Source: Candidatus Moraniibacteriota bacterium (lineage in GTDB: Bacteria > Patescibacteriota > Minisyncoccia > Moranbacterales > UBA2206). Taken from it: a DNA stretch of 64,000 bases. Positions 1 through 64,000 of the stretch are shown here, one piece after another (position 1 is the first letter of the stretch; every line of letters begins with the position of its first letter). Below the pieces are notes generated by a model. It had not been told where the DNA came from and did no database searches. It saw only the letters and a list, made by a program, of their open reading frames with translations. Where the stretch lies: positions 28,350 through 92,349 of the forward strand of contig JAAXWW010000005.1 of NCBI GenBank assembly GCA_013334765.1, given 5' to 3'. The translations under genes and the position numbers were made by a program.

Positions 1-847
1 TTGAAGATATCCGTCAGGAATATGTCCGGATTATTGTCCGATGCGGCCAGTATCCTTTCCAGCCCTCCTCCGAAATCGACATTTTTCTGTTTCAAAAGTT
101 CGAACCCGTTTTCAGTTTTCAAATATTCCATGAAAACATTGTTTCCGATTTCCATGAATCTTCCGCAATCGCAGTTCACATGGCAGGGCTCGTTTTCCCA
201 TTTCGATTTCTCATGAAGGCCCAGTTCCGCTCCGAAATCCCAGAACATCTCGCTGTCCGGACCGCCCGGCTCACCGATCGGCATATTCTCCGGCACTCCG
301 GCGCGCGACCACCAGTTTTTCTTTTCGTCGTAATAGAAAATCCGTCCGTTCCCCATCCCGTCCCTCTCTGAAAAGTCCACTGCTTCAGCTTTGATCCCGG
401 CTTTCCTGAATTCTTCTTTCCAGATTTCGACCGCTTCTTCGTCCCGATCGATGTTGAGTGCTTCGCTTCCTCTGAAAACGGTGACATAGATGTTTTTCGG
501 ATCAAGCCCGACTTCTTTGGTCAAGAATTCGAACATCCAAGGAATCTGCTCCCTTTTGAAATAGTCTCCAAGCGACCAATTCCCGAGCATCTCGAAAAGA
601 GTCGTATGACGATTGTCCCCGATTTCTTCGATATCCCCCGAACGGAAGCTTTTCTGAGAATCGGCTATGCGCGTTCCGAGCGGATGCTTCTCGCCCATGA
701 GATACGGGATCATCGGCTGCATGCCGGAGCCGGTGAAAAGAGTGGTCGGATCATTTTCCGGCACTAGCGGTGCGCTCGGAATTATCGCATGCCCTTTGCC
801 TGCGAAAAAATCAAGATATTTCTTTCTAAGTTCCTTGGCTGTCATAA
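1..847 (-). CDS. alaS: Alanyl-tRNA synthetase, N-terminal fragment; the gene continues past the window start
   Basis: Manual minus-strand translation from the ATG at 847 gives MTAKELRKKYLDFFAGKGHAIIPSAPLVPENDPTTLFTGSGMQ...HTTLFEMLGNWSLGDYFK. These are class II AlaRS N-terminal catalytic motifs. There is no stop before position 1, and the supplied ORF track does not list it. Confidence 0.8.
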
Positions 848-849
848 AA

Positions 850-1125
850 TTATCCCTTTAGCAAATTTTCTTTGATCGAATCCAGAATCTTGTCGATCTT
901 ATTATCCATTTCGTGATCTATGGATCTGCTTATATCTTTCAACCCTTCCTTCGCTCTATCCATCATGTCCTCGAAAAGACGATCAATACCGCTTTCCAGC
1001 CTTTCCGCTCTTGAAATCGCCTCATTCTTAGCAGTTTCATCGAATTCCTTGCCTTTGCTTGCTTCTTTTTCCGCGATAGCTGCCTCTACCAAATCTTTCA
1101 GGTTAGAGCTTCCGAAATTTGCCAT
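850..1125 (-). CDS. Hypothetical small acidic helical protein (91 aa)
   Basis: ORF in the same orientation as alaS, ending 3 nt before its start codon. The composition is charged and alpha-helical and I recognise no family. Confidence 0.4.
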   Translation of the reverse strand: MANFGSSNLKDLVEAAIAEKEASKGKEFDETAKNEAISRAERLESGIDRLFEDMMDRAKEGLKDISRSIDHEMDNKIDKILDSIKENLLKG

Positions 1126-1142
1126 ATGTTTTTTTTGAAAAA

Positions 1143-1421
1143 TTAGATCAAATTGAGTTTCTTCCTTTCTTTCTTGAGGTCTTCCTCCTTTATGGCGACC
1201 TCCTGAGAAACATGATCGAATCTTTTGCGTTTCTCGTCAAGAATGACGCGGATACGCTCGCCGTCTTGCTTGAGCTTCCTGATTTCCGCTTCGAGCAGGG
1301 TTTTTTCCTTGACGAACTTCCTCATGTCGGATTCGAGCATGATCATTTCCATCTGGATATTCCTTCTTTGTTTTCTTTTTTCCTCTTCGTCCCCCAGGCC
1401 TTGATTTACCGAGTATTGCAT
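1143..1421 (-). CDS. Hypothetical coiled-coil protein (92 aa)
   Basis: The K/E/R-rich heptad-like sequence EIRKLKQDGERIRVILDEKRKRF sits directly downstream of the ATPase gene in the same operon orientation. Confidence 0.4.
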   Translation of the reverse strand: MQYSVNQGLGDEEEKRKQRRNIQMEMIMLESDMRKFVKEKTLLEAEIRKLKQDGERIRVILDEKRKRFDHVSQEVAIKEEDLKKERKKLNLI

Positions 1422-1422
1422 A

Positions 1423-3351
1423 TTATTTTTCAGTATTGTTTACTGGGCTATTCCCGCCCTGGCTGCCGTTTTCGCTTCCTTTGTTCCTAGTCTGATTGAT
1501 CATCTTCCGAACGCTTTCCAGGTCTATGCCTGGGCGCTCCGATTTGAATTTCTTCGGAGCGACATGGCTCAGCTGCGAGAGATTCATCGGCTTTTCGCGC
1601 GGAATATATGCCGCCGGACGCTCTTCGTATGCCTTCATTTCCTTTTTCGCGTCTGGAACAGGCGCTTCCTGAACCCTGGACGGATTGGCGGAATTTCCAG
1701 CGGCATTCCTGCTTTCCTGAGCCTTCGCCCTGGCACGCTGATATTCCTTGAGGCATTCCTTGCAGAATGTCGGCCGTCCTGGCATAGGCTTGAAAGGGAC
1801 CATGATTTTCTCCTCGCAAGTGTCGCAAACCGTTTCGAACATCTGACGTTCAGGCTTTTCGGCTGTTTCATCTTTTTCCGACTGATTCATGCCTTCGATC
1901 TTCAGCACACTGACAGGCGGTTGGATATTCTGAGAAGCATCGTTCGCCTTAGCGCTCACGACAGGCCTTGAAGGAACTGGCGCGGGTTTCGCCTCTCTTT
2001 TTATTTCAGGCTGCTTCTCTTCCGCCTTGGCAGGAGCGCTATGCGTCATCTTGAAATCTTCGAACTCCATCATTCCGCTCCAGCGGGCGATCTTCTCTTC
2101 GACTTCCAGCCTTGAGCGCCCATAGCGCTCCCGGGAAACATCGATCGCTTTCTTCTCATTGGCAGCGGTATCGGAAATATCGATCGGAGCAAGAGTGGCC
2201 GCCGAAAAAGCATCGCCAGTAATTCCGTCGATCATGAGCTTCAGGTATATGTTGTATTTGGAAAGATTGACGATATCGTTCATCATGAAAACCGGCTCGA
2301 ATTCCTTTTCGAGAGCCTCCGCGTCTTCCGCGCCGACGCGAAAGGAAACGATGGTTCCGACGTTTCCGAAAACGGCATCGCGCACGGTCGTGCTTCCGTC
2401 CGAATATACCAGCTGGCGGATATATTGGTGCGCCAGGATAAGGCAGAGGCGGTATTTCCTGGCTTCAGAAAGGATATTGGCGAAAGAATCGGTTGCGAAA
2501 TTCTGGAATTCGTCGACATAGAGATAGAAGTCCTTGCGTTCCTCTTCCGGCATATCCACCCGGCTCATGGCCGCCAACTGGATCTTGGTGATGATCATTC
2601 CGCCGAGCAGCCTCATCGCGTCTTCCCCGATGCGTCCTTTGGAAAGATTGATGATCAGGATTTTCTGATTATCCATGATCTCGCGCATGTCGATTGTCGA
2701 TTTCGGCTGTCCGATGATGTGGCGGATGAGGGTGTATGACAGGAACTGGCCGACCTTGTTCTGGATGGCCGCTACAGCCTCCTTCCTGAACTTGTCATCC
2801 CATTGGTCGAACTCGTTGATCCAGAAAGACTTCACCACCGGGTCTTTGATTTTGGTATAGATGCGCTTCCTATAGTCTTTGTCGCTCATCATGCGGTTCA
2901 CGCCAAGCATGGTGGAGCCGGGATAATCGAGAAGCGCCAGGATGGTGTTATTGAGGATGTATTCCATCCTCGCGCTCCACACGTCCGGCCAGATCTTCTT
3001 GAACACGCCCATCATGCCGGAAGCGACCAGGTTCTTCTTGTCTTCATCGACAGATTCCAGAATGTTGAAAGACACCGGAAACTCTGAGTCGGCCGGATTG
3101 AAATATACCACGTCATTGATGCGCTCGCTCGGGATGGCACGCATCATCTTTTCGGCAAACTCGCCATGCGGATCCACCACGCAAAGGCCTTTGCCGGCAC
3201 GGATGTCCTGGATAGCCATATTCTCCAGCATGTTGGATTTTCCCATACCGGTCTTTCCGATGACGTACATATGGCGCCTACGGTCGTCCTCCTTGATCCC
3301 GAAAATCCGCTCGCTGTTTCGGAAATTGGTTTTAGCGAAAAAATTTATCAT
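1423..3351 (-). CDS. FtsK/HerA-VirB4-like (DUF87-type) P-loop ATPase with a C-terminal Cys4 zinc ribbon; stand-alone ATPase half
   Basis: Walker A VIGKTGMGKS, the HerA/VirB4-type motif VVDPHGEF and Walker B FYLYVDEFQNF are present. The C-terminus has CDTCEEK...TFCKEC. It is a clear paralogue of the ATPase domain of the 28043-30511 product (RRRHMYVIGKTGMGKSN versus RRRHLYAIGQTGVGKSN). Confidence 0.8.
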   Translation of the reverse strand: MINFFAKTNFRNSERIFGIKEDDRRRHMYVIGKTGMGKSNMLENMAIQDIRAGKGLCVVDPHGEFAEKMMRAIPSERINDVVYFNPADSEFPVSFNILESVDEDKKNLVASGMMGVFKKIWPDVWSARMEYILNNTILALLDYPGSTMLGVNRMMSDKDYRKRIYTKIKDPVVKSFWINEFDQWDDKFRKEAVAAIQNKVGQFLSYTLIRHIIGQPKSTIDMREIMDNQKILIINLSKGRIGEDAMRLLGGMIITKIQLAAMSRVDMPEEERKDFYLYVDEFQNFATDSFANILSEARKYRLCLILAHQYIRQLVYSDGSTTVRDAVFGNVGTIVSFRVGAEDAEALEKEFEPVFMMNDIVNLSKYNIYLKLMIDGITGDAFSAATLAPIDISDTAANEKKAIDVSRERYGRSRLEVEEKIARWSGMMEFEDFKMTHSAPAKAEEKQPEIKREAKPAPVPSRPVVSAKANDASQNIQPPVSVLKIEGMNQSEKDETAEKPERQMFETVCDTCEEKIMVPFKPMPGRPTFCKECLKEYQRARAKAQESRNAAGNSANPSRVQEAPVPDAKKEMKAYEERPAAYIPREKPMNLSQLSHVAPKKFKSERPGIDLESVRKMINQTRNKGSENGSQGGNSPVNNTEK

Positions 3352-3387
3352 CTTGCATTGATTATACCATTTGAGAATCGGATCCTG

Positions 3388-4662
3388 TTATTGGACAGGC
3401 AGATTAGGAGGCGCTGCTCCCAATTTCGACGATATCTGAGTGATAGCGGGAGATTTCACTGACATATGCGGGAAATGGAAAATGGTCGCCAACTCTTTCG
3501 TGGAAAGGATTATGTTGTCGCCGTCCATATTCCGCCTCCTGTAGCGGTCGTATATCTTCCTTTTCCTCATCGCCGCTATCCCTTCTTTGAAAAATATCTT
3601 CCCATAGGTCTTGCTGATGTCTTCCGGCTTGAACTGATTCATGTTGAAATCGTTGAACTGCTTTATGGCGCCGATGAAAGAACTCAGGTTGGTCTTGTCG
3701 AAACCCTGCCTTTTGCCGATATATATCATCCTCATCTTGGTAGTGAAGTTGTTCCTGGAAATATTTTCCTGGACCGCTTTGTATATATCCCTTTCAACCG
3801 GAGTGAGACGCTGATCGATCGGCAGGACTTCCTTTTTGGCAGCTGTCTTGAACGCTATCTCCCCACCGAACAGCGCGGAGAATGCGTTGGAAAAAACATC
3901 CTTGATATGATCGAAATGACCCATTTTAGCAGGCGCTTCCCTACCGGTCAGCTTATCCATGAGCACCTTTCCGGCTTTTACCGTATCAGGTTCGGAAATA
4001 GGGCTAATGACTAGTTGCAGCCAAGTATTCTGCCCCGGTCCCAAGCTGCCCAGAGACTCGATGATGGAAGCCATCGGATCAACCATTTCCCCGGTGAAAT
4101 CCTCCTGGAACCTGTCATAGGTCTTTATGGGATAGTACGGCTCGGGATGAGCGAACACGAAATCGGTCCCCCAGAGATCCCAGTCACGATTCGGAACTAT
4201 CTTGGGGTATTTGTTATAGTAATCTTCCACTTCGAATATCTGAGCTTCCGGGTAGTGGGCATAGATCTGCGATTCCACCAGATGGCGGTATTTCTTGTGC
4301 GTGCGGATATAGTAGTGCACCTTGCCTTCTTCCCCGACCAGTTCAAGGCTGAACCTGTCCTGGGCAAGCGCGCCCATCGTCCATTTAGTAAAAGTGTCAT
4401 AGCTGGTAAAAACTCCGCTAAGACCGGCATAGATGCTCTCGAACGGCTTCGGTCCTTTTTCAAGCTCGCGCGGCGGAATCACTTCTAGAACGGTGAACTG
4501 GAATTTCGACGCCCAGGAATCCTTCGAATACACAAACGCAAAATCCCCCCAGAGAGCATCGAAGAGGGCATAAAGAATCAGCGGAAGGATTATCCACCAG
4601 GTATTGTAGAAAACGACGCCGAGAGCGCCGAAAGAAAAAGAATTGTCGCCGAAGGTTCCCAT
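3388..4662 (-). CDS. Membrane-anchored protein homologous to the N-terminal domain of the fused ATPase at 28043-30511 (split VirB4-like N-domain)
   Basis: It has an N-terminal TM (WWIILPLILYALF). Its C-terminal ILSTKELATIFHFPHMSVKSPAITQISSKLGAAPPNLP aligns with ITLSNEEIASIYHIPISTTETPKIKWLKSNASPPPINIP of the fused paralogue. It sits immediately upstream of the ATPase gene. Confidence 0.7.
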   Translation of the reverse strand: MGTFGDNSFSFGALGVVFYNTWWIILPLILYALFDALWGDFAFVYSKDSWASKFQFTVLEVIPPRELEKGPKPFESIYAGLSGVFTSYDTFTKWTMGALAQDRFSLELVGEEGKVHYYIRTHKKYRHLVESQIYAHYPEAQIFEVEDYYNKYPKIVPNRDWDLWGTDFVFAHPEPYYPIKTYDRFQEDFTGEMVDPMASIIESLGSLGPGQNTWLQLVISPISEPDTVKAGKVLMDKLTGREAPAKMGHFDHIKDVFSNAFSALFGGEIAFKTAAKKEVLPIDQRLTPVERDIYKAVQENISRNNFTTKMRMIYIGKRQGFDKTNLSSFIGAIKQFNDFNMNQFKPEDISKTYGKIFFKEGIAAMRKRKIYDRYRRRNMDGDNIILSTKELATIFHFPHMSVKSPAITQISSKLGAAPPNLPVQ

Positions 4663-4702
4663 TTTTTAGTTTTATTTTTGAAAACCGCCTGATTATAAAA
4701 AC

Positions 4703-5764
4703 CTATTTCAAGCTGTAATATTCGCCTTCTTTTTTGAAAAAATCAGGATTGTTCAAGTTTATCATAACCGTGGTCTTTTTCACTTTCCTGACCTTGAACA
4801 CGCTTTGGAGTATCTTCTCTTTCTGAAGGGGCTCTTTGCTTTCAGCGAGGATGTTCCTGATGACATCCTTGATCGTGCCTTCATAATATCCCCATTCGCG
4901 AAGAGCGTATATGCCTCTTCCGATAAGGACGAAATTGTCATCCTTTATGAGCTCGTTATGGATGGTCTGCGGATGGGTCTTCTTCTTGCTGAGCCCGTGC
5001 TTGTCTATGGATTTCGCGATTTCGGTGAAATGAAGAGGCTTTCCTTCCTCTTTCAGGACCAGATTGATCTTCTCGCGGCTGCCTTTCGGATTGATATCGT
5101 TCCAATCATAGATCCCCCATTTTCCGAATTTGTTCTTCTTGACGCGAGCCAGGACTTTCATAAAACTGAACGCCTGCTCCTTGGAAAAACCAGGGAACTC
5201 TGCCGCTACTTTCTCGGAAAGATCCGATCCCTTGAGAGGAACCTTGCCTTTCTTGAGAATATCTTCCGCGACACGAGCGACATCCTTTGCCTGCTTAAAA
5301 GCGGAATCGGAAACCGCCCATGACTTCTCGATGAGATTCTTCTGAGAAACCGTTCTTATCCTTTTCGAACATTCGACTATGAACCTTATGGCATTCGATT
5401 CTTTCTTTCCGTCAGGATCGAGGATATCGACGGCTTCTTTTTCCTCGATTATACCATTATTTTTTTCTATTGCAAAAATGATCTTTTCTTCGGCCTTTTT
5501 GAAATTGTCGCTCACGGCGGATTTGGAAATCGTCCTCATGGCATCGCCCACGATCTGACGGACCCTTTCCCTGGTTATCCCGTAGTCTCCGCCGATATGT
5601 TCCAGTGTCTTGGCATCACGATCGCCGACCAGGCCGTATCTTTTCTTCAATATATCGGCAGCCCTCTTGGCAAGAGGGGCCAGCAGTTCCTCAACCAGGG
5701 CGAAAAACGCCGATCCGTTCTCCGGCTGCGCGCCTTCCGTCTTTTTGATATCCTTCGATTCCAT
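4703..5764 (-). CDS. Sigma-70 region-4-like plus C-terminal HARE-HTH-like DNA-binding protein (putative transcription regulator)
   Basis: AADILKKRYGLVGDRDAKTLEHIGGDYGITRERVRQI resembles sigma-70 region 4. The C-terminal PLHFTEIAKSIDKHGL...IGRGIYALREWGY resembles the RpoE-delta/HARE-HTH fold. Confidence 0.55.
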   Translation of the reverse strand: MESKDIKKTEGAQPENGSAFFALVEELLAPLAKRAADILKKRYGLVGDRDAKTLEHIGGDYGITRERVRQIVGDAMRTISKSAVSDNFKKAEEKIIFAIEKNNGIIEEKEAVDILDPDGKKESNAIRFIVECSKRIRTVSQKNLIEKSWAVSDSAFKQAKDVARVAEDILKKGKVPLKGSDLSEKVAAEFPGFSKEQAFSFMKVLARVKKNKFGKWGIYDWNDINPKGSREKINLVLKEEGKPLHFTEIAKSIDKHGLSKKKTHPQTIHNELIKDDNFVLIGRGIYALREWGYYEGTIKDVIRNILAESKEPLQKEKILQSVFKVRKVKKTTVMINLNNPDFFKKEGEYYSLK

Positions 5765-5933
5765 AATTTTTTCAGGACCTACGCTTTGGCATATGGCAAT
5801 CCGTCATGGGATTGGCACATGAAAATACGCAAGCCGCATATTCTAGGCTTAATATTTCTTATGAGATGTCAAGACATACTAGCACACATTCGTTTTATTT
5901 GTCAAGAGTATGTCGGTATGATATCCTTCGCCT

Positions 5934-7013
5934 ATGAAATATCTCCACGCTTTGAACAAGATAAACGGGCTGGGTCCGCAGAAGATGAGATTGCTTCTCG
6001 GCTTCTTCGGAAGCTATGAACGGGCATGGAAAGCGGACGTTTCCGAGCTCTCCCGAGTGAAACTGGGCGGATCGTTAGCAGAAAAGATTGGCATCGAACG
6101 AAAAAAGATCGATCCGGAGAACGAATGGGAAAAGCTCCTGCTGGAAAACATCATCCTGCTATCCCCGGACAGTCCCGATTATCCTGATCTTCTCAAGAAA
6201 ATCCACAATCCCCCGCATGCCATATATATGAGAGGCGCGACGAACCTCAATTCTTTTCACATGATTTCCGTGGTCGGCTCAAGGAACATGACAGCATACG
6301 GGCTGGACGCTGCCGCCAGGCTTTCCAAGGAACTCGCCGAGAGCGGGTTCTCCGTCGTGAGCGGACTGGCTCTCGGAATAGACGCGGCGGCGCACAAAGC
6401 CGCCCTTCAAGCATCCGGCCACACAGTGGCAGTGCTTGGAAGCGGAGTGGACGACATGAACATCTTTCCTCGCGCCAATTTCTCCCTGGCAAAAGAAATA
6501 ATCAGATCGGGCGGAGCAGTCATGAGCGATTATCCACCGGGAACGCCGGCAAGCAACACCACTTTCCCCGCCAGGAACAGGATCATCGCCGGATTATCGC
6601 TCGGCACCTTGGTCATCGAAGCGGCAGAAAAAAGCGGCGCTCTCATCACAGCGAAACATGCTCTCGAATTCAATCGGGAAGTCTTCTCCGTTCCAGGCAG
6701 CATATTTTCCCCCTATTCGATCGGGACCAACAAGCTCATCAAAAGGGGTGCCAAAATCGCCATGGATGTTGGCGACATACTGGAGGAATTCGAATTCAAG
6801 GATATCAGAAAAGACGCCCCCGCCGCGCAGAAAAATCCTGAAAACGAAGAGGAAAAAAGAATCCTTGACGCGCTTAGCATCGTTCCGCTTCACATTGACA
6901 ACCTCGGCAAATTGACTAGACTGGAAACTGCAACCCTTTCCTCGACGCTTTCGATGCTGGAAATAAAAGGCTGGATAAAGAACGTGGGAGGACAGAACTA
7001 TATAATCACGTAA
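5934..7013 (+). CDS. dprA: DNA processing protein A (DprA/Smf)
   Basis: The DprA Rossmann core motifs are VVGSRNMTAYGLDAA, SGLALGIDAAAHKAAL and AVLGSGVD. There is a C-terminal winged-helix tail. Confidence 0.85.
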   Translation: MKYLHALNKINGLGPQKMRLLLGFFGSYERAWKADVSELSRVKLGGSLAEKIGIERKKIDPENEWEKLLLENIILLSPDSPDYPDLLKKIHNPPHAIYMRGATNLNSFHMISVVGSRNMTAYGLDAAARLSKELAESGFSVVSGLALGIDAAAHKAALQASGHTVAVLGSGVDDMNIFPRANFSLAKEIIRSGGAVMSDYPPGTPASNTTFPARNRIIAGLSLGTLVIEAAEKSGALITAKHALEFNREVFSVPGSIFSPYSIGTNKLIKRGAKIAMDVGDILEEFEFKDIRKDAPAAQKNPENEEEKRILDALSIVPLHIDNLGKLTRLETATLSSTLSMLEIKGWIKNVGGQNYIIT

Positions 7014-7028
7014 CGCGCATCACTATTC

Positions 7029-9311
7029 ATGAAACTTATCATCGTCGAGTCACCCACCAAAGCGAAGACTATCTCGAAATTCCTGGGAAAAGAATACACC
7101 GTCAAATCAAGCTACGGGCATATCCGCGACCTGCCCCAGAAGGAAATGGGAATCGACATCGAGAATGACTTCGCGCCCGAATACGTCATCCCGTCCAAGG
7201 CTGCTGACCGGGTGAAGGAACTCAAGAAGCTCGCTGCCAAATCGGAAGATGTCATCCTCGCAACCGATGAAGACCGCGAAGGAGAAGCCATTTCCTGGCA
7301 TTTGGCCGAGGCTCTTGAGCTTGACAAGAAAGACAAGAAGAAAGAAAAAACCGATCCCAAGCGAAGGATAGTTTTCCATGAAATAACCAAGACGGCGATC
7401 GAAAAAGCGCTGGAAAATCCCCGCGAATTGGATTTGGGACTGGTCGACGCGCAACAGGCAAGACGGGTCCTCGACCGTTTGGTCGGCTATGAGCTCTCCC
7501 CATTCCTCTGGAAGAAGATAAGGCGGGGCCTCAGCGCCGGACGCGTACAGTCAGTCGCTCTTCGCCTCATCGCCGAAAGAGAAAAAGAGATCAATGAATT
7601 CAAACCTGTTGGATATTTCGCCATAACCGCGAAATTGGAAAACACCAAGGACAGCAAAAGAGTTCCATTCGAAGCCGAGCTGACGAAAATAAACGAAGAG
7701 AAGATAGAAGAAAGCGTCACGCTCGATCTTTTCGCCGGAGCCTATAAGACCAAGAAGACGAGCATCTCCGAAAAGAAGGATGCGGAAAGGATAAAAGCCG
7801 ATCTTGAAAGCTCGGATTTCTCAGTCAAGAGCATCCAGGCGAAAGACACTTCGCGCTCCCCGCTTCCGCCATTCACCACATCGACCCTGCAACAGTCAGC
7901 CATCAATAGCCTCGGATTTTCAGCCAAGCAGACCATGGCTCTTGCCCAGAAGCTGTATGAGCAAGGCCATATCACATATATGAGGACGGACAGCGTGAAT
8001 CTGTCTTTGGAATCCCTCCTGGCCGCCCAGAAGACTATCGACAGCCTTTTCGGAAAAGATTACGTCCTCCCCAATCCGAGATTCTTCAAGACGAAATCCA
8101 AAGGCGCGCAGGAAGCCCATGAGGCTATCCGCCCTACTTCGGTCGAAAAGACCCCTGAAATAATGAAGAAGGATTTGGAACCGAGAGAATACCGGCTATA
8201 CAAACTGATCTGGGAGAGGATGATCGCTTCGCAGATGCCCGCCGCCATCTTCAATTCGCAGAAAGTTGAAATCATCGCTAAAAGCGAAAAGACATCAGAC
8301 AGCTATACCTTCATGGCAACCGGATCAGTCCTTAAGTTCGACGGATTCCTGAAAGTCCATCAGGGAGGAAAGAAATCGGCCGAAAACGGCAGCGACACCC
8401 TATTACCAAAAATGGACGAGGGTGATATGCTTAACTTGATAGGGATAACGCCCAACGAGAAATCGACCAATCCCCCTCCGCGCTATAACGAAGCGACTCT
8501 CGTCAAAGTGCTCGAAGAAAACGGGATCGGAAGGCCATCGACCTATGCCCCGATCATCTCGACCATCATCGAAAGGAAATACGTCGATAAGAACGAAGAG
8601 AAACGGCTCTATCCGCTGGAAATAGGAAACGTGGTCAATGACGCGCTGGTCCTTCATTTCCCGCAGATCGTCGACATCAAATTCACAGCCACGATCGAGG
8701 AGGAATTCGATGAGATAGCCGAGGGAAAGAAAGCCTGGGTGCCGGTCATCCGCGATTTCTATGGTCCCTTCCACAAGAACCTGACAGAAAAGACCAAGGA
8801 GGTCAAGAAGGAATCGTTCCAGGAAAAACTGGATCGCAGCTGTCCCGAATGCGGAGGAGACCTCATCATGAAGCATGGCAGGTTCGGGAAATTCATCGCC
8901 TGTTCGAACTATCCGAATTGCCGATATACTGAAAAGACCGACTCGGAAAAGAAGATGGATGAGGAATTCGCTGAAGAGATATGCGAGAAATGCGGATCGA
9001 AAATGGTAGTGAAACGCGGAAAATTCGGAACGTTCCTAGGATGTTCCAACTATCCGGAATGCAAGAATATCCGCAAGATAGAGAATAAGACCGGAATCAA
9101 ATGCCCGAAATGCGGCAAGGGAGACATAGTCGAAAGGAAATCGAAAAAAGGAAGGCTCTTCTATGGATGCAACACCTATCCGAAATGCGATTTCGCCCTT
9201 TGGAACAAGCCGACCGGAGAAGAATGCCCGAAATGCAAAAGCCTGCTCATTTTCGCCGCCAAAGGAAAAATGAAATGTTCCAATAAGGAATGCGGATTCG
9301 AGAAGGAATAG
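7029..9311 (+). CDS. topA: DNA topoisomerase I with C-terminal tandem C4 zinc ribbons
   Basis: The Toprim start MKLIIVESPTKAKTISKFLG, EGEAISWHL and active-site region ITYMRTDS are present. Three C-terminal CPECGG / CEKCG / CPKCGKG zinc ribbons follow. Confidence 0.95.
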   Translation: MKLIIVESPTKAKTISKFLGKEYTVKSSYGHIRDLPQKEMGIDIENDFAPEYVIPSKAADRVKELKKLAAKSEDVILATDEDREGEAISWHLAEALELDKKDKKKEKTDPKRRIVFHEITKTAIEKALENPRELDLGLVDAQQARRVLDRLVGYELSPFLWKKIRRGLSAGRVQSVALRLIAEREKEINEFKPVGYFAITAKLENTKDSKRVPFEAELTKINEEKIEESVTLDLFAGAYKTKKTSISEKKDAERIKADLESSDFSVKSIQAKDTSRSPLPPFTTSTLQQSAINSLGFSAKQTMALAQKLYEQGHITYMRTDSVNLSLESLLAAQKTIDSLFGKDYVLPNPRFFKTKSKGAQEAHEAIRPTSVEKTPEIMKKDLEPREYRLYKLIWERMIASQMPAAIFNSQKVEIIAKSEKTSDSYTFMATGSVLKFDGFLKVHQGGKKSAENGSDTLLPKMDEGDMLNLIGITPNEKSTNPPPRYNEATLVKVLEENGIGRPSTYAPIISTIIERKYVDKNEEKRLYPLEIGNVVNDALVLHFPQIVDIKFTATIEEEFDEIAEGKKAWVPVIRDFYGPFHKNLTEKTKEVKKESFQEKLDRSCPECGGDLIMKHGRFGKFIACSNYPNCRYTEKTDSEKKMDEEFAEEICEKCGSKMVVKRGKFGTFLGCSNYPECKNIRKIENKTGIKCPKCGKGDIVERKSKKGRLFYGCNTYPKCDFALWNKPTGEECPKCKSLLIFAAKGKMKCSNKECGFEKE

Positions 9312-9500
9312 CGAACAAAATAACAATAAAAATACCCTAGGACTTGCGCGTTTGCTGAAAAAACTTTTTTCTTAGCCAGAAACAGAAGGCAGTTTCCCAA
9401 GAGTCAAGGTGAGACTACATATAACCCGGACGGATTCCGCACAGCCTCGCGATTTAAAAGGTTTTTGAGGAAAATGCGCGAGTCCTGAAACAATAAAAAT

Positions 9501-10991
9501 ATGCCTGAGAAAAGAATCACCATCGAGGACATACTCAAAAGCGTACACAAGCTCGACGCCAAAAAGGAGGCGCTCATTAGAAGCGCCTACGAAGTGGCTC
9601 TTAAGGCGCATACCGGACAAAAAAGGAAGTCCGGAGTCGAATATATCCAGCATCCCCTTCACACCGCGCTCAATCTGGCAAAGATAGGGCTGGGTTCCCA
9701 CACTATTTCCGCCGGGCTCCTGCATGACGTTCCGGAAGACACCGAAACGACCCTCGAGGAAATAGAAAAGAAATTCGGCAAAGAGATCGCAACGCTGGTT
9801 GACGGAGTGACCAAGCTCGGAAAAATAAAGCTGCGCGGAACCAAAGAGGAGCTCTATCTCGAAAACCTCAGGAAGATGTTTTTGGCTATGGCGTCTGACA
9901 TCCGCGTAGTACTCATCAAGCTCGCCGACAGGCTGCACAACATGGAGACGCTCAGCCACGTCCCGCCGGAAAAGCAGCAAAGGATCGCCATGGAAACGCT
10001 CGAGGTTTTCGCCCCGATCGCCAACCGGCTCGGGATCGGAGAGATCAAGGCCCGGCTTGAAGACCTGTCTTTCAAATACCTTGATCCGGAAAACTATGAA
10101 GAGGTTTCCAAACTCGTCAAGGAACAATACAGCCAAAGGAAGAAATATGTCGACAAGGCCATAAGCGAACTCAAGAAAGAGCTTCTTCGCGAAGGCATCG
10201 ACGTCATCGATATCTATGGCAGGACCAAACACACATATAGCCTGTTCCAGAAGCTCAAGCGCCATGACATGGATATCAATAAGATCTATGACCTGGTCGG
10301 GGTGCGTATCGTCGTTCCGGAGGTGGTCAACTGCTATGAGACGCTCGGAATCGTGCACAAGAAATACCGCCCGCTGGTCGGAAGAATCAAGGACTATATC
10401 TCCCTCCCCAAGCCTAACGGATACCAATCCATCCACACGACCATCTTCGGTCCGGAAGGAAAATTCCTGGAAGTGCAGATCCGCACCAAGAAGATGGACG
10501 ATGAAGCGGAATTCGGAATCGCTGCCCATTGGATATATTCCGAAAAGAAGCAGGCGCTCAAGGATATCTTCTTCAGGAATAAAAAGACCGTCATTCCGGA
10601 AAAGGATATCGCCTGGGTGAGACAGCTCCGGGAATGGCAGAACGAACTCGGAAAAGACGACCAGGAATTCATGGAAAGCCTCAAGATCGATTTCTTTAAG
10701 AACCACATTTTCGCCTTCACTCCCTCTGGCGACATCATCGACCTTCCCGAAGAAGCCAACACTATCGATTTCGCCTATCGGGTCCACAGCGAAGTCGGCA
10801 ACCGCGCCACCGGCGCCAAAGTCAACGGGAAAATGGTCCCGCTGGACTACAAGATCAGGAACGGCGATGTCATCGAAATCCTGACATCCCGCGACCACAA
10901 GACTCCCAGCCGCGACTGGCTCCGCTTCGTGCGCACTTCCAATGCCAAAAGTCATATCAGAAGAATGCTCAAGAAAAAAGGATTGCTCTAG
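9501..10991 (+). CDS. rsh: RelA/SpoT-homologue (p)ppGpp synthetase/hydrolase, short form (HD + synthetase + TGS)
   Basis: The HD hydrolase signature is HPLHTA...LLHDVPEDT. The synthetase motif is YGRTKHTYSLFQKLKRH...DLVGVRIVV. The TGS region is FTPSGDIIDLPEEANTIDFAYRVHSEVG. It is 496 aa with no ACT/RIS C-terminus. Confidence 0.85.
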   Translation: MPEKRITIEDILKSVHKLDAKKEALIRSAYEVALKAHTGQKRKSGVEYIQHPLHTALNLAKIGLGSHTISAGLLHDVPEDTETTLEEIEKKFGKEIATLVDGVTKLGKIKLRGTKEELYLENLRKMFLAMASDIRVVLIKLADRLHNMETLSHVPPEKQQRIAMETLEVFAPIANRLGIGEIKARLEDLSFKYLDPENYEEVSKLVKEQYSQRKKYVDKAISELKKELLREGIDVIDIYGRTKHTYSLFQKLKRHDMDINKIYDLVGVRIVVPEVVNCYETLGIVHKKYRPLVGRIKDYISLPKPNGYQSIHTTIFGPEGKFLEVQIRTKKMDDEAEFGIAAHWIYSEKKQALKDIFFRNKKTVIPEKDIAWVRQLREWQNELGKDDQEFMESLKIDFFKNHIFAFTPSGDIIDLPEEANTIDFAYRVHSEVGNRATGAKVNGKMVPLDYKIRNGDVIEILTSRDHKTPSRDWLRFVRTSNAKSHIRRMLKKKGLL

Positions 10992-11024
10992 CAATCCTTT
11001 TTTTAGAAATATCGGAAAAAATAT

Positions 11025-11957
11025 TTACGCCTGGATCCTGCTGAGGATGTTATTGAGTTCTTCCTGCGAATAATATTCCACGACTATCTTCCCGCCGCTC
11101 CCCGATTTGGAAATCTTCACTTTCGTGCTGAGCTTTTCGGAGAGCTTGTCTTCCAGCGCCTTCGTCTCCGGATCGGTATTCACTGTCCTTTTGTGAGGAT
11201 GAACCGATATCTCGCGCGTCTTGCTTTCAGTCTGCCTAACAGTCAATCCGCTTTTCAATATGATTTCGAAAAGGGCGCGCTGTTTCTCCGAGTTCGATAT
11301 GGCCAAGATCGCCTTGGCATGCCCTTCAGTGATCTTGCCTTCCATGAGAGCCTTCTGGATTTCAACCGGAAGCGTGAGCAGCCTCAGTTTGTTCGCCACC
11401 GCGCTGCGGCTCTTTCCGAGTTTCGCTGCCGCTTCTTCCTGAGTGAGATCGAATTCATCGGAAAGGCGCTGATATGACTTGGCTTCTTCGATCGGGTTCA
11501 GGTCATGGCGCTGGATGTTTTCCACGATCGCGAGCTCCAATTTTTCCTGTTCGGTGACATCGCGAACAATCACCGGAACGGCTGAAAGCCCTGCCAGCTT
11601 GGCCGCCTGGAAACGCCTTTCACCAGCGATGATCTCAAATTTTTCCCCTTTTTTAGAAACGACGATCGGCTGGATGATCCCATGATTCTTGATCGAAGCG
11701 GAAAGCTCTTTCAACTTTTCTTCATCGAAATGGAATCTTGGCTGATCCGGATTAGGCACAATTTCAGAAAGATCCATTTCCCGGATTCCGTTTCCGACAT
11801 CAAAAGATTTTGCCGAAGCTGCGCCGCGTGGAGCGTCACCGGATGGAGGAGCGAAATAGTTGAATCCTTCTTCAGGAGCTGAAATCTTTTTTTCGCTGTT
11901 GTTCTTTTGAGGAATAAGGGAAGAAAGGCCGCGCCCCAATCCATAATTCTGTGCCAT
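11025..11957 (-). CDS. parB: Chromosome partitioning protein ParB
   Basis: GLGRGLSSLIP and the ParB-N box IQPIVV...GERRFQAAKLAG are present. An HTH region follows. Confidence 0.9.
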   Translation of the reverse strand: MAQNYGLGRGLSSLIPQKNNSEKKISAPEEGFNYFAPPSGDAPRGAASAKSFDVGNGIREMDLSEIVPNPDQPRFHFDEEKLKELSASIKNHGIIQPIVVSKKGEKFEIIAGERRFQAAKLAGLSAVPVIVRDVTEQEKLELAIVENIQRHDLNPIEEAKSYQRLSDEFDLTQEEAAAKLGKSRSAVANKLRLLTLPVEIQKALMEGKITEGHAKAILAISNSEKQRALFEIILKSGLTVRQTESKTREISVHPHKRTVNTDPETKALEDKLSEKLSTKVKISKSGSGGKIVVEYYSQEELNNILSRIQA

Positions 11958-11980
11958 GATTTTTATTTTACTTTGATATT

Positions 11981-12775
11981 TTAGACCGAGAATTTTTTCT
12001 CCTGCTCTTTGTTCTCAAGGCTGATGACTTCTTTGGCCAGGCTTTTGTATGCCCTGGCGCCGCTTGAGAAGGAATCGAATCCGAGAATGGATTTCCCGAA
12101 TCCCGGCGCTTCGGCAAGACGCACCGACCTTGGAATCAGCGATTCGAAAACATGCCCCGGGAAATGGTCGCGCAATTCCTTGACCACTTGGCGTGACAGC
12201 CGGTTCCGCTTGTCATACATCGTCATGAGTGCGCCCATGATCTTGAGATTGGGCTGGAGATGCTCCTTGACCAGTCCGATGGTATTGAGAAGCTGGCTCA
12301 GCCCTTCCAGGGCGAAATATTCGGTCTGAACGGGAATGAGCACCTCGTCGCTCGCTACCAGTCCGTTGATAGTGAGAAGGCCGAGACTCGGCGGCGAATC
12401 GATGATGATATAGTCATAGTCGGTCCTTATCTCGCGAAGGACGTTATATAGCCTGAACTCACGGTTATCCATGTGGACCAGCTCCACTCCGGCTCCGGCC
12501 AGATCCTGGGAGGACGGGATGAGGTCATGCCCGAGCGTATCCGTTTTCATGATGACGTTCCTGGGATGCTCGCCGAGCACCATGGAGTGATAGAGGCTTT
12601 TCTCGACGTTCCTGATGTCTATTCCAAGCCCTGATGAAGCATTTCCTTGCGGATCAAGGTCGACAAGCAGCACGAACTTGCCTAGCGACGCCAAATACGT
12701 CGTCAGGTTGATGGCAGAGGTGGTTTTCCCCACTCCGCCCTTCTGATTGACTAATGAAATTATTTTCGCCATAAT
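11981..12775 (-). CDS. parA: Chromosome partitioning ATPase ParA/Soj
   Basis: Deviant Walker A KIISLVNQKGGVGKTTSAINL. The start is taken at MAKIISL because the longer ORF to 12853 would overlap the tRNA. Confidence 0.9.
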   Translation of the reverse strand: MMAKIISLVNQKGGVGKTTSAINLTTYLASLGKFVLLVDLDPQGNASSGLGIDIRNVEKSLYHSMVLGEHPRNVIMKTDTLGHDLIPSSQDLAGAGVELVHMDNREFRLYNVLREIRTDYDYIIIDSPPSLGLLTINGLVASDEVLIPVQTEYFALEGLSQLLNTIGLVKEHLQPNLKIMGALMTMYDKRNRLSRQVVKELRDHFPGHVFESLIPRSVRLAEAPGFGKSILGFDSFSSGARAYKSLAKEVISLENKEQEKKFSV

Positions 12776-12815
12776 GGTTAAGTGAATTATACTACATTGC
12801 AGGAGCATTACAAAA

Positions 12816-12899
12816 TGCCGCGATGGCGGAACTGGTAGACGCACGGGACTCAAAATCCCGCGATGGCAACATCATGAGAGTTCGAGTCTCTCTCGCGGT
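12816..12899 (+). tRNA. tRNA-Leu (anticodon CAA), long variable arm
   Basis: Hand-folded cloverleaf. The acceptor is GCCGCGA/TCGCGGT, the anticodon stem is CGGGA/TCCCG with loop CTCAAAA, there is a long variable arm, and the T-arm is GAGAG-TTCGAGT-CTCTC. Confidence 0.85.
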
Positions 12900-12908
12900 A
12901 CGAATATG

Positions 12909-12935
12909 AAAAACTGTCTTTCAAAGACAGTTTTT
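12909..12935. terminator. Bidirectional intrinsic terminator hairpin after tRNA-Leu
   Basis: AAAAACTGTCTTT and AAAGACAGTTTTT form perfectly complementary arms with A/T runs on both sides. Confidence 0.6.
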
Positions 12936-12976
12936 CCTTTATATAAACCCTTTTAAACATAACCATTTCTCAGTGG

Positions 12977-13005
12977 TTGACTTTTAATGATTTTTATTAT
13001 ACAAT
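12977..13005 (+). promoter_or_regulatory. Sigma-70-like promoter for the small membrane protein pair
   Basis: TTGACT, then a 17-nt spacer, then TACAAT. A GGAGGA RBS precedes the ATG at 13070. Confidence 0.45.
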
Positions 13006-13069
13006 TGTGAGTTGGCTATAGGTATCTCCTATTTTCAACGAAACAGTACCTAAACATCCAGGAGGACAT

Positions 13070-13486
13070 ATGAACACCTCGACCATTATCATCGGAGTCT
13101 TGATTGCGGCCGCTTTCGTCGGCTGGCCAATTATCGGAAGCTATTCGAAAATTTCAGGACCTTGGGTTAGCGTAATCATTTTCCTGTCAGGCACCCTGTC
13201 CGTGACCATTCTCTCCATGAAACAGCTCGAGACCTCCACTCTTAGCGCAAAAGGAGTAATCCTCCTTGCACTGGCGGGAGTTATCAATGGCATCGCAGTT
13301 TATTTTTACACAAAAAAGATCGCCGATCCAGCGATTCATACCGCATCACTGATTATTCTAGTTTCCGTGTCGATGGCGGTCCTAGCCCCTCTTTTGGATT
13401 GGATGATCAAAGGATTGACTCCCGACCTGAAGCAGATTTGCGGATTTGCTATGGCAACAGGAGCGATCTACCTGCTGAGCAAGTAG
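13070..13486 (+). CDS. Small 4-TM membrane protein, DMT-superfamily-like (ArnE/F- or SMR-like half transporter)
   Basis: 138 aa with four hydrophobic helices. It ends ...LLSK like its downstream paralogue. Confidence 0.55.
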   Translation: MNTSTIIIGVLIAAAFVGWPIIGSYSKISGPWVSVIIFLSGTLSVTILSMKQLETSTLSAKGVILLALAGVINGIAVYFYTKKIADPAIHTASLIILVSVSMAVLAPLLDWMIKGLTPDLKQICGFAMATGAIYLLSK

Positions 13487-13532
13487 GTTCTAAGTACAGA
13501 ACAACACATAGGGAACACAAAAGGAGCGCAGC

Positions 13533-13943
13533 ATGGACAACTTACAAGTCAAGGCCATTCTGGCCGGCATGTTTTTCGGAATTTGGCCGCTTTTCATGAA
13601 CAGAAGCGGACTCACTGGAAATGTTTCCTCTGTCATGTTCTGCATGGCGGTTCTGATCGGCGTTTCACCGTTTGCTATATATAGCAACGGTCTGTCGATC
13701 CCGACCGCCAATTGGACAATGGTCGCTCTCGCCGGATTCTTTGGCGCCATCGGCCTCTTATCCTTCAACAGTATGTTGTCCAATGCCACACCCCAGAATG
13801 TGGGAACACTCTTCGTGTTTATGATCGTGGTGCAGATAGTGGTGCCGGCTCTGTACCAGACAATCATGGATGGAAACATCTCAATCCGAAAAATCGGAGG
13901 ATACACCGCTGCCATAACGGCCGCATTTCTTCTGTCCAAATGA
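13533..13943 (+). CDS. Small 4-TM membrane protein, paralogue of the upstream gene
   Basis: 136 aa with four TM helices and the same ...FLLSK ending. It forms a tandem pair with 13070-13486. Confidence 0.55.
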   Translation: MDNLQVKAILAGMFFGIWPLFMNRSGLTGNVSSVMFCMAVLIGVSPFAIYSNGLSIPTANWTMVALAGFFGAIGLLSFNSMLSNATPQNVGTLFVFMIVVQIVVPALYQTIMDGNISIRKIGGYTAAITAAFLLSK

Positions 13944-13970
13944 TGAAACAAGCATCGAAATCGTACTAAT

Positions 13971-14011
13971 CCCCGCAAAGCTGCATGCAGCTTTGCGGGG
14001 ATTTTATTTTT
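13971..14011 (+). terminator. Intrinsic terminator of the membrane-protein pair
   Basis: A CCCCGCAAAGCTGCATGCAGCTTTGCGGGG hairpin is followed by ATTTTATTTTT. Confidence 0.6.
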
Positions 14012-14016
14012 CCACA

Positions 14017-14046
14017 CAAAAAACATCCCGATTGTGTCGGGATGTT
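14017..14046 (-). terminator. Intrinsic terminator of yqeY on the minus strand
   Basis: An AACATCCCGA-TTGTG-TCGGGATGTT hairpin is followed by a T-run on the minus strand. Confidence 0.5.
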
Positions 14047-14068
14047 TTCAATATCGATACGATGAAAT

Positions 14069-14512
14069 CTACTTCTTCAGTTCTTCCTCGACGATCTTCC
14101 TGACAACGGCGCCGTCGGCTTTGCCTTTCAGCTTGGCCATGGCGGCTCCCATCATCTTTCCCATGTCGGAATCTCCGGCTTCGGCAATCGTTTCCTGGAC
14201 GATTTTCCGCACTTCGTCTTCGCTGAGCTGGGAAGGCATATAGGCGCTAAGGAATTCGATCTCTTTCTTCTCTTTGTCAGCCAATTCCTCCCGTCCTCCT
14301 TCGACATATTGAGCGATCGCATCCTTTCTCTGTTTGATAGCCTTCATCACAACTTCCTGGACTTCTTCGTCGCTCAAACCCTCCTCGCGCTTTTTCTTGT
14401 CAATCTCCGTGTTCTTGACCATCGAGTCAAGCATACGCAGAGTATCGCGCTTTTCAGCGTTCCCTTCGCGCATGGCGGACTTGAGGTCTTCAAGAATTTG
14501 TTGCTTTAACAT
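14069..14512 (-). CDS. yqeY: GatB/YqeY domain protein
   Basis: MLKQQILEDLKSAMREGNAEKRDTLRML...EIEFLSAYMP matches the YqeY family signature. Confidence 0.85.
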   Translation of the reverse strand: MLKQQILEDLKSAMREGNAEKRDTLRMLDSMVKNTEIDKKKREEGLSDEEVQEVVMKAIKQRKDAIAQYVEGGREELADKEKKEIEFLSAYMPSQLSEDEVRKIVQETIAEAGDSDMGKMMGAAMAKLKGKADGAVVRKIVEEELKK

Positions 14513-14529
14513 AATATATATTGCCGCAA

Positions 14530-14787
14530 TTATTTCTTAATGAGTTTCTTCTTGGTGTTCTTGAAATTTTCTTCATCGAATTTTCCAAGTTTCTTGAGGC
14601 GTCCGACGAGCTTCCTGACTTCCGCCTTATACATGGCGCCTTCTCTCAATTGGCGTTTGCTCTTCTCTTCGGCGCGGAATCTCACGCGTCTGGCACGCAC
14701 CAAAACACCGCTCTGCTGAACGCGGCGGCTGAAACGCCTGATGAGACTTTCAGAAGTCTCTCGGTCTTTCTTTTTTACTTCGATCAT
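14530..14787 (-). CDS. rpsU: 30S ribosomal protein S21
   Basis: MIEVKKKDRETSESLIRRFSRRVQQSGVLVRARRVRFRAEEKSKRQLR fits the bS21 pattern. The start is taken at MIEV, and a strong AAGGGAGG SD lies upstream. Confidence 0.8.
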   Translation of the reverse strand: MIEVKKKDRETSESLIRRFSRRVQQSGVLVRARRVRFRAEEKSKRQLREGAMYKAEVRKLVGRLKKLGKFDEENFKNTKKKLIKK

Positions 14788-14805
14788 AAAAAACCTCCCT
14801 TCTAT

Positions 14806-14888
14806 GTCATAGAACATGGAGCATGGAACATGAAGCAAGCCTTTGAATTCCTGCTACGCGCTATATGCTCCGTGTTCCATGTTCTATG
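14806..14888. promoter_or_regulatory. Long imperfect inverted repeat in the rpsU leader
   Basis: ATAGAACATGGAGCATGGAACATG ... TGCTCCGTGTTCCATGTTCTATG would form an extended stem-loop in the 5' UTR of rpsU on the minus strand. Confidence 0.35.
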
Positions 14889-14902
14889 CTTTGTGCTTTG
14901 TG

Positions 14903-15253
14903 CTATATGACTTCCGGATGGATGTTCTCCTGGAGCTTGGCTCCTCCGATCAGATGGAGATGGATATGCGGGACTTCCTGTCCGCCCCATTCGCCTACCC
15001 GAAATAACAGTTTATACCCTTTTGGGGAAATGTCAAAATCTTCGGCTATTTTCTTGGCAGTCAGAATGAGCTTTCCTGCCAGTTCCGTGTCCTCTTCGGT
15101 CAGGTTGCTGATGCTTTCGATATGCCTTTTCGGGATGATCAGGATATGCACCGGAGCCAACGGTCTCACATCTTTGAAAGCCAGAACGTCATCATCCTCA
15201 TAGACGACTGCTGCCGGCACTTCCTTGTTGATGATTTTGCAGAATATGCACAT
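14903..15253 (-). CDS. HIT-family (HinT-like) nucleotide hydrolase
   Basis: Contains the histidine triad HIHLHLIGG. The N-terminus CIFCKI is HinT-like. Confidence 0.85.
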   Translation of the reverse strand: MCIFCKIINKEVPAAVVYEDDDVLAFKDVRPLAPVHILIIPKRHIESISNLTEEDTELAGKLILTAKKIAEDFDISPKGYKLLFRVGEWGGQEVPHIHLHLIGGAKLQENIHPEVI

Positions 15254-15267
15254 ATGATTATTTTATA

Positions 15268-16650
15268 CTATACTCCGTGCGTATCGTGTTCGCCGTTGTG
15301 ATAGACGACAACGTTGTCGGCTTTCAGCTTCCTCTTGATCATATCGAACAGCTTGTCCATGCTGACTGTCTCCTGGACGCCGGTCGTCATGTTCTTGACG
15401 ATCACTGTCCCGTCCAGCGCCTCCTTCTGTCCCAGAATGAGAGTGAATTCGACGCCCAGTTTGTTGGCGACTTTCAATTGGGATTTCAAACTTCCGCGAC
15501 CGAAGCTCTCCGCTATCAGTATACCGTTTTTTTCAAGTTCGGAAAACAGCCTGAGGCTTTTCTTCTTGGCCATGTTCCCGAGCTGCGCCAAGAAAACGCG
15601 CGGCTTCATCGGCTTATACGGCCTGGCTTGAACCCGTTTCATTTCGATTATGAGCCGCTCAATGCCTACTGCGAATCCGATGGCCGGCGTGTCCTCGCCT
15701 CCGAGATTCTTGAGCAGCTTGTCATAGCGGCCGCCGCCTCCAAGAGAGAATTTCTTTCCTTCCTCGGAACCGGACCATATTTCAAAAACTGTTTTCGTAT
15801 AATAGTCCAAGCCGCGCACCAGGTGCGGATTGATGGTATATGGCAGATCGAGCTCGTCCAGATATTCAAGCAGCGTCTTGAAGTGGACATGGCATTCCTC
15901 GCACAAGTGATCGACTGATTGCGGCGCGGTGACTGCCACCTGTACGCATTTGTCTTCTTTGCAATCCAGAATGCGAAGCGGATTGGTTTCGAGCCTCCTT
16001 TTGCAATCCTGACAGAGCTTGTTCTTCTTGGAATCGAAATAGTTCACGAGCAAGTTCAAATAGTCTTTGCGGCAAGTCGGGCACCCGATCGAATTGATCT
16101 GGATCTGAACGGCTTTGATGCCGAGGCACTGCATGAAACGGTGAGCGATCTGGATCATCTGGGCGTCCAGGATCGGGTCCTGCTCTCCGAAAGCGTCGAA
16201 ATTGGCTTGATAGTGCTCGCGATACCTTCCTTCCTGCGGCCTGTCATAGCGATAGACCGGACCGGTCGAGAAAAGCTTCACCGGCTTGCTGAGCACATTC
16301 ATACCGTGTTGGATAAAGCTTCGGCAGATGCCGGCCGTGAACTCTGGGCGAAGCGCCACTTTGTCTCCGCCGCGAGTAGTGAAGTTATACATTTCCTTGT
16401 CGATTACATCTGTCCCTTCTCCTATTGTCCTGACATAGAGATTGGAAAACTCCACTGACGGAAGATCGATCCTGGAAAATCCGTAGTCCCTGGCCAGGCG
16501 CTCCGAAACCCGCCGCACCTGTTCCCAATATGACTGCTCTTCCGGAAGGATGTCTTTCATCCCGCGAAGGGTCTGAAGGACTATCGGTTCGAGATTCTTC
16601 TTTTCAACAGGGGCTTTCTTGGAGGTTTTCTTAACAGTCTTCTTTTCCAT
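15268..16650 (-). CDS. hisS: Histidyl-tRNA synthetase with a Cys-rich insertion domain
   Basis: The class II motifs are RGMKDILPEE, ALRPEFTAGICR and GGGGRYD. The insertion is CPTC...CQDCKRRLETNPLRILDCKEDKC...CEEC. There is a Lys-rich N-terminal extension. Confidence 0.9.
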   Translation of the reverse strand: MEKKTVKKTSKKAPVEKKNLEPIVLQTLRGMKDILPEEQSYWEQVRRVSERLARDYGFSRIDLPSVEFSNLYVRTIGEGTDVIDKEMYNFTTRGGDKVALRPEFTAGICRSFIQHGMNVLSKPVKLFSTGPVYRYDRPQEGRYREHYQANFDAFGEQDPILDAQMIQIAHRFMQCLGIKAVQIQINSIGCPTCRKDYLNLLVNYFDSKKNKLCQDCKRRLETNPLRILDCKEDKCVQVAVTAPQSVDHLCEECHVHFKTLLEYLDELDLPYTINPHLVRGLDYYTKTVFEIWSGSEEGKKFSLGGGGRYDKLLKNLGGEDTPAIGFAVGIERLIIEMKRVQARPYKPMKPRVFLAQLGNMAKKKSLRLFSELEKNGILIAESFGRGSLKSQLKVANKLGVEFTLILGQKEALDGTVIVKNMTTGVQETVSMDKLFDMIKRKLKADNVVVYHNGEHDTHGV

Positions 16651-16679
16651 ATTTTTTAAGCGAATTTATCTTATAAAGA

Positions 16680-17306
16680 TTAATAGAAGTTCAATCTGTC
16701 CAGCGGCCAGGCGCGAAGAAGCACTTCGCCGATGACCAGGTTTTCCGGCACTGTTCCCCAAATCCTGGAGTCGGAACTGTATGGCCGGTTATCCCCTAGC
16801 ACGAAATATTCATTGTCCTTGAGCGTGACAACCAGATCCCCGGAGGTGTTTACTCCTTTGGGAAGATATCCGCTCTCATCCAGAACGAACCCGTCCGGAT
16901 GCTCCTTATTGAATATCGTCACATGGCCGTTCCTGATTTCCACTTTTTCCCCGGGAAGCCCGATGACTCTTTTTATGAAATATTTCGAAGGATCAAGCGG
17001 GTAGCGGAACACGACGACTCGGTCGCGATCCACCGTCTTGAAATGGTTTATGGTCAGCAAATGGGAATCGCCGATTCCGATCGACGTGTCCTTGTATCCG
17101 AATTCGTTGATAATCAGGTATTCGCCGTCTTCGAAATTGGGTTCCATGGACGCTCCTTGGACAAAAAACGGCTGAAAAAGGAACACGCGGATAGGCACGA
17201 TGACAAAAAAGGCCAAGAGGACTATCTTGACTATTTCCAGCACGAAATTGCCGACACCTATATATTCGACGTCTTGCGAGCCGTTTTCTTTCCTTGTTTG
17301 ATCCAT
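16680..17306 (-). CDS. lepB: Signal peptidase I (S26)
   Basis: GASMEPNF is the catalytic Ser box, and the Lys box and GDNRPYSSDSRIWG follow. The start could instead be the in-frame ATG at 17360. Confidence 0.85.
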   Translation of the reverse strand: MDQTRKENGSQDVEYIGVGNFVLEIVKIVLLAFFVIVPIRVFLFQPFFVQGASMEPNFEDGEYLIINEFGYKDTSIGIGDSHLLTINHFKTVDRDRVVVFRYPLDPSKYFIKRVIGLPGEKVEIRNGHVTIFNKEHPDGFVLDESGYLPKGVNTSGDLVVTLKDNEYFVLGDNRPYSSDSRIWGTVPENLVIGEVLLRAWPLDRLNFY

Positions 17307-17470
17307 GATATTTGCCTTATAGCACCCCCTAAGAATAACAGGAATCCGCCGCTTTGACAATAGCTTATTTTGCCTCTAGAAAGCCAAAGTTTGACGCCCA
17401 AGAGCTACATGGTCTATTATGAGCACAGGTATCATTCCTCAAAAAAACATATTTCATAAAAAATAGCAAC

Positions 17471-18961
17471 ATGCACAGAAAAAGGATCGCCACGAGAATC
17501 TTTTTATGGTTCGCTCTCCTTCTGCTTCTCTTGGCTCTAGGTTATGTTTCTTTCTTTTTTTATAAGCTGAACTATTTCGGCAACAAGGTCAATCCGTCTT
17601 CAAAGCAGCCAGAAACCATCTTCGATACCTTGAAATCGGTAACTTCCAATGATGCATCCGGACTCAAAGGAGCAGAAACCGGCAGAATCAATATATTGCT
17701 TTTAGGCACTGCCGGAAAAGGAAAGCCAGGGCAGAACCTCACCGACACGATAATGATCCTGAGCGTGAATCTTAAAACGAATCAGGTCGCCCTTCTTTCC
17801 CTTCCGCGCGACCTCTATGCGAGAGTTCCTGGCACATACTATCAATCCAAGATAAACTCAGTATACCAAGCGGCCCTCAATAGGTCAGGAAACAATCCTG
17901 ATGAAGCAGCCAATTCGATCAAGGAAACGGTCAAAGACATCACCTCGCTCGATATGAACTACTATGTCGTTCTAGATTTTGACGGATTCAAGCAAGTGGT
18001 CGACGCTGTGGGAGGAATCAACATAACGAGCGAACGGGACATATATGACGCGACCTATCCCGGACCGAATTATAGCTATGAGACTTTCGAACTCAAGAAG
18101 GGGTTCCATCAGCTGGACGGGGCCACCGCCCTCAAATATGCCCGCGAACGCCATGATGACCCGGAGGGCGACTTCGGCAGAGCCAAGAGGCAGCAGCAGA
18201 TCATGCAGGCAACCAAGAACAAGATATTTTCCGCCGGAACTTTTTTCAACATAGTGGCAATCAATAATCTCATCAACGCGCTCGGAGACAACATCCGCAC
18301 CGATATCAGCCCCAACGAGGCGGCATCATTTTTCGAGCTCAGCAAGAAACTGGACACTGCCAACATAAACAATGTCGTGGTCGACGCCTGGAACAGCGAC
18401 AGCTTGCTCAAAGTCTCGCATGTCATGGTCGGCAATGTGAGGGCGTTCGTGCTCATCCCCCGCATCAGCAACTATAGCGAGATCCATGATCTTGCTCAGA
18501 ACGTTTTCGACCTCAACAAGATCAAGCGCCGGAAAGAAGAAATATCCGATGAAAACGCGACTGTTGCCATAATCAATAAAAGCGGCGATGCTTCACTGCT
18601 CGGAAAAATAGAAAAGCTCCTCAATGAAAGGTTCGGATACAAGAGCGTGATCACGATCAATGATCCGATGAAGTTCGACGAGGAAACATCGACTGCCTAT
18701 GACCCCACCAACGGTTCGAAGCCGTTCACTCTTGACGAGATCGCCACCAAACTCCCCGCCAAGGTTTCCTATGACCTTCCGGAGGGATATGGAAAAGTCA
18801 TCGAGAAAAGCAAAAAGGCAAACCCAGACATCACTGTCATCCTAGGCAAGGACCTTTCTGAAAAATACCGCATGGAAGAAGATTCGATCGATGACCTCAA
18901 AAACGCTGAAGATGATCAGAATTATATGGACTTATCGGATAATACTAACTCAAATAAATAA
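17471..18961 (+). CDS. LytR-CpsA-Psr (LCP) family cell-envelope phosphotransferase
   Basis: An N-terminal TM is followed by the LCP core INILLLGTAGKG...TDTIMILSVN...LLSLPRDLYARVPG and a LytR_C-like tail. Confidence 0.85.
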   Translation: MHRKRIATRIFLWFALLLLLLALGYVSFFFYKLNYFGNKVNPSSKQPETIFDTLKSVTSNDASGLKGAETGRINILLLGTAGKGKPGQNLTDTIMILSVNLKTNQVALLSLPRDLYARVPGTYYQSKINSVYQAALNRSGNNPDEAANSIKETVKDITSLDMNYYVVLDFDGFKQVVDAVGGINITSERDIYDATYPGPNYSYETFELKKGFHQLDGATALKYARERHDDPEGDFGRAKRQQQIMQATKNKIFSAGTFFNIVAINNLINALGDNIRTDISPNEAASFFELSKKLDTANINNVVVDAWNSDSLLKVSHVMVGNVRAFVLIPRISNYSEIHDLAQNVFDLNKIKRRKEEISDENATVAIINKSGDASLLGKIEKLLNERFGYKSVITINDPMKFDEETSTAYDPTNGSKPFTLDEIATKLPAKVSYDLPEGYGKVIEKSKKANPDITVILGKDLSEKYRMEEDSIDDLKNAEDDQNYMDLSDNTNSNK

Positions 18962-18966
18962 ACATC

Positions 18967-19515
18967 ATGAAAATAATCATCGGCCTGGGGAACCCGGGCA
19001 AGGAATATGAGGCGACCAGACACAATGTCGGCTTCATATTTCTCGACAATCTGCAGAAAAAATGGTCGTTTCCCGGCTTCGAATCCAACAAGAAGTTCAA
19101 CGCTGAAATTTCGAAAGGAACTGTTAACAGCAGGGATGTCATCCTGGTGAAGCCGCAGACGTTCATGAACCTTTCAGGCGAAGTAGCCAGAGCGATCCTC
19201 GATTTCTATAAGCTCACGCCGGAAGATATCCTCGTCATCCAGGACGACCTCGACATCATGATCGGGAAATACAAAATCGCAACCGATTCGTCTTCGGCCG
19301 GACACAACGGCATCAATGACCTGATCGAAAAACTCGGAACGCAGAAATTCGCCCGCATCCGCATCGGTATCGGCGAAGAAAAAGACGGTGCGCTGGTCTG
19401 CCGCCTCGGAGCCCATGATTTCGTGCTGGGGAAATTCAAAGAAGAAGAGATGGGAAAGATAGGAATGCTGAAAGAAGATATATTGAAAGAGGCTGATAAA
19501 TTCGCCACATCATAG
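18967..19515 (+). CDS. pth: Peptidyl-tRNA hydrolase
   Basis: MKIIIGLGNPGKEYEATRHNVGF matches the Pth signature. Confidence 0.9.
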   Translation: MKIIIGLGNPGKEYEATRHNVGFIFLDNLQKKWSFPGFESNKKFNAEISKGTVNSRDVILVKPQTFMNLSGEVARAILDFYKLTPEDILVIQDDLDIMIGKYKIATDSSSAGHNGINDLIEKLGTQKFARIRIGIGEEKDGALVCRLGAHDFVLGKFKEEEMGKIGMLKEDILKEADKFATS

Positions 19516-20529
19516 ACCCGCTTTCTTCTTGTTGGCCAGATGCTCGTCGTATGTCTTGGCATACATCACTTCTTTCGTGCCGTTGACGGTTGAAGTGAGG
19601 AAATAGTTGTAGCCGGAAGCCTGCGGATAGATCGCTGCCAAAATAGCGTTCATTCCCGGATTGCTGATAGGAGTCGGCGGAAGGCCGGAGAGCCTATATG
19701 AATTATAGGGCGAATCAAGATCCAGGTCCTTTCCGCTATGGCTGTCCTCATTGTCACCCAGCGCATAGCTGAGCGTCGCATCGCTTTGGAGCCTCTGCCC
19801 GCTATTGATCCGGTTCAGGAAAATCCCTGCGACTATTTTCATATCTTCCGCAGTCTGCACTTCCCGTTCGACGATGCTCGCAAGTATTATCGTGTCTTCA
19901 ATCGAACTGTTCCTGCTTATGATATCCTGCCGCATCTGGCTGGTCAGTTTCCGATCGAAATTATCCAGAAGCTTGGTCACGATATCTTCAGCGGTCGCGT
20001 CCTTATCGAAGAAATAGGTATCCGGAAAAAGGAAACCCTCGAGAGTCGCTATTTTCTGATCCGACAGGAAATCGTATCTGCTCCGGAAATCCCACTTGGG
20101 TGAATCCGTCGCTATCGATAGGAACTGATCGCCGGGAAGGCTTTTGTCATTGAGTCTTTGAGCCAGCTGCTTGACGGTCAGCCCTTCCGGGAAAGTGACC
20201 TTGATTGCCATATCTTTCCCTTGGGTGATATTCCCGACTATTTCCGGGATGGTCAAGCTCCCTGAAAGCTCGTATTCTCCAGGAAGCAGCCTGTTGAGTT
20301 TCCCGTGGGTGCGGAGATAATAGTAGAGATACCATTTGTTGGAAATGAATCCCTTCTCTTCCAGATTGCCGGCGATATCCAGATTGCCTTCCCCTTCCTT
20401 GATTTCGAAAAACCTGCTCGTTTTCAAGGATCCGTGAGAATAGTAGACTTCGAAACGGAAATAAAAAATCCCTCCGATAATGAGGACCGCGACAATCATG
20501 AAGATGGCGATATTTTTCCTGAAATCCAT
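19510..20529 (-). CDS. mltG: Endolytic murein transglycosylase MltG/YceG
   Basis: A TM anchor is followed by YceG-like motifs FPEGLTVKQ, LFPDTYFF and GLPPTPISNPG. Confidence 0.85.
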   Translation of the reverse strand: MDFRKNIAIFMIVAVLIIGGIFYFRFEVYYSHGSLKTSRFFEIKEGEGNLDIAGNLEEKGFISNKWYLYYYLRTHGKLNRLLPGEYELSGSLTIPEIVGNITQGKDMAIKVTFPEGLTVKQLAQRLNDKSLPGDQFLSIATDSPKWDFRSRYDFLSDQKIATLEGFLFPDTYFFDKDATAEDIVTKLLDNFDRKLTSQMRQDIISRNSSIEDTIILASIVEREVQTAEDMKIVAGIFLNRINSGQRLQSDATLSYALGDNEDSHSGKDLDLDSPYNSYRLSGLPPTPISNPGMNAILAAIYPQASGYNYFLTSTVNGTKEVMYAKTYDEHLANKKKAGL

Positions 20530-20554
20530 AAGATGGAATTGTGAGAATTATGCA

Positions 20555-21178
20555 TTATCCGATTATGAGGGGCACGAAGGAGAATCCGGGATATTCCTCG
20601 GTATAGAAATCGTCCTCCCCTTTCTTTTCCAAATACATGATGCTGTTCCTCGTGCTTATCGGAATGACCATTTTTCCTCCGATAGCGAGCTGGCTCTTCA
20701 AGTCCTCCGGGACGTGTTCCGCTCCGGCGGAAACCAGTATTCTGTCAAAGGGCGCTTCCGATGGGAATCCCTTGCTTCCGTCGCCCGTGAAAAAAGACGC
20801 GATTCCTTTTTTCACGAAGCCGAACTTGTCGGTATTGGACTCGCCAAACTCCTTTATTTTCTCTTGCTGATCAAGGGCGATGACTTTGCCATGAGAGCCG
20901 GCGACATATGAAAGGATGGCTGTCGTCCAGCCGGAACCGGATCCGACATCCAGGATCTTCTGATCCCTTTTCGGATCAAGAAGCTCCATCATGAAAGCGA
21001 CCACCGTCGGCTGCGAAATCGTCTGCCCGAAACCGATCGGAAGCGGGATATCGGCATCCGCGTCCTTCTCGAATTCCTTCGGAACGAATTCGACTCTTCC
21101 CAATTCGGAGAAAGCGTCGATAAGGATGTCCGTCTGAAGATATCCCTTATGGATAAGCTCGTTGGTCAGTCTGCTCAT
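20555..21178 (-). CDS. pcm: Protein-L-isoaspartate O-methyltransferase
   Basis: The SAM-binding motif is ILDVGSGSGWTTAIL. The N-terminus is MSRLTNELIHKGYL...VEFVP. The start is taken at the internal Met to avoid a 47-nt overlap with the upstream gene. Confidence 0.8.
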   Translation of the reverse strand: MSRLTNELIHKGYLQTDILIDAFSELGRVEFVPKEFEKDADADIPLPIGFGQTISQPTVVAFMMELLDPKRDQKILDVGSGSGWTTAILSYVAGSHGKVIALDQQEKIKEFGESNTDKFGFVKKGIASFFTGDGSKGFPSEAPFDRILVSAGAEHVPEDLKSQLAIGGKMVIPISTRNSIMYLEKKGEDDFYTEEYPGFSFVPLIIG

Positions 21179-21206
21179 ATGTTTCCAAGAGTTTATTTTT
21201 CGCGGA

Positions 21207-21647
21207 TTATAATCCGATGACCTGAACGAAGATGTCGCGCTTCCTTGCGCCATCCATTTCAGCCAGGAAAATGCTCTGCTTTTCCGTAATCAGCATCGAT
21301 CCCTTCTCGATCGGAACGGACTGACTCACCCCGATTATCATCGTCTTGCAGTGGGAATGACCATTGCTTCTGCCATCCGACTTGTTCGATCTGGTCAGTT
21401 CGAACATATCATGCGAATAGCGGTCGCTTATGGGAACCAGGCGATACAGCACTCTCATGAAATCCTGCACCAGCATCGGCTCATTGTGGTTTATCACTAT
21501 TCCAGCGGTCGTGTGCGGGGAATAGACGAGAACCTGGCCTTCGCGCACTCCGGAGTCAGCCACCACGCCGGCTACCTCCTTGGTTATATCGACAAATTCA
21601 ACCTGTGCCTTGCTCTTTATTTCCAGTTTTTGTTTGTATATTTTCAT
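21207..21647 (-). CDS. YjbQ/UPF0047 family protein
   Basis: HTTAGIVINHNEP...SNGHSHCK...GSMLITEKQSIFLAEMDG matches the YjbQ-family pattern. Confidence 0.7.
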   Translation of the reverse strand: MKIYKQKLEIKSKAQVEFVDITKEVAGVVADSGVREGQVLVYSPHTTAGIVINHNEPMLVQDFMRVLYRLVPISDRYSHDMFELTRSNKSDGRSNGHSHCKTMIIGVSQSVPIEKGSMLITEKQSIFLAEMDGARKRDIFVQVIGL

Positions 21648-21689
21648 GGAATTATGATTTTAAAAAATTATTCCATTTTTTTATTGAGA

Positions 21690-22610
21690 CTATCTGCTCT
21701 TCAGAAGCTTGTGCACGCCGTTGGCCGCTATGGCGCCTTCCGCTGCTGCCGTTATGACCTGGCGGAACTTGTCGGAGCCGGTCGTTATGTCCCCCGCCGC
21801 AAAGATGCCTTCTATGTTCGTGCTCTGATCAGGATTGGTGATTATGTAGCTTGCCTCATCCATCTTGACTCCGAGCCCCTTAGCGAGCGTCACTCCGGGA
21901 GTGGTCCCGACAGCCACGAAAATGCCGTCCGTTTCCAGGAATGTCTTGTCGTTATACGGCTTGTCCAGAACGAGCTTCTCCACTTTGCCTTCGCCTTTTA
22001 TCTCAATCACCGATGTCCCTGAGATTATTTCGATCTTGTCATTATTCCTCAGCTTGTCGATCCAAACCGCTTCCGACATCAGCTTCTCGCCCCGATGGAT
22101 TATATATACTTTCGAAGCATGATCCGCAAGCGTAAGAGCGGTGACGGCAGCGCTGTTCCCGCCTCCGACAACCGAGACGACTTTGTTCCGGAAAAACATC
22201 GCGTCGCATGTCGCGCAATACGAGACCCCTCGCCCGACAAGCTCCTTTTCTCCCGGTATATTCAGCTTGCAATATTCAGAACCCATCGCCATAATGACGG
22301 TCCGCGCCTTGTATAGTCCTGAGGAAGTTCTGACATTGAAAACGTCGCCGTTCTTCTCAACCGACATCACCATCTCGTTCTTTATTTCTATGCCGTAGTG
22401 CTTCACGTGATCCACCATGCGCGAGATGAGATCATAACCGGATATCGAGATATCGCCCGGCCAGTTTTCCAGCATATGGATGGACTGCATCTGCCCGCCG
22501 GGAGTCGATCCGAGAACCACATGGTTCAATTTGTATCTTGAAGCATAAATGGACGCCGAAAGTCCGGACGGACCGGCTCCGACAATCACCGAGTCTAAAA
22601 TCTCTTGCAT
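21690..22610 (-). CDS. trxB: Thioredoxin reductase
   Basis: The FAD motif is VIVGAGPSGLSASIYA. The redox-active site is CATCDAMFF. The NADPH motif is VVGGGNSA. Confidence 0.9.
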   Translation of the reverse strand: MQEILDSVIVGAGPSGLSASIYASRYKLNHVVLGSTPGGQMQSIHMLENWPGDISISGYDLISRMVDHVKHYGIEIKNEMVMSVEKNGDVFNVRTSSGLYKARTVIMAMGSEYCKLNIPGEKELVGRGVSYCATCDAMFFRNKVVSVVGGGNSAAVTALTLADHASKVYIIHRGEKLMSEAVWIDKLRNNDKIEIISGTSVIEIKGEGKVEKLVLDKPYNDKTFLETDGIFVAVGTTPGVTLAKGLGVKMDEASYIITNPDQSTNIEGIFAAGDITTGSDKFRQVITAAAEGAIAANGVHKLLKSR

Positions 22611-22632
22611 ATCTTTGAAGCGTTAGGTCTTA

Positions 22633-23346
22633 TTATTTTCCGAACCTCCTCTGCCTTCCGGCATAATCAAGAAGGGCTTCCTCATATTTCTCTTCATTGA
22701 AATCAGGGAATTTCTCTTCCGAGAAATAAAGCTGGGCGTTCGCCGTGTCCCACATCATGAAGCCGGCGCTGTTGTGCGGCTCGCCGCCTGTCCTTATCAC
22801 GAAATCGACTGCCGGAATCCCCGAGGTCATCAGGTTTTCCTTGAATATTTCCGCCGTTATCTCAGTCCCTTTCTGGTATTTTTCAAGGATCCTGTTTGCC
22901 GCCTCGATGATCTCGTCCGTGCCGCTATAGGCAAGCATGAAATTGAGCACCTTTTTGTTATAGTTCTTGGTGCGGTCCAGGACTTCATGTATGATTTTTT
23001 TCAAGGAATCCGGAAACTGCTCTTCCCAGCGGCCGATGACATTCACCCGCACTTCGTTCTCATGCGTCTTCCTGTCTTCCAGAAGCCGTTTGAAATAGCG
23101 CCTGTATATGTCCAAAAGGGCTTTTTTCTCATCCAGCGGACGCTTTAGAAGATTGTCTTGGGATGATCCCCAGATGGAAAGGCATCCTATTCCCCTTTCG
23201 AAAGTATAATTTATCAGCTTTTCAAAATTTTTGGCGCCTTCTTCATGCCCTTCCCACGGCTTCAATCCCCTTTCTTTCGCCCATCTCCGGTTCGCATCTG
23301 GAATAATCGCGACGTGACGCGGGAGATTCTCTTGATTATTGTCCAT
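22633..23346 (-). CDS. uppS: Undecaprenyl-diphosphate synthase (cis-prenyltransferase)
   Basis: PRHVAIIPDANRRWAKERGL is the UPPS signature. Confidence 0.9.
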   Translation of the reverse strand: MDNNQENLPRHVAIIPDANRRWAKERGLKPWEGHEEGAKNFEKLINYTFERGIGCLSIWGSSQDNLLKRPLDEKKALLDIYRRYFKRLLEDRKTHENEVRVNVIGRWEEQFPDSLKKIIHEVLDRTKNYNKKVLNFMLAYSGTDEIIEAANRILEKYQKGTEITAEIFKENLMTSGIPAVDFVIRTGGEPHNSAGFMMWDTANAQLYFSEEKFPDFNEEKYEEALLDYAGRQRRFGK

Positions 23347-23471
23347 AAATTACATAAACATAAGCTCCGCTTGTTCGAGCTTCATGGTTCGTTATTGATA
23401 AGGATATATTAGACCATAAACAGGAAAAAGACAATCGAGGTTTTTGAGGCAAATGCATAAGTCCTAAGAAA

Positions 23472-24545
23472 CTATTTCTGCCTTTCCACCATATAGCGGG
23501 CTATTCCCTCTAGGAAAGTCCGCGCCTCCTGATTTTTGAATCCTATCCCTTTGAGAGCTTCCAGCGATTCCGAAACCAGCTTTTCCATGAGCTTTTCAGA
23601 ATACGCGAGCGCGCCGGTCTCCTTGATGAGATTCCTGAAATCTTCCAGGTCGGACTTGGTCAGATCCTTTTTCCCCAAAAGCTTCCTGATTCCGGCAATC
23701 TGCCTTTTGTTCCCGTTCGCTAAAGCCCTTGCCACAAGGATGGTCTGTTTGCCTTCGATGATATCCGATCCGACCGGCTTCCCGATTTTCTTCTCTTCCC
23801 CGAAAACGCCGAGGATATCGTCACGGATCTGAAACGCTTTGCCGACAGCCATGGAATACCTGGAAAACTTATCCGCCAGATCCTTGCCTTTCTTTCCAGC
23901 CAGCGCCGCGCCGAGATGAAGCGGCCCTTCGAAGCTATAGCTTGAGGTCTTGCCTTCATACATATCAAGGATTTCCTTTTCAGTGGCATTCCCCCTCATT
24001 TCCAAATACACATCCTTCATTTCGCCCGGAACGATCTTATAGACTATTTCCTGAAGCTTATCGAGGGCGTCCAGTATTATCTTTGCTGGAAAATCGCTCC
24101 TGAAGATTATTTCGTTGCCCATAGCGGCTGCCATATCGCCCACCAGCATCGCCATGGAATTGCCGAAATGCTCGGCATCCTTCTTCGGGAAATGCCGCTT
24201 GGATATTTTCTTGTACCGTTCGTGGATAGTGTCGACTCCGTGCCGCTTGGCGTCTTTGTCGATTATGTCGTCATGGATCAGAAGAAAGACATGGGTAAGC
24301 TCAATGCTCATCGAAGCCTTGATTATCGCCTCGCCATCGCGGCCGCCCGCCGCCAAATAGCCATAGTATACCAAGGCGGGACGGACCCTTTTGCCGCCGG
24401 ACAGAGTGAAATCCTCAAGCATCTTGAGCGCCTGTTTTGCCAGAGGATCCATTTTTTCTGACTCCTTTATTTTGAGCGAAAAATAATCCCCTAGAAGAGG
24501 ATCGACTTTATCCTTGTAGCTTTTGAGCAGTTCGATTGCGTCCAT
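23472..24545 (-). CDS. Trans-polyprenyl diphosphate synthase (IspA/IdsA family)
   Basis: The first Asp-rich motif is LIHDDIIDKD and the second is FQIRDDILG. The start is taken at MDAIELL to clear the adjacent tRNA. Confidence 0.85.
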   Translation of the reverse strand: MDAIELLKSYKDKVDPLLGDYFSLKIKESEKMDPLAKQALKMLEDFTLSGGKRVRPALVYYGYLAAGGRDGEAIIKASMSIELTHVFLLIHDDIIDKDAKRHGVDTIHERYKKISKRHFPKKDAEHFGNSMAMLVGDMAAAMGNEIIFRSDFPAKIILDALDKLQEIVYKIVPGEMKDVYLEMRGNATEKEILDMYEGKTSSYSFEGPLHLGAALAGKKGKDLADKFSRYSMAVGKAFQIRDDILGVFGEEKKIGKPVGSDIIEGKQTILVARALANGNKRQIAGIRKLLGKKDLTKSDLEDFRNLIKETGALAYSEKLMEKLVSESLEALKGIGFKNQEARTFLEGIARYMVERQK

Positions 24546-24547
24546 AG

Positions 24548-24623
24548 TACCGCGTATGGGATTCGAACCCATGATTTCCAGGATGAGAACCTGGCGTCCT
24601 AGACCGGACTAGACGAACGCGGC
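24548..24623 (-). tRNA. tRNA-Glu (anticodon CTC)
   Basis: The minus-strand read is GCCGCGTTCGTCTAGTCCGGTCTAGGACGCCAGGTTCTCATCCTGGAAATCATGGGTTCGAATCCCATACGCGGTA. The anticodon loop is TTCTCAT and the D-arm is Glu-like. Confidence 0.8.
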
Positions 24624-24840
24624 TCGCTTAGGGCTTCGCCCTCACAATAACCAATCTACCAGTTTTGAAAAAACTTATCAAGGCGCCTCCCGGATCGTTT
24701 CCATAAAACTGCCAAACAAGGGCAAAAGGCAGTTTTTCTATTGCGGATTATATGCTAGAATTATGGCATCCGAACATATGGACAAAACGAAGTTTTGCAA
24801 TTTATTTTTCCAATGTTAATCTGGGAGAAAGTTTTGCATT

Positions 24841-27423
24841 ATGGCAAAAAACGGAGCATCTAAGAAAATATCGCTTCTCGAACCGTCTTTTCGGGATATT
24901 TTGGTTTGCCGCAATAATGACAACAAGCCTTTTCTGGAAGCTTTCCATGCGGAACCGGAGAACGTATCGCTTGAAAAGCTAGGCACCCTTTTCGGATTCT
25001 TCGAAATAACCGACCATTCCGAAGATTCCTCATATATAGTCAACTACCTCATTTCCGTCATCAAGAAGGAATTCTTCCTGCGTCCCGGAAGAGGATCAGT
25101 CGAGAGCTTCGAGGCGGCGCTCCACAAAGTCAACCTCGCCCTTTCGAAACTGGCCGCCCATGAGAACGTGAAATGGATCGGGAACCTCAATTCGGTCTGC
25201 GCGGTCATCGAAAAGAACAACCTCCATATAGCCAGCGCCGGTTCCGGAAACGCCTTCTTCCTCCGATCAAAGACCCTCACGGAACTCACCGATCCATCAG
25301 AGAACTCCGGATCCGCCAATCCCTTGAGGACATTCCAGGACGTATTGTCCGGACGCATGGAAGAAGGCGACAAGATAATCCTGGCAACCCAGAGCATCTT
25401 TGACATCTTTTCCATTGAGGAAATCAAGAAAAGCGCGCTTAAATTTTCGCGCGAGGAATTCGCCCGATTCCTGAACACGGCGCTTGTCAACGAGCTTGAT
25501 TCGGCAACAGTCATTCTGGCCGATATGGACAAGAAAGGGGCCAATGCGTCGGTCGAAGCTCCCGAAAAAGAGGTTATTGAAGAGATGAACGCCTTTGCCC
25601 AGACAACCTATGCCAAGAAACGGGAGACGGAAGAGCCGCATAGAGAAGAGGCGCACATATCCCCCGAAGAGAAAAGCAGGCTGAAAGAAGAGATCCAGGA
25701 GTTGAAAGATGAATTCGTAGACAAAAGGACTGGCCATATATATATCAAGGAAACCGCTCCCGAAGAGGAACAGGAAGAAATACGTTTTCAGGGCAGCTAT
25801 TCGGAAATGCTTGGAAAGATTACGCAGACTGCCGGCACCAAACTGAAGAACCTGAGCGATTCTTCGAAGTCAGCCGCGTCAGGCATGCTGGATTCGAGCC
25901 GCCTACTGCTGGAGAAAGTCAGGAAGAACATATCCAAGAAAAAGGAGGGAAGGATTTCTTCCATCGAATACGCGACGGATGAAACGCCTACAAAAGAAAA
26001 CTATGCCCCGCAGGAAATGGCTGCCGCGGCATCTTTGGCGGCAATAGCCAAAAAAAGCGCCAGCGCTTTGACGCAAAAAGCGAGCAACGCCCTCCGTGAG
26101 GAAAATTTCGAACTTATCTGGAAATCCATCCGGAACGCCTGCGTCCGCTTGGCAGAAAACCTGAAGCCTGCCGCCATAGGAACAAGAAACGCTCTCATAA
26201 GGCTTGCTATTCTCATAGCTACCATCTCGAAAAACTTGGCGCGCATGATAGCGACCGAGGCTTATCCGGCAGCCAAAAGGGCTGTTATTTCGACTATTAG
26301 TAGATTCAAACATGCGCAGAAAAGCAAGCCAGAAACCGCAGTTATCGTCACCGAGAACATATCCGCCCAGTCGGCAAGCAAGGCATCTATTGAGAATTTT
26401 TCCAGAGCAAGAGCATCCCGAACGATAACCCCCCGATCGCTTCCGGCGCGAAGGAAGATGATCCCTGATTTCAAAAAGCTCAGGAATATCATAGGGAAGC
26501 TCAACTATCAGCAACGGCTGTATCTCATCCTTCTCGTGATGGCTTTCTTCATCGTCCCCTATTGGATCGTGAAATTGGAAAACCGTTCCGCCGAAAAGAA
26601 ACCAGCACCCGCTCCGGCAGCCATGACAGAAAGCGCATCATCCATGCTGCCGCTTCAGAATGACAAGAACGTCACCCGTATAGAAAAGATTTCCAAAACG
26701 TATTCCGGAGAAGACATTACCAACGTGATAAACCTGAACGGCAAATTCTTCTCGGTTTCCAAGACCGACATAGTAAGCCTTGAAACCGAAGCCAGATTCC
26801 CGATTCCTGACAATTTCCAAAATGCTGAATTCGCAGCTCCGATGGACGACTTGGGGATTATTTTCCTGATGAAAGGCGGGCGCGTTACGTCCTTCAGCCC
26901 TGCATCCGAGAAATTCAGCGATAACAGCCTGTCCCTTCCGGCAAGCGTCGAAGTGAGAGGGATAGGCAGCTATCTTACCTATCTTTATGTGCTTGACGCT
27001 AAGGCGGGGCAAATCTATCGCTACCCGAGGGCCGAGGGCGGCTTCGGGGACAAATCCGACTGGCTGAAAGATACTCCGAACCTCTCAGGAGCCCAGGATA
27101 TGGCCATCAATGATAACGTCTTCATTATTTCCAATGGCAGGATTATCAAGTTCTTCCGCGGAAAATCTCAGGACTTCTCACCCGAAAAAACCGCTACCGA
27201 GGTCATTCCGGAAAAACTGTATACCAATCCTGATTCCGAGAACATCTATGCTCTCGACACCAAGAACGCCAGAATCGTGAAATATGACAAGGACGGCAAT
27301 CTGGTTTCTGAGTTCTATAACGCTGCAATCGAAAACGCTGACAACTTCAGCGTCGACGAGAAGAACAGCGTCGTCTATTTCTCAACCGAAAACGCGGTGA
27401 ATTCGTTCGGGATGGAGGGATAG
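24841..27423 (+). CDS. Transmembrane PP2C-like (PPM) Ser/Thr phosphatase with a C-terminal extracytoplasmic repeat domain (860 aa)
   Basis: The N-terminal PPM motifs are LFGFFEITDH, NLHIASAGSGNAFFLRS, ILATQSIFDIFS and ATVILADM. A single TM (LYLILLVMAFFIVPYWIV) follows. The C-terminus has repeated units (LYVLDAKAGQIYRY, IYALDTKNARIVKYDKDGN). Confidence 0.7.
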   Translation: MAKNGASKKISLLEPSFRDILVCRNNDNKPFLEAFHAEPENVSLEKLGTLFGFFEITDHSEDSSYIVNYLISVIKKEFFLRPGRGSVESFEAALHKVNLALSKLAAHENVKWIGNLNSVCAVIEKNNLHIASAGSGNAFFLRSKTLTELTDPSENSGSANPLRTFQDVLSGRMEEGDKIILATQSIFDIFSIEEIKKSALKFSREEFARFLNTALVNELDSATVILADMDKKGANASVEAPEKEVIEEMNAFAQTTYAKKRETEEPHREEAHISPEEKSRLKEEIQELKDEFVDKRTGHIYIKETAPEEEQEEIRFQGSYSEMLGKITQTAGTKLKNLSDSSKSAASGMLDSSRLLLEKVRKNISKKKEGRISSIEYATDETPTKENYAPQEMAAAASLAAIAKKSASALTQKASNALREENFELIWKSIRNACVRLAENLKPAAIGTRNALIRLAILIATISKNLARMIATEAYPAAKRAVISTISRFKHAQKSKPETAVIVTENISAQSASKASIENFSRARASRTITPRSLPARRKMIPDFKKLRNIIGKLNYQQRLYLILLVMAFFIVPYWIVKLENRSAEKKPAPAPAAMTESASSMLPLQNDKNVTRIEKISKTYSGEDITNVINLNGKFFSVSKTDIVSLETEARFPIPDNFQNAEFAAPMDDLGIIFLMKGGRVTSFSPASEKFSDNSLSLPASVEVRGIGSYLTYLYVLDAKAGQIYRYPRAEGGFGDKSDWLKDTPNLSGAQDMAINDNVFIISNGRIIKFFRGKSQDFSPEKTATEVIPEKLYTNPDSENIYALDTKNARIVKYDKDGNLVSEFYNAAIENADNFSVDEKNSVVYFSTENAVNSFGMEG

Positions 27424-27426
27424 AAA

Positions 27427-27473
27427 AAGCGGTTCAGACGCAAGCCGCAATGGCTTTCCTGTCTGAACCGCTT
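27427..27473. terminator. Hairpin immediately after the PP2C gene stop
   Basis: AAGCGGTTCAGAC and GTCTGAACCGCTT form a 13-bp stem with a 20-nt loop. No clean T-tract follows. Confidence 0.4.
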
Positions 27474-27493
27474 AAAAGCGCAATCTTCTTCGC

Positions 27494-27664
27494 TCATATT
27501 CTCACTTCCCCCGTTTCTTTGAGCATGATCTTCTCACCCATTCGGGATTCCGAATGTTCCCAGGGATTGATTTCATAAACTTCCACCAATCCAGCCAGGA
27601 TGCGCATGGCCATGCGCAAATCAAGAATGCCTTCGTCAGCTAAACCCATCATGCTTTTTGCCAT
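27494..27664 (-). CDS. Possible small protein (57 aa), uncertain
   Basis: MAKSMMGLADEGILDLRMAMRILAGLVEVYEINPWEH... starts at an ATG with a GGAAG about 9 nt upstream. The rest of the long track ORF (to 27979) is Cys/Trp/Arg-rich and not protein-like. Confidence 0.25.
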   Translation of the reverse strand: MAKSMMGLADEGILDLRMAMRILAGLVEVYEINPWEHSESRMGEKIMLKETGEVRI

Positions 27665-28042
27665 TTTCTCATCTTCCGTGTTTCTCCTTGAAAGATACTG
27701 TTTGACTGAAAAAACAGATCTGCCCATGCGAGGCATGGGCTTATGGAGCACAAACGCAAAGAACAGCTCCAAGTCACAACGCCTAATGGAAAAAATCCCA
27801 ATGAGGCGTAGAGCAAAAGACCATACTACGATGACAGGGCAGGCTTTGTGTTCCAGCCAGGTTATTGTCCCGGCACACACAGCATGTCCATCCGGCATTG
27901 CGGTTCCTCTCATGAATCTCATGACAATACTCCGTTGTTTGGGGTGAAAACATATATACACCAAAGAACCTAGCCACAATATACAAGGATGCTTTCAATA
28001 AGTCAAGAATTGTTTTGAACAACTTCAGTGCTTCTGCGTATG

Positions 28043-30511
28043 TTATATGACGCTCCGCATTCCGGCTCTGGTCATGATTTCGCGCTCAACGAGATCGCGG
28101 TCGCGGCCGTATTTGAAACGGGAAAGCTCCTTGAGCGCATTGGCGATTTCCTGATTGCCCTTGATCGGAGGGAAAGTCGCCATGTTGAAAGGCTTGGTGA
28201 GCGCGTTATCGATGAGGATTCTGGCAAAGCCGTTATAGTTGTCCACATTCACCAGGTCTTTGGCACTGAAGGTCGGAGCGAACTGCTTTTCCAGGAACTC
28301 AGCGTCCTCAGGGCCGACCCTGAAAGCCACCATCGATCCCACATTCCCGAACACCGCCTTGGAAATCTCCTCCTTGAGCTGAGCGATGAACTGATGCGCC
28401 AGCACCAGGCAGAGCCGGTATTTCCTGGCTTCGGAAAGAATCTGCGAGATGGAATTGGTCGTGACATTCTGGAATTCATCGAGATAGAGATAGAAATCCT
28501 TCCTCTCATCCTCCAGGATATCGGCGCGCGAAAGCGCTGCCATAAGGATCTTCCCGACAATCACCATCCCCAAGAGGCGCGCATTGATCTCGCCTATCTT
28601 CCCTTTGGAAAGAGCAACCAGAAGGATCTTCTTGCTGTCCATGATATCTCGGAAATCAAGCGTGCTCTTCTGCTGGGCGATGATCGGGCGCATCATATCG
28701 TTTGATATGAAAGGCGTGAGTTTCGAGGTGATATAAGGAACCATGTTGGCAAGCGAGGCTTCGCCGCCGGCCTTTTCCGCTTCCTTGGTCCAGAAATCGA
28801 CTACGATCGGATTCTTGCATTTCTTGAGTTTCATGGCGCGGAAAGATTCATCGGAAAGCACTTTTGGGATTTCCATAAGCGTCGATCCGGATTCGGGATC
28901 ATCCATGACAAGGAGCATGGCGTTCCGCATATACTGCTCGAACATCGGTCCTCCGGTCGCTTTCAAGTCATAGAGCTGGTCGAATATCCCGATCATCTCA
29001 TTGATAACGAAGGTCTTGAGTTCCGGCCTAGTTGTGTCATATTCAAGCATATTCAGCCCGAAGGGACGCTCCGTATCGGCCGGATTGAAAACAATTACAT
29101 CTTCGGCTCGCTCTTTCGGAATAGCAGTCAGGATATCTTCGATAGCATCCCCGTGCGGGTCAATGAAGCAGAAACCGCGACCGTCCCTGGCATCCTGCTT
29201 CGCCATTTCCTGCAGGAAATTGGATTTTCCGACTCCGGTCTGTCCGATTGCATACAGATGGCGCCTGCGGTCTTTCTCTGAAATCCTGATAGTAGTCTTC
29301 GTTCCGCGATAGTCGTTGTATCCAAGGGTTATTCCCTCAGTTGGAATATTTATCGGCGGAGGGGAAGCGTTGGATTTCAGCCATTTGATTTTCGGCGTTT
29401 CCGTGGTCGAAATGGGAATATGGTATATGCTGGCAATTTCCTCATTGCTGAGCGTTATGGATTCATCCGATTTGAAATTGCGGAAAATGAAATCATAAGC
29501 GATTTCCTTCTTATCCATCCTTTTGACTTGGAAGTAGTTTATGTCGGAATTCTGGTATTGCGAAAAAGCGTTTTCGAGATGGCCTAGGATTTCCTGGGCA
29601 CGTTCCTGGGTCTTGGCCGAAGCGACCAGGCGGATATTGACACGGAATCCGCTTTTGACGCTCTTCCTCTCGATGCTCTTCACCAGTTCCTGTTCTTCCG
29701 GCGTAAGCTGGACGACCGTCTTCTCAAAAGATTGCTGATCTTTACCTTCGTGCGCGATAACCCCGGAGATGGCGCTGCCCACTTCGCGACCGACTTTCAG
29801 CATGAAGTGTCCCGTGACATCCTTGAGCCGTTTGCCTTGCTGCATTTCGTGCGCGATGCGCTTCCCTTCGCTTCTCCAGCCTGTTCCGGCGGGAGCAAGA
29901 ACCAGCTGGATAGCTGCCCCTTCTTCGACAGTGTCCAGCTTGCTTATGGCGTTAGTAATAGCGTTCAATGGGTCTATTTCCAGATCCTCATAGGTTTTTA
30001 TCGGCAAGGCATGGCTTTCCTTGAGGATTATGATCGACGCCTCAGTGAAGCTTCCAGGAGAAAAAACGCTATAGTCGCCGCATTTCTCCAAGACTGCGTT
30101 CGGGAAATAGCTGTGGATCTGCTTTTCAACGCTCTCGCGGAATTTCTTGGGAATGGAAATAAAGAATATTATCTCTTCGGAATCGGACGAATTGGCTATT
30201 TCGAAAGAAATGCTCGGAGAACCATATATCAGCTTCTTAAAGAATCCCTTCTTGTCCTTCATCGAAGAAAGCGCCGTAAGAAGCTGTTCCATGGCGCCTA
30301 TTTCGTCTTTCCAAGTCTGCTTCTCCCTACTGCTGTCTTCGGGCCTTATTTCCATCTTGGAGACACGGATAATATCCAGATCGAGATTCATCGACTGGTT
30401 TATTTGAGAGCGGAAAGAAACGAATCCATTGATGATAGTCAGGGCGCCCAGAATAAGCGTTGCCAGTCCGGAAACGACAAGAATCGGAATCAGGATAATA
30501 TTGATGTCCAT
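28043..30511 (-). CDS. Fused N-terminal membrane domain plus FtsK/HerA-VirB4-like (DUF87-type) ATPase (822 aa)
   Basis: An N-terminal TM is followed by a domain homologous to the 3388-4662 product. The ATPase has Walker A AIGQTGVGKS, FIDPHGDA and Walker B FYLYLDEFQNV. Confidence 0.8.
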   Translation of the reverse strand: MDINIILIPILVVSGLATLILGALTIINGFVSFRSQINQSMNLDLDIIRVSKMEIRPEDSSREKQTWKDEIGAMEQLLTALSSMKDKKGFFKKLIYGSPSISFEIANSSDSEEIIFFISIPKKFRESVEKQIHSYFPNAVLEKCGDYSVFSPGSFTEASIIILKESHALPIKTYEDLEIDPLNAITNAISKLDTVEEGAAIQLVLAPAGTGWRSEGKRIAHEMQQGKRLKDVTGHFMLKVGREVGSAISGVIAHEGKDQQSFEKTVVQLTPEEQELVKSIERKSVKSGFRVNIRLVASAKTQERAQEILGHLENAFSQYQNSDINYFQVKRMDKKEIAYDFIFRNFKSDESITLSNEEIASIYHIPISTTETPKIKWLKSNASPPPINIPTEGITLGYNDYRGTKTTIRISEKDRRRHLYAIGQTGVGKSNFLQEMAKQDARDGRGFCFIDPHGDAIEDILTAIPKERAEDVIVFNPADTERPFGLNMLEYDTTRPELKTFVINEMIGIFDQLYDLKATGGPMFEQYMRNAMLLVMDDPESGSTLMEIPKVLSDESFRAMKLKKCKNPIVVDFWTKEAEKAGGEASLANMVPYITSKLTPFISNDMMRPIIAQQKSTLDFRDIMDSKKILLVALSKGKIGEINARLLGMVIVGKILMAALSRADILEDERKDFYLYLDEFQNVTTNSISQILSEARKYRLCLVLAHQFIAQLKEEISKAVFGNVGSMVAFRVGPEDAEFLEKQFAPTFSAKDLVNVDNYNGFARILIDNALTKPFNMATFPPIKGNQEIANALKELSRFKYGRDRDLVEREIMTRAGMRSVI

Positions 30512-30543
30512 TTATGTTATTGTTTTTCTTTTTTATTTTTCTC

Positions 30544-31014
30544 CTATATCTCGGTTATGAGCCCTTTCCTGACTAGCGCGTCATGCAGATCCGCAGAAAG
30601 AAGCCTGTCATGAAGCTCGTCGAGAAGATAGTTGTCTTCCATATGGCGCGCCACCTTCACGGCATGGACGACGCCTTTCGATTCGGCGATGCTAACCAGC
30701 TTTTCCAGCCTGCTCTCGTAGTCTTTCATTTCACTCATCTCTTTAGCATCAGAAGACACATTGCTGGTAGATGAGGCTTGCGGAGCGTCGGAAGGAACCT
30801 TGGAAAGGATCTTGGAATATGCCGCTTCCTTTTCCGCAGCGCCTTCCTTTCTTTCCGCGTTCGTTTCGGGAAGAGACGGCGTTTCAGCATCCAAAACAGC
30901 CTCGCTGGGAAAATCGATATTTTCTTTCTTGGCGGCTGCTCCTGGCAGGAATTTGTCTTTCAAATCCAAATCGCTTTCATCGATCGGTTCCAGATTAGAT
31001 TTTATCGGTTCCAT
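30544..31014 (-). CDS. Hypothetical acidic protein (156 aa)
   Basis: It is in the operon directly upstream of the fused ATPase. It is E/D/S-rich with a helical C-terminus. Confidence 0.5.
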   Translation of the reverse strand: MEPIKSNLEPIDESDLDLKDKFLPGAAAKKENIDFPSEAVLDAETPSLPETNAERKEGAAEKEAAYSKILSKVPSDAPQASSTSNVSSDAKEMSEMKDYESRLEKLVSIAESKGVVHAVKVARHMEDNYLLDELHDRLLSADLHDALVRKGLITEI

Positions 31015-31036
31015 ATTTTTCAGTTAATTATTGAGT

Positions 31037-31348
31037 TTATGCTTTTTTCATTTCCGTCTTGAATTCGTCGATGATGCTTCTCACCATTCCGTCATAATCG
31101 GCGATCTTTTCCCTGAGAAATATCTCTATTTTATCGGGACCCTCTTCGGCATCGATCATTTTCATGTATTCCTCTTTGTCCCCCTCCGAAAGTTTCGCAA
31201 GAGACTCCGAGAATATCCTGCGAAGGACGACTTCGGTCATCTTTATGAGAAGCTCGTCCTGCTTGTCCTTGGAAAGCTCGGAAAGACCGAGCTCTTCTAT
31301 GAGAGCGTTGCGCGCTTCGTCCTGATTAGGTTGTCCATTATTTCCCAT
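31037..31348 (-). CDS. Hypothetical small helical acidic protein (103 aa)
   Basis: In-operon ORF with 22-nt spacing from its neighbours and charged helical composition. Confidence 0.5.
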   Translation of the reverse strand: MGNNGQPNQDEARNALIEELGLSELSKDKQDELLIKMTEVVLRRIFSESLAKLSEGDKEEYMKMIDAEEGPDKIEIFLREKIADYDGMVRSIIDEFKTEMKKA

Positions 31349-31369
31349 GTCGTTTTAAGATTAGTATAT

Positions 31370-34009
31370 TTATTGTAATTGTATTCCTTTGCTTTTCATT
31401 ATCATGCCTATCACTCTGGTTGTCCAACTACTCAGCCTCTCCCCGTCCTTAGGTTCGAATACTTTCCCTCCTGGAGCCGCTAACAATGACCTGTATACCC
31501 CGATAACCTTCTCCCCACTGCCGTTCGACACTGGGTCATCGAAAAGCTCCTTGGCTGTTATGTTCTGCATCTGCTGGAACGAACCTATGCGGGTATTGTC
31601 TCCCAACATGCTGATACGGTATCTGGAGAACATCTTCTTGATAAGCTGGTTGTGATACTCTTTAAGCCTCAGCATTACCGCTTTGGCTCTTATGTTTTCT
31701 TCCATGCTCATTTTGGCATCTGTCAGCCTATCAAGCTCGGCAGAATCTCCATGCAAAGCATGCTCTGAAACGATTTTCTGATCTATTTCGCCTAATTGGA
31801 TTCTCATCGCATTGATATCGGTTTTTTCTATGCCAGGATTATGAGATAATATATTGTTTATTTTCCCTGATACTTCATGGTATCTATAAATGTCACGACC
31901 GACAGATCCGGATAACCCGAACTGACCGTCAATACGGTTCACGTCTTCCACATCCATTCCCATGATTTTTCCATGAACTTCGCCTGTTTCAATATAATGG
32001 TTTCCAACCCCGGCATTATTAGGAGCACCGTCATGAATGCCAGCTGCAGCCTTTTCATCAGGAGTGGCAAAAGAAAAATAAGGCTTTCCATCCGCTCCCT
32101 TTTCGATCCAGCCCAAATGCTTGTCACCGGTTATTCCCATTATCCCTTTGCCATCCGGAGTAAGATGTATTTTTGTTCCTTCATGCACTAGACTGAAAGC
32201 TCCTTTCGGTAAATCATGCTTTTGGGCAAATTCGACAGCCATTCTGTGCGCCCTTCTTCCAGCTTCTTCTTTGCTAACACCTTGGGATGTAAGATGCTTA
32301 ATCAGGTTTCTTTCAATGCTTCCTCCTTTCCCGATCGTTATTTCAGCCCCTTTTGGAATTTCAGCAGTCGAAGCAATCCCGGGACCGGATTCCGGAACTT
32401 TCGGTATGCCGGAATGAATCGGCGAATCGCTCTGCAAATCCGGCGCCTGATACGAACCGTCCGGAAGACGCGCTCCGTGTCCATGATTCCGTATATCGTA
32501 TTCTTTCAGCTTGCTATATATTTCCTTAGCTCCTGGTCCTGGTTTCACTCCTGGCGTTTCGGTGCCATGAACGCCTCCCTGGATTTCAGGCTTCATAGCA
32601 CCATCATGCGAAGGATGCAACTTCGGCATTCCGGCCTTGACTGCATGATCCGCATTCAATCCTAAACCGTTCACGACTTGAAATATTGCTGAGGCTCCGA
32701 TAGCTCCGCCAACAATCCACCCGATCGCCTTCCTGCTTCCTGATTTCCGCACTTCGCGCTTGAGGCTTTCGTCATATGTCTTGATTTCATTCCTCAATGA
32801 TCCAGCAAGGACATTGAATTTTCCTTCCAGATCATTGACATCCATTTTAGCCAGCTCTTCAAGCATTTTATTCTTCTCTTTCTCGGCTTTTTTCGCGTCT
32901 GACAAGCGCCTCATATTCTTCTGGGTCTCCGCTATTCCGACTCCAGCCGCCGCGCCGCCGATTATTTTCTGACCGAATCTGGCCACTCCCGCAACAGTAG
33001 CGACTGAAGCAACCCCGGCAAATCCTGCGCCCAATCCGATTGCGAAAATACCAGCAGAAGCAGCGACCTTCTGTTCCCGAGGGAGCTTCTTGTACCACTC
33101 CACAACTTGCACTCCCCTTTCCCAAACCTTATCTTTCCAGCTCTTGTCCTTGCCGTCTTCATCGGCCTTGAGGTCGGATTTAGCCCTAGTACGGGCATCG
33201 AAGAGATTGTTATTCTCTTCCAATTTGAAATACATGATCAGCTTGCCGATTTCATCCTCCGCCTCTGTGCCCGTAGCAATCTTTCCAGCTTGGCTTTTCG
33301 ATTCGATGCCGTCATACTTCGATCTTAATGATTCCACTTGGAAGCTTATAAGCGCATTAAGCGCGGCTTGATATTGGTTGTATTCATCAGTCGTGCCGGC
33401 TAAGGTTTCGGATGTGGTTTTGACATAGCGCAGCACTCTGTTCATCATCGACAGCTTTCTGCTCATTTCCAAATCTTTCGCAGCATATGCCGCTCTGGTC
33501 GATTCGACATTCTGCCTGAGCATCTCTAGTTCTTCTGCTCTTTTTTCCGCTTCGCTTTTTTCACCTACCGCTTCACTGTCAACCGGCTTATCTTTATTAT
33601 TGTCCTCCATATTCTTTCCGGTGAACTCTCCATCGTCAGATATCCCTGAAAATTTCCTGAGCCATTCCTCCTTGCTCATTGATTCTCTCGGTTTTTCATC
33701 ACTATTATCAGCCACCGGTCCGCGCGAAAAATCTTCCAGCCACTGCCTTTTCATTTCCTCTTGATTATCTGGATATGAATCTTCCGGTTTTTCTTCTTGA
33801 GGCTCCTGCTTATTATCCTCGGGCAATTCATTTTTTTTCAATTCCAGACTTCCCGGTTTTGCCGGTTCGCCATCGATGGCAGAGTTCTCTGTCGCATTCC
33901 TGCTCTTCATCTCATTCAATCTGAGATTCCTTTTTCGAGCCATTTCATTCTCTTTTGCGAGTATTGATTTTGTTGCTGCCTCTGGATCAAACATTATTTT
34001 TATTTTCAA
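31370..34009 (-). CDS. Large hypothetical membrane protein (879 aa) with two Gly-rich TM segments
   Basis: The N-terminal third is acidic and coiled-coil. The TM-like segments are AASAGIFAIGLGAGFAGVASVATVAGVA and AIGWIVGGAIGASAIFQVVNGLGL. It has a Gly/His-rich C-terminal domain and I recognise no family. Confidence 0.6.
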   Translation of the reverse strand: MKIKIMFDPEAATKSILAKENEMARKRNLRLNEMKSRNATENSAIDGEPAKPGSLELKKNELPEDNKQEPQEEKPEDSYPDNQEEMKRQWLEDFSRGPVADNSDEKPRESMSKEEWLRKFSGISDDGEFTGKNMEDNNKDKPVDSEAVGEKSEAEKRAEELEMLRQNVESTRAAYAAKDLEMSRKLSMMNRVLRYVKTTSETLAGTTDEYNQYQAALNALISFQVESLRSKYDGIESKSQAGKIATGTEAEDEIGKLIMYFKLEENNNLFDARTRAKSDLKADEDGKDKSWKDKVWERGVQVVEWYKKLPREQKVAASAGIFAIGLGAGFAGVASVATVAGVARFGQKIIGGAAAGVGIAETQKNMRRLSDAKKAEKEKNKMLEELAKMDVNDLEGKFNVLAGSLRNEIKTYDESLKREVRKSGSRKAIGWIVGGAIGASAIFQVVNGLGLNADHAVKAGMPKLHPSHDGAMKPEIQGGVHGTETPGVKPGPGAKEIYSKLKEYDIRNHGHGARLPDGSYQAPDLQSDSPIHSGIPKVPESGPGIASTAEIPKGAEITIGKGGSIERNLIKHLTSQGVSKEEAGRRAHRMAVEFAQKHDLPKGAFSLVHEGTKIHLTPDGKGIMGITGDKHLGWIEKGADGKPYFSFATPDEKAAAGIHDGAPNNAGVGNHYIETGEVHGKIMGMDVEDVNRIDGQFGLSGSVGRDIYRYHEVSGKINNILSHNPGIEKTDINAMRIQLGEIDQKIVSEHALHGDSAELDRLTDAKMSMEENIRAKAVMLRLKEYHNQLIKKMFSRYRISMLGDNTRIGSFQQMQNITAKELFDDPVSNGSGEKVIGVYRSLLAAPGGKVFEPKDGERLSSWTTRVIGMIMKSKGIQLQ

Positions 34010-34035
34010 CTATTTGGATATTCAAATTGGCATTT

Positions 34036-36018
34036 TCAAAAAAACAAGAAATCGAGGTCATTAGACTTGATTAGCCTTTTAATTGCCAACTCGACTCTTT
34101 CCTCGCTATTGAAATGCCCTTCTTTGACCATCTCTGCTTTTAATCTTCGAAAATATGCCCTGATGTTGATATCCGCCAAATCACCAGCATCGTCAGGATC
34201 ATAGCCGAACCCGGACCAGTCCATACCTCTTATATGTCCGATCATCTCTTTCACGCCTTCTTCATATATATCGCATATTTCGATTTCTTTTTGCGTCAGC
34301 ATTTCCTTGAACAAATCAGCATTCCACTCTTGCAATTGCTTGAATGAAATTATCTTCGGAATTGATTTTATTTCGTCTCCGGATCGATTCTCCACTACAA
34401 CCATTCCTGATTCTGTATTCACTGCAGCAATCCGCCATCCTTCTTCTCCAGCGACCTTCACATCGATTGTTCCTCCGTTCTCAATATACGTCCTGATTTC
34501 TTTCAAATATTCCTCTTCGCTTGATCCTTCAAATGAACCATTTTTAAACACGCTATCAATCAATGCAGAGGCATCGCTTTCTATGGTTTCCTTTCCGCGT
34601 GTTCCGTCATTGCCCAGGTTTTTTTGATCTGGTTCGGCGGCAGCGACTTCATCTTCATGGGTTCTTTCATTTTTAACTGATGGTTGATTTTTTTCTGGAA
34701 TCGCGACAGGTTCAGGCATGGATTTCTCAGCTCGTTCTTTTGCTTCTTTTTCCAGGGCCGCCTTGAGTTCAGGATTGATTTCTCCTCCCGACAAAGTCTT
34801 CATGAATTCTTCCATTGTCACGTCAAGCGGCTCGCTGTCATTCGTGTCTCTTAGCAGATAGTTACCGCGAACATTGATCATTCCGCGAGGAACGATCCCG
34901 TCGTCTATTTTTCTTTTATGATATGAGTAGAATTTGAATTGATCTTCCCCCGGGCTCCAAATCAGATATCCGTCATAGCCTCTGTATCTAGCCGCTAATT
35001 GTCCGACATTTTCCGCGCGATTAACCTTAGGATACCCATTCTCCTTTTTTGTATCGATAAGCACTTTATGATCGCCGCCTACATCCAGAACAAATCCTTT
35101 TTTCTCTAATTCTTCAATTTCTGCCTTGGCTTCTTTCTTAGCCTTCTCCAGCTCTTCGCTGCATTCTGAAAGGGTTTTTCTTCTAGCCTTCCCATTACCG
35201 ATTGAACAATTGTTATTGTTCAAATAGTACTCATCAAGAGGATCGGCCGGATTTCGGCGAGGCCGTCTCCGGAACAGCGCCAAAATTTCGCTGGTATCTA
35301 TTTTATTGCGCAATCCGTACAGATTCTTGTGATAGTTATCAAAAACTTTTTTCAGCTCCCTATCAGAATAATTTTCATTATCACACTTGGTCACAAATTC
35401 CACAAACCGATCCAAGTATTCCTCTTTTTTCAAAATGCCTTCCCTGACTAACTCTTCGTAGAAATACTTTGCGGCTGAGGTGTCCTTGTCTGAATCCTTC
35501 CCGTGATGGTCATCTATGTATATTTTCCCAGCTTCTCTGGTAGCCGTTCCATCTACACCGCCGGAATCAAAGATGGCTCCGCTTTTGACTGTATCCCCCG
35601 GGAAAACATAACCCAGTTTTATTTCCTGGTCTTTCAAATCTATTCCGGCTATTCTGAGTATTTCCAGACAGCTTCTACCATCAAGATCCGTAAATTTTAG
35701 CAATGACTTTTCACCTGTTTCAGGATCAATTCTTACGATTCCATGAACGGATATTTCTTTCCATAAATGCGTGAATAATTCCTTGAGTCTTTCTTGCTTT
35801 TCCTCTTCCGTGCCACCAAGCTCTTCCTCGGAATCTAGTTCCACTCCGAAATCGTTCGCTAATTTATTAAGCAAATAAAAAGTATGTTGGACCAAGGGAC
35901 GATTAGCAGCCTCTTCTTTTGCAAACTCATATCCTTTCAATCCAACTTCTTGCTTCGGCTCTTTTTTTTGCGCTTCGCCTGCGCTTACGCTGCCAGAGCT
36001 ACTTACTGTCTCTTTCAT
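34036..36018 (-). CDS. Hypothetical 660-aa protein with DHH-phosphoesterase-like motifs; first gene of the operon
   Basis: KFTDLDGRSCLEIL resembles DHH motif I (DxDG). GKIYIDDHHGKD resembles motif III (DHH). VLDVGGDHKV is a possible GGGH-like motif. The C-terminal half is unassigned. Confidence 0.55.
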   Translation of the reverse strand: MKETVSSSGSVSAGEAQKKEPKQEVGLKGYEFAKEEAANRPLVQHTFYLLNKLANDFGVELDSEEELGGTEEEKQERLKELFTHLWKEISVHGIVRIDPETGEKSLLKFTDLDGRSCLEILRIAGIDLKDQEIKLGYVFPGDTVKSGAIFDSGGVDGTATREAGKIYIDDHHGKDSDKDTSAAKYFYEELVREGILKKEEYLDRFVEFVTKCDNENYSDRELKKVFDNYHKNLYGLRNKIDTSEILALFRRRPRRNPADPLDEYYLNNNNCSIGNGKARRKTLSECSEELEKAKKEAKAEIEELEKKGFVLDVGGDHKVLIDTKKENGYPKVNRAENVGQLAARYRGYDGYLIWSPGEDQFKFYSYHKRKIDDGIVPRGMINVRGNYLLRDTNDSEPLDVTMEEFMKTLSGGEINPELKAALEKEAKERAEKSMPEPVAIPEKNQPSVKNERTHEDEVAAAEPDQKNLGNDGTRGKETIESDASALIDSVFKNGSFEGSSEEEYLKEIRTYIENGGTIDVKVAGEEGWRIAAVNTESGMVVVENRSGDEIKSIPKIISFKQLQEWNADLFKEMLTQKEIEICDIYEEGVKEMIGHIRGMDWSGFGYDPDDAGDLADINIRAYFRRLKAEMVKEGHFNSEERVELAIKRLIKSNDLDFLFF

Positions 36019-36194
36019 GTCTTATTAAAAAATAAAGCAATGAGATTAGTACTCACTTTTCTTTATCTGAATTATACAACAAAACAACAAAACCTCCCAC
36101 CTGTAAATGCGAGCGTCGGCTGTGGATAAGTGAAAATGTGATATAATCGAATCAGCAACCGAGTTGCTGGCTAATTTTTTCTCAAAACAAAAAA

Positions 36195-37772
36195 ATGGAA
36201 GAGGCACAGGAAGAAAAAAGAATGGGCTACAAGGTTTGGATTATTTTGATAGCCATACTGGCAATCGGTTTCTTCTTGAGGATATACAACATCGATCATG
36301 CGCCTCCGGGAGTATATCCCGATGAAGCGGTCAACGGCATGGATGCCGTTCAGGCCGAAGAATCCGGAAATTATCAGTGGTTCTATACCGCCAATAACGG
36401 ACGCGAGGGGCTTTTCATGAATATGATCGCAATGAGCTTCAAATTCTTCGGCATAAGCCCGCTGTCGCTCAGGATCCCATCCATAGTCTTCGGAACCCTC
36501 ACCATACTCGGGACCTATCTTGTCGCCAAAGAACTTTTCCAGAAGGAACGGGTCGGCCTTCTGGCCGGATACCTGGTCGCCGTGTCATACTGGTCGATCA
36601 ATTTCTCACGCATATCCTTCCGGGCTATCCTGGTTCCTTTCATCCTGTCTTTTTCTTTCTATTTCCTGTTCAGAGCAGTCCGTACGAAGAAATGGTATGA
36701 CTTCGCGGCAGGCGGCTTGATTTTCGGCATCGGGTTGCATACGTATATCGCCTTCCGCATCGCGCCGCTCATCCTGGTCGTCGCGCTCATGAGCTTCATG
36801 CTTTCCAGAAAGGATTTCCTGAAAGAATATTGGAAAGGGATATTGATATTCATAACCGGAACGATCATAACGGTCGCTCCGATACTATATACCTTCTATA
36901 TCCACCCTGAATATCTCAGTTCTAGAACCGCTTCGGTTTCCATCCTTTCACCGGATGTCAACCAAGGGCATCTCTTTGCGACGTTCTTCCGGAGTTTCGG
37001 GTTGAGCCTTGCCAAATACAACTTCTGGGGCGACCAGAACTGGAGGCATAACTATCCTCCCTATCCCGTTTTGGATATCGCTTCAGGAATCGCGTTCCTT
37101 TTCGGAATCGCCTATTCTTTCATCAGGCTTTTCCATCTGCTTTGGAATAGGATAGTCGATGGATACAGGAATTCCAGGCTGGACAAGCATGTGTTTCTCA
37201 TTTCCTGGTTCTTCATCATGCTGGTTCCGGAGTTCATGACAGCCGAGGGGCTTCCGCACGCCTTGCGTTCGATCGGAACGCTGCCGGCAGTCTTCATCCT
37301 CGCCGCCATGACCTTCGACTATTTCTTCAGATATGCCGAACGGCACACTCCCTTTTTCAGGAAGCTCAATGCCGCAATGGTCATCATCGTTCTCCTTAGC
37401 ATCGGGATATTCAACAGCATAAAATATCACCTCTTTTGGGCGCACAAGACCGAGGCTGCTAGCTCCTTCGAGCGTCCATTGATGGATATCTCGGAATATC
37501 TCCATACCCTTCCCCTGCAGCAAGAGAAGATCGTTTTCGCCGAGTCCATGCAAAGGATTCCTATCCAGGTTTTCGATTGGAAAATGCCTAACACCGAATA
37601 TCTCTATTCCGGGCAGATCAATGAATTTTCGCCGACGTCCGATAATTTCATAGTCATCCTTACCGACAAGAATGATGCGATCATCAGCCATATCCAAGAC
37701 AAATTCCCGGAACTCGCGCTCAAGGAAAGAAAGGACGCCTACGGCCTTAGCTTCTATACCCTAAGCAAATAA
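36195..37772 (+). CDS. GT-C fold glycosyltransferase, ArnT/PMT (GT39/GT83)-like
   Basis: It has 10 or more TM helices and a first-loop motif APPGVYPDEAVNGM of the DE type. Confidence 0.8.
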   Translation: MEEAQEEKRMGYKVWIILIAILAIGFFLRIYNIDHAPPGVYPDEAVNGMDAVQAEESGNYQWFYTANNGREGLFMNMIAMSFKFFGISPLSLRIPSIVFGTLTILGTYLVAKELFQKERVGLLAGYLVAVSYWSINFSRISFRAILVPFILSFSFYFLFRAVRTKKWYDFAAGGLIFGIGLHTYIAFRIAPLILVVALMSFMLSRKDFLKEYWKGILIFITGTIITVAPILYTFYIHPEYLSSRTASVSILSPDVNQGHLFATFFRSFGLSLAKYNFWGDQNWRHNYPPYPVLDIASGIAFLFGIAYSFIRLFHLLWNRIVDGYRNSRLDKHVFLISWFFIMLVPEFMTAEGLPHALRSIGTLPAVFILAAMTFDYFFRYAERHTPFFRKLNAAMVIIVLLSIGIFNSIKYHLFWAHKTEAASSFERPLMDISEYLHTLPLQQEKIVFAESMQRIPIQVFDWKMPNTEYLYSGQINEFSPTSDNFIVILTDKNDAIISHIQDKFPELALKERKDAYGLSFYTLSK

Positions 37773-37792
37773 AAAAGTAACATAAAAAAAAT

Positions 37793-39640
37793 ATGCGTCG
37801 CTTTTTGGAAAACAATCACAGAGCAATCATCACGCTGGTGATGCTGTTCATGTTCGCCGTTTCTACGCTCAATGCCTGGAGGGACAGCGCCATCTTCGAC
37901 GAAACCGCTCACATTCCAGCCGGGTATTCATATCTCACCATGCATGACATCCGCCTCAACCCGGAGCATCCGCCGCTTCTCAAAGACCTGGCAGCCCTTC
38001 CCCTTCTTTTCCTCCATCTCAAATTCGACACGACCCAGAAGTTCTGGACGACTGATGTCAACGGGCAGTGGGAAGCCGGGAAAAGCCTTTTCTGGCAATC
38101 AGGCAACAACCCTGATCTTCTCATTTTCCTGGCACGCATGCCCATTGTCATCCTGTCCCTCGTTTTCGGATTATTCCTGTTCAAATGGGTCAAGGAACTA
38201 GCTGGAACACTCGCCGGACTTTTCGCATTGATTCTCTATGCCTTCGATCCCAATATCCTAGGGCATAATCATTTCGTGACGACAGATCTCGGAATCGCCG
38301 GATTCATGATGATCTCTTTCTATTATTTCCTGCGTTTCATCAAAAAACCGACTTGGAAAAACGTCGCCATCGGCGGGCTGTTCCTGGGAATAGTCCAGCT
38401 CACCAAATTCTCTTCCATAATGCTTTTCCCGATCTATGGGCTGATCCTCATCATCTATCCCATGTTCAGGATCGCAAGGCAAGACAATGAGAACACGTTC
38501 GGGTTCAGGATGAAAACCATCGGGGAATATCTCATAAAAGGAATCGCCGCCTTCGCCATATCCCTGGTAGTCGTTTGGGGATTGTATGTCTTCAATACCT
38601 ATGACATGCCGAAAGAAAAACTTGCCGAAACCATCAACTATTATTTCAGCCCGACCGATACCAACCCGACCAACCTATATACCAACCGGGCACTTATCGG
38701 ACTCAACCAATCATCGATCACCCGTCCGCTCTCCGGATATGTTTTGGGCATCGCCATGGTCTTCAAGCGCGTCGAGGGAGGAAACGGGGCATATTTCATG
38801 GGCCAGGTTTCGAATAGCGCTTTTAGAAACTATTTCCCGACCGTTTTTGCCATAAAGGAACCGATTCAGAACCTGTTCCTGTTCGCATCCGCCATAGCGA
38901 TCGCTCTCATAGGCATCTTCGCGGCTATCGTCCGCCATCTCAAGAAACCTTTCGGAAGCATGTTCCCTGCCGGAGAATTCGGCGCTTTTGTCAGGCACAA
39001 CATCACATCCATTTCGCTTTTGGGATTTGTCGCCCTTTATGCCTATATAAGCATCACGGGAAATCTCAATATCGGATTCCGCCATCTCTTCCCGATCCTG
39101 CCTTTCGCCTATATCCTCACTGCCAAAACTATTTTCGATTTCATTAAGAAACGGGAAACCCACAATGAGAAAGTCATTTTCCGCTCGATCGTCCTTCTGC
39201 TTTCTTTGACTCTCGTAGTCCAGACCGCCCTGGCCTATCCCTACTACATGTCATATTTCAACCAGATAGCTGGCGGGCCGAAGAACGGCTATCACTATGT
39301 CACCGATTCCAATGCCGACTGGGGACAGGACCTGAAGCGCCTCAGATCCTTCCTGGCGGTTCATCCTGAGATAATGAAGATCCGCGTCGACTATTTCGGC
39401 GGGGCGGATATCAAATACTATATCGGGGACAGATATGCGATGTGGTGGGATTCCAAGCGTCCCATCGAATCAGGCTGGTATGCCGTTTCCACCAATTTCC
39501 TGCAGGGCAGCCTCTACGACAAAACCAAACCGGACAATCAATCATATCGCTGGATCCAGAAGTTCACCCCGAAATACCAAGTAGGCACTTCGATTCTGGT
39601 TTATTACATAAGCCCGGATGACTTGAAACAGTTGAAATAG
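37793..39640 (+). CDS. Second GT-C fold glycosyltransferase, ArnT/PMT-like, with a C-terminal soluble domain
   Basis: FDETAHIPAGYSY...NPEHPPLLK resembles the ArnT-family DE...EKPPL loop. It is polytopic and tandem with the previous gene. Confidence 0.75.
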   Translation: MRRFLENNHRAIITLVMLFMFAVSTLNAWRDSAIFDETAHIPAGYSYLTMHDIRLNPEHPPLLKDLAALPLLFLHLKFDTTQKFWTTDVNGQWEAGKSLFWQSGNNPDLLIFLARMPIVILSLVFGLFLFKWVKELAGTLAGLFALILYAFDPNILGHNHFVTTDLGIAGFMMISFYYFLRFIKKPTWKNVAIGGLFLGIVQLTKFSSIMLFPIYGLILIIYPMFRIARQDNENTFGFRMKTIGEYLIKGIAAFAISLVVVWGLYVFNTYDMPKEKLAETINYYFSPTDTNPTNLYTNRALIGLNQSSITRPLSGYVLGIAMVFKRVEGGNGAYFMGQVSNSAFRNYFPTVFAIKEPIQNLFLFASAIAIALIGIFAAIVRHLKKPFGSMFPAGEFGAFVRHNITSISLLGFVALYAYISITGNLNIGFRHLFPILPFAYILTAKTIFDFIKKRETHNEKVIFRSIVLLLSLTLVVQTALAYPYYMSYFNQIAGGPKNGYHYVTDSNADWGQDLKRLRSFLAVHPEIMKIRVDYFGGADIKYYIGDRYAMWWDSKRPIESGWYAVSTNFLQGSLYDKTKPDNQSYRWIQKFTPKYQVGTSILVYYISPDDLKQLK

Positions 39641-39647
39641 CTCAACT

Positions 39648-39673
39648 AAAAAATCTCCGCAAGGAGATTTTTT
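39648..39673. terminator. Bidirectional intrinsic terminator between convergent genes
   Basis: The sequence is AAAAAATCTCC-GCAA-GGAGATTTTTT. Confidence 0.6.
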
Positions 39674-39696
39674 AGTTCTATATTGCCGTTATCGAA

Positions 39697-40542
39697 TCAT
39701 TCCAGCCGTTTTCTGTTTCTGCCTGATGCCAAGAAATTATTTCCGGTCACTACGCTTTTTCCGGTTTTCTGTTCAAGCGCGGTTCTCGCGTCCTTAGCGA
39801 TCCTGCCGCCTTTTTTAGCTGGAACCTTATTCTCTTCCAAACCTTTCGCCTTCATTGTTTCGGCGATCTGCCGGGTCGAAAGTTCAGCCAGGGCTGTGAA
39901 GACCAATTCGGCGTCCGACATATGATCGCGCAGATTATGAGTCTTGAGTTTTTTCAGATTCTTATGCTCTTTGATGGTCAGGTCGCTCCATTCTTGATGG
40001 ATTATATTCGTCAGAATCGCGAATTCATCTTTCTCTTGAACATCGTTGTTTTTCCAATAGTCCGTCAATTTGTTCCTGACCTCCTGCCCCATCATCCTTT
40101 GCTGGATCCATTTCTCGCTCCGGCCCATCTTCAGCCAATATTCCCTCGAGCGATTCATCGCCTTTTCCGGATCTGACATTTCCTGAATTCGCTCATAGCC
40201 GACTTTCGCCAGCCACAGTTTGATCGGTTCGGCTTTTTTGGATGGAACCGATTGGATCAAGCGCAGAATCGTTTCGGTATTCGCAACATCAGTCTTATAG
40301 AATTTACCATCGGCAGATTGCAATTTCAGTTTGTCACATTTTGTGACAGACTCATTTCCTTCTTTTTTTAAGCGATTCTTAAGAGTTGTCCAATAACTTT
40401 GCGCTTTCTTGAAATCTTTCTGCTCAATCAACGCTGCCACGATATCGATCACCGAAAAATACCAAGTTTCGGTTTCTTCATCGTAGTGCCGGCGAATCTT
40501 GAAATTCTCAAAAATCGCCAATGAGTCCTTTTCCTTCGCCAT
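39697..40542 (-). CDS. DinD-like (DNA-damage-inducible protein D family) protein with an N-terminal Bro-N-like domain, paralogue 1
   Basis: The N-terminus AIFENFKIRRHYDEETETWYFSVIDIVAAL is Bro-N-like. The central KAEPIKLWLAKVGYERIQE and C-terminal KNLKKLKTHNLRDHMSDAELVFTALAELSTRQI parallel E. coli DinD (KGLKKNQKILDHMGSTELAANLF). Confidence 0.75.
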   Translation of the reverse strand: MAKEKDSLAIFENFKIRRHYDEETETWYFSVIDIVAALIEQKDFKKAQSYWTTLKNRLKKEGNESVTKCDKLKLQSADGKFYKTDVANTETILRLIQSVPSKKAEPIKLWLAKVGYERIQEMSDPEKAMNRSREYWLKMGRSEKWIQQRMMGQEVRNKLTDYWKNNDVQEKDEFAILTNIIHQEWSDLTIKEHKNLKKLKTHNLRDHMSDAELVFTALAELSTRQIAETMKAKGLEENKVPAKKGGRIAKDARTALEQKTGKSVVTGNNFLASGRNRKRLE

Positions 40543-40557
40543 GTTTTTATTTTATTT

Positions 40558-40586
40558 GGTTATAGTGATATCATATCACTATAACC
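40558..40586. promoter_or_regulatory. Perfect 14-bp-arm palindrome upstream of dinD-like paralogue 1 (putative operator)
   Basis: GGTTATAGTGATAT-C-ATATCACTATAACC lies 16-44 nt upstream of the start codon at 40542. Confidence 0.5.
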
Positions 40587-40626
40587 ATTTTCCGTCTACT
40601 ATCTCCGTCTCAGGCATTGATTTATT

Positions 40627-41571
40627 TCACTTCTTTTTCTTCTTCTTGTCTTTCGAGTCGCTTTCCGAGCTCGATGATGAGCTTGAGGAAGCGGAAGGAT
40701 TCTGGTCGTCCTGATTCATATCCTGCCCATCCTGACCCTTGAACTTATAGAAAACCTTGTTGTCAGCGCGAAGATCGACATATTCCAAATCCCCTCTCTT
40801 GTCCTTGCCTATCTTCTCATCGAGAACGATCCGAAGCATCTCGATCTCTTTCTCAGCATCGGCTTCCTCGTTGAAAAATATCTTCCATCCTTCCTTGGTC
40901 GTGACCCGGAGATCGGAGGAAACGCGGCTCGGGGTTTCCATTTCCCTTTCCAGATCGATATCAAGCCGGTCTTTCAAGCCGTCTTTTATCGCAAAAATGA
41001 AATCCATATAGTCCGTTCCGAGAATGTCGTTCTTCTGATCGATGCCGACCCCGCTCGTATCATTGAGAACAGCATAATCATCCTCTTTTATTTCCTCTCG
41101 GGAAAACATCCCTTTTGGAAAAAGCGAACCGTTGTCATCGACATAATAGCAGTCTCCGGAAGCGCAAAGGATCAGTTTCATTTCATGCTCGGCGACTGAT
41201 ATTTCAAGCGTATTGGGAAATTTCCTGACAATCTTAATGTTCCTTATCATATTGAACCTGGCTTTGATTTCATCCGCCATGCGGGCGCTTCTGAAAATGA
41301 TGATGTTGTCTTTCGGGATAAATCCCAGATATTTTCCGGATAATCCACCAGCAATCATCTCCCTCACGTCCGACTCGCTGATATTATGCGTTCCGCTTAT
41401 CCTTATTTCCGTCACATTCAGGAACGGAGAAAAAAACAGGACGAATACCGCCGCTCCCATGAAGCAAAGCAGGAAGAAATAGAAGAAGATCCTTTTCCAA
41501 TGGATCCTTCTGGGATTCCTGTCGGACATCCTTGACCCCGCCCTGGATTTTGATTTTCCCGGTTCAAGCAT
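40627..41571 (-). CDS. FtsQ/DivIB-like cell-division protein with a POTRA domain and a poly-Ser/poly-Lys tail
   Basis: An N-terminal TM is followed by VTEIRISGTHNISESDVREMI, which is POTRA-like. The C-terminus is SSSSSSSSESDSKDKKKKKK. Confidence 0.6.
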   Translation of the reverse strand: MLEPGKSKSRAGSRMSDRNPRRIHWKRIFFYFFLLCFMGAAVFVLFFSPFLNVTEIRISGTHNISESDVREMIAGGLSGKYLGFIPKDNIIIFRSARMADEIKARFNMIRNIKIVRKFPNTLEISVAEHEMKLILCASGDCYYVDDNGSLFPKGMFSREEIKEDDYAVLNDTSGVGIDQKNDILGTDYMDFIFAIKDGLKDRLDIDLEREMETPSRVSSDLRVTTKEGWKIFFNEEADAEKEIEMLRIVLDEKIGKDKRGDLEYVDLRADNKVFYKFKGQDGQDMNQDDQNPSASSSSSSSSESDSKDKKKKKK

Positions 41572-41576
41572 ATTGA

Positions 41577-42446
41577 TCAGATATTTATGAACATGTTTTC
41601 GAGAGCCAGGCGCGCGTTCGCGTTGGTATTGCCCATGATCGATTTCCCTCTGTCGATCAGGTCGATCATCCTGAGTGCGCGCGCGGGTGATATTCCCAAG
41701 ACATCGTTGCCAAGAACGGTTTGCCTCAAGAGAGCCGCCCAGATAGCCAGTTTTCGCGAAAGCGCCGCTTGGTCCTTCGCAAGGTTTTCAGCCAGATCGA
41801 ACCGGCCATTCAGGTCGGCCGATATGACATCCTTCAGCTGTTTCAGGATGTCACGATTCTCATCCAGGAGCGAACTGTCTTCGATCATTCTCTTTGCCCA
41901 GCCGGGACGCCCGAACGACCAGAAGATTATTTCTTCCCTGTCCTTCGCCGAACCGGCAAGCTCTGAGATCTCCTTGTCAGTCATGAGCGAGAACTTCTTC
42001 GTTTGGCAACGCGACACAACCGTCGGAAGGATCCTTTTCATATTGCTGACAATGAGAAACAGGACCGAATTTTCCGGCGGCTCCTCCAATATCTTAAGAA
42101 GCCCGTTCTGCGCCCCCTTGGTCAGGCGGTCGGCATCGTTTATGATGGCAATCATGTGCTTGCCATGGCCCGGAGTCGTGCCGAGCCTGCCTTGCAGTTC
42201 CCTGATTTCATCGATGCTGATATCTTTGACTTTTTCAACGCCTTTCGTTTCCTCTATCCTGGGTGAAAGGATGACCAAGTCAGGATCGATATTCGTGCCG
42301 ATGCCGTTTATTTCAGATGTTAAATCAAGAGCGAAAGTGAATTTGCCCACTGATTCCGGCCCGGTGAAAATATATGCCTGGCTGAGACTCTCCTTTTCCA
42401 GCGACCGCTTGAATCCGTTCCTTATTTTTTGATGACCGATGATCAT
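41577..42446 (-). CDS. holB: DNA polymerase III delta-prime subunit
   Basis: AAA+ clamp-loader fold with a degenerate P-loop AYIFTGPESVGKFT and an SRC-like VVSRCQ. Confidence 0.75.
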   Translation of the reverse strand: MIIGHQKIRNGFKRSLEKESLSQAYIFTGPESVGKFTFALDLTSEINGIGTNIDPDLVILSPRIEETKGVEKVKDISIDEIRELQGRLGTTPGHGKHMIAIINDADRLTKGAQNGLLKILEEPPENSVLFLIVSNMKRILPTVVSRCQTKKFSLMTDKEISELAGSAKDREEIIFWSFGRPGWAKRMIEDSSLLDENRDILKQLKDVISADLNGRFDLAENLAKDQAALSRKLAIWAALLRQTVLGNDVLGISPARALRMIDLIDRGKSIMGNTNANARLALENMFINI

Positions 42447-43600
42447 ATCCCAGATTTTTGCGCCTGATTTGCCGCTTTTATCTTTTCCAAATATTCCAAG
42501 ATGTTTTTCTTGAACTTCTCTTTCGAAAATTCGTTCGCCTTGTTCCTGATCGCTTCCCTGTCGTAGCCTTTCTCGTTTTCAATGAATCTCCTCACTCCGT
42601 CAGCGATCACTTCCGGAACCGATGAGGCAAAGAACTCTCCCGTCTTGCCCTCGACAATCACTTCTCTCATGCCGCCTTTCCTGATCGAAAGGACCGGAAC
42701 GCCATATGACATAGCCTCGACCGGTGCGATTCCGAAATCATCCACTCCCGGAAAAACGAAGGCGCGCGCATTGCTATATATCTCTCCCAGCTTTTCATCC
42801 GGAACGAACCCGGCGAAACGTATATTCTTCCCAGCAATCGATTTCAGGTATTTTTCCTGTTCGCCTGTCCCGACCACCACCAGTGGCAGCTCCAGCTTAT
42901 TGAAAGCCTCGATTGCCGCGTCGACCTTCTTGTATGCCGACAGGCGGGAAACGATGAGGAAATAATTATCCTTGATGTCTCCTGCTCCTTGCTTGCCCAC
43001 CGTAGTCCCGCTTAGCGGGACGAAGGCGGGTGGATAAATGACTTCGGAATCCCTGCCATAATATTTCCTGATACGGTCCCGGGTATATATCGAATTGGAA
43101 AGCAGAAGATCCGGCCTATCGGAAGCGACGCGGTCCCAGACGCGGATATAGTTGAGGATGAAGCGGGTGATGAAGCGTATGCATCCCAAGCGGCTCCTTT
43201 GATTGAGATATTCCCCATTCATGTCCCAGATGAAGCGCATCGGGCTGTGGACATATGAGACGTGGGTCGTGTTGAGGCGCGTCACGATCCCCTTTGACCA
43301 CGCTCCGGAGCTCGAAATGACCAGATCGAAATCCCTCAGATCGAAAGTCTCCGGCGCGACCGGGAGGAACGGCAGCAGCCATTTCTTCCTCTTCTTGAGA
43401 AAGGCGGGAAATTTCTGCAGGAAGGAAACACGCACGTCCTTTGATCCGAATCTCTCCCCTAAGGCATTTTTGTCATATATGAGGGTATATATCGGCGCGT
43501 CCGGAAAAATCTCAGACAGAGCCAGAAGGACCCTTTCTGCTCCTCCGAACTGAGTCAGGAAATCATGCACCAAGGCTATTTTCAATTCTTTTTTGTTCAT
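42443..43600 (-). CDS. GT4-family glycosyltransferase
   Basis: The GT-B C-terminal motif is FVFPGVDDFGIAPVEAMSYGVPVL (E-x7-E). Confidence 0.85.
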   Translation of the reverse strand: MNKKELKIALVHDFLTQFGGAERVLLALSEIFPDAPIYTLIYDKNALGERFGSKDVRVSFLQKFPAFLKKRKKWLLPFLPVAPETFDLRDFDLVISSSGAWSKGIVTRLNTTHVSYVHSPMRFIWDMNGEYLNQRSRLGCIRFITRFILNYIRVWDRVASDRPDLLLSNSIYTRDRIRKYYGRDSEVIYPPAFVPLSGTTVGKQGAGDIKDNYFLIVSRLSAYKKVDAAIEAFNKLELPLVVVGTGEQEKYLKSIAGKNIRFAGFVPDEKLGEIYSNARAFVFPGVDDFGIAPVEAMSYGVPVLSIRKGGMREVIVEGKTGEFFASSVPEVIADGVRRFIENEKGYDREAIRNKANEFSKEKFKKNILEYLEKIKAANQAQKSGI

Positions 43601-44412
43601 TCCAGCGGGCTTTTTATGTTTTTTAGCATCGGATTGGTCACTTTGGTATAGATCTGCGTTGTCCTAATATTAGCATGACCCAGAAGTTCCTGCACATAAC
43701 GGACGTCCACCCCGTTTTCAAGCAAATGCGTCGCGAAACTGTGACGCAAGGAATGGAAAGTGGCCGTTTTTTTGATCCCCGCTTTTTTGAGCGCGTTTTC
43801 AAAAACCTTCTGGGCTGTTCGTTCGGTCAGTTTGCCTCCCCTTTCACTGCCAAAAACATAGTCATTCAAATTTTTGCTTCCGATTATTTTTCCCAAATCC
43901 CCAGCCAGCTTTTCCGGGAAAACGGTTATGCGGTCATTATTGCCCTTGGCTCCTTTGATATGGATCGTCAACTCCTGCAAGCCGATATCTTTTACTTTCA
44001 AATTAACAACTTCGCTGACTCGCAAGCCGCCGGAATATGCCAGCGCAATCATCAGCCTATGTTTCTCATTGCTTATGGATCCCAGAAGCACCCTGATTTC
44101 ATCCCTGGACAGCACGATCGGCAGCTTGCTCGGAGTTTTGGCGAATCTGATATCGATTTTCCCCTGATATTTCAAAACACTCCGACAAAAGAAATTGATC
44201 GCTTGCAGGCTCTGATTGACTGTCTGCGAAGACATCCCTTTGTCAATTTTGATCAAGAGGTGTTTCTTGATGAAATCCTCATCCACTGAATCGAATCCGC
44301 ACCGCTTTTCACGCAAATAGTCCGCCACGCAAGCAACATAGCTTCTGACTGTTTTAGGGCTATACTTCCTCAATCTCAATTCATCCTCCAGTTTTTTCAA
44401 ATAGACCTCCAT
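43597..44412 (-). CDS. Tyrosine site-specific recombinase, XerC/XerD family
   Basis: The catalytic residues are RVSEV, HSLRHSFATHLL and LLGHANIRTTQIYTKV (R...H-x-x-R...Y). Confidence 0.9.
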   Translation of the reverse strand: MEVYLKKLEDELRLRKYSPKTVRSYVACVADYLREKRCGFDSVDEDFIKKHLLIKIDKGMSSQTVNQSLQAINFFCRSVLKYQGKIDIRFAKTPSKLPIVLSRDEIRVLLGSISNEKHRLMIALAYSGGLRVSEVVNLKVKDIGLQELTIHIKGAKGNNDRITVFPEKLAGDLGKIIGSKNLNDYVFGSERGGKLTERTAQKVFENALKKAGIKKTATFHSLRHSFATHLLENGVDVRYVQELLGHANIRTTQIYTKVTNPMLKNIKSPLE

Positions 44413-44484
44413 TGGGATATTTGATATAATTAAATCACAATAAAATTATACATAATATTCTCAAATGCAACAATATTATGCATA

Positions 44485-44707
44485 CTATGCGAAAACACTT
44501 CGCATATGGAAGAGTTATTCAAAATGTCGCGCGCTACGCTTGCTCCATTTTGAATAACGTGCAGCTATGCGAAGGGGCTATGCGCAAAGAAAAAAGATTG
44601 TCTTTATCAATCGCGCGCGCCACTTCGTATAACTACCGCTATACGGCTGACGCCCAAATCCCGACTCCGCTCCGCTCCGTCGGGACTTCGCATAGCTGCA
44701 CGTTATA
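44485..44707. repeat. Inverted-repeat-rich non-coding element between xer and the DUF218 gene
   Basis: AATAACGTGCAGCTATGCGAAG (44553-44574) and CTTCGCATAGCTGCACGTTATA (44686-44707) match at 21 of 22 positions as an inverted repeat. Nested hairpins are TATGCGAA-AACAC-TTCGCATA (44485-44505) and TCCCGAC...GTCGGGA (44659-44685). The motif GCTATGCG recurs. Confidence 0.5.
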
Positions 44708-44729
44708 TGAAATTTCACCCCTCCTCACT

Positions 44730-45377
44730 ATGATAAATAAACAAACATTTGAATTAGCAAACAAGTTGTGGGATTACCACCACGTTAATCAATCTCTTGA
44801 AAAATCTGATTGCATTTTAGTTCTGGGTAGTCATGATTTGAGGGTCGCCGAAAGAGGCGCGGAATTATATCTTCGAGGATTGGCACCTATTATAATTTTT
44901 TCTGGTGGCCTTGGAAATTTTACAAAAGAAATTTGGGATGAGTCTGAAGCTGACAAGTTCACAACTATTGCTATGAATATGGGAGTTCCGCGTGATGCAA
45001 TTTTGATTGAGAATAAATCAACGAACACTGGCGAAAATATTTTGTTTACGCAAAAGTTGCTAAAGGAAAATGGCCTTGATCCGCAAAGTTTTATCGTTGT
45101 GCAAAAACCGTATATGGAAAGAAGGAGCTATGCGACATTCAAAAAACATTGGCCTGACAAAAAACTTGCGGTCACATCGCCCCAAATTTCTTTTGAAAAA
45201 TACTACAATGATGAAATTCCGCTTGAAAAGGTGATAAATATCATGGTCGGCGACTTACAAAGAATTAAAATATACCCAGAAAAAGGATTTCAGATTTTTC
45301 AAGAGATACCAAATGAAGTGTGGTCTGCATATGAACAACTTGTTAGTCTGGGGTACGACAAACATTTAGTGAAATAA
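44730..45377 (+). CDS. DUF218 (YdcF/ElyC/SanA-like) domain protein
   Basis: CILVLGSHD...YLRGLAPIIIFSGGLG is the DUF218 core. The start is taken at MINKQTF. The upstream 252 nt of the track ORF is the inverted-repeat element and is not protein-like. Confidence 0.7.
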   Translation: MINKQTFELANKLWDYHHVNQSLEKSDCILVLGSHDLRVAERGAELYLRGLAPIIIFSGGLGNFTKEIWDESEADKFTTIAMNMGVPRDAILIENKSTNTGENILFTQKLLKENGLDPQSFIVVQKPYMERRSYATFKKHWPDKKLAVTSPQISFEKYYNDEIPLEKVINIMVGDLQRIKIYPEKGFQIFQEIPNEVWSAYEQLVSLGYDKHLVK

Positions 45378-45637
45378 ACCGGAGGGGTGAAACATCATAT
45401 AACAAAGAATATCTGGCTCCAAAATTTTTCACTTTTATATTTTCAGATGAAAGAAAAATTTTTTCGACCCAAATTCATTTCCGCTACGCTACAATGAACT
45501 TCAGATATTCTTAACGTTGTCGGAAATAAAATTCTTTTCTTTTCCCATACGATCAAAGCATTGTTCAGGGAAAATATCCGGTTGCAATTTTCTGCGAAAG
45601 ACCCGCCTAATTCCGTCATTTTTGACGGTTTTTGTAA

Positions 45638-45658
45638 ATAGTGATACACTATCACTAT
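45638..45658. promoter_or_regulatory. Palindrome upstream of dinD-like paralogue 2 (same core as at 40558)
   Basis: ATAGTGATA-CAC-TATCACTAT lies 21-41 nt upstream of the ATG at 45679. It shares the TAGTGATA/TATCACTA core with the paralogue 1 site. Confidence 0.5.
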
Positions 45659-45678
45659 AATAAATATAGCTTGCACAA

Positions 45679-46509
45679 ATGAACAACACAAACAGCCACA
45701 TCGCCATCTTCGAAGGAAAATCCATCAGGAAAATCATCTATCAGAATGAGTGGTGGTTTTCGGTGGTTGATGTTTGCATGGTTCTTACTGGTAGTCCAGA
45801 CCCAGGGGCCTATTGGAGGAAGTTAAAACAACGGCTAATAGCCGAAGGAGGTGAAGTCGTGACATTTTGTCACGGGTTGAAATTGCCAGCTCCGGACGGT
45901 AAAATGAGGGAGACTGATTGCGCCAACACTGAAGGAATGTTCAGAATCATCCAATCAATCCCCTCGCCCAAAGCCGAGCCATTGAAGCGTTGGCTAGCTA
46001 AAGTCGGTTATGAGCGTATTCAAGAGGTAGAAAATCCCGAATTAGCAACAAAAAGAACCAGGATGCTTTACAAACTCAAGGGATATCCTGAAGACTGGAT
46101 CGAAAAACGAATGCGCGGTATCGCTATCCGGGAAGAACTGACTGAAGAATGGAATAAACGCGGAGCAGAAACCGATCGGGATTATGAGATTCTAACCGCA
46201 GAAATTTCACAGGCGACTTTTGGAATGAAGCCGAGTGAATACAAGAAACTAAAAGGATTGAAACGAGAGAATCTTCGCGATCATATGGACGACTTCGAAT
46301 TGATCCTTACCATGTTGGGCGAAAGAACTACTACTGAAATACATAAAACCAGGGATTCCAAGGGATTGCCGCGACTCAAAGATGATGCTCGCAGAGGCGG
46401 ATCAGTTGCCGGAACCGCCAGAAAACAAATCGAAAGACAAATAGGCAGACCGGTGGTTTCAAAAAACAATTTCTTGAAACAGAAAAACGACAAAGGATTG
46501 AAGAAATAA
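45679..46509 (+). CDS. DinD-like/Bro-N domain protein, paralogue 2
   Basis: IAIFEGKSIRKIIYQNEWWFSVVDVCMVL, AEPLKRWLAKVGYERIQE and KKLKGLKRENLRDHMDDFELILTMLGERTTTEI match the DinD family. It is collinear with paralogue 1. Confidence 0.75.
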   Translation: MNNTNSHIAIFEGKSIRKIIYQNEWWFSVVDVCMVLTGSPDPGAYWRKLKQRLIAEGGEVVTFCHGLKLPAPDGKMRETDCANTEGMFRIIQSIPSPKAEPLKRWLAKVGYERIQEVENPELATKRTRMLYKLKGYPEDWIEKRMRGIAIREELTEEWNKRGAETDRDYEILTAEISQATFGMKPSEYKKLKGLKRENLRDHMDDFELILTMLGERTTTEIHKTRDSKGLPRLKDDARRGGSVAGTARKQIERQIGRPVVSKNNFLKQKNDKGLKK

Positions 46510-46555
46510 ATTTTCCCAACCCTGATTGGATTCAATAATAAATAACAAACCGATC

Positions 46556-47644
46556 TTAGTCTTCGATAATCTTCTTTATCAGCCCGGCGCACTTCTCCCA
46601 GCTGAATCTTTTGATATTCTCTTTGCCCTTCTGTATCATCTCATTGGCCAGCTTTTCGTCCGTTATGAGGGAAAGAGCTGCTCCGGCTATGAACTCAGGC
46701 TCGCGAGGATCGACTAGGAGCGCGCTTCCCTCGGCAACCTCAGTAAGAGACGATACGTTCGAAGAAACGACTGGCACGCCCGCATTCTGAGCCTCGAGGA
46801 TAGGAAGGCCGAAACCTTCATAGAAAGTCGGGAAAAGGAAGACTGACGCGCCTTCAAGCAGTTCCTGTTTCTTTTCGGCGTTCACGAATCCGGTCTCGAC
46901 TATTTCCGCCTTAAATTCGCTTTTTTCGATCTGTTTTTTTATATCCTCATATCCGTGTCCCGGACGGCCGATGAGCACGAGGCGATGAGGAATGCCATGC
47001 TTGGATTTCAATATTTCAAACGCCCTTATCATCCCCTCGATATTCTTCCGTTTCTCTATCCTGCCGATGAACAATAAATAAGGATCATTCTTATCATCTT
47101 TTGACTTTTTTCCGCCAACTGGCGGATTAACTTCTGACTTTTCTTCATATCCTTCATATATGACGCTTATCTTCTCTTTCGGGACTTCATAGATATTGGT
47201 CAGGTCTTTTCTCGTGCTTCTGGAAACGCTTATTATCTTTTTCGCCCACTGGCATGATTTCTTGATGGACATGCGCATATAGAAGCGCTCCCAGGGAGAA
47301 TAGGCTTCCGGCATCACTTCGAACTCGAGCCCATGGATCGTGACAACGGTGTTTTCAGGATGGATTATCGGAACAGTGTGAGCCGGAACGAACAAGGCGT
47401 CGACCGGATGGAGCATGAGCTCCAATGAAAGCCCGATCTGAGTCCAGAACCGGCTGAATCTTATCTTTTTCATCCTCCAATTGGATGGCAGCTCGAAATC
47501 AGGCATCTGTTTGCTTCTCAGATACAAAATGACCTGATGGTCATTCAGTTTTCCTGCAAGATGCCTTATGGTCCGATATGAATATTCCTCAATTCCCGTC
47601 CTCTGCTTCAAAAAAGCGCGCGAGCCGTCTATGCCTATTTTCAT
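46556..47644 (-). CDS. GT4-family glycosyltransferase
   Basis: FLFPTFYEGFGLPILEAQNAGVPVVSS is the E-x7-E motif. Confidence 0.85.
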   Translation of the reverse strand: MKIGIDGSRAFLKQRTGIEEYSYRTIRHLAGKLNDHQVILYLRSKQMPDFELPSNWRMKKIRFSRFWTQIGLSLELMLHPVDALFVPAHTVPIIHPENTVVTIHGLEFEVMPEAYSPWERFYMRMSIKKSCQWAKKIISVSRSTRKDLTNIYEVPKEKISVIYEGYEEKSEVNPPVGGKKSKDDKNDPYLLFIGRIEKRKNIEGMIRAFEILKSKHGIPHRLVLIGRPGHGYEDIKKQIEKSEFKAEIVETGFVNAEKKQELLEGASVFLFPTFYEGFGLPILEAQNAGVPVVSSNVSSLTEVAEGSALLVDPREPEFIAGAALSLITDEKLANEMIQKGKENIKRFSWEKCAGLIKKIIED

Positions 47645-47667
47645 GGGTGTTTTTGTTTTATGTATTT

Positions 47668-47788
47668 CTCTACGAATTACGAATTTTACGAAATTACGAA
47701 TTTTTTACTGAATGATAAAATAAAAATAACAAAAATAATTTTGCTAAGAAGATGTTCGTATATTCGTAATGATTCGTAGTTCGTAGAG
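47668..47788. repeat. Composite inverted-repeat element built from TACGAAT heptads around an AT-rich spacer
   Basis: The left arm CTCTACGAATTACGAATTTTACGAAATTACGAAT (47668-47701) faces the right arm, whose reverse complement is CTCTACGAACTACGAATCATTACGAATATACGAAC (47752-47788). They flank a 50-nt spacer of about 90% A/T. Confidence 0.6.
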
Positions 47789-47818
47789 ACCGTAGGAACC
47801 ATACATATACAGAAAGTA

Positions 47819-48826
47819 TTACTTACTCAGCATTATCGTTCTCTTGTATAGCTCAAGATTCTCAAGCGCGATTCCGATTCCTTTGATGACGCAGAACAGC
47901 GCTTCGTCCGCGACATAGCACGGAACACCGATGGTTTTGGTGATCAGCTGATCAAGGTTGCGAAGCAGCGCTCCGCCGCCGGATAGCACCATCCCCTTGT
48001 CCATTATGTCGGCAGCCAACTCTGGCGGAGTTTCCTGAAGGACTTTCTTGATAGCATTGATGACTTCGCGCAGTTCGTCTTGAATAGCTTCCGTAACTTC
48101 GTTGGATGATATCTTCACCGTGCGCGGCAACCCTCCCGTGAGGTCCCGGCCCCTGACTTCCATATAGTCTTCCTTCACTTGAGGAAGCGCTGAACCGATC
48201 TTTATCTTCACATCCTCCGCGGTCCTGTCCCCGATCGCTAGGCTGTATTTTCGCTTGATATAGTCCGCGATAGCCTGATCGATCTTGTTGCCGCCGATCC
48301 TGGCGCTGGTGGCGGAGACTATTCCGCCGAGGGATATTACTGCCACTTCGCTCGTTCCTCCACCGATATCGATGATCATGTTCCCGGCCGGATTATTGAT
48401 GGGAATTCCAGCTCCGATCGCTGCCAGAACAGGCTCGCGGACAACATAGGCGGATTTGGCTCCGGCACGGATCGCAGCGTCGATGACGGCGCGCCTCTCT
48501 GTCGAAGTCACTCCGACCGGAATAGATATCATGATTTCAGGCCTCACGAAACGGAACTTGCCGCTCACTTTATTGATGAAATATTTGAGCATGGCTTCGG
48601 TTATCTTGTAGTCAGCAATGACTCCGTCTCTCATCGGGCGGCTAGCCACGATGGAATCCGGCGTGCGCCCCAGCATTTCTTTGGCATCATTGCCCACTGC
48701 CAAAACCTTGTTTTCCAAAACAGAAATGGCCACCACTGACGGCTCATTCGACACTATCCCCTTCCCCGGAACATACACCAAGACATTGGCCGTCCCCAGA
48801 TCGATTCCGATTTTTCTTATCAGCAT
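47819..48826 (-). CDS. mreB: Rod-shape-determining actin homologue MreB
   Basis: IGIDLGTANVLVYV, the phosphate loops and DIGGGTSEVA are present. Confidence 0.9.
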   Translation of the reverse strand: MLIRKIGIDLGTANVLVYVPGKGIVSNEPSVVAISVLENKVLAVGNDAKEMLGRTPDSIVASRPMRDGVIADYKITEAMLKYFINKVSGKFRFVRPEIMISIPVGVTSTERRAVIDAAIRAGAKSAYVVREPVLAAIGAGIPINNPAGNMIIDIGGGTSEVAVISLGGIVSATSARIGGNKIDQAIADYIKRKYSLAIGDRTAEDVKIKIGSALPQVKEDYMEVRGRDLTGGLPRTVKISSNEVTEAIQDELREVINAIKKVLQETPPELAADIMDKGMVLSGGGALLRNLDQLITKTIGVPCYVADEALFCVIKGIGIALENLELYKRTIMLSK

Positions 48827-48840
48827 AGATTTTTTCGTTA

Positions 48841-49521
48841 TTATAATTTCCCCTGTACTTCTTTTTCCAGTCTTTTTAGAAAATCCTTATATAATTTCAG
48901 CCGTTCTTTTGCAATTTTTTTCGCCTTGGCAGTATGCATTTTATCCGCTAAGTATTTCAACTTTGTCTCAAATTCTATTTGCGGACTGTGTTTTGACTTA
49001 TCCTGAATCCTACCTCCGATTTTTCCACTCAGATTTTCCTTAGCATATTTTTCCAGATTTTCTACTTTCTTGTATATATTAGCGTTGTTTTTTCCCACCC
49101 AAACAAAGGAGCGCGCTACGCCTATAGCACCTAGTGCATCCAGCTTATCGGCATCAAATAATAATTTAGCCTCCAAAGTCTTCGGCTCATGATTGTTCTT
49201 ATATCGATGAGAAATAATGCAGTCCTTGATATGATCGATCTTATCTTCTGAAAATCCCAATTCTCTCAAAATAGGCTCCGCCATTTTGCTGCTTTCAACA
49301 GCATGATCAGTCTTTCCGCTTTTATCTTCTAATTCTCTAGCTCCGCCGATGTCATGCAGCAGTGTAGCCGTTTGCAGCACTTCCCTGTCTATTTTTTCGC
49401 CCTGAGCTAAATGCAGGCAGATATTATACACTCGCATCACGTGGTCAATATTATGCCCCGGACACACCATTTCCTTCGTCACATATGCTTTTATTTTCTC
49501 AACTCTTTCTTTGCTTGTCAT
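48841..49521 (-). CDS. HD-domain phosphohydrolase
   Basis: H...HD...D motif residues are HNIDHVMRV, LLHDIGG and LFDADKLDALG. Confidence 0.8.
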   Translation of the reverse strand: MTSKERVEKIKAYVTKEMVCPGHNIDHVMRVYNICLHLAQGEKIDREVLQTATLLHDIGGARELEDKSGKTDHAVESSKMAEPILRELGFSEDKIDHIKDCIISHRYKNNHEPKTLEAKLLFDADKLDALGAIGVARSFVWVGKNNANIYKKVENLEKYAKENLSGKIGGRIQDKSKHSPQIEFETKLKYLADKMHTAKAKKIAKERLKLYKDFLKRLEKEVQGKL

Positions 49522-49583
49522 ATGATCCTGATTTATAGGAATTTGTTATTCGCATATTAGTAAAAATTCGTGTTTTGTGGGGA

Positions 49584-49904
49584 TTACCTAAATTCACTTA
49601 TTCTCACTTTCCCATTTATATTCCTCGCTTCCCTACTCATGATTTTTTCATATTTATTCTGGAACGCTTCGTCGAATTCTTCCTCGGAAACTTCCATACT
49701 TATCAGATTACCCACGATTAGATTGAACAAATCAACATTCTCCTCAATTATTTCCTCCCTTGATTTTCCCTTAGTGACAGCCTGAGCCAGTTCTCCCAAT
49801 TCTTCGATCATAAGATTGAGTCGGAACTGCATATCCTCATTATTCGATTCTTTCATTCCATGCTTGTCATGGAATTTTTGGATTGCTTTAAAATATTTTT
49901 TCAT
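49584..49904 (-). CDS. MazG-like all-alpha NTP pyrophosphohydrolase
   Basis: LMIEELGELAQAV is the EExxE metal-binding helix. The start is taken at MKKYFKAIQ. The track ORF start at 49973 would overlap the next gene. Confidence 0.65.
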   Translation of the reverse strand: MKKYFKAIQKFHDKHGMKESNNEDMQFRLNLMIEELGELAQAVTKGKSREEIIEENVDLFNLIVGNLISMEVSEEEFDEAFQNKYEKIMSREARNINGKVRISEFR

Positions 49905-49906
49905 TT

Positions 49907-50320
49907 CTATTTTATAAGACTCAAGTCTCCGTTGATAACAATAGGCCTGACTGCTTCTATCTCCGACTTGCAATATGGCATTTCAGGAATCGGATTGAGC
50001 ATGAATATTTTTTGATTAAGCACATGAGCAAAGCCGATTTCCATAAGCGTATTTCCTCCAACATAGTTCTCAATCCCATTCTTATCGAAATTCAACACCA
50101 ACACTGCATCTGCTCCCTGCATAGCTCGCCAAAATTCACGAATAGCATCCATGTTGTTCTTCTGATGAATTTTTATTTCCTCGATTTGTTCCGCATTCTT
50201 TCCTATCATCGATTTATGGAGGTCTGTAACAAAAGCATCATGTCCCAACTTTTTGAGCTGATCACAATATTCAACCATCTTGTCCGTAAATTGCATCGAG
50301 CCGATTATTCCTATTTGCAT
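49907..50320 (-). CDS. Nucleoside 2-deoxyribosyltransferase-like / LOG-like (SLOG superfamily) Rossmann protein
   Basis: MQIGIIGS...ADAVLVLNFDKNGIENYVGGNTLMEIGFAHVL resembles the Nuc_deoxyrib_tr / LOG PGGxGTxxE-type motif. Confidence 0.55.
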   Translation of the reverse strand: MQIGIIGSMQFTDKMVEYCDQLKKLGHDAFVTDLHKSMIGKNAEQIEEIKIHQKNNMDAIREFWRAMQGADAVLVLNFDKNGIENYVGGNTLMEIGFAHVLNQKIFMLNPIPEMPYCKSEIEAVRPIVINGDLSLIK

Positions 50321-50321
50321 A

Positions 50322-51590
50322 TTAATTCTCTTTAACCCTCTTAATATCCACCCCCAGCTTCTGCAATCTCTCTTCGATCTTCTCGTATCCCCTGTCTATC
50401 TGATATATATTGTCGATAACAGTTTTCCCTTTGGCTATCATCCCGGCCAGGATCATGGTGATGCCAGCGCGGAGATCGGGGCTGGTAAGCCTTTTTCCAT
50501 AGAGCTCGGTCGGGCCGCTCACGACGACCCGGTGAGGATCGCACATGATGATGTTGGCTCCCATGGTGTTCAACTGATCAGTGAAAAACAGCCTGCCTTC
50601 GAAAATCGCTTCATGGATTATGCTTATGCCTTTTGCTTGAGTCATGAGGAGCGTATACGGCGGCTGGATGTCAGTCGCGAATCCAGGATATTCATGAGTG
50701 GCTATCGAAGTCGCGATCAGGTCGCTTTTTTTCGTTGTGATATAGTCCTCGCCTATTTCAAGATTGGCACCGGCTTTTTTGAGAATCGGAATGACAGCGC
50801 CGAGGTGCTCAGGAATGCAGTTCTTGACGGTTATTTCACTCTTAGTGAGAAGCCCCATCATGACGAACGTTCCGGCTTCGATCCTGTCGGGAATCACTCG
50901 GAACTCTCCGCCTGAGATTTCCTTCACTCCTTCGATTTCGATCGTCGGGCTTCCGGCTCCTTTTATTTTCGCTCCGCATGAATTGAGATATTCGGCCAGG
51001 ACCGATATTTCCGGTTCCATGGCAGCATTCCTGAGAATGGTTTTCCCTTCAGCCAGAACCGCTGCCATCACCATCGTTTCCGTTCCGGTGACCGTAACTT
51101 TCGGAAAGAATATATCAGCGCCTTTCAGTTTTCCGTCTTTTGCTTTGAGAATGAAAGCCTCTTCTTCCCACTGCACTTCAGCTCCGAATGCGCCAAAGCC
51201 ATCGAGGAACATATCAATGGGACGTTTCCCGATAACGCACCCGCCAGGATGAGACATCTTGACTTCTCCGAATCTCGAAAGCATCGGACCTGCCAATATG
51301 ATCGAAGAACGGAGTTTCCTGACCAGTGTTTCGCTAAGAGCGGTCTTGCTGATTCCGGTCGGATCTATTTCAACGGTTTTCTGAGACTCGTCCGATTCGA
51401 TCTTGGCACCCAGGTCTTCCAGGAGTTCCAGCATCCGGCGGATGTCTTCTATGAATGGCAGGTTGGTTATCTTGCATTTTCCGGACATAAGGACTATTGC
51501 CGGAAGGATCTTCAGAGCGAAGTTCTTCGCACCATTGACTTCGATTTCCCCATGGAGCTCATTGCCTCCGATTACCTCGAAATTTTCCAT
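50322..51590 (-). CDS. murA: UDP-N-acetylglucosamine 1-carboxyvinyltransferase
   Basis: MENFEVIGGNELHGEIEVNGAKNFALKILPA aligns with E. coli MurA, as does the C-terminal DNIYQIDRGYEKIEERLQKLG. Confidence 0.9.
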   Translation of the reverse strand: MENFEVIGGNELHGEIEVNGAKNFALKILPAIVLMSGKCKITNLPFIEDIRRMLELLEDLGAKIESDESQKTVEIDPTGISKTALSETLVRKLRSSIILAGPMLSRFGEVKMSHPGGCVIGKRPIDMFLDGFGAFGAEVQWEEEAFILKAKDGKLKGADIFFPKVTVTGTETMVMAAVLAEGKTILRNAAMEPEISVLAEYLNSCGAKIKGAGSPTIEIEGVKEISGGEFRVIPDRIEAGTFVMMGLLTKSEITVKNCIPEHLGAVIPILKKAGANLEIGEDYITTKKSDLIATSIATHEYPGFATDIQPPYTLLMTQAKGISIIHEAIFEGRLFFTDQLNTMGANIIMCDPHRVVVSGPTELYGKRLTSPDLRAGITMILAGMIAKGKTVIDNIYQIDRGYEKIEERLQKLGVDIKRVKEN

Positions 51591-51712
51591 ATAAATGGCT
51601 TAGATTTGTTATTTATGGGTTCTTGCGGATATATCTAACTATATATCAAAACCAGGTTGAAATCAAATCAAAAAAGAGCTGTTCAAGGCTCTTTTTCACA
51701 AAAACTAAAGGC

Positions 51713-52960
51713 TTAGATAAGGTCTTTGTAGTGCTTCGACCAATATATGATTCCGTCTATATACGGCTTATAGCTCGTACCGAGATAATATTTAGCGGCT
51801 AAGCGGAAGGCTGATTCCTTGCCGGATGTCACGCCGGGCGTCCTGCTGAGCTTCAATGCCATAGCCACCACGCCATCCGTCAGGTTCCATGGGCTCGGAT
51901 TATCATGACCCGTGACAGATGATACTTGGCTCTTGTATGCATTCCAAGTATCCGGCATGAACTGCGCCACTCCCATCGCCCCTCCGGTTCCTGCATAGCC
52001 GCTTGGGTTGCAGGAAACTTTCTGTTTTTGATAATTAAGATCCAATTCGTCACAAATAGCTTTGAAAGTTTTGCGCCTTGCCTGAAATGTATTCCATGCA
52101 GTCTTGCCTAATTTTCCTTTTTTATAATTCGCCTCAGCGCCATCCTCTACCTGGGCATATGTGCAACCGCCGACGTTCGCCCCGAGATTGGTTTCCATCT
52201 TAAGGACTCCGACAAGAAATCCCACCGGAACATCCGTCTTGTCGCTGGCATATTTCACGGCGTCCTTGATGTCTTTGGCATCGTAGTTCGATCCCAACAA
52301 CTTATTCAAGTCGCTTTGCAATTCCGCGAATTTCTTCTGAAGATCGGCGATGTCGCTCTGAGTGTCCTGAATATTGTCGACTATCTGAGACTGCTGGACC
52401 TGCTGGGTAGCAAGCTGCTGTTTGGTGTCCTGGTTTTGGTCGGCTAGTTTTTCCTTCGCCAACTGAGCTTCAGTCTTGGCATCATTGATGACCTCTATCG
52501 CATCGGATATCTTGTTCTTGATATCAACCATCCTATCATATCCGGAAGACAGCTCATCCAGATTCGCATCGGACATGGCAAGCTCCGTCACCGCATCAGC
52601 CGAGTCGGTATAGTATATCTGGCGCAGGTATTCCGCCAACATAGTCTTGTTCGATTCAGCCCGGTCATTAAGATTGCCGAGTTCCTCTTCCTGTCTCTTG
52701 ATGTCAGCCTCAAGACTTTTCATAAGCGCCTGGGTCGCCGCTATCTGGGATTTGTTCTTATATAGTTTCGACTGCTCCGCTGCCAATTCCGCTTGGGCTT
52801 CTTTCTGTTTCTTAAGAAGATCGTCGAGTTTGTCTTGGATTTTTTCAGCCGAAGTGTCCGCTTGCGCCACATTTTTGGAAAACGGAAAAACGCCAGTCAA
52901 AACAAGCGTCATGACAAGCACTGAGAGGAATATCTTTTTCATATTCTTAATCATCCACAT
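51713..52960 (-). CDS. Secreted lytic transglycosylase (SLT_2/MltB-like) with an N-terminal coiled-coil region
   Basis: A signal/anchor is followed by about 200 aa of Q/K/E/L-rich coiled coil. The C-terminal GGAMGVAQFMPDTWNAY matches the MltB-family GxMQFMPxTW motif. Confidence 0.7.
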   Translation of the reverse strand: MWMIKNMKKIFLSVLVMTLVLTGVFPFSKNVAQADTSAEKIQDKLDDLLKKQKEAQAELAAEQSKLYKNKSQIAATQALMKSLEADIKRQEEELGNLNDRAESNKTMLAEYLRQIYYTDSADAVTELAMSDANLDELSSGYDRMVDIKNKISDAIEVINDAKTEAQLAKEKLADQNQDTKQQLATQQVQQSQIVDNIQDTQSDIADLQKKFAELQSDLNKLLGSNYDAKDIKDAVKYASDKTDVPVGFLVGVLKMETNLGANVGGCTYAQVEDGAEANYKKGKLGKTAWNTFQARRKTFKAICDELDLNYQKQKVSCNPSGYAGTGGAMGVAQFMPDTWNAYKSQVSSVTGHDNPSPWNLTDGVVAMALKLSRTPGVTSGKESAFRLAAKYYLGTSYKPYIDGIIYWSKHYKDLI

Positions 52961-52980
52961 GATTATACCACAAAATGAAA

Positions 52981-53005
52981 ATATCCTCCAGCTGGTGGAG
53001 GATAT
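52981..53005 (-). terminator. Intrinsic terminator of rplY. A TGGTATAAT extended -10-like element for the next gene sits immediately downstream.
   Basis: An ATATCCTCCA-GCTGG-TGGAGGATAT hairpin is followed on the minus strand by TTTCATTTTGTGGTATAAT. Confidence 0.5.
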
Positions 53006-53028
53006 CTTCTCATATTCCGAATATTGCC

Positions 53029-53694
53029 TTATTTCCCTTTCTTTTCTTCTACTGCAGGAGCCTGCTCTTTCACCACTCCTTCGACTTTGGTGACATCAGC
53101 CTCGACTTTCTCCTCAAGTCCGGACAGCTCTTCCTCGCTTCGCGGAGGAGAAACCAATGCTACGACAGTTTCCGGTTCGAGTTCAATCTTCACTTTTGAG
53201 GAAATCTTCAGATCCTTGATACAGATATGATCATCGAATGTCTTGAGAGATGCGATATCGACTTCGATTTCAGATGGAAGATCGGCAGGAAGGCATTTCA
53301 CTGTGACAGCATCGATGCTTTTCACGAATATTCCGCCCAATTCCCTGACAGCCGGAGCCTCGCCAACAAATGACAGTTCGACTTCGGTTTCGATCTCTTC
53401 ATCCATCCTGACCTGGAAGAAATCTATGTGAGAATAGGCGCCTGAAAGCGGGTTTTTCTGCATGCCGTATATGAGGACATTCCTGTGATCCTTTCCGTCG
53501 ATAGCAAGGTCGATGACCGTGCTTTCTCCAGCGCTCTTCAAAAGCCTTTTGAGATCAAGAGCATTCACCCAGAGGCTGCTGCTTTCGACTCCCCTTCCAT
53601 AAACGACCGCTGGGACAAGGCCTTCTTTTCTTCCTTTATTGACTTTCCTTCCGAAAACATCGCGTGTTTTCGCTTCCAATTTCACTTTATCCAT
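53029..53694 (-). CDS. rplY: 50S ribosomal protein L25 / general stress protein Ctc
   Basis: MDKVKLEAKTRDVFGRKVNKGRKEGLVPAVVYGRG is the L25 N-terminus. Confidence 0.9.
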   Translation of the reverse strand: MDKVKLEAKTRDVFGRKVNKGRKEGLVPAVVYGRGVESSSLWVNALDLKRLLKSAGESTVIDLAIDGKDHRNVLIYGMQKNPLSGAYSHIDFFQVRMDEEIETEVELSFVGEAPAVRELGGIFVKSIDAVTVKCLPADLPSEIEVDIASLKTFDDHICIKDLKISSKVKIELEPETVVALVSPPRSEEELSGLEEKVEADVTKVEGVVKEQAPAVEEKKGK

Positions 53695-53787
53695 GATTTT
53701 CCGCTCTACCTATCCCGCCTTGGCGGGACCTCTCAAGCGCATGATTTGATTAATAAACACTCATCACAGTCTACCACACGGACGGCT

Positions 53788-54888
53788 TTAGTCAAGGGTT
53801 TTCACCCTGTGGGAATATATGCTCTGGATGATCCCTATGGACACGAACATCATGACCAGTGAGCTTCCGCCATAACTGAGAAATGGCAAAGGGACCCCGG
53901 CGACTGGCGCGATGCCGGCATTCATCCCGATATTGACCAGCATCTGGAAGAATATCATCGAAATGATGCCGATTGCCAGGAGATAGCCGAAATTGTCATT
54001 GGAAAGCCGGGCTATTTCCTTCATCCGATAGAAAAGCGTCCCGAAAAGCAAGAACACGACCGAGGCGCCGAAAAGGCCGAGTTCTTCCGCAATCACCGCA
54101 AAAATGAAGTCAGTATGCTTTTCCGGAAGGAAATTGAGCTGGGATTGCGATCCATGTCCCAGCCCTTTGCCGAACATGCCACCTGAACCGACAGCCACCA
54201 TCGATTGGATTACGTTGTATCCGCTTCCTTTCGGGTCATTATATGGATTGACGAAATTCATTATGCGCTCCTTCTGATAGGGCTTAAGGAAGAACCAGCT
54301 CGATCCGGCTGCCATAATCCCGATCATTGCCAATACGAAAAGATTCTTGCCGCTTATGCCAGAGACCGACAGCATGACCGCCCAAGTACCGATTATTATC
54401 ATCGCCGAACCGAAATCGGGCTGCTTAAGAATCAGGAACACAGGAATGAAAACCAGGACCACTGAAGATATTATCCTCACCACGATGCTCAATTGGGTTT
54501 TCTTTTTGCTCAAGAAGCTCGCCAAGAAGATTATCATGATGACCTTCGCCACTTCGACGGGCTGCAAGCGGAAAGATCCGAATCCTATCCAGCCGGTAGT
54601 TCCTCTCACTGTCGTTCCGAAAACGACGACCAAAGCGAGCAGGATCAAGGAAAAAAAATACAGTTTCGTGCTATGCAGATTCAGCGCGCGATAGTCATAT
54701 ATGGAAAATATGACCATCAGGACGATGCCGATAAACGCGGAGATCAGCTGCTTCTTGAAGTTCCCGAAATCAGGAACAGCGCCGCCATAGGAAACGCTGT
54801 AAAGCGCGAGAAGGCTTATGGAAACCAAGAGCATGACCGCTATGCCACTCACTAAATCGAATTTTATGAATCTGTTCATCGGCAACAA
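53788..54888 (-). CDS. SEDS-family peptidoglycan glycosyltransferase (RodA/FtsW)
   Basis: It is polytopic with the SEDS signatures GWIGFGSFRLQPVEVAK and FLPEKHTDFIFAVIAEELG. MreB is nearby, which favours RodA. Confidence 0.85.
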   Translation of the reverse strand: MLPMNRFIKFDLVSGIAVMLLVSISLLALYSVSYGGAVPDFGNFKKQLISAFIGIVLMVIFSIYDYRALNLHSTKLYFFSLILLALVVVFGTTVRGTTGWIGFGSFRLQPVEVAKVIMIIFLASFLSKKKTQLSIVVRIISSVVLVFIPVFLILKQPDFGSAMIIIGTWAVMLSVSGISGKNLFVLAMIGIMAAGSSWFFLKPYQKERIMNFVNPYNDPKGSGYNVIQSMVAVGSGGMFGKGLGHGSQSQLNFLPEKHTDFIFAVIAEELGLFGASVVFLLFGTLFYRMKEIARLSNDNFGYLLAIGIISMIFFQMLVNIGMNAGIAPVAGVPLPFLSYGGSSLVMMFVSIGIIQSIYSHRVKTLD

Positions 54889-54939
54889 AAAATTAGCTGG
54901 CCTTCACGCCGTCCGTTCCTTATCCTATTTTCTGTTTTT

Positions 54940-55764
54940 CTATTTATATTCCTGGAATTGCTGCGTCTTGAAATATTTCTTCGCGAAAGCGTCAGTGCTG
55001 AAAACATTGACCTCGGGCTGGGCTTCCACATCCGTGACGGTTCCCTGAAAACGGCTGGGCCATGACGCCCTGAAATCGCGCTCTTCCCCGGAATTGACCG
55101 TGCGCATCTCCGTCGAATTGAGAGCGACTATCCTGCCATTGGAATCGCGCAATATTATCTTTATTTTTATGGAAGCGAAATCGAACGGGCTGTTGTTCTT
55201 GAGCAGTCCGATCGCCTCGGCGAATCCCACGCCCGAATTGATTTCGTTATATGACTTGTTCACGATCTTGATATCCGGCTTTTCATAGTATGTGTCGAAT
55301 TCTATCCAGCCGGTTTCAAGGATCGTGAACTCGACGCTAGCAGGACGCGTATTGGAAGGGATGTTGGTTTCCACTATGTATTTCTTGTCTCCGGGAAGGA
55401 TGAATGAATTCCCCTTTTTCTCAGCCAGGATATTCCCGCTCTCATCCTTGAATCTTATCTGATAGGTGAAATTGTCGCTGCCGTATACATTGTTCGGATT
55501 CGCCACTAGCCCGAAAAAATCATACTGGCCCTGGATTGTGCTGTCCAGAATCCCCGCTTCTCCGATGGTCAGATATTTCGCTTCGATCTTTTTGCATGCG
55601 GCGCAAACGCCGCCGCAATCGATATCCTTCTCATTTTGATTCCTTATGCCGTCCGAGCAGGTTTCCTTGGGCTTGGTGCAGGAACGGATCCAAAGAGCCA
55701 GGAGCAAGAAAATAGCCAGATACACGGCTGATATTATGAGCCTTTTCCTTTTGGATTTTTGCAT
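54940..55764 (-). CDS. Hypothetical secreted/anchored protein with an N-terminal Cys-rich segment
   Basis: A signal anchor is followed by CSDGIRNQNEKDIDCGGVCAAC and a beta-rich remainder. Confidence 0.5.
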   Translation of the reverse strand: MQKSKRKRLIISAVYLAIFLLLALWIRSCTKPKETCSDGIRNQNEKDIDCGGVCAACKKIEAKYLTIGEAGILDSTIQGQYDFFGLVANPNNVYGSDNFTYQIRFKDESGNILAEKKGNSFILPGDKKYIVETNIPSNTRPASVEFTILETGWIEFDTYYEKPDIKIVNKSYNEINSGVGFAEAIGLLKNNSPFDFASIKIKIILRDSNGRIVALNSTEMRTVNSGEERDFRASWPSRFQGTVTDVEAQPEVNVFSTDAFAKKYFKTQQFQEYK

Positions 55765-55824
55765 TTCAGTTGGATTTCATATTATAGATATCATTATAGC
55801 ACAATGCTTTCGCCAACAAAAAAA

Positions 55825-55844
55825 TTACGTAACTAATTACGTAA
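55825..55844. promoter_or_regulatory. Two TTACGTAA palindromic octamers 12 bp apart, upstream of the 54940-55764 gene
   Basis: AATTACGTAACTAATTACGTAATT is related to the TACGAAT heptads at 47668-47788. Confidence 0.3.
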
Positions 55845-55878
55845 TTCTTGGATATTCTTTCGTGGTTTTGAATGCATT

Positions 55879-55998
55879 GTTCCCAGCATTGTCCTACTCT
55901 TCCCCCGCCTGAGCGGGGATACCATCGGTGCTGATAAGCTTAACGGCCGAGTTCGGTATGGGATCGGGTGTTTCCTTATCGCTAGAAACACTGGGAAC
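55879..55998 (-). rRNA. rrf: 5S ribosomal RNA
   Basis: The reverse complement reads TTCCCAGTG...CCCGATCCCATACCGAACTCGGCCGTTAAGC...CACCGATGGTATCCCCG...GGGGAAGAGTAGGACAATGCTGGGAA with helix I pairing. The ends are approximate. Confidence 0.85.
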
Positions 55999-56239
55999 GA
56001 TACATTCAAAAAGTGCTTAGAATGCCTTGATCACAGGAGAGAAAAACATGAATGATGCAATGGCAATCAGGATAACAAAAAACACGGCTGATATGAACTT
56101 CAAATTATCAGTATACCTTTTCATAAGTGACTTTTTTAGTAACTGTTAACTGCTAACCGAATCATACCATATATCATGAAACACCGCACATGAGACTTGC
56201 GCCTCATATAAAGTGCTCCACGTTATATGGAAAATAAGA

Positions 56240-59392
<3,153 letters not shown>

Positions 59393-59885
59393 TTTTTGAT
59401 TGATCCCGATTGCGCGGGATCGCTCGGTTAGCAGTTAGCAATTACTAACTTGCGTTTTTTGTTACCTACACTTATTACTTAGCATTTCTTACATGCTAAG
59501 ACGAATAATCACAGATACTTCTCCTAATTCCGCTTCCTTCGGAAAAGATACCCTGATTAAGACCTATTCAATTGGGAAAGTTCGCTTTCGCGGAAAATGG
59601 TTTCAACGACTGAATCGTCGCGCAAACTTATTCTCCGTAAAAGCCTGAATTTGGTAAACAAAAAACCGCCTTTCAAGCGGGTCCTGCGCCAAGCAAAACA
59701 AAAAAAATCACCCGCTTTTGCTATTCAGTTTTTCTTGGATTTTTAACATTAAGTGAGTCTCAGAAATCCTTTCGAATCTATAAGGGCTTCGAGATCAATT
59801 TAAGTGCTTACTCATAATAGCAAACTGAAATAACTTGTCAAGGGAATCGCGGTTATTTTTCTTGCGAATACGGACGATTGGCTGA

Positions 59886-59928
59886 ATGCAGCCATTTTAA
59901 ACCTCAGATAAGGGAAAAATGGCTGCAT
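59886..59928. promoter_or_regulatory. 13-bp perfect inverted repeat downstream of the 59961-60680 gene
   Basis: The sequence is ATGCAGCCATTTT - 17 nt - AAAATGGCTGCAT. Confidence 0.3.
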
Positions 59929-59960
59929 AATAAAGTCTTCGAGTGGTTGGAAAAAACGAT

Positions 59961-60680
59961 TTATGTCTGTTTTTTCCCTTTTTGTTCGTGCTCGTAGTTA
60001 TCCACTATCTCCTCTCGAAGTTTCCTAAGGATCAATTGCGCCTCCTCTTTGCCGCCAAGGCCGAAAGCAAGCCCGCCAGCGATTGCCAGCATGGCAACGA
60101 ATCCGGTGAACATTATGCTTACGAGGGATGACGCGACGCCAAGCTGGATGAGCGCGGCGAATATTCCGAAGATTATGATAGCCCACTTGGAAACGGCCGC
60201 GATAAGCGTTGCTGACATCACTCCGGCCGCCCTCGTGCTTCCCTTGACGATCCTGTATACGAAATTGCCAAGAATGAAGACGAAAGCCAGGATGACAACC
60301 GCAACAATAACATTAGGTATATATACGACGATGCTGTTCAGGAACGCAGTCACTTCCACGAGCTTGAGTATGTCGGTCGCGGCCATCAGGAATACCAGCA
60401 CGAGAAACCACTTGACCAGCCCGCCTAGAAAAGCGGATATGCTCGAATTGACTCCGACACCGGAAAGCTTTCTCCCGAATCCCAGCTTTTCAGCAGCCCT
60501 ATCAACCCTGGCCGTTCTTACTAATTTCTCAACCAGTTTACCGAGGGAAACCGCAACTATCCAGCCCACCGCAAAGACGATTATCGCGCCCAGAAGAATC
60601 GGGAAGAAATCAAGGAATTTCTGGCTCATACCCATAAGCGATATTGTTATAGCTTCCCCCCAAGTCTGTACGTTGTTCAT
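59961..60680 (-). CDS. Polytopic membrane protein with tandem conserved-TM-helix repeats (MscS-associated type), function uncertain
   Basis: It has about six hydrophobic helices and the repeated pattern ILLGAIIVFAVGWIVAVSLGKLVEKLV / VIVAVVILAFVFILGNFVYRIVKGS. The C-terminus is basic. Confidence 0.5.
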   Translation of the reverse strand: MNNVQTWGEAITISLMGMSQKFLDFFPILLGAIIVFAVGWIVAVSLGKLVEKLVRTARVDRAAEKLGFGRKLSGVGVNSSISAFLGGLVKWFLVLVFLMAATDILKLVEVTAFLNSIVVYIPNVIVAVVILAFVFILGNFVYRIVKGSTRAAGVMSATLIAAVSKWAIIIFGIFAALIQLGVASSLVSIMFTGFVAMLAIAGGLAFGLGGKEEAQLILRKLREEIVDNYEHEQKGKKQT

Positions 60681-60782
60681 ATTTTTTCCGTCCTCCGCGA
60701 AGGGCGTTTTTGTTTTTATGCTTATTAAAGAATAGACGGAAACATTTTCAATCCATGTTTCCGTCTATGTGAGGTTCAGATT

Positions 60783-63344
60783 TTATTGTCCGGGCTGATC
60801 GGAGGCGCCCTGTCCCGAATCGGAATTCTTGGTCAAGCCAAGGCTGTCAGGAGTGTTCTCGATTCCTCTTCCGATATTGTCTATCATCTTTTCCAACTGC
60901 TTCTTCGTGTCATTGGAACCGTCTGGCAGAAGCGATTCGACTTTCTGGTATTCCGCCTTGGCCTGATCCCTCTTCTTGTCCTTCTCATATGTCAGTCCCA
61001 AATAGAAATGAGCGTTGATGTTCTTGTCGTCGCTCTGGATGATGTACTGGAATATCTTCTCGGCATTGTCATAATCGCCGTCACCGCCACGGAACCGATA
61101 GAAATTGGCAAGTCCTATGAGATAAGTGGCATTTCCGGAATCGTTCTGCACGGCTTTGGTGGCGTTATCAATAGTGCCATCCTTATCGCCCAATGCATCG
61201 TCAATCAGAGCTATCTGATAATATCCTTCGGCAAAGTTGCTCTTTTCAGACACTGATCGCTCGAAAAATCCTTTGGCATCATCAAGTAATCCCTTTCTCG
61301 TTGATTGATCCTTTTCCAAGGATGCCTCAGCTATTTTTATCTGACCTATCTTGAGCAGCGTTGCGGGGTTATGAGGATCGAGCTGCAATGCCTGCTCATA
61401 TGACTGCTCGGCCATCTTCAGCGAGTCCCCCAGATACATTCCCGAATTCTCATAGACTTGAGCGAGCGATTCTATTGATCCGACATCGTTTTTCTGAAGG
61501 TTGCTTCCGGCAGAAGCGGCATACAGCGAACTGTTGACCAATTGCCGTATGAGATCGACATTGCGGGAATTGTCATCCTTCATGACTTCCTTATTGGCAA
61601 GAATCATATACAGCTCTCCCAGCTTGCTGTAATAAGCACCTTCCCTCGGATTGAGACTTATCGCCCTATTCATCTTCATGACAGCATCTTCCGTGTTGGC
61701 GGAAGAAACCATGACGGCTCTTCCCGCGTATATGTCAGCCGTATATATCTTGCCAAGGAAAACGAAGAGGAAAGCCACCCCGGCGCTTATGACCATGAAC
61801 ACGAATGCCAGAGCCAACGCGAACTTAGGAGAAGCCTTCAGGCTGAGGCTTAGGGTTTTTGTCTGAGTATCGCTTTCGTTAAGGATGGATGCAAGGGCGA
61901 TTATGCCGACCAACGCTGTCAGGATAAGAACCGTTCCTTCCATTTTCATGCTGATAGCATCGATAAGGAGAACGAGTGACGCAGCGAGAAGACCAAGGGA
62001 GTAAAGCTTATTCTTCTCTTTTTCGCGCGAGATGAGATAAATGGAAACACTGACGAATGAAAGGATCAGGATGACCAAGAAGAAAGTTCCAAGCGCTCCA
62101 AGCGTCGCTATCGATTCGAAGGCAATGCCGGTTCCCTGATAGAAACGCAGCATATAGAGCGCATTCTCATTGAAGTATTGGGGCTTATGAAGAGAAAAAT
62201 CATAACCATAAGTGGCAGGACCGGATCCGAGAATGAACCGGTCTTTGAGAGAAGATACCGCTATATCGGACGACAGCTTGTAATTCAAGCTGGCCTCGGT
62301 CGGAAAATTGACTCTGGATATTTGGACTTCTCCTGTCATTCGGATAATCATGACTGCCACGAAAAGCACCATCGGGAGCCAAGCCCAGCTCATCTTGGGC
62401 CGCACTATCTTCGAGAGGATATAGATAAGGAATACGACTATTCCCGAGAATAAACCGATCCAAGGAACAAAGCCGTAAATGCTGAGAAGAAGTATCAGGT
62501 CGAAAAACAACGCCGCAAGCAGCACTCCGACAGACACCCTATCCATGATTCCCATCTTGTCTTTTTCCGCTAATTTCAGAACCGAAACGGTAAAAAGGAC
62601 AAGCAACGCTGAGAAGTAAGCGCCTAATCCGGTTATTGATCCTGATGCACTTAGCGGGATGAATTGAGCGAAATGACCTGAAACGAGAGAATCGACTGTT
62701 CCGCCAATGAATGGGATCTTCAGAAAAATCAAAGAGGACCAGAAAACCAGGATCGCTCCGCCGCCGACCAGACCGAAAAGTATTGAGCGCAGCCTCCTCT
62801 GATCGAAGTTGCTTATGATCAGGTAATAAAGAATGATTACCGCGGTTATGGACATGAATCCGCGAGACGGATCTCCGAAAGCTCCCCAGAAACTATGCCA
62901 GCGATCAACGGAGAAAAATACCGACAGAAGGCATGCGGCCCAAAAGCCGACAATAGGAATGTCCAGCGGGGTGCGCTTTATATTCATCTCTTCCGTAATC
63001 ACGCCCTTCGCTGCCCAGGAAACCAATGCCAGGAGAAGCCAGAAATAGAAATAAAGCTGCTTTTCAAAAACTATCCCTTGAAAAGACAGGCTCGTGAAAT
63101 AAAGAGGTATGCCGATCGCTATCATGAAAACGCTCAGTCCGATTATCTTATCGAACAGGCCAAGAACGAATCCCGAATTCCTTTTCTTCCCAGAATCATC
63201 TTTCATGCCCTCTCTCTTCAGCTGCATATTCATCAGCCTCGACATCCTGCTTTCATTGGACATACTGGAAAAGCTACCCGTATTCGCATCGATGCCTCCG
63301 GTCTTTATTTCAACCTTCATCGCCTCTTCGGAACGTGTTTCCAT
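60783..63344 (-). CDS. O-antigen ligase (Wzy_C)-like polytopic membrane protein with C-terminal TPR repeats (853 aa)
   Basis: It has 10 or more TM helices. The extracytoplasmic C-terminus carries TPR-like AISLNPREGAYYSKLGELY, QALQLDPHNPATLLKIGQ and FQYIIQSDDKNINAHFYLGLTYEK. Confidence 0.7.
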   Translation of the reverse strand: METRSEEAMKVEIKTGGIDANTGSFSSMSNESRMSRLMNMQLKREGMKDDSGKKRNSGFVLGLFDKIIGLSVFMIAIGIPLYFTSLSFQGIVFEKQLYFYFWLLLALVSWAAKGVITEEMNIKRTPLDIPIVGFWAACLLSVFFSVDRWHSFWGAFGDPSRGFMSITAVIILYYLIISNFDQRRLRSILFGLVGGGAILVFWSSLIFLKIPFIGGTVDSLVSGHFAQFIPLSASGSITGLGAYFSALLVLFTVSVLKLAEKDKMGIMDRVSVGVLLAALFFDLILLLSIYGFVPWIGLFSGIVVFLIYILSKIVRPKMSWAWLPMVLFVAVMIIRMTGEVQISRVNFPTEASLNYKLSSDIAVSSLKDRFILGSGPATYGYDFSLHKPQYFNENALYMLRFYQGTGIAFESIATLGALGTFFLVILILSFVSVSIYLISREKEKNKLYSLGLLAASLVLLIDAISMKMEGTVLILTALVGIIALASILNESDTQTKTLSLSLKASPKFALALAFVFMVISAGVAFLFVFLGKIYTADIYAGRAVMVSSANTEDAVMKMNRAISLNPREGAYYSKLGELYMILANKEVMKDDNSRNVDLIRQLVNSSLYAASAGSNLQKNDVGSIESLAQVYENSGMYLGDSLKMAEQSYEQALQLDPHNPATLLKIGQIKIAEASLEKDQSTRKGLLDDAKGFFERSVSEKSNFAEGYYQIALIDDALGDKDGTIDNATKAVQNDSGNATYLIGLANFYRFRGGDGDYDNAEKIFQYIIQSDDKNINAHFYLGLTYEKDKKRDQAKAEYQKVESLLPDGSNDTKKQLEKMIDNIGRGIENTPDSLGLTKNSDSGQGASDQPGQ

Positions 63345-63476
63345 ATTTTTTTGTTTCGTATCTTGACTTAGTTATTTATTGAACGCTGCTTCACTTTTGC
63401 TTATTATAAAAACTATTCGAACAGACGCAAACAACCACGCATCAATTATACCACATGAAATGAAAAATCAAACAGC

Positions 63477-64000
63477 CTACACATCAAGATTCTTGACGCC
63501 TTTGGCATGAGTCTGAATGAAACGGCGTCTCGGCTCAACATCCGCACCCATAAGAACATCGAACATCTTGTCGGCTGCCTCGGCATCTTCGATCTTCACC
63601 TGGATCATCATGCGAGTAGCAGGATCCATGGTTGTCTCCCAAAGCTGCGTCGGGTTCATCTCTCCCAAACCTTTATACCGCTGCATGCTGACACCGGCGA
63701 TTTTCTCTTCTGCCACTCCGCCCTCCTCTTCCTGTTCGGGCTTTCCGGAAGAATCATCCTCTTCTTCCTTTTTTTCTTTGACTTCGACTTCAACCGCTTT
63801 GTTTTTCAATGATTGAGCTTTGAATTTCTCCAGAATCTTGTCCTTCGCCGCATCATTATATACATAATGGACCTCTTTCCCTTTCTGGATCCTATATAGC
63901 GGAGGCTGAGCGATATATACATGACCTCCGGTTATGAGAGGCTCGAAATAGCGATAGAAGAATGTCAGAAGGAGTGTCCTGATGTGGGCTCCGTCGACGT
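63477..64000 (-). CDS. gyrB: DNA gyrase subunit B, C-terminal fragment; the gene continues past the window end
   Basis: The minus-strand frame from the window edge reads [37 protein letters not shown]...[26 protein letters not shown]...[12 protein letters not shown]. An E-rich insertion precedes QRYKGLGEM. Confidence 0.85.

Follow-up and report, generated by a model that had tools for sequence, protein, structure and literature searches.

The window, the 64,000-nucleotide stretch of a Candidatus Moranbacteria chromosome that was analyzed here, encodes two copies of a membrane-anchored ATPase that is specific to Patescibacteria and belongs to the VirB4/VirD4 (type IV secretion) superfamily; the two are paralogues of ancient divergence. 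Each machine is composed of one N-terminal transmembrane helix, a cytoplasmic domain of approximately 350 residues (DUF8128) with a predicted fold like that of the VirB4/TrwK N-terminal domain, and a RecA-type motor with an all-alpha insert, closest in sequence to the coupling proteins TrwB/VirD4/TraD. In locus 2 all three parts are joined in one 822-aa chain; in locus 1 the helix and DUF8128 domain are encoded by one gene and the motor by another, within one tightly packed run of minus-strand genes. The two paralogous lines are both ancient, and in many lineages one of them has its anchor and its motor on separate genes. The genes of locus 1 form a conserved cassette coding for a sigma-70 region-4/HARE-HTH protein, DUF8128 and the ATPase, the latter often with a zinc ribbon. 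All ORFs noted in the original prediction were present on the minus strand (Table 1), and the chromosomal context of both loci is housekeeping in nature (parAB, topA, dprA, mreB, murA, rodA), with the dprA-topA adjacency being confined to the Moranbacteria loci.

Table 1. Coordinates and properties of the features of locus 1 and locus 2 in the window.
Feature	Position	Strand	Description or evidence
Acidic ORF, 91 aa	850..1125	-	No tblastn match at 1e-3
Charged helical ORF, 92 aa, 1 nt downstream of the ATPase gene	1143..1421	-	Homologues 45-59% identical
T4CP-like (VirB4/VirD4-superfamily) soluble ATPase, 642 aa	1423..3351	-	Core aa 1-430, low-complexity tail aa 431-642
Zinc ribbon CxxC-x17-CxxC (treble clef) in the C-terminal tail	1753..1827	-	Pfam zf_Tbcl_2 1.7e-10; TIGR04272 1.4e-11
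Walker B region LYVDEFQN (aa 277-284)	2500..2523	-	Sequence motif
Walker A GKTGMGKS (aa 32-39)	3235..3258	-	Sequence motif
Intergenic spacer, 36 nt	3352..3387	-	Preceded by an in-frame TAA (3388-3390)
Standalone DUF8128 subunit, 424 aa	3388..4662	-	N-terminal TM helix, cytoplasmic VirB4-NTD-like domain (predicted), disordered C-terminal tail
C-terminal PPNLP tail motif, proposed ATPase docking peptide	3397..3411	-	Conservation, pLDDT
Single predicted transmembrane anchor, hydrophobic aa 11-43	4534..4632	-	Kyte-Doolittle scan; long helix aa 7-45 in model
DNA-binding protein, 353 aa, first cassette gene	4703..5764	-	Sigma-70 region-4 HTH aa 28-79, central winged helix, HARE-HTH aa 236-291
Fused paralogue, 822 aa	28043..30511	-	TM helix aa 1-34; DUF8128 to approximately aa 392, ending PPINIP; T4CP-like ATPase aa 393-822
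Conserved partner, 156 aa, directly upstream of the fused gene	30544..31014	-	Homologues at this position in the related loci L005 and L006, identity 58-59%
DUF5663 protein, 103 aa	31037..31348	-	Pfam DUF5663 1.8e-5

The original prediction held that the locus-1 ATPase is paralogous to the C-terminal ATPase of the fused protein, which was confirmed by BLASTP (45% over 426 aa, E=1e-120). The motifs described as collinear are so, namely Walker A (GQTGVGKS in the fused copy), DPHGE and Walker B (LYLDEFQN in the fused copy), but DPHGE as such is not common to both copies, the fused copy having DPHGD at this place. Homology of the standalone subunit to residues 74-392 of the fused protein was recovered by formal alignment (21% over 354 aa, E=2e-20), which also covers the matching terminal motifs that had been pointed out, and the same machine is indeed split in locus 1 and fused in locus 2. 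The term "N-terminal membrane domain" was correct with respect to one transmembrane helix, but the remainder is a large cytoplasmic domain, predicted to be VirB4-NTD-like. Likewise, a fission/fusion pair does exist in the window, but the event was ancient and lineage-wide and not one of this genome.

Only one TAA and 12 sense codons lie between the two locus-1 ORFs, which share a reading frame, so that a nonsense error had to be excluded. Both were found as separate ORFs in all 73 loci of GTDB species-representative Patescibacteria which carry the two genes, and none was fused. The spacers in these loci had a median of 17 nt and ranged from -74 to 228 nt (negative values being apparent overlaps from automated start-codon calls), and the same gene order was observed with 12-nt and 107-nt spacers in two related loci. 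Because the ORFs share a frame in 21 of the 73 loci (29%), as chance predicts, the same-frame arrangement is coincidental. Standalone homologues of approximately 385-433 aa make up at least 120 clusters; the DUF8128 profile matches 4,283 clusters at 50% identity and, among the representatives listed, Walker A was missing in 148 of 149. The split of locus 1 is real and old, and is common to many Parcubacteria-type lineages. Faulty sequencing or assembly, or pseudogenisation of a once-fused gene by a recent nonsense mutation, would account for the shared frame and the lone TAA but is extremely improbable given the 73 split loci with their spread of spacers and frames and the standalone clusters; in addition, the standalone protein retains the conserved tail motif at its very end, and orthologous ATPases begin at the same conserved start. 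A sequencing error at the split, against which the original prediction had cautioned, is ruled out by this census, in which spacers and frames vary. Programmed read-through of the TAA, by which locus 1 would produce some fused protein along with the split forms, is also highly improbable: the in-frame layout is seen here and in L001, but its frequency is that expected by chance, some spacers are overlapping or frame-shifted, and no read-through context was identified.

The standalone subunit has a single hydrophobic segment, at its N-terminus, and since the stretch that joins DUF8128 to the ATPase in the fused copy showed none (Kyte-Doolittle scan), DUF8128 must be cytoplasmic. The domain has ten invariant columns in an alignment of 60 sequences. 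Its assignment to PF26449 is a precomputed annotation of the exact 3388-4662 protein and of fused orthologues; the Pfam scan carried out here gave no match, the model probably being missing from the copy used. No mention of PF26449 or DUF8128 was found in the literature searched, and the Pfam entry is a domain of unknown function. Based on model comparison, the predicted fold of DUF8128 resembles that of the N-terminal half of VirB4. Sequence similarity to the TrwK N-terminal domain was not detectable by hhalign and the Foldseek TM-scores of the DUF8128 model were low (0.30-0.40), so that the proposed homology depends on fold matching of predicted models.

The 80 related loci used for comparison were the best matches to the split query, several of the taxon labels of these MAGs being unreliable. 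In 75 of the 80 orthologues, PxNL[PS] or PxxL[PS] occurs within the last 14 residues, typically inside KKGxPPxxLP, and in long orthologues the PPxxLP motif lies at the extreme C-terminus, beyond a low-complexity linker. The pLDDT of the tail is approximately 50 when the subunit is modelled alone, whereas the corresponding block of the fused-protein model reaches 83. Based on this conservation and the pLDDT contrast between the two monomer models, the PPxxLP tail is probably a docking peptide for the ATPase.

Pfam analysis of the locus-1 ATPase revealed TrwB_AAD_bind (5.5e-15, aa 21-340) together with DUF87 (1.6e-9), TraG-D_C and T4SS-DNA_transf, and the top PDB sequence matches were TrwB (4.9e-6) and DotL. 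No transmembrane segment was found in this product by Kyte-Doolittle scan. Walker A and B are intact, as in nucleotide-binding domains (NBDs) of the FtsK/HerA superfamily. A helical block is present at aa 497-611 of the fused-protein model; an all-alpha insert in the NBD thus accompanies the match to T4CP sequence profiles, and hhalign against TrwB gave a probability of 94.9. Divergent proteins of the fused type were 51% identical to the fused copy versus 37-38% to the split copy. The locus-1 ATPase core showed 59-69% identity in non-Moranbacteria loci and 84-88% within Moranbacteria, compared with 65-70% for the adjacent TopA, and is under strong constraint. As had been predicted, this ATPase carries a Cys4 zinc ribbon which the fused copy lacks (CDTCEEK...TFCKEC, aa 509-533); it was present in 37 of 69 orthologous ATPases, with the consensus CxxCgkxtkVpFkPDgxRPvyCkxC. 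The first gene of the cassette encodes a protein with matches to Pfam Sigma70_r4 (1.8e-8), HARE-HTH (6.1e-14) and the RNAP-delta-like TIGR04567 (44.3 bits, cutoff 42), in agreement with the regulator that had been placed upstream, and in 65 of 74 loci a homologue of this HARE-HTH protein is encoded directly before DUF8128.

Classical T4CPs (TrwB of R388, VirD4, TraD/TraG, DotL) have an N-terminus of approximately 70 aa with two transmembrane segments directly before the NBD. The proteins described here have instead one helix and the predicted VirB4-NTD-like domain of approximately 350 aa, fused or as a separate gene, with a split ATPase devoid of transmembrane segments; a zinc ribbon is appended to the C-terminus of many locus-1 motors, and linkage to relaxase or virB4 was absent in the window ORFs scanned and in the related loci L001-L006. 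NCBIfam cut-offs for TraD/VirD4 were not reached, the best being TIGR03743 (56 bits versus 366) and the CD1115 family (43.7 versus 250). In having a RecA-type ATPase behind a predicted VirB4-type N-terminal domain, the proteins resemble VirB4/TrwK, but in neither domain was sequence similarity to TrwK found (hhalign, probability 0.5-2.2; BLAST not significant), PF03135 (CagE_TrbE_VirB) was not matched and AAA_10 gave just E=0.0085, below its cut-off. The true VirB4 of Patescibacteria forms a separate clade (PMC12102498). A precedent is TrsD of pGO1-type Gram-positive T4SSs, a separate protein which is homologous to the N-terminal part of VirB4 and whose gene adjoins that of the ATPase (PMC12102498); Patescibacteria TrsD homologues, however, adjoin virB4 and not T4CP-like genes. 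EccE, which in ESX type VII secretion is the membrane protein beside the FtsK-like ATPase EccC, scored much more weakly (112-146 residues aligned, no sequence similarity), and this relation may be convergent or restricted to one subdomain.

Locus 1, paired with the HARE-HTH protein, often furnished with a zinc ribbon and unlinked to T4SS genes, most likely encodes an ATP-driven translocase or handler of nucleic acid (DNA) at the membrane. Its conserved C-terminal KKGxPPxxLP tail would allow the standalone DUF8128 subunit to hold the soluble motor at the membrane; the same peptide would form the covalent junction in the fused paralogue, and a VirB4-like ring might be built from two polypeptides by analogy with VirB3/TrsD plus VirB4. 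The HARE-HTH protein may be the substrate adaptor of locus 1. Together with family precedent, this neighbour and the zinc ribbon suggest that the membrane-anchored translocase probably acts on DNA. Locus 2, with its own partner of approximately 150 aa, may act as a second machine on another client; the two specialised systems suggested earlier fit the data, in that each paralogue is conserved separately with its own neighbours. This explanation as a whole, joining the observed paralogues and split to the proposed tail docking, DNA role and second machine, is assigned a probability of roughly 60%.

It is also possible, though rather unlikely, that the two paralogues are genuine type IV coupling proteins, each delivering its own class of substrate (effectors or DNA) to the same channel of a VirB4-based T4SS encoded elsewhere. 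By sequence the motor is of the T4CP type, TraG-D_C region included, and T4CP genes frequently lie apart from virB4 (PMC12102498); in S. epibionticum the T4SS is essential, and so is SEML1_0142, one of the T4CP-like copies. Arguing against it are the short two-TM N-terminus of classical T4CPs, which have no VirB4-like domain, and the scores far below cut-off with all NCBIfam T4CP models. In a survey of 3,035 Patescibacteria genomes, 5,713 VirD4-like homologues were recorded in 2,918 genomes, 148 of them near virB4; VirB4 was present in 2,417 genomes, approximately 500 fewer, and relaxases were almost absent (109), the authors leaving exaptation possible (PMC12102498). Furthermore, no virB4, virB6, relaxase or other T4SS genes were identified among the window ORFs scanned (a subset of the ORFs), no virB4, virB6 or relaxase gene occurred in the gene tables of L001-L006, and no virB3/virB6/virB8-type channel genes are encoded with either paralogue in the window ORFs scanned and related loci. 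A role of the loci as mobile-element modules or in HerA-type defence against phages is very improbable. PADLOC gave weak matches to mad8 (4.4e-16) and to HerA models, and for the HARE protein there was a sigma-r4 match of the MzaA type, but the PADLOC matches are limited to the generic P-loop core. The two loci are found almost universally and are syntenic and strongly conserved; their housekeeping surroundings are unlike defence islands. Of the features of HerA/FtsK-type anti-phage or DNA-repair helicases neither a nuclease or Sir2 partner nor a HAS barrel was seen, the N domain being VirB4-like by prediction.

Compared with the membrane DNA translocase favored above, a wider proposal is considerably less likely, namely that the DUF8128-plus-motor proteins are a third, previously unrecognised branch of the VirB4/VirD4 family and a surviving intermediate, which would combine a motor of the coupling-protein type with a retained N-terminal domain of the VirB4 type and would serve as T4SS-independent, Patescibacteria-wide membrane DNA-translocation machines with a HARE-HTH/sigma-r4 adaptor. 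If true, coupling proteins arose from a two-domain VirB4-like ancestor, and these machines are possibly the missing DNA import/export motor of nucleotide-auxotrophic epibionts. The findings bear in any case on the relationship between the VirB4 and VirD4 ATPases. Patescibacteria carry approximately two orphan "coupling protein" genes per genome, more widespread than the VirB4-based secretion system, and these now gain an anatomy: a predicted VirB4-like N-terminal domain, two paralogous lines, a tail motif and a HARE-HTH/sigma-r4 partner. What this analysis adds is a predicted fold for the domain, a census of its split and fused forms and the motif in the tail, the domain having previously been catalogued only as DUF8128.

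In the Tn-seq data for S. epibionticum, the only species amenable to genetics, whose genes were matched to those of the window by synteny only, the sigma-r4/HARE-HTH gene SEML1_0294 was essential, the adjacent T4CP-like SEML1_0293 (921 aa) was non-essential, and the second copy SEML1_0142 (1,019 aa) and the small gene preceding it were essential (PMC10633639 Table S1). Since SEML1_0293 is apparently fused and dispensable, the split is not universal and the HARE-linked copy is not essential in that organism. The essential apparent counterparts, SEML1_0142 and SEML1_0294, were undiscussed in the original study; through them the analysis points to specific, testable parts of core Patescibacterial biology.

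Two small ORFs lie downstream of the locus-1 ATPase gene, as had been noted, and their comparison with those of locus 2 had been proposed. The two pairs are neither homologous nor collinear, those of locus 1 lying downstream of the ATPase gene and those of locus 2 upstream of the fused gene. No family match was obtained for the 156-aa partner or the 92-aa ORF in Pfam and NCBIfam scans. The DUF5663 protein is loosely associated with locus 2, since it is found upstream in L006 and is absent in L005. Membership of the 91-aa acidic ORF in the cassette is doubtful because no related locus contained a homologue (tblastn). Homologues of the 92-aa ORF were identified in L001, L003, L004 and L007-L009, in L001 after mnmA; its conservation is limited to Moranbacteria and its adjacency is not constant. 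A promoter-like site, TTGACA-18-TAGTAT, is located at 5905-5876.

The window is chromosomal DNA from a Candidatus Moranbacteria MAG. All open reading frames of the original prediction were located on its minus strand, and the observation and core interpretation were upheld. The locus 1 ATPase was found to be a paralogue of the C-terminal part of the fused locus 2 protein (45% identity to residues 400-818 over 426 aa, E = 1e-120), with the Walker A, DPHG(E/D) and Walker B motifs collinear between the two. The product of the neighbouring locus 1 gene, identical to NCBI protein HGB08_03825, aligned as predicted with the N-terminal part of the fused protein (residues 74-392, 21% identity over 354 aa, E = 2e-20); in multiple alignments with split- and fused-type homologues the invariant columns span this entire domain, which corresponds to Pfam PF26449 (DUF8128). 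The zinc ribbon proposed for the tail of the locus 1 ATPase, CxxC-x17-CxxC, was matched by Pfam zf_Tbcl_2 (1.7e-10) and TIGR04272 (1.4e-11) and is indeed missing from the fused ATPase. It was present in 37 of 69 complete ATPase orthologues, with the consensus CxxCgkxtkVpFkPDgxRPvyCkxC. A correspondence between the small proteins of locus 1 and those of locus 2 was not borne out: BLASTP of the 850-1125 and 1143-1421 products against those of 30544-31014 and 31037-31348 gave no match, shallow profile-profile comparison (hhalign) gave probabilities of at most 1.5%, and the two sets lie on opposite sides of their respective ATPase genes.

The two locus 1 genes share a reading frame, with just one TAA and 12 sense codons lying between them, which made a nonsense error a serious possibility. 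Standalone homologues of the DUF8128 protein form at least 120 clusters (approximately 385-433 aa, 50-71% identity), and on other Moranbacteria contigs the spacer is 12 nt or 107 nt, with the frame either the same or different. A census covering a single genome for each GTDB species gave 80 loci, the best matches to the split query, 73 of them with both genes; these were separate in 73/73 and fused in none, with a median gap of 17 nt (range -74 to 228, negative values being apparent overlaps due to automated start-codon calls). When 1.84 billion cluster representatives were searched by profile, 4,283 DUF8128 proteins were identified, and 148 of the 149 top representatives compared as sequences had no Walker A motif. 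Together these results exclude an artefact, and a nonsense mutation is likewise poorly supported, the genes being separate in every locus of the census. Stop-codon read-through, which the shared frame would permit, fares no better, since only 21 of the 73 pairs are in frame, as expected by chance; this also argues against a programmed event.

Homologues of the fused gene form at least 120 clusters (781-839 aa, 70-95% identity). Divergent fused-type proteins from other Patescibacteria showed 51% identity with the fused motor and 37-38% with the split one, so the duplication is older than those lineages. More than a local curiosity, the pair in the window is an instance of a deep and conserved two-way division within a Patescibacteria-specific ATPase family, already catalogued but functionally uncharacterised.

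The locus 1 motor matched the Pfam families TrwB_AAD_bind, T4SS-DNA_transf and TraG-D_C; its best PDB sequence matches were TrwB and DotL, and hhalign gave a probability of 94.9 against TrwB versus 2.2 against TrwK. By sequence the motor is thus coupling-protein-like. The DUF8128 fold was assigned, from modelling, to a probable VirB4 N-terminal domain, an assignment new in the present analysis. Hhalign of a 60-sequence DUF8128 profile with TrwK gave no match (the R388 reference sequence used was NC_028464), nor did the profile match PDB sequences or the protein itself any local Pfam or NCBIfam model, and no mention of DUF8128 was found in the searched literature. The window proteins have the predicted two-part architecture of VirB4 together with a motor sequence of T4CP type; combining both, they are filed in neither family. 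For the locus 1 split a precedent exists in TrsD, a separately encoded homologue of the VirB4 N-terminal part (PMC12102498).

The label "membrane domain" given to the N-terminal part holds for its single N-terminal hydrophobic helix and overstates the remainder: the fused protein has no second transmembrane segment ahead of the ATPase, so the domain of approximately 350 aa must be cytoplasmic. DUF8128 identity among the locus 1 loci compared was only 29-42%. A PxNL[PS]/PxxL[PS] motif, typically in the context KKGxPPxxLP, was found within the last 14 residues of the standalone protein in 75 of 80 loci, and in orthologues of 500-690 aa, which carry a long low-complexity linker, it is still at the extreme C-terminus. 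The fused paralogue has the same motif (PPINIP) at the junction leading to the motor's first beta-hairpin, in a block modelled at a pLDDT of about 83; the standalone tail is disordered (about 50). We infer that this tail, newly reported here, may be the peptide that lets the anchor subunit hold the soluble motor.

At locus 1 the gene order is sigma-70 region 4/HARE-HTH, DUF8128, ATPase, with a promoter-like site ahead of the first gene and, between the genes, no convincing terminator. The HTH gene lies directly upstream of DUF8128 in 65 of 74 loci with sufficient flank, labelled Moranii-, Pacei-, Magasanik-, Kerfeld-, Uhr-, Falkow-, Nealson-, Wolfe-, Yanofsky-, Lipton-, Sung-, Terrybacteria and others; labels are as deposited, and some of those on MAGs are plainly unreliable. 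This conserved cassette is newly reported, and no paper linking HARE-HTH to the candidate phyla radiation was found in the searched literature. Its ATPase core is 84-88% identical within Moranbacteria, above the adjacent TopA (65-70%), and 59-69% identical to the window protein outside them. The divergent dprA-topA adjacency was seen in Moranbacteria loci only. Conservation of the 1143-1421 ORF was also confined to that group, with inconstant adjacency to the cassette, and the 850-1125 product had no homologue in any related locus compared. Seven census loci (L017, L022, L025, L059, L072, L074 and L081) carry the record label Gammaproteobacteria, Binatia, Acutalibacteraceae or Pacearchaeota; they hold a typical Patescibacterial DUF8128/ATPase pair, most with the HARE-HTH gene upstream, and their ATPase cores are 61-67% identical to that of the window. 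They are probably mislabelled or chimeric bins. In an Uhrbacteria MAG (PFWS01000053.1, L079:6283-9608) the ATPase of a HARE-less DUF8128 cassette is directly followed by a further, divergent T4CP-like copy, whose identity is 40% with the split core and 34% with the fused one.

The window encodes two paralogous membrane-anchored motors of the VirB4/VirD4 superfamily, the one at locus 1 probably as a complex of two proteins, an anchor and a soluble motor; this architecture is well supported. The locus 1 motor is paired with a multi-HTH DNA-binding protein and frequently bears a zinc ribbon, for which reason locus 1 is most likely a DNA-handling translocase, with DNA as its presumed substrate, independent of a T4SS gene cluster. 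The main alternative, that both paralogues are bona fide coupling proteins feeding a distant VirB4 system with different substrates, is a less probable but serious contender. In a survey of 3,035 Patescibacteria genomes (Quinonero-Coronel et al. 2025, PMC12102498), 5,713 VirD4-like homologues were distributed over 2,918 genomes; the resulting average of about two is consistent with the two paralogues of the window; VirB4 was found in 2,417 genomes. Only 148 of the 5,713 lay near virB4 and relaxases numbered 109, and according to the authors exaptation "cannot be ruled out". Among the window ORFs scanned there were no T4SS or relaxase genes. An anti-phage defence role would draw on PADLOC matches, but these are to generic HerA/mad8 P-loops only and the reading is poorly supported. 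Replacement of FtsK was considered and dropped, as TM7x has an annotated ftsK (PMC10768705).

In S. epibionticum, described as having a T4SS without a recognisable coupling protein (Wang et al. 2023, PMC10633639), SEML1_0294 (350 aa, sigma region 4 plus HARE-HTH) is essential by Tn-seq (Table S1), and the non-essential SEML1_0293 directly downstream (921 aa) has T4CP domains from residue 402. SEML1_0142 (1,019 aa, P-loop at 381-800) is essential, and the preceding hypothetical SEML1_0141 (139 aa) was also called required/essential. By synteny and domain positions, SEML1_0293/0294 look like a fused locus 1 and SEML1_0142 like locus 2. This link between the ATPase loci and essential genes in published Tn-seq data is newly drawn; if the correspondence is correct, not every lineage has the split. 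Because VirB4, like locus 2, consists of one chain, a single ancient fission event in Parcubacteria-type lineages is the more parsimonious account. The main text of PMC10633639 mentions neither SEML1_0141/0142 nor SEML1_0293/0294.

Coordinates of features in the window
Feature	Position	Strand	Remarks
Small ORF, locus 1	850-1125	-	
Small ORF, locus 1	1143-1421	-	
ATPase, locus 1	1423-3351	-	642 aa
DUF8128 subunit, locus 1	3388-4662	-	424 aa
Sigma-70 region 4/HARE-HTH protein	4703-5764	-	
tRNA-Leu(CAA)	12817-12901	+	overlaps 5' end of longest ParA ORF (11981-12853)
tRNA-Glu(CTC)	24547-24623	-	overlaps 5' end of polyprenyl synthetase ORF (23472-24572)
p860	24841-27423	+	860 aa; no Pfam, NCBIfam or PADLOC match
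Fused DUF8128-ATPase, locus 2	28043-30511	-	822 aa
p156	30544-31014	-	no local Pfam/NCBIfam match
Small ORF, locus 2	31037-31348	-	
p879	31370-34009	-	879 aa; no Pfam, NCBIfam or PADLOC match
p660	34036-36018	-	660 aa; no Pfam, NCBIfam or PADLOC match
BRO-N domain protein	39697-40542	-	281 aa; among cell-envelope genes
5S rRNA	55881-55995	-	
23S rRNA	56237-59382	-	rRNA model match

At locus 2 the conserved protein of about 150 aa (p156) precedes the fused gene in both other contigs examined; the DUF5663 and large unannotated neighbours are variable. The unannotated p860 has one transmembrane segment; its gene is conserved in two other contigs, where it lies beside that of the fused ATPase and on the opposite strand. 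The remainder of the window is housekeeping (parAB, hisS, lepB, mreB, murA, rodA, ftsQ, glycosyltransferases and 23S-5S rRNA). Within the window no 16S gene adjoins the rRNA genes, and the 23S match is 3,146 nt long where the model has 2,925 nt, which suggests an insertion. Because the two tRNA genes overlap the ParA and polyprenyl synthetase ORFs, the true start codons of both lie further downstream. The BRO-N domain, found in one protein of the window, is usually phage- or virus-associated.

Follow-up and report, generated by a model that had tools for sequence, protein, structure and literature searches.

The window, a 64,000-nucleotide stretch of DNA from a Candidatus Moraniibacteriota bacterium, carries a complete open reading frame for a membrane protein of 860 residues (Table 1), which is 100% identical to HGB08_03945, a 'hypothetical protein' from an NCBI MAG of Candidatus Moranbacteria. 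Its family is large: clustering at 50% identity yields 2163 clusters, and members occur in 158 species genomes that carry a Moranbacteria or Parcubacteria label; for the distant family members the cluster look-up yielded almost no taxonomy. The product resembles a receptor, crosses the membrane once and is confined to Moranbacteria (Patescibacteria/CPR). Searches with the whole protein against Pfam, NCBIfam, PADLOC and the PDB (phmmer) gave no significant match. A few relatives have been named PP2C or PrpC by PGAP and JGI, and some bear the automatic name 'PP2C family serine/threonine-protein phosphatase' despite an incomplete catalytic set. Rfam and terminator scans between 24.4 and 28.2 kb revealed a single tRNA and neither riboswitch nor leader.

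Table 1. Features of the receptor gene and of the adjoining cluster (positions are those of the window)
Feature	Position	Strand	Basis
Complete ORF, single-pass membrane protein, 860 aa	24841..27423	+	ORF call and NCBI match
PPM/PP2C-fold domain, predicted cytoplasmic, aa ~10-231	24868..25533	+	AF2, Foldseek, hhalign
Charged low-complexity juxtamembrane linker, aa 232-556	25534..26508	+	pLDDT 50-60
Linker motif 1, N-A-F-(S/A)-Q-x-x-(F/Y), aa 250-257	25588..25611	+	Conservation; N250 invariant
Linker motif 2, F-V-D-K-(K/R)-T-G-H-I-Y-I-K-E, aa 292-304	25714..25752	+	Conservation
Semi-hydrophobic linker helix, aa 444-470	26170..26250	+	KD 1.51
Transmembrane helix, aa 560-579	26518..26577	+	KD 2.19; kept in relatives
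Pro/Ala-rich stalk, predicted extracytoplasmic, aa 580-610	26578..26670	+	Low pLDDT
Six-bladed NHL-type beta-propeller, predicted extracytoplasmic, aa 611-857	26671..27411	+	AF2, Foldseek, profile
TraD/VirD4/TrwB-like ATPase (T4CP/HerA-FtsK superfamily), N-terminal TM, 822 aa	28043..30511	-	Convergent neighbour
Rest of conserved cluster: 156-aa protein, DUF5663 (103 aa), 879-aa membrane protein, 660-aa protein	30544..36018	-	

An initial sequence-only reading had described the gene as lying next to an ATPase operon in convergent orientation, and this is indeed the arrangement. Relatives of the ATPase belong to Pfam DUF8128, and the ATPase is found downstream and convergent in 55 of 61 informative genomes, all of one lineage; the upstream polyprenyl synthase is kept in only 10 of 52. 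The cluster and the receptor gene are convergent and not co-transcribed, and are often split by unrelated insertions. The same reading had proposed a search for a cognate kinase or partner-switch module; neither the window nor 87 related loci yielded one, and six-frame translations of these, a scan which covers the neighbourhood only, are devoid of the Hanks kinase motif HRDxKxxN...DFG. The gene for PstP of M. tuberculosis (Rv0018c) resides in an operon with kinase, FHA and cell-division genes, whereas no linkage to Hanks kinases, FHA proteins or cell-division genes is seen here, the actual neighbours being polyprenyl synthases and the T4CP-like ATPase cluster.

The N-terminal PPM-fold domain and its metal site

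Residues 10-230 were modelled by AF2 with a pLDDT above 90, and the model together with its Foldseek matches shows the PPM fold, in which two pairs of helices flank a central beta-sandwich. Foldseek returned 155 PDB matches at E<=1e-3, the top 50 of which are PP2Cs without exception (probability 1.0); PstP, tPphA, PppA, Stp1 and SpoIIE are among the matches (E 6e-12 to 1e-9). The best of these is PstP (1txo, E 6e-12; 2cm1, TMt 0.70) with an identity of 11-17%. An N-domain profile of 124 sequences could also be aligned by hhalign to a PstP alignment, the PstP sequence having been checked against 2cm1 (Prob 83.7%, E 8e-6; residues 82-199 versus 65-206), pairing NPLKTF with HPQRSL and GDKIIL with GDRYLL of PstP. 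The match is convincing only with this profile, as shallow profiles against the single PstP sequence gave a probability of 3-5%. Global hhalign of the two was unsuccessful, greedy extension cannot be trusted over residues 1-80, and the PstP homologues collected for a diverse PP2C profile were only actinobacterial sequences of 72-100% identity.

The sequence-only reading had located PP2C motifs in the first ~225 residues. The fold bears this out; the motifs themselves are degenerate and the metal ligands incomplete. None of the Pfam PP2C and SpoIIE models (PF00481, PF13672, PF07228) matches the window protein at E<=1 and NCBIfam offers no PP2C match, while sub-threshold Pfam matches occur among the relatives, to PP2C in 4 of 30 (best E 0.02) and to SpoIIE in 2 of 30. 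A whole-length profile run against the PDB gave weak matches to PknD and Pizza, and a non-significant one to TAB1 (2pop, E 0.97). In silico, the model and the profile together show the predicted domain to be a genuine, very diverged PPM/PP2C homologue.

PstP possesses the full set of metal-binding aspartates (D25, D38, D118, D191, D229) together with R20. At the ligand positions the window protein has N41, D58, S135, Q184/S185 and D220, with D25, D38, D191 and D229 as the PstP counterparts of N41, D58, Q184/S185 and D220, the equivalences in motifs 1 and 2 being drawn from strand register in place of a confident alignment. The canonical set (motifs 1, 2, 8 and 11, plus D118 of the third metal) is therefore incomplete, non-Asp residues occupying two to three of its positions. 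The motif-8 residue D191 falls on Q184, in a column which is variable among the 124 sequences (Glu in 24, Asp in 23, Lys in 21, Pro in 19, others in the rest), and D118 falls on S135, in a column of Asn, Thr or Ser. The motif-1 residue D25 most likely corresponds, by strand register only, to the invariant Asn41 (Asn in 123/124). In the D229 column, position 220, 58 of the 124 sequences have Asp and 51 Glu. Only D58 and D220 of the canonical ligands, equivalent to D38 and D229, are kept in the window protein; PstP loses over 90% of its activity when the corresponding residues are mutated (PMC3052367), and PPMs require at least two metals (PMC12002173).

The strict Asp triad is present in only five of the 124 relatives. 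If residue 185 may replace 184, all three M1/M2 positions are acidic in 87, and an acidic residue at either 184 or 185 is found in 103; in the window protein neither of the two is acidic. Position 36, in the expected register of PstP R20 and PP2Calpha R33, is V, I, E or H, mostly V or I, within the first ~45 residues over which the alignment is not confident. The invariant residues N41, N68, W112, G134, R142, P161, F165, G171 and D177 are none of them canonical ligands, and such a pattern is usual for pseudoenzymes. Conserved E40, E61 and D62 lie near the site and could rebuild a non-canonical metal centre.

The protein had been read from its sequence as a one-component transmembrane signalling phosphatase. 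Phosphatase activity is doubtful because canonical PP2C motifs are missing (Q184, S135 and probably Asn41). With the metal ligands incomplete and the strict triad so rare, a pseudophosphatase or an atypical site is a likelier reading than an enzyme of the standard kind. To the rival view, in which the protein is a catalytically active PP2C Ser/Thr phosphatase of receptor type and a ligand of the propeller tunes the dephosphorylation of cytoplasmic phosphoproteins in the manner of PstP, we give roughly one chance in three or somewhat less. The PPM fold and true PP2C homology speak for it, as do the retention of D58 and D220, to which conserved N41, E40, T164 and D62 could add to complete an unusual metal site, the frequency of acidic residues at 184 or 185 in the family, the PP2C/PrpC annotation of some relatives, and the precedent of the PstP architecture (PMC3052367). 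Against it stand the non-acidic 184/185 of the window protein, ligand columns which, unlike those of active PPMs, drift freely among Asp, Glu and other residues, the hydrophobic or variable residue at the tentative R20 position, a domain so diverged as to lie under Pfam detection, and the lack of a Hanks kinase motif in the window and the 87 loci. Were the enzyme active, the PstP-type receptor phosphatase design would extend beyond Actinobacteria and an unusual metal site would be tolerated.

Linker, membrane helix and propeller

The remainder of the protein agrees well with the sequence-only reading, which had recognized a long K/E-rich linker, a single TM helix and C-terminal propeller-like repeats, and had put the PP2C domain inside and the propeller outside the membrane. 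The linker, predicted to be disordered, spans 325 residues, of which 31% are charged (A 13.8%, E 11.4%, K 10.5%); among relatives it is poorly conserved and varies from 139 to 407 residues. Two short motifs within it are conserved. In the second of these, H299 and Y301 show no variation across 74 sequences, and the spacing T297-x-x-I300 is reminiscent of an FHA-binding pTxxI site, a speculative likeness.

The string LYLILLVMAFFIVPYWIV, residues 560-577, has a Kyte-Doolittle mean of 2.19 and is the only segment of the protein with a 19-residue mean of at least 1.6. Exactly one such segment is present in 69 of 80 relatives; K+R are richer on the N-terminal side of the helix in 52 of the 80 and on the other side in 10. 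The protein lacks an N-terminal signal peptide, and an N-in/C-out topology is plausible from these features. We regard as very improbable the alternative that residues 444-470 form a second TM helix, or that 560-579 are peripheral, which would leave both globular domains on the same side. A small number of relatives, P0077 and P0085 among them, do have a KD of 2.1-2.2 over the 444-470 segment, and the window protein has 1.5; against this, the shorter proteins of the family lack the segment altogether, in most it includes charged residues, the single segment of the 69 relatives argues the other way, and a facultative TM helix that flips a conserved domain across the membrane is implausible.

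Beyond a stalk of 21-34 residues in relatives lies the propeller, for which the AF2 model (pLDDT 94) shows 24 strands arranged as six blades. Foldseek matched it to the NHL propellers of Pizza6, TRIM2, Brat and PknD (1rwi) with E values of 3e-11 to 3e-9 and TM scores of 0.6-0.73. The profile match to PknD is weak (E 0.007-0.015), the Pfam NHL model fails to match the window protein and is faint in 3 of 30 relatives, and a match to the NCBIfam ScyF NHL model (E 6e-4) is far under the cutoff. The propeller bears a patch of invariant residues, Y711-T713-Y714-Y716...Q724-I725-R727-P729...G734-F735-W741.

Hydropathy, the positive-inside distribution and the domain models give the window protein the layout of PstP, with the PPM-fold domain in the cytoplasm, followed by a juxtamembrane linker, one TM helix and a C-terminal domain outside the cell (PMC3052367). 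This layout is not new, and the 'inverted' logic which the first reading had ascribed to the protein already has PstP as its precedent (PMC3052367). The PstP ectodomain, unlike that of the window protein, is not an NHL propeller. The sensor domain of M. tuberculosis PknD (1RWI; Foldseek E 2.6e-9, TMt 0.72, rmsd 3.5, identity 13%) is likewise a six-bladed NHL propeller C-terminal to a single TM helix, but the cytoplasmic domain of PknD is a Hanks kinase and that of the window protein a PPM fold. We found no literature report of a PP2C-NHL receptor, nor any work on DUF8128 or on PP2C in Patescibacteria.

Probable function of the receptor

On balance we lean, with modest confidence, towards a catalytically impaired or pseudo-phosphatase receptor whose signal is relayed to the adjacent ATPase cluster. 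The binuclear metal centre, on which all known active PPMs depend, would be incomplete, and the PPM-fold domain would serve to engage a partner, possibly with a single metal still bound, in place of efficient turnover of phospho-Ser/Thr. Binding of a ligand to the external propeller, or clustering of the latter, might be relayed via the TM helix and linker and alter what this domain and the two motifs in the linker bind. The likeliest target would be the adjoining TraD/VirD4-like ATPase cluster, a link suggested by synteny only.

The same synteny is strong enough to suit a structural or adhesive envelope component as well, in which the propeller binds a cell wall or host surface and the PPM-fold domain is a docking site on which the adjoining TraD/VirD4-like translocation apparatus is assembled, without signalling. 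Helices alpha1 and alpha2 and the two linker motifs are very highly conserved, as fits protein-protein interfaces, and a stalk bearing a propeller is typical of surface-exposed binding domains. We nevertheless consider this role unlikely, as a linker so variable in length and sequence argues against rigidity, and the genes are convergent and frequently parted by unrelated insertions.

A more particular version of the pseudophosphatase receptor, for which we hold out some small likelihood, has the NHL propeller sensing a cue from the host or cell surface and controlling the CPR-specific TraD/VirD4-like apparatus, either through phosphorylation-independent binding by the dead PP2C domain or through phospho-docking at T-G-H-I. 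If true, episymbiotic Patescibacteria would have a contact-gated switch for secretion or DNA transfer. Patescibacteria have reduced genomes and depend on host contact; to our knowledge, almost nothing is known of their signal transduction. A large uncurated family, invisible to Pfam, which joins an NHL propeller outside the cell to a PP2C-fold domain inside it and is syntenic with an ATPase cluster represents a concrete candidate for sensing the surroundings and controlling an envelope machine.

The C-terminal domain of E. coli RssB, TAB1 and PHLPP2 are PP2C-fold pseudophosphatases without catalytic Asp (PMC6546054, PMC12002173). The window protein similarly has a PPM fold with a partial catalytic Asp set, and these proteins employ theirs as binding or adaptor modules; they are soluble, without TM helix or ectodomain, and the inactivity of the window protein is predicted from its residues. 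The PpkA/PppA threonine-phosphorylation pathway of P. aeruginosa, which controls type VI secretion, is a works-like analogy: an envelope-sensing Ser/Thr signalling pair with a PP2C as one member acts as the switch for the secretion machine beside it. Foldseek ranks PppA with its best structural matches (6jkv, E 2e-11), but it is a soluble canonical PP2C and its sensor is the kinase PpkA, whereas no kinase or FHA protein is found in the window and 87 loci and the adjacent machine is a TraD/VirD4-like ATPase cluster, not type VI secretion. B. subtilis SpoIIE, also among the Foldseek matches (5mqh, 5ucg), is a membrane-tethered PPM-fold protein that differs from the window protein in its ten N-terminal TM helices, in its lack of an ectodomain and in a metal site that is intact. 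Its helices alpha1 and alpha2 act as a regulatory 'switch' (PMC6546054), and in the present family it is these two helices that are conserved most strongly.

Gene product, family and membrane layout

The ORF at 24841..27423 encodes a protein of 860 aa (the window protein) identical to HGB08_03945 of NCBI, annotated as hypothetical in a Candidatus Moranbacteria MAG. In silico analysis shows a predicted layout of a cytoplasmic PPM (PP2C-type phosphatase) fold, a linker with two motifs, one TM and an external NHL propeller. The base composition around the ORF is in no way unusual, and all of the sequence strings quoted in the sequence-only reading, which had proposed a sensor phosphatase, were found in the protein.

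More than 211 full-length relatives (680-950 aa) were identified, and those that are named all carry Moranbacteria, Parcubacteria or Patescibacteria labels; 158 GTDB species genomes encode one. Searching exhaustively with a profile of the N-terminal domain yielded 2163 clusters (50% identity) at E<=1e-3 and 404 at E<=1e-30, the best 150 of which share the 700-900 aa layout. In alignments the N-terminal ~230 aa are very conserved, and the TM helix and the C-terminal ~250 aa are conserved. Many MAGs titled "uncultured Bdellovibrionales bacterium" (loci L008, L021, L026, L029 and others) contain the Moranbacteria-type gene together with its neighbourhood, which suggests that these titles are taxonomically wrong.

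A Kyte-Doolittle (KD) scan reveals only one strong hydrophobic segment, residues 560-579 (LYLILLVMAFFIVPYWIVKL, mean 2.19), and no N-terminal hydrophobic signal; exactly one segment with KD >=1.6 is present in 69 of 80 relatives. Within 15 residues of the TM, K+R average 3.6 on the N-side versus 2.4 on the C-side, being richer N-side in 52 relatives, equal in 18 and richer C-side in 10. The best reading of the orientation is a predicted N-in/C-out. A Pro/Ala-rich stalk of 21-34 aa follows the TM.

The linker between the PPM domain and the TM is variable (139-407 aa) with two conserved short motifs, the first of which is N250-A-F-S-Q..F257. The second is conserved to great depth: H299 and Y301 do not vary across 74 sequences, and conservation of T297, G298 and I300 is 90% or more, distant relatives included. 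AF2 leaves it undocked (pLDDT about 55). From its sequence, the T-x-x-I spacing looks like that of a putative FHA-binding phospho-Thr site. The counterpart of the linker helix (residues 444-470) reaches a TM-like hydropathy of 2.1-2.2 in a few relatives (P0077, P0085); since short family members have it deleted, it is unlikely to be an obligatory TM and might be membrane-peripheral or re-entrant.

The C-terminal domain had been guessed to be a propeller, correctly so: its AF2 model (pLDDT 94.3, pTM 0.88) possesses 24 strands forming six four-stranded blades. Foldseek matches it to the designed Pizza6 propellers and to the NHL domains of TRIM2, TRIM3, Brat and Thin. Another match is PknD of M. 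tuberculosis through its extracellular domain (1rwi; E 2.6e-9, TM 0.72, rmsd 3.5 Å), and the family sequence profile likewise matches PknD, weakly (E 0.007-0.015).

The PPM-fold domain and its metal-ligand positions

No PP2C match to the window protein was found in Pfam, NCBIfam or PDB sequence searches, nor to ten distant relatives; among 30 relatives, PP2C appeared sub-threshold in four and SpoIIE in two (best E 0.02). The AF2 model of residues 10-230 is confident (pLDDT around 90-96), and its top Foldseek matches in the PDB are PPM phosphatases only, the best being PstP, the membrane PP2C of M. tuberculosis (1txo, E 5.8e-12), followed by tPphA, PppA, Stp1, SpoIIE and plant PP2Cs (probability 1.0, target-normalised TM 0.6-0.7, identity 11-17%). 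With hhalign, a 124-sequence profile matched a small PstP alignment (PstP sequence checked against 2cm1) at 83.7% probability (E 8e-6), residues 82-199 being paired with PstP 65-206, GDKIIL with GDRYLL, NPLKTF...SG with HPQRSL...TG, and the KNN hairpin with AGN. Because these PP2C landmarks align, on top of the fold matches, the N-terminal domain is a true, very diverged PPM homologue.

Where the alignment is confident, PstP D191 (motif-8 ligand of metal M1) aligns to Q184 and D118 (third-metal ligand) to S135. The extended alignment and AF2 strand register would equate D229 with D220 and D38 with D58, and most likely D25 with N41.

Residues at ligand columns in 124 relatives (PstP equivalents of positions 41, 58 and 220 follow the extended alignment and AF2 strand register)
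Position	PstP residue	Residues in relatives
41	D25 (probable)	N in 123/124
58	D38	D101, E18
135	D118	mostly N, T or S
184	D191	E24, D23, K21, P19, S13, others
185	G192	E49, S28, D22
220	D229	D58, E51

Five of the 124 have a strict Asp triad (58/184/220); 87 are acidic at 58, at 220 and at 184 or 185. The window protein, non-acidic at both 184 and 185, falls in the minority. Several non-ligand positions, in contrast to these columns, never vary: N41, N68, W112, G134, R142, P161, F165, G171 and D177.

Two or more metals are required by every known PPM; TAB1 and PHLPP2 lack ligands and are inactive (PMC12002173). The D38G and D229G mutations remove >90% of PstP activity (PMC3052367), and among bacterial proteins RssB of E. 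coli is a pseudophosphatase with the PP2C fold (PMC6546054). Given the incomplete set of metal ligands, we lean towards a pseudophosphatase or adaptor role rather than an active receptor phosphatase, which we consider possible and rather doubtful. By analogy with the proposal for PknD, the NHL propeller would bind an external ligand, and its signal would change the interactions or residual activity of the cytoplasmic domain.

The layout is not a new category, PstP having the same PP2C-TM-ectodomain arrangement (PMC3052367) and the propeller being PknD-like; what is new is how these parts are combined, along with the degenerate site, the restriction to CPR and a T4CP-like neighbourhood. No report of such a protein was found in the literature.

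Genomic neighbourhood

The window is a piece of ordinary CPR chromosome, including topA, dprA, parAB, hisS, relA/spoT, uppS, polyprenyl synthase, mreB, murA, ftsW and glycosyltransferase genes.

Coordinates of features in the window
Feature	Position	Strand	Remarks
642-aa ATPase	1423-3351	-	TrwB/TraD/VirD4-like; C-terminal CxxC-x17-CxxC treble-clef zinc finger
540-aa ORF	9372-10994	-	no matches
RelA/SpoT homologue	9501-10991	+	HD_4, RelA_SpoT, TGS
Polyprenyl synthase, longest ORF	23472-24572		
tRNA-Glu(CTC)	24547-24623	-	just upstream of window-protein gene
Window-protein gene	24841-27423	+	
Linker motif 2	25714-25752	+	aa 292-304, F292-V-D-K-K-T-G-H-I-Y-I-K-E304, FVDKKTGHIYIKE
Linker helix	26170-26250	+	semi-conserved, hydrophobic; KD mean 1.51; ~100 aa ahead of TM
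Convergent gap	27424-28042		619 bp
161-aa ORF	27494-27979	-	unsupported; no Pfam match
Terminator-like hairpin	27740-27722	-	in convergent gap
Five-gene ATPase cluster	28043-36018	-	starts with 822-aa ATPase
Two Bro-N domain proteins, tyrosine integrase	39697-40542, 43597-44412, 45679-46509	-, -, +	

The cluster, downstream and convergent, begins with an ATPase weakly similar to TrwB, TraG-D, TraD, VirD4, CedD and HerA, and continues with a protein of 156 aa, one with DUF5663, and two proteins of 879 and 660 aa (both without database matches). Two divergent PMT_2 glycosyltransferases come after it. The cluster recurs across Moranbacteria genomes; the arrangement is present in all five homologous contigs inspected, where the ATPase relatives carry DUF8128. 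Of 80 species-level loci searched by tblastn, 61 have >=6 kb of downstream sequence; in 55 of these the ATPase lies downstream and is encoded on the other strand (median gap about 1.7 kb, holding unrelated inserted genes in some cases). Just 10 of 52 keep polyprenyl synthase upstream. Conservation of the neighbourhood is well supported by these counts, though only within one lineage and without co-transcription, and the ATPase cluster would be the likeliest functional partner. No Hanks-kinase motif was found in the window or in 87 loci.

The convergent gap is unusually long, relatives having ~250 bp or small unrelated genes there. At its 5′ end the longest polyprenyl synthase ORF overlaps the tRNA, so this gene probably starts at the internal Met of MDAIELL instead.

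Elsewhere in the window, the second, shorter ATPase adjoins a 424-aa protein without matches and a sigma-70 r4/HARE-HTH protein. The 540-aa ORF, overlapping the RelA/SpoT homologue on the opposite strand, is a shadow ORF. The Bro-N and integrase genes fall where GC is lower (0.41-0.44 at 44-50 kb), in what may be an integrated mobile element. In homologous locus L007 (374-1765), a reverse transcriptase (RVT_1) beside a bAvd gene, ~8 kb upstream of the homologue, is a diversity-generating retroelement signature.

Follow-up and report, generated by a model that had tools for sequence, protein, structure and literature searches.

What kind of system do five closely spaced genes form when the last of them encodes a putative membrane-anchored ATPase? 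The genes lie on the minus strand of a 64,000-nucleotide stretch of DNA (the window) from an ultra-small Moranbacteria (Patescibacteria) genome, a group that we take to be a member of the class Paceibacteria. The original prediction was that they form an undescribed secretion or DNA-transfer module.

Layout of the locus

The five co-directional, tightly spaced ORFs proposed at the outset were verified by an ORF check, with their coordinates and lengths. In transcription order, the spacers between them measure 26 nt (41 nt with the ATG start of the 879-aa ORF), 21, 22 and 32 nt. The features used below are as follows.

34036-36018, minus: 660-aa DHH-superfamily-like protein, a sporadic accessory in a variable slot
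31370-34009, minus: 879-aa membrane protein (alternative ATG start at 33994 or 33943)
32666-33571, minus: conserved core of the 879-aa protein, about 300 aa (aa 147-448), with a helical region and two Gly-rich hydrophobic segments
32993-33049 and 32672-32728, minus: the two Gly-rich hydrophobic segments (aa 321-339 and aa 428-446), from hydropathy
31412-31441, minus: C-terminal motif ERLSSWTTRV of the 879-aa protein, pattern E-[TS]-h-x-x-[WYF]-x-x-[RK]-h
31037-31348, minus: 103-aa acidic helical DUF5663 protein (PF18908, 25.7 bits against a cut-off of 23.7)
30544-31014, minus: 156-aa protein with the motif LEPIxxxDLxLKxKF, an acidic variable linker and a helical C-domain of about 65 aa
28043-30511, minus: 822-aa protein made up of a TM helix, a DUF8128 N-domain and a T4CP-type P-loop motor
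30431-30499, minus: N-terminal TM helix (aa 5-27), hydropathy 2.6 over 19 residues
29342-30394, minus: DUF8128 N-domain (about aa 40-390), VirB4 N-terminal-domain-like fold
29222-29245, minus: Walker A, GQTGVGKS (aa 423-430), from an alignment of homologues
28469-28492, minus: Walker B region, YLYLDEFQ (aa 674-681), from an alignment of homologues
27494-27922/27979, minus: ORF of 142-161 aa between the ATPase gene and the stem-loop
27429-27471, minus: stem-loop with a perfect 11-bp stem followed by a minus-strand T-run, read directly from the sequence
1423-3351, minus: soluble T4CP-like paralogue of 642 aa with a C-terminal treble-clef zinc finger, 25 kb from the locus

The 879-aa ORF starts with TTG; public gene calls use ATG and give 874 or 857 aa. 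Operon membership of the 142-161-aa ORF is doubtful: it had no tblastn match in any of 82 related loci and no family match. The stem-loop beyond it is likely a terminator; the consensus scan passed it over, its loop of about 21 nt being longer than the scan allows. Upstream of the operon, the hairpin CAGCAAC-CGAG-TTGCTG was found where expected, at 36153-36169. The proposed promoter element TGTGATATAAT is present at 36137-36147, but its place on the plus strand orients it towards the divergent PMT gene and not the five-gene operon. Promoter- and terminator-like sites occurred at chance frequency in the consensus scan, and the transcription signals are therefore unproven. Family searches found no VirB4, VirB6, relaxase or pilin gene within the 64-kb window, so the link to a T4SS is one of homology only.

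The coupling ATPase and its relatives

By sequence, the 822-aa protein is classed as a type IV coupling protein (T4CP) of the VirD4/TrwB/TraG type. It matched PF10412 with 38 bits (cut-off 20.5) and PF12696 with 28.6 bits (cut-off 22); PF02534 was also above its cut-off and DUF87 was below its own. A profile search of the PDB matched only DotL and TrwB, and no sequence match to VirB4 families or TrwK was obtained in Pfam, further family and PDB profile searches. The ATPase had been described as VirB4/HerA/DUF87-like; a T4SS-type ATPase of the FtsK/HerA superfamily it is, but by sequence Pfam favours VirD4/TrwB/TraG. Its supposed fused membrane domain turned out to be a single N-terminal TM anchor, hydrophobic in all homologues aligned. 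An acidic residue before this helix and basic residues after it suggest an N-out, C-in orientation. Precomputed annotation places PF26449 (DUF8128) on homologues of the protein, and the fold of the N-domain matches TrwK/VirB4; only this domain is VirB4-like, and by fold only. Residues G423, Q424, T425, G426, G428 and K429 were invariant among 20 homologues, as were D678, E679, F680 and Q681 in those aligned. The protein is a single-pass membrane-anchored ATPase, probably N-out with a cytoplasmic DUF8128 domain, and has a VirD4/TrwB-type motor with Walker A and B intact. The soluble paralogue is 45% identical to this motor domain (E 1e-120) and carries Pfam matches to PF10412, DUF87, PF12696 and zf_Tbcl_2.

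Like canonical T4CPs (TrwB of R388, VirD4, TraD, DotL), the 822-aa ATPase has an FtsK/HerA motor, an N-terminal anchor and matches to TrwB_AAD_bind and TraG-D_C. Unlike them, it has one TM helix rather than two, an additional VirB4-NTD-like domain of about 350 aa and a locus without relaxosome genes, and it widely missed the canonical T4CP equivalog models (e.g. TraD, 34 bits against a cut-off of 366). It also differs from VirB4/TrwK, both in sequence and in having no VirB3, VirB6 or VirB8 neighbours, and is not similar to the VirB4-like proteins that adjoin its own homologues.

On actinobacterial plasmids, full-length relatives are the coupling protein of conjugative clusters; such relatives were also found on plasmids of archaea and Bacillus and in Bacillus phage G (gp156), the plasmid sources including Streptomyces, Bacillus/Priestia, haloarchaea and Sulfolobus. 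A plasmid T4CP of Embleya sp. NBC_00896 (WP_331738717.1) is 28% identical over aa 68-781 of the ATPase (E 2e-80; N-domain alone, E 6e-12), and the two have the Pfam architecture of DUF8128-type T4CPs in common. In its conjugative cluster, the Embleya protein is flanked by a VirB4-like ATPase and a PrgI/VirB3-like protein on one side and by a relaxase-like protein and an NlpC/P60 hydrolase on the other, and gp156 of phage G adjoins the VirB-like ATPase gp155. The Moranbacteria locus, in contrast, is chromosomal and vertically inherited, with none of those neighbours and with lineage-specific partners. Its ATPase belongs to the T4CP subfamily of actinobacterial conjugative elements and archaeal plasmids.

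A survey by Quinonero-Coronel et al. (2025, PMC12102498) counts 5,713 VirD4-like homologues in 2,918 patescibacterial genomes, about two per genome, with 148 of them near virB4; it gives the function of these T4CP homologues as unknown and considers exaptation. It also places T4SS genes near dnaA in Paceibacteria, where a separate VirB4 system is general, and reports that in Southlakia, the only genetically tested patescibacterium, the T4SS is essential and a distant T4CP homologue is not. Wang et al. (PMC10633639) describe a T4SS cluster without a recognisable coupling protein. The two paralogues in our window match the survey's figure of about two per genome, and the 822-aa ATPase is almost certainly one of its orphan T4CP homologues; the locus is the chromosomal site of such a Patescibacteria-type orphan T4CP. 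The operon of this T4CP, its 156-aa, DUF5663 and hypervariable partners and its VirB4-like N-domain are not described in the available part of the survey, and a search of the available literature for DUF8128 and DUF5663 found no mention of either. The claim of an undescribed system can be kept for the partner set, which is not known to have been described, but not for the ATPase family, already reported in Patescibacteria in 2025.

Partner genes across Moranbacteria

We compared 82 Moranbacteria loci from about 80 species. The 156-aa gene lay directly upstream of the ATPase gene in 80 of them, and the same held for 19 of 21 metagenome loci from further afield, with ATPases 42-60% identical to that of the window. 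The DUF5663 gene was found in 63 of the 82. Iterated profile searches recovered the 879-aa family in 65, in every case immediately upstream of DUF5663; some of the loci in which the family was not detected (about 20%) are truncated. The 660-aa gene occurred in 5-6 and is missing from the closest relative. The gene set is kept outside this genome, as had been proposed, but as four genes with the DHH-like gene sporadic. Its core arrangement was found again in about 100 independent loci, a recurrence much beyond chance. The ATPase is tied in a putative operon with the 156-aa protein, a partner nearly always there, and DUF5663 and a large, extremely fast-evolving protein with two hydrophobic segments are usual members.

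The locus and its flanks are syntenic in about 80 species, and the divergence of the ATPase, which is 61-76% identical across them, parallels that of its neighbours. The ATPase is vertically inherited in Moranbacteria and relatives, and few proteins encoded nearby are as conserved. The PMT genes and an 860-aa gene are syntenic as well, and such high synteny across the clade makes adjacency alone weaker evidence than it appears.

The 879-aa protein is only 38% identical to its counterpart in the closest relative, against 95.5% for the ATPase and 76-92% for the neighbours. The two Gly-rich segments claimed for it were confirmed. They fall within the core of about 300 aa, the one long segment kept across the family, which sits at a variable offset in proteins of 527-1581 aa. 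Pfam matched none of 45 members. The C-terminal motif pattern is position-specific: it was found within the last 70 aa in 32 of 61 members, and only 2 times elsewhere in the same proteins (54,435 residues).

The 103-aa and 156-aa proteins are acidic as predicted (pI 4.6 and 4.7, respectively), with no TM helix. In the 156-aa family, which forms 369 clusters at 50% identity, the N-terminal short motif is repeated in some homologues and the C-terminal helical domain is conserved; the 156-aa protein has no relatives in Pfam or PDB. Apart from DUF5663, the partners matched no Pfam, NCBIfam, PHROG or PADLOC family. The expected lack of canonical T4SS components also held, with no VirB3, VirB6, VirB8 or pilin match among the partners.

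The 660-aa protein was rightly linked to DHH proteins: it has a DHH-like fold, and motifs I-IV (DxDG, D, DHH, D) are invariant, as in the DHH/DHHA1 phosphoesterases NrnA, PggH, RecJ and Cdc45. Unlike these, it is too divergent for Pfam/PDB HMMs, shows no GGGH (DHHA1) motif and has long additional N- and C-terminal regions. The variable slot upstream of the operon is filled by many unrelated orphan proteins across loci. Two fusions argue for functional coupling among the partners, one joining DUF5663 to the C-terminus of an 879-aa family protein (locus L068) and the other joining a DHH-like domain to the core of such a protein (locus L081).

Candidate roles of the module

Tentatively, we prefer to read the locus as a coupling-ATPase module specific to this lineage, in which the small partners resemble adaptors and the hypervariable protein is a membrane partner or cargo. 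The ATPase would form a membrane-associated hexamer and use ATP to recruit and to unfold or translocate a macromolecular substrate. DotL works with the small acidic adaptors IcmS and IcmW, and by analogy with these, or with VirE1, the two small acidic cytoplasmic proteins could be dedicated adaptors or chaperones, the 156-aa protein perhaps acting as a tether by its motif-linker-C-domain layout. The hypervariable protein would be a membrane partner or cargo and its C-terminal motif a docking signal, while the DHH-like protein and other slot occupants may be interchangeable accessory or cargo proteins. Delivery would most likely proceed via the VirB4-centred T4SS that PMC12102498 places near dnaA in the class Paceibacteria. 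The locus is a putative secretion/DNA-transfer module. Its two-segment topology and the fusion to cytoplasmic DUF5663 suggest that the big protein has its two ends in the cytoplasm; unless this protein is exported, such rapid evolution is then harder to account for.

Somewhat unlikely, yet of real weight, is that the ATPase, perhaps together with the soluble zinc-finger paralogue, is an exapted housekeeping translocase that no longer serves a T4SS. It might then act in chromosome/DNA translocation at division, in DNA uptake or in export and assembly of envelope components, with the small acidic proteins as regulators and the big protein as a membrane scaffold. Exaptation is left open in PMC12102498, and the context is core chromosome, with an FtsQ-type POTRA protein, MreB, a MurA-like protein, Pol III delta', rRNA and polyprenyl and PMT glycosyltransferase genes. 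The PMT genes are divergently adjacent even in distant loci, the paralogue is located in a dprA-topA neighbourhood, and no protein encoded near the ATPase is as conserved as the ATPase itself. With conservation this extreme and housekeeping genes around it, the ATPase suits a core cellular function no less well than it suits effector delivery. A hypervariable partner and a variable accessory slot are, however, atypical for a housekeeping machine, and all characterised full-length relatives found here have conjugative or T4SS-like contexts. It is less probable still that the ATPase and the big protein form a T4SS-independent channel of their own, moving protein or DNA across a single membrane. 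The four-gene unit does include a membrane partner with no detectable homology to VirB6, VirB8 or VirB3, there is no other T4SS gene nearby, and a VirB4-like N-domain on a T4CP-like motor could in principle do both jobs. Two hydrophobic segments per protein are nonetheless a poor basis for a channel, and the big protein varies far too much to be a structural core and goes undetected in about a fifth of the loci, though some of these are truncated. Paceibacteria, where we place Moranbacteria, generally encode a separate VirB4 system (PMC12102498).

It appears very improbable that an integrated conjugative or mobile element or a prophage left this locus as a remnant or carries it as cargo. Plasmid and Bacillus phage relatives, a full-length PHROG match (phrog_5156), the low GC of the 660-aa gene (0.42) and a tyrosine recombinase and two Bro-N proteins 4-16 kb away point in that direction. 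The conserved flanks and the ATPase diverging in step with its neighbours point the other way; the unit has no relaxase, VirB4, replication or integration gene, GC of the ATPase region equals that of the genome, and an exchangeable look is limited to the accessory slot. That a HerA/FtsK-like ATPase serves here as the basis of an anti-phage defence system seems hardly credible. The neighbouring genes are variable and there are weak PADLOC matches (mad8, E 5e-11; HerA models, E 5e-4 or weaker), but these cover generic P-loop regions only, and the sole defence match among the partners is a weak one of DUF5663 to PDC-M36B (E 3e-4). Defence islands behave in the opposite way to this locus, which is nearly universal, fixed in position and very highly conserved.

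Layout and conservation of the operon

We located five consecutive ORFs on the minus strand exactly where the original prediction had placed a secretion- or DNA-transfer-like operon.

ORFs of the operon, in transcription order
34036-36018, minus strand: 660-aa DHH-like protein
31370-34009, minus strand: 879-aa protein (big protein), TTG start
31037-31348, minus strand: 103-aa protein
30544-31014, minus strand: 156-aa protein
28043-30511, minus strand: 822-aa ATPase

The spacers measure 21-41 nt and the five genes are presumably co-transcribed. The 660-aa and 879-aa products are identical to HGB08_03975 and HGB08_03970 of a Candidatus Moranbacteria MAG, and public gene calls start the latter ORF at ATG codons, giving 874 or 857 aa. 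No obvious Shine-Dalgarno sequence was found at any of the five starts, and the regions upstream of them are rich in A/T. Computed isoelectric points and hydrophobic segments agreed with the physical descriptions given earlier, the 103-aa and 156-aa proteins being acidic (pI 4.6 and 4.7). A divergent promoter region had also been proposed. Both of its elements are present, but TGTGATATAAT (36137-36147), an extended -10-like sequence, does not serve the operon: because it is on the + strand, 48 nt ahead of the divergent PMT gene, it is the -10-like element of that gene. The hairpin (36153-36169) falls in the same leader (36137-36190) and is followed by a T-run and the ATG; together these resemble an attenuator or terminator within the 5' leader of this first PMT gene. 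A perfect TATAAT can be read on the minus strand at 36076-36071, and a promoter/terminator consensus scan gave matches at chance frequency only. At the other end, an 11-bp perfect stem (27429-27471) precedes a T-run on the minus strand, and between the stem and the ATPase gene lies a 142-161-aa ORF that is not conserved in related loci.

Genes flanking the operon
two PMT_2 glycosyltransferases, divergent from the operon
polyprenyl synthase, tRNA-Glu
FtsQ-type POTRA protein, Pol III delta'
MreB, MurA-like protein
HisRS, RelA/SpoT, TopA, DprA
23S and 5S rRNA

Judged by these neighbours, the operon can be placed in the core chromosome, with no obvious mobile element. A scan of species-representative genomes yielded 80 Moranbacteria loci with an ATPase 61-76% identical to that of the window; counts out of 82 comprise these loci and two copies of one further contig.

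Partner genes in the 82 loci (tblastn with the window protein; iterated profile search of upstream ORFs)
156-aa gene, adjoining the ATPase gene: 80/82; 80/82
DUF5663 (103-aa) gene: 62/82; 63/82
879-aa gene: 33/82 (22-31% identity); 65/82
660-aa gene: 6/82; 5/82

The order was constant: an optional gene for 400-900 aa, a big gene for 750-1500 aa, genes for about 100 and about 145 aa, and the ATPase gene. Conservation of the set outside this genome was thus found for the ATPase, the 156-aa protein, DUF5663 and the big protein, but not for the 660-aa gene, present in only 5-6 loci. To escape clade-wide synteny, we used a divergent 6-sequence subgroup of the 156-aa family to collect 21 metagenome loci. 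The ATPase gene (product 42-60% identical to the window's) lay directly downstream of the 156-aa gene in 19; of the remaining two loci, one contig stops short of that point and the other may be an exception. On this count, the 156-aa protein and the ATPase can be called a near-obligate pair. Rates of divergence differ widely. Compared with the closest relative, identity was 95.5% for the ATPase, 87-92% for the PMT proteins, 83% for DUF5663, 81% for the FtsQ-type protein, 78% for the 156-aa protein and 38% for the big protein, which diverges far faster than all surrounding genes.

The 156-aa family forms 369 clusters at 50% identity, all of about 140-150 aa. Its members begin with a short motif, LEPIxxxDLxLKxKF (doubled in some longer ones), followed by an acidic variable linker and a conserved C-terminal domain of ~65 aa (KGVxHAVKVARHLxDxYxLDxxHDxL); no relative was found in Pfam (39 homologues scanned) or in the PDB (family-profile HMM search). 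The 103-aa protein matched DUF5663, a family of conserved acidic helical proteins of ~100 aa, over the full-length profile (PF18908; 25.7 bits against a gathering score of 23.7), and the same match is precomputed on the source contig. DUF5663 was all that emerged when the 660-, 879- and 156-aa proteins, 45 big-protein homologues, 39 members of the 156-aa family and 10 accessory-slot proteins were compared with Pfam, NCBIfam, PHROGs and PADLOC. No partner matched the VirB3, VirB6 or VirB8 families (45 big-protein members scanned), and hhalign found no relationship among the partner families. Two fusions in related loci, of the big protein with DUF5663 (L068, 4839-7358) and of a DHH-like domain with the big-protein core (L081, 1475-4843), tie the upstream genes together, and such sequences show domain shuffling at this locus among related genomes.

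A word-indexed search with the 879-aa protein returned only itself, and its family was recovered by jackhmmer on the fetched loci. The single long conserved part is a ~300-aa core with a helical region and two Gly-rich hydrophobic segments (aa 321-339 and 428-446 here), which occurs at varying offsets in proteins of 527-1581 aa. A C-terminal motif, E-[TS]-h-x-x-[WYF]-x-x-[RK]-h, lies within the last 70 aa of 32/61 members; it is position-specific, with two matches in the 54,435 other residues of those proteins. Three proteins of 1,344-1,446 aa (L078, L080 and L082, about 5130-9480), missed by the family profile, keep this motif, and their genomes have no separate DUF5663 gene. By eye only, aa 560-630 of the big protein were considered LysM-like; this reading is unsupported and contradicts the topology that the fusion with DUF5663 implies.

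The call of a DHH-like 660-aa protein was upheld, as a very divergent member of that group. Six homologues (26-35% identical) all share D39/G40, D77, D96-H97-H98 and D139, and the motif residues (DxDG, D, DHH, D) are likewise invariant in a second family alignment, though the Pfam DHH/DHHA1 models gave no match even at E <= 10 and PDB HMM searches with the protein and its family profile returned nothing. The family alignment has no GGGH motif. Within the locus, GC is lowest in the segment that holds this gene, and the gene is absent from the closest relative. It fills an accessory slot, a variable position upstream of the big-protein gene, occupied elsewhere by many mutually unrelated proteins that lack a Pfam family. 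A tail common to all accessory-slot proteins was considered and rejected: tails link several subgroups, with no shared signal.

Family and relatives of the ATPase

By Pfam, the ATPase is assigned to the families of type IV coupling proteins (T4CPs; VirD4/TrwB/TraG/TraD). It matched TrwB_AAD_bind (PF10412) with 38.2 bits against a cut-off of 20.5, TraG-D_C (PF12696) with 28.6 against 22 and T4SS-DNA_transf (PF02534) with 20.7 against 20.1, whereas DUF87/HerA, at 21.9 bits, stayed below its cut-off of 23.2. With this sub-threshold score and no NurA-like gene neighbouring the ATPase gene, we rejected a HerA helicase. NCBIfam gave weak sub-threshold matches only (TraD, VirD4-like and Ced ATPases); its equivalog models (TraD, CD1115 and others) were far under cut-off, so the protein is in none of those specific subfamilies. 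When the PDB was searched with a profile of 20 homologues, DotL and TrwB were the only matches; VirB4 was absent from them, and TrwK, present in the PDB, was not found at E <= 1. All 20 homologues keep the Walker A (GQTGVGKS) and Walker B (DEFQ) motifs unchanged. The ~250 residues between them are predicted to be helical, with a partial PF10412 match, and AF2 is unreliable there (pLDDT ~30). The structure model, built on a shallow alignment whose members share 71-95% identity with the query, has a mean pLDDT of 49.5 and an unusable motor; no claim on an all-alpha domain or a hexamer rests on it. The protein is anchored by one strong N-terminal TM helix (aa 5-27), while canonical T4CPs have two. 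No relaxase, VirB4 or other mating-pair-formation gene is linked to it in the 64-kb window.

N-terminally, the homologues carry a newer Pfam domain, PF26449 (DUF8128). A VirB4-type N-terminal domain fold was found in the ATPase, and we infer from the model that DUF8128 resembles the N-terminal domain of VirB4; since only the N-domain was modelled with confidence, this applies to the DUF8128 fold. With such a fold the ATPase is, in today's terms, a chimera of a VirB4-like N-domain and a VirD4-like motor. It gave no Pfam or NCBIfam match to the VirB4/TraC/CagE families and no similarity (E > 0.5) to the VirB4-like proteins of Embleya and phage G. The earlier label "VirB4/HerA-like" therefore named the right superfamily and suits the N-domain fold, but gave the wrong family for the motor, which is T4CP-type by Pfam.

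We used tblastn to search plasmids with the ATPase and obtained 291 records. Streptomyces/Embleya, Bacillus/Priestia and haloarchaea gave matches that extend over most of the ATPase and take in the N-domain, and Sulfolobus plasmids were also among the 291. The homologue of Embleya sp. NBC_00896 matched over aa 68-781 with 28% identity (E 2e-80); it is annotated as a T4CP and belongs to a conjugative cluster of the monoderm type, so that an orthologue was found inside a bona fide conjugative system.

Gene order of the Embleya cluster
753-aa protein
PrgI (VirB3-like)
XF1762
643-aa VirB4-like ATPase
T4CP
replication-relaxation protein
NlpC/P60 hydrolase

A second homologue is gp156 of Bacillus phage G (E 2e-34), encoded directly after the "VirB-like" gp155, in line with a full-length match of the ATPase to phrog_5156. 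By these two contexts, the family is that of coupling proteins serving monoderm conjugation-type systems, and archaeal plasmids carry further relatives. The phage G pair, VirB-like gp155 and the DUF8128-type T4CP homologue gp156, lies at 89194-93336 of its record, and shorter relatives occur in several SP-10-like and PBC1-like Bacillus phages.

The window encodes a second T4CP-like protein of 642 aa (1423-3351, minus strand), 45% identical over the motor domain of the ATPase (E 1e-120). It lacks the TM helix and the N-domain and ends in a treble-clef zinc finger; this soluble paralogue may work jointly with the membrane-anchored ATPase. It is preceded by a 424-aa ORF with no family match (1423-4662 for the two, minus strand), and a Sigma70_r4/HARE-HTH protein, dprA and topA are encoded nearby. 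Moranbacteria we take to belong to the class Paceibacteria. A published survey (PMC12102498) counts 5,713 VirD4-like homologues across 2,918 Patescibacteria genomes; just 148 of the homologues are close to virB4. It places the virB4 clusters of Paceibacteria near dnaA. Two T4CP-like genes here agree with the per-genome count in that survey (PMC12102498). In Southlakia the T4SS is essential and its cluster has no recognisable coupling protein (PMC10633639, PMC12857230).

Possible roles of the locus

These data establish a vertically inherited, highly conserved, membrane-anchored ATPase of the T4CP family whose conserved operon also encodes lineage-specific partners, one of them hypervariable. 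The operon described by the original prediction is thereby confirmed, and its interpretation is supported in part only. We tentatively favour, at somewhat under even odds, a coupling-protein module in which the ATPase, adaptors and a hypervariable partner or cargo serve export via VirB4. The ATPase would act as a hexamer that recruits substrate, and the small acidic proteins could be adaptors or chaperones, by analogy with IcmS/IcmW, which serve DotL, and with VirE1. The hypervariable protein would be a membrane partner or a cargo recognised by its C-terminal motif, and export would probably run through a VirB4 system encoded elsewhere.

The main rival, exaptation of the ATPase to a housekeeping translocase, we consider rather unlikely; the extreme conservation of the ATPase and its core-chromosome context speak for it, as does the non-essential T4CP homologue of Southlakia, for which the authors of the survey consider exaptation (PMC12102498). 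The original prediction had proposed a self-contained new machine, which we judge improbable, as the only membrane partner is too variable and has weak channel potential. Spelled out, with the same low probability, a stand-alone Patescibacteria-specific machine free of a VirB4 T4SS would use the ATPase and two acidic adaptors at the interface of symbiont and host, to export or insert rapidly diversifying two-segment membrane proteins together with interchangeable accessories such as the DHH-like enzyme; if so, Paceibacteria would have in the hypervariable proteins their first identified cargo or determinants of host interaction. Conservation and synteny speak against both a mobile element and an anti-phage defence system, and we regard these readings as unlikely.

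Patescibacteria account for a large part of bacterial diversity, and their T4SS is, to our knowledge, the only one shown to be essential for the growth of its owner, and we know of no coupling protein tied to it. The ATPase family and its "orphan" status in the phylum are already published (PMC12102498). In the papers searched we found no account of the ATPase's own operon, the 156-aa family, the DUF5663 link, the hypervariable partner or the VirB4-like fold of DUF8128, and a literature search by DUF names gave no match. A widespread orphan coupling-protein homologue thus gains a defined, conserved gene context: a near-obligate 156-aa partner, DUF5663 and a fast-diverging membrane protein whose identity falls to 38% where its neighbours keep 76-95%. 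Should the partners be cargo and adaptors, they would provide the phylum with its first candidates for secretion substrates and recruitment factors; should the ATPase be a housekeeping protein, this would be an equally useful correction to the annotation of such genes. The combination of a VirB4-like N-domain with a VirD4-like motor is also relevant to the divergence of the two T4SS ATPases.

Other features of the window

The two tandem PMT_2 glycosyltransferase genes (GT-C, ArnT/PMT-like; 36195-39640, + strand) lie next to the operon even in two distant loci (L087 and L106) whose ATPase is only 46-57% identical, an adjacency that hints at a possible tie to the envelope or glycosylation. Convergent with the operon is a gene for an 860-aa protein with no Pfam family (24841-27423, + strand), syntenic in 58/82 related loci and most conserved in its N-terminal ~320 aa; the protein has a TM segment (aa 560-578) and a weak match (aa 798-834) to the ScyF PEP-CTERM protein model NF035926. 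Bro-N domain proteins are encoded at 39697-40542 and 45679-46509 and a tyrosine recombinase at 43597-44412, and GC falls to 0.41-0.44 across roughly 44-50 kb. This region could be a small integrated element or XerC/D amid lineage-specific genes; the first Bro-N gene is kept in the closest relative. A 540-aa ORF with no family match (9372-10994, minus strand) overlaps the RelA/SpoT gene (9501-10991, + strand) in antisense; it is almost certainly a shadow ORF.

The 23S rRNA match (55881-59382, minus strand) covers 3,146 nt against a model of 2,925 nt, so the gene probably holds one or more insertions; no intron family reached its gathering threshold in this region. The 5S rRNA adjoins the 23S, but the 4.6 kb upstream hold no 16S rRNA; the rRNA genes thus seem to be unlinked.

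Follow-up and report, generated by a model that had tools for sequence, protein, structure and literature searches.

The window, meaning the whole 64-kb stretch of DNA analysed here, holds two paralogous genes on opposite strands, each preceded by a palindrome that we treat as a putative operator. The genes, the palindromes, and the predicted promoter elements are as follows.

39697-40542, minus strand: paralogue 1, an ORF of 281 aa with a Bro-N N-domain; PHROG 15286 / PADLOC candidate PDC-S13.
40558-40586, minus strand: putative operator 1, GGTTATAGTGATAT-C-ATATCACTATAACC; core TAGTGATA-TCA-TATCACTA at 40563-40581; perfect arms spanning 40557-40587.
40570-40598, minus strand: promoter-like site of paralogue 1, TAGACG-17-TATGAT with a preceding TG; 9 of 12 matches in a consensus scan.
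45622-45650, plus strand: promoter-like site A of paralogue 2, TTGACG-17-TACACT with TG upstream.
45632-45661, plus strand: promoter-like site B of paralogue 2, TTGTAA-18-TATAAT, overlapping site A.
45638-45658, plus strand: putative operator 2, ATAGTGATA-CAC-TATCACTAT; core at 45639-45657; PWM score 28.3 bits.
45679-46509, plus strand: paralogue 2, an ORF of 276 aa with a Bro-N N-domain; PHROG 15286 / PADLOC candidate PDC-S13.

The two ORFs, described as paralogues in an earlier sequence-only reading, are indeed related, with 46% identity over 265 aa (E=2e-77). They point away from each other around ~5 kb (40543-45678), as that reading had it, but its suggestion that they bracket this segment has no evident functional meaning. 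The Bro-N N-domain that it assigned to both was confirmed, as both proteins score above the Pfam Bro-N (PF02498) gathering cut-off of 25.6 bits, paralogue 1 with 30.8 bits (E=4.5e-7) and paralogue 2 with 48.0 bits (E=2e-12). Over their full length they match phrog_15286 (E=2.8e-90 and 2e-88), a family listed as of unknown function, and PDC-S13 (E=9e-119 and 1e-117 over ~270 of 286 positions), a profile from a collection that covers both known and candidate defence systems. Matches to phage anti-repressor Ant families were weak. By profile match, the window Bro-N proteins thus appear to resemble phage antirepressor-like proteins and a candidate single-gene defence protein. Paralogue 2 is identical to NTU67060.1 (Candidatus Moranbacteria MAG, run SRR11449211), and its family is found at 76-89% identity across several phyla.

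A DinD-like C-domain had also been proposed for both proteins. A weak C-terminal resemblance does exist (~60-76 aa), but it is marginal, and neither paralogue belongs to the DinD family. When compared with E. coli DinD by BLASTP, paralogue 2 gave E=0.001 over ~76 aa and paralogue 1 gave E=0.37. Neither protein matched NF008573, the NCBIfam DinD model that scores 488 bits on E. coli DinD itself, at E<=0.01, arguing against full-length membership, and hhalign returned a probability of 5%. On these three results, a DinD identity for the window genes was dismissed. E. coli DinD also matches Bro-N, and this domain, together with the weak C-terminal likeness, is apparently all that it and the window proteins have in common.

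The palindromes share the exact core ATAGTGATA-N3-TATCACTAT with an equal 3-nt spacer, just as first read, and in each case 20-21 nt separate the end of TATCACTA from the ATG. Palindrome 2 was verified letter for letter; palindrome 1 is present as well, in the 84-nt gap between an ftsQ-like gene and paralogue 1, although its perfect arms are 15 nt long (40557-40587) and not 14 bp as reported. Occurrence at random frequency, a doubt raised at the outset, was not observed: the 64-kb window contains two matches, against 0.00-0.01 expected from shuffles, both directly upstream of the paralogues and with no others in the window. The octamer TAGTGATA is found 6 times (0.59 expected). With a PWM trained solely on lexA-upstream sites from other genomes (training median 27.4 bits), operator 1 scored 32.2 bits and the best non-site in the window 2.6.

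Such palindromes could be non-regulatory: AT-rich dyads that arose by chance, intrinsic terminators, or recombination sites that stayed behind when the gene was duplicated along with its upstream region. Palindrome 1 can fold into a 14-pair hairpin that was flagged as terminator-like on the plus strand, and because the genes are paralogous, part of the upstream similarity (73% over 41 nt) could be inherited. However, all 18 palindromic bases are identical between the operators while spacer and flanks differ and the proteins are just 46% identical, and the tract after the hairpin, read along the gene strand, is A-rich rather than T-rich. The chance expectation is ~0, and the same motif stands at a fixed distance before unrelated genes in many genomes. 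This reading is already largely refuted, and we give it very little credence.

Both operators sit on core promoters predicted by the consensus scan. In the direction of its gene, operator 1 has TG-a-TATGAT at its centre, resembling an extended -10, and the predicted -10 hexamer is the operator centre itself. The centre of operator 2 reads TG-a-TACACT, while the TATAAT of site B (45656-45661) overlaps the 3' end of this operator, so that under both promoter readings of paralogue 2 the spacer and -10 lie beneath the operator. The layout predicted for paralogue 1 is also the consensus layout of 63 lexA-upstream sites from related genomes, with TGnTATAAT (an extended -10) at the centre and a TTGACA-like -35 lying 16-17 nt upstream. 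The oriented central triplet is TAA, giving TGnTATAAT, at 27 of the 63 lexA sites and 20 of 31 CPR sites, and a perfect TTGACA is found 16-19 nt upstream at 25 of the 63. By this consensus prediction, the operator overlaps the core promoter of its target genes; because its centre coincides with the extended -10, a bound repressor would occlude RNA polymerase.

One gene family downstream of such sites encodes a 221-aa LexA homologue. It contains Peptidase_S24 (E=4e-17) and LexA_DNA_bind (E=2e-4) domains, has full-length LexA as its best PDB matches, and aligns full-length to E. coli LexA structures. In 20 sequences of the homologue, S136, K175, and C97-G98 are invariant, as is GDSM, and the protein is thus predicted to combine LexA_DNA_bind with an S24 domain bearing the Ser/Lys dyad and the scissile X-Gly. 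TIGR00498 matched over its full length, but with 85.0 and 83.6 bits against an equivalog cut-off of 110.95; the proposed regulator is best described as a divergent LexA homologue. Its gene shows conserved synteny with ftsA-ftsZ, nrdR-nrdD-nrdG, and uvrB and not a prophage setting, which points to a chromosomal repressor gene. The 64-kb window itself contains neither lexA nor any other S24 gene, and we assume from its relatives that the source genome encodes the cognate LexA.

To relate the motif to this family, 80 loci were fetched by the LexA-homologue protein alone, independently of the motif, and 78 were assessed. At 64 of these 78 loci, the 200 nt before lexA contain the motif (<=3 mismatches), a pattern typical of LexA autoregulation, which indicates that a dyad-symmetric site is conserved upstream of lexA itself. 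Across 583 kb of lexA loci the motif matched 73 times, compared with 4.75 times in shuffles; of 79 core matches, 74 precede lexA. The PWM gave a match upstream of lexA at 68 of 76 loci and upstream of ftsA, ftsZ, nrdR, nrdD, nrdG, and uvrB at none of the 13-28 loci per family. Alternatively, a different factor that also regulates lexA may bind the box.

The motif has the consensus TTAT-AGTGATA-TWA-TATCACT-ATAA. An exact scan of species-representative genomes with 16 specified bases returned at least 118 loci, and at least 37 of the matches listed were labelled Patescibacteria, Parcubacteria, or Moraniibacteriota. Among the matches listed, single MAGs (~1 Mb) carry 2-5 exact sites, and an ORF starts 10-45 nt downstream at 32 of 37 CPR-labelled sites versus 16 of 68 from other phyla; the distance is 15-30 nt at 26 of 34 CPR sites among those listed. 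This pattern points to a lineage-restricted site. In related MAGs, exact copies lie ~20 nt upstream of dinD orthologues, rmuC, and mgsA/rarA, and at one dinB locus an exact box lies 168 nt upstream. These DinD proteins are true orthologues (50-52% identical to E. coli DinD), and in Moranbacteria-type MAGs their genes carry the same box as the window genes. Genes for a PD-(D/E)XK nuclease, a Dam methylase, an NYN protein, and an SDH protease are also preceded by the box, and the genes after exact sites show a strong excess of Bro-N, KilA-N, AntA, ORF6N, and RhuM. For the canonical SOS genes, in a set of fetched sequences none of which contained recA, the box was found at dinB, dinD orthologues, rmuC, and mgsA and was lacking at uvrB (0 of 15 loci). 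The predicted regulon appears non-canonical.

For the window family itself, seven orthologues in other MAGs bear the box. Among five chosen regardless of the motif, it was found in just one (P0142, also among the seven), and regulation of the window gene would therefore be lineage-restricted rather than general. In other CPR lineages, the orthologues have plain promoters without the box.

It could be argued that Bro-N-type proteins themselves bind the box, in autoregulation or mutual control, with lexA merely another target. Because the N-domains of Bro-N, KilA-N, AntA, ORF6N, and RhuM proteins are DNA-binding modules, such genes would control their own or each other's promoters; the downstream genes are markedly enriched in exactly these families, and several genomes hold two or more Bro-N-like genes, every one carrying the box. 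Yet the box is most consistent at lexA, with the counts given above, and it also precedes genes unrelated to Bro-N, such as mgsA, rmuC, dinB, and those for the methylase, NYN protein, and protease. A single 17-bp specificity common to five structurally different N-domains is unlikely, and the boxless orthologues of other CPR lineages also speak against self-binding. We regard this explanation as improbable.

The surroundings of paralogue 2 suggest an integron-like cassette. There, a tyrosine recombinase diverges from genes set apart by attC-like hairpins, and hairpin elements with AAC...GTT ends lie at 44552-44708 and 45397-45522; another locus has textbook GCCTAAC/GTTAGGC ends. The recombinase scored 214 bits against TIGR02249 (cut-off 265); its match falls into two segments that skip the central part of the model, and it is without the IntI-specific insertion. 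SOS-controlled integrons reportedly have a LexA box at the intI promoter (Guerin et al. 2009). The present locus resembles them in joining predicted LexA regulation with cassette-type recombination sites. It differs in that the box precedes a putative cassette gene and not the recombinase (PWM -0.7 at 44419-44443), and in that this recombinase lacks the IntI insertion and falls below the cut-off.

Given this neighbourhood of recombinase and cassette-like hairpins, and the matches of the proteins to PHROG 15286 and, weakly, to anti-repressor Ant, the box could be the operator of a CI/Cro repressor of a phage or mobile element, the genes then being antirepressor modules of integrated elements outside host SOS control. 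Against this, the sole repressor-type gene that is consistently boxed is the single-copy-looking LexA homologue in its conserved housekeeping neighbourhood. Near either paralogue we found no phage structural or replication genes, no visible prophage or cognate phage repressor, and no adjoining HTH repressor gene; the surroundings are ftsQ-like, holB, glycosyltransferase, and mreB genes. A CI/Cro operator is accordingly quite unlikely.

Taken together, sequence comparison argues with good probability that both palindromes are SOS boxes for a LexA-type repressor of a Moranbacteria/Parcubacteria lineage of Patescibacteria. The proposal that a single dimeric repressor controls both genes gains support from the concentration of the box at lexA, its fixed distance, the promoter overlap, and its recurrence in related MAGs, and comparison with ~200 related loci bears out the idea of a non-classical, lineage-specific SOS-like operator. 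LexA would be the binder of the box and the paralogues would be damage-inducible. In the proposed mechanism, a LexA dimer on the operator, with a TTGACA-like -35 located 16-17 nt before its centre and the start codon ~20 nt past the palindrome, would cover the -10 and the transcription start and keep both Bro-N paralogues off. Upon DNA damage, RecA-stimulated self-cleavage of LexA, a step suggested by the family's invariant Cys-Gly site and Ser/Lys dyad, would free the operator. Both paralogues would then be expressed along with the other members of a small regulon, namely lexA, dinD orthologues, mgsA/rarA, rmuC, dinB, and many Bro-N, KilA-N, AntA, ORF6N, and RhuM genes.

E. coli dinD, a member of the LexA-controlled SOS regulon, is similar in being a gene for a Bro-N protein of ~275 aa with a palindromic LexA operator (here predicted) at its promoter. 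The E. coli LexA operator is CTGT-N8-ACAG, whereas that proposed here is AGTGATA-N3-TATCACT, and the window proteins fall outside the DinD family. Phage antirepressors offer a second comparison. Tum of coliphage 186 is a LexA-controlled antirepressor. LexA-controlled antirepressors are also described in the Gifsy prophages of Salmonella (PMC3121763). As in the present prediction, antirepressor-like genes stand directly under a host LexA box and are therefore switched on by DNA damage; the window genes differ in lying among housekeeping genes.

UmuD is cleaved at a Cys-Gly site. The cleavage site here is likewise Cys-Gly, in contrast to the Ala-Gly signature of S24 cleavage (PMC8565304). Lineage-specific LexA motifs have been described in Bdellovibrio (TTAC-N3-GTAA) and, as non-canonical motifs, in Bacteroidetes (PMC8565304). 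The motif here is likewise a short dyad whose half-sites are separated by a small spacer, first found through conservation upstream of lexA and paired with an S24 repressor with Ser/Lys catalytic residues. It differs in half-site sequence, in the dominance of Bro-N-like genes in the regulon, and in the lack of a box at uvrB. Sanchez-Osuna, Barbe and Erill (2017, Environ Microbiol 19:3465) reportedly addressed the same question, LexA motif and regulon, in the same superphylum by comparative genomics. Papers citing that study give no LexA motif; should it contain AGTGATA-N3-TATCACT for this clade, the operator as such would not be new.

More speculatively, and with more doubt than confidence, AGTGATA-N3-TATCACT might be a previously undescribed LexA motif that serves at the same time as an extended -10. 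It would then define an unusual Moranbacteria-type CPR SOS regulon, with little excision repair and made up for the most part of antirepressor-like or defence-candidate genes that are mobile and cassette-borne (Bro-N/PDC-S13, KilA-N, AntA, ORF6N, RhuM-Fic), some of them travelling as integron-like cassettes with their own LexA-controlled promoter.

These results correct the annotation of two window genes, which are not DinD, and flag a possible attC-like cassette context for a protein family that keeps ~80% identity across phyla. A LexA operator on a promoter is an ordinary kind of switch, here with an unfamiliar sequence. The 17-19-bp box offers a concrete regulatory code for uncultured organisms, predicting which genes of a Moranbacteria-type cell are damage-induced. 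The predicted regulon is small and odd, with lexA, dinD, dinB, rmuC, and mgsA plus many phage-antirepressor-like and defence-candidate genes, and not uvrB. This hints that the SOS signal in these tiny episymbionts may serve largely to control phage- and mobile-element-related functions.

The stretch is chromosomal DNA from a CPR (Patescibacteria-type) bacterium. Its G+C content is 47%, and its 23S and 5S rRNA genes are located at 55.9 to 59.4 kb. The two genes of interest and the palindromes that precede them are as follows.

39697-40542, minus strand: paralogue 1, open reading frame of 281 aa
45679-46509, plus strand: paralogue 2, open reading frame of 276 aa
40562-40582: operator 1, exact ATAGTGATA-N3-TATCACTAT, preceding paralogue 1
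45638-45658: operator 2, exact ATAGTGATA-N3-TATCACTAT, preceding paralogue 2

The sequence-only reading had described two related Bro-N genes on opposite strands, each preceded by the same palindrome, and both parts of that description hold. The two proteins share 46% identity over 265 residues, and the N-domain of each matches Pfam Bro-N above threshold. Paralogue 2 matches NTU67060.1 from a Candidatus Moranbacteria metagenome-assembled genome (MAG) with 100% identity, and the look-up of paralogue 1 gave a sole match, run SRR11449211. The dyad occurs exactly at both genes and never in shuffled windows, its core ends 20 to 21 nt from the ATG in each case, and the arms of palindrome 1 stay perfect out to 15 nt. 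Scored with a weight matrix (PWM) built from lexA-upstream sites of other genomes, a training set that owes nothing to the window, the two sites reach 32.2 and 28.3 bits, compared with a training median of 27.4 and a next best score of 2.6 in the 64 kb.

Two further features of the window can be mentioned here. Between paralogue 1 and a convergent gene for a 615-aa PMT_2 (glycosyltransferase-type) protein, two perfect 15-nt arms enclose a 4-nt loop (AACTAAAAAATCTCC GCAA GGAGATTTTTTAGTT, 39644-39677), and this inverted repeat looks like a bidirectional intrinsic terminator. Also, the 23S rRNA match (55881-59382) spans 3,146 nt against a 2,925-position model, about 220 bases extra, and the 4.6 kb upstream of the 23S, which reach to the edge of the window, contain no 16S rRNA. 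This could reflect unlinked rRNA genes or an insertion in the 23S, as is frequently described for CPR bacteria.

A search for 16 specified bases of the box, with one genome per species and 596 Gb scanned, returned at least 118 loci, and by our own arithmetic about 100 chance matches would be anticipated for a pattern of such size. The distribution was uneven: among the matches listed, 37 came from Patescibacteria, Parcubacteria, or Moraniibacteriota MAGs, single small genomes had 2 to 5 matches apiece, and an open reading frame started 10 to 45 nt downstream of the site in 32 of the 37 CPR loci versus 16 of 68 from other phyla. The modal distance from site to reading frame was 19 to 23 nt. Genes downstream of the box included the following, where L numbers denote loci fetched from other genomes.

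221-aa LexA homologue (L021, L073, L076, L116)
The window's own Bro-N family (L029, L046, L047, L069, L091, L105)
True DinD orthologues, 50 to 52% identical to E. coli DinD (L054, L094, L097, L107)
RhuM and RhuM-Fic proteins; KilA-N, AntA, and ORF6N proteins
MgsA/RarA, four loci (L057, L067, L096, L104)
RmuC; DinB, with the box 168 nt away
PD-(D/E)XK nuclease, divergent from lexA
Dam and N6/N4 methylases, NYN protein, SDH-type protease

Readings of the box as a chance dyad, a terminator, or a relic of duplication fail, contradicted both by the statistics and by its recurrence before unrelated genes; for palindrome 1, a terminator was rejected because the tail on the gene strand is A-rich. The Parcubacteria MAG contig JBAZBJ010000009.1 (L029 and L046) has two window-family paralogues with a box before each, so the pattern of paired paralogues with a shared operator recurs. 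The RhuM-Fic fusion at L043 has the box upstream as well. Six loci with the box come from MAGs labelled 'uncultured Bdellovibrionales' (L009, L013, L026, L058, L069, and L105), with distance and gene families identical to the CPR cases, and the protease encoded at L058 has almost the same protein sequence as the one at Parcubacteria L030. No nucleotide match of these loci to CPR loci was found. They could represent mislabelled bins or a shared regulon.

The 221-aa LexA-type protein has 588 homologues. GLASCGEAL, GDSM, and the catalytic Lys did not vary among 20 sequences of the family, and the Cys-Gly of GLASCGEAL is presumably the self-cleavage site. At the lexA-homologue loci (L119 to L198), an invariant Cys-Gly stands at the expected self-cleavage position, replacing Ala-Gly. 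The protein aligned full length to TIGR00498, with a score under the cut-off, and also to solved LexA structures. Autoregulation was assessed in 80 metagenomic loci retrieved via the LexA homologue protein only, with no motif selection. The palindrome (up to 3 mismatches) lay within 200 nt of the lexA start in 64 of the 78 loci with usable upstream sequence; 583 kb of lexA loci held 73 palindrome matches versus 4.75 in shuffles; and 74 of 79 core matches were located before lexA. The PWM matched the lexA promoter in 68 of 76 loci and matched none of the ftsA, ftsZ, nrdR, nrdD, nrdG, and uvrB promoters in those loci. Some lexA promoters have two overlapping boxes 14 to 17 nt apart (e.g., L164, L169, and L195). 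No recA was found by tblastn with E. coli RecA in the window or any fetched locus.

The lexA-homologue gene shows conserved synteny with ftsA-ftsZ, nrdR-nrdD-nrdG, and uvrB, which places the repressor gene in a conserved housekeeping neighborhood and not in a prophage. That the box is the operator of a phage CI-type repressor is thus unlikely, as the repressor lies in chromosomal synteny and phage genes are absent around the paralogues. It might also be suggested that Bro-N-type proteins autoregulate via the box, given the excess of such genes within the regulon, but this leaves the box at lexA, mgsA, rmuC, dinB, and the methylases unexplained. The proposal of the sequence-only reading, that one repressor acts on both genes, perhaps through a lineage-specific SOS-like operator, is supported by the lexA-upstream recurrence and the PWM, and we regard LexA/SOS-type control of both paralogues as quite likely.

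The information-rich core of the lexA-upstream sites is aGTGaTAtwaTAtCACt. Oriented to the gene, its central triplet is mostly TAA (27 of 63 lexA sites and 20 of 31 CPR sites), which makes the operator center TG-n-TATAAT and thus an extended -10 element. The lexA-site consensus also has TTGA 16 to 17 nt upstream (perfect TTGACA in 25 of the 63). Both window sites agree with this promoter pattern.

45622-45650, plus strand: promoter-like site of paralogue 2, TTGACG-17-TG-a-TACACT
40598-40570, minus strand: promoter-like site of paralogue 1, TAGACG-17-TG-a-TATGAT

The operator would therefore cover the extended -10 element and the likely transcription start, and the constant 20-nt gap to the ATG would simply be a short leader. 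By analogy with established LexA behavior, a LexA dimer on the operator would block RNA polymerase, and RecA-stimulated self-cleavage of LexA would release both paralogues together.

E. coli dinD is a functionally equivalent case, a Bro-N protein under LexA, and the arrangement also resembles LexA-controlled prophage antirepressors (PMC3121763); the operator sequence differs. LexA is known to change its motif between phyla; the tally of reported motifs in PMC8565304 is 17. Our literature search, which excluded the 2017 Patescibacteria SOS network study, found no relevant paper tying a GTGATA dyad to LexA, and the papers citing that study do not give the motif. Because the study lies outside the literature compared, we do not claim the operator as a new motif. 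Unlike in the canonical SOS regulon, uvrB is outside the regulon here.

The window proteins had been called DinD-like, a label that we do not adopt. The DinD model NF008573 was unmatched, BLASTP against E. coli DinD was marginal and limited to ~60 to 76 C-terminal residues, and homology was dropped because profile-profile comparison (hhalign) with true DinD gave a probability of 5%; the two proteins are not DinD. Instead, both match full length to PHROG 15286 (unknown function) and to the PADLOC candidate defense protein PDC-S13 (E about 1e-118), with weaker matches of the Bro-N region to phage Ant antirepressors. A literature search for 'PDC-S13' and a solved-structure search with the family gave zero matches, and an AlphaFold model of paralogue 2, made from an alignment of 16 sequences, was of unusable quality (pLDDT 42, pTM 0.27).

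Identity within the family is 76 to 89% across MAGs labelled Patescibacteria, Deltaproteobacteria, Planctomycetota, Syntrophorhabdus, and WOR-1 (proteins P0121 to P0240), which is unusually high across phyla and fits horizontal spread. Among five orthologues picked independently of the motif, P0142 (Moranbacteria) alone carries TAATGATATAATATCACTA ahead of its ATG, three (P0154, P0128, and P0137) have plain promoters, and P0158 follows the preceding gene after a 28-nt gap with no promoter identified. With the box in one of five, it is a lineage-specific addition, as expected in a transcription factor regulon.

The surroundings of paralogue 2 (43597-45522) resemble an integron.

43597-44412, minus strand: tyrosine recombinase, divergent, 1.3 kb from paralogue 2
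44552-44708: attC-like imperfect hairpin with AAC...GTT ends, between recombinase and paralogue 2
45397-45522: attC-like imperfect hairpin with AAC...GTT ends, paralogue 2 directly after

The best NCBIfam match of the recombinase is integron integrase (214 bits, below the 265 cut-off), and it is without the IntI-specific insertion. A LexA box at its promoter was rejected (PWM score -0.7). The two hairpins flank a DUF218 gene of low G+C with a likely true start at 44730. Similar hairpins lie upstream of paralogue 2 orthologues in other CPR genomes (L199, 2834-2911; L213, 993-1134; L214, 1660-1759), and at L209 three of them form an array (1022-1163, 1672-1821, and 2246-2394) adjoining an rve transposase. 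The L199 hairpin ends are the canonical attC core sites GCCTAAC/GTTAGGC, and CGCTACGCT is present in many hairpin loops. From its sequence, the arrangement looks like an attC-type cassette architecture with a LexA-controlled promoter inside the cassette, and the hairpins before orthologues elsewhere suggest that Bro-N/PDC-S13 is a mobile cassette gene.
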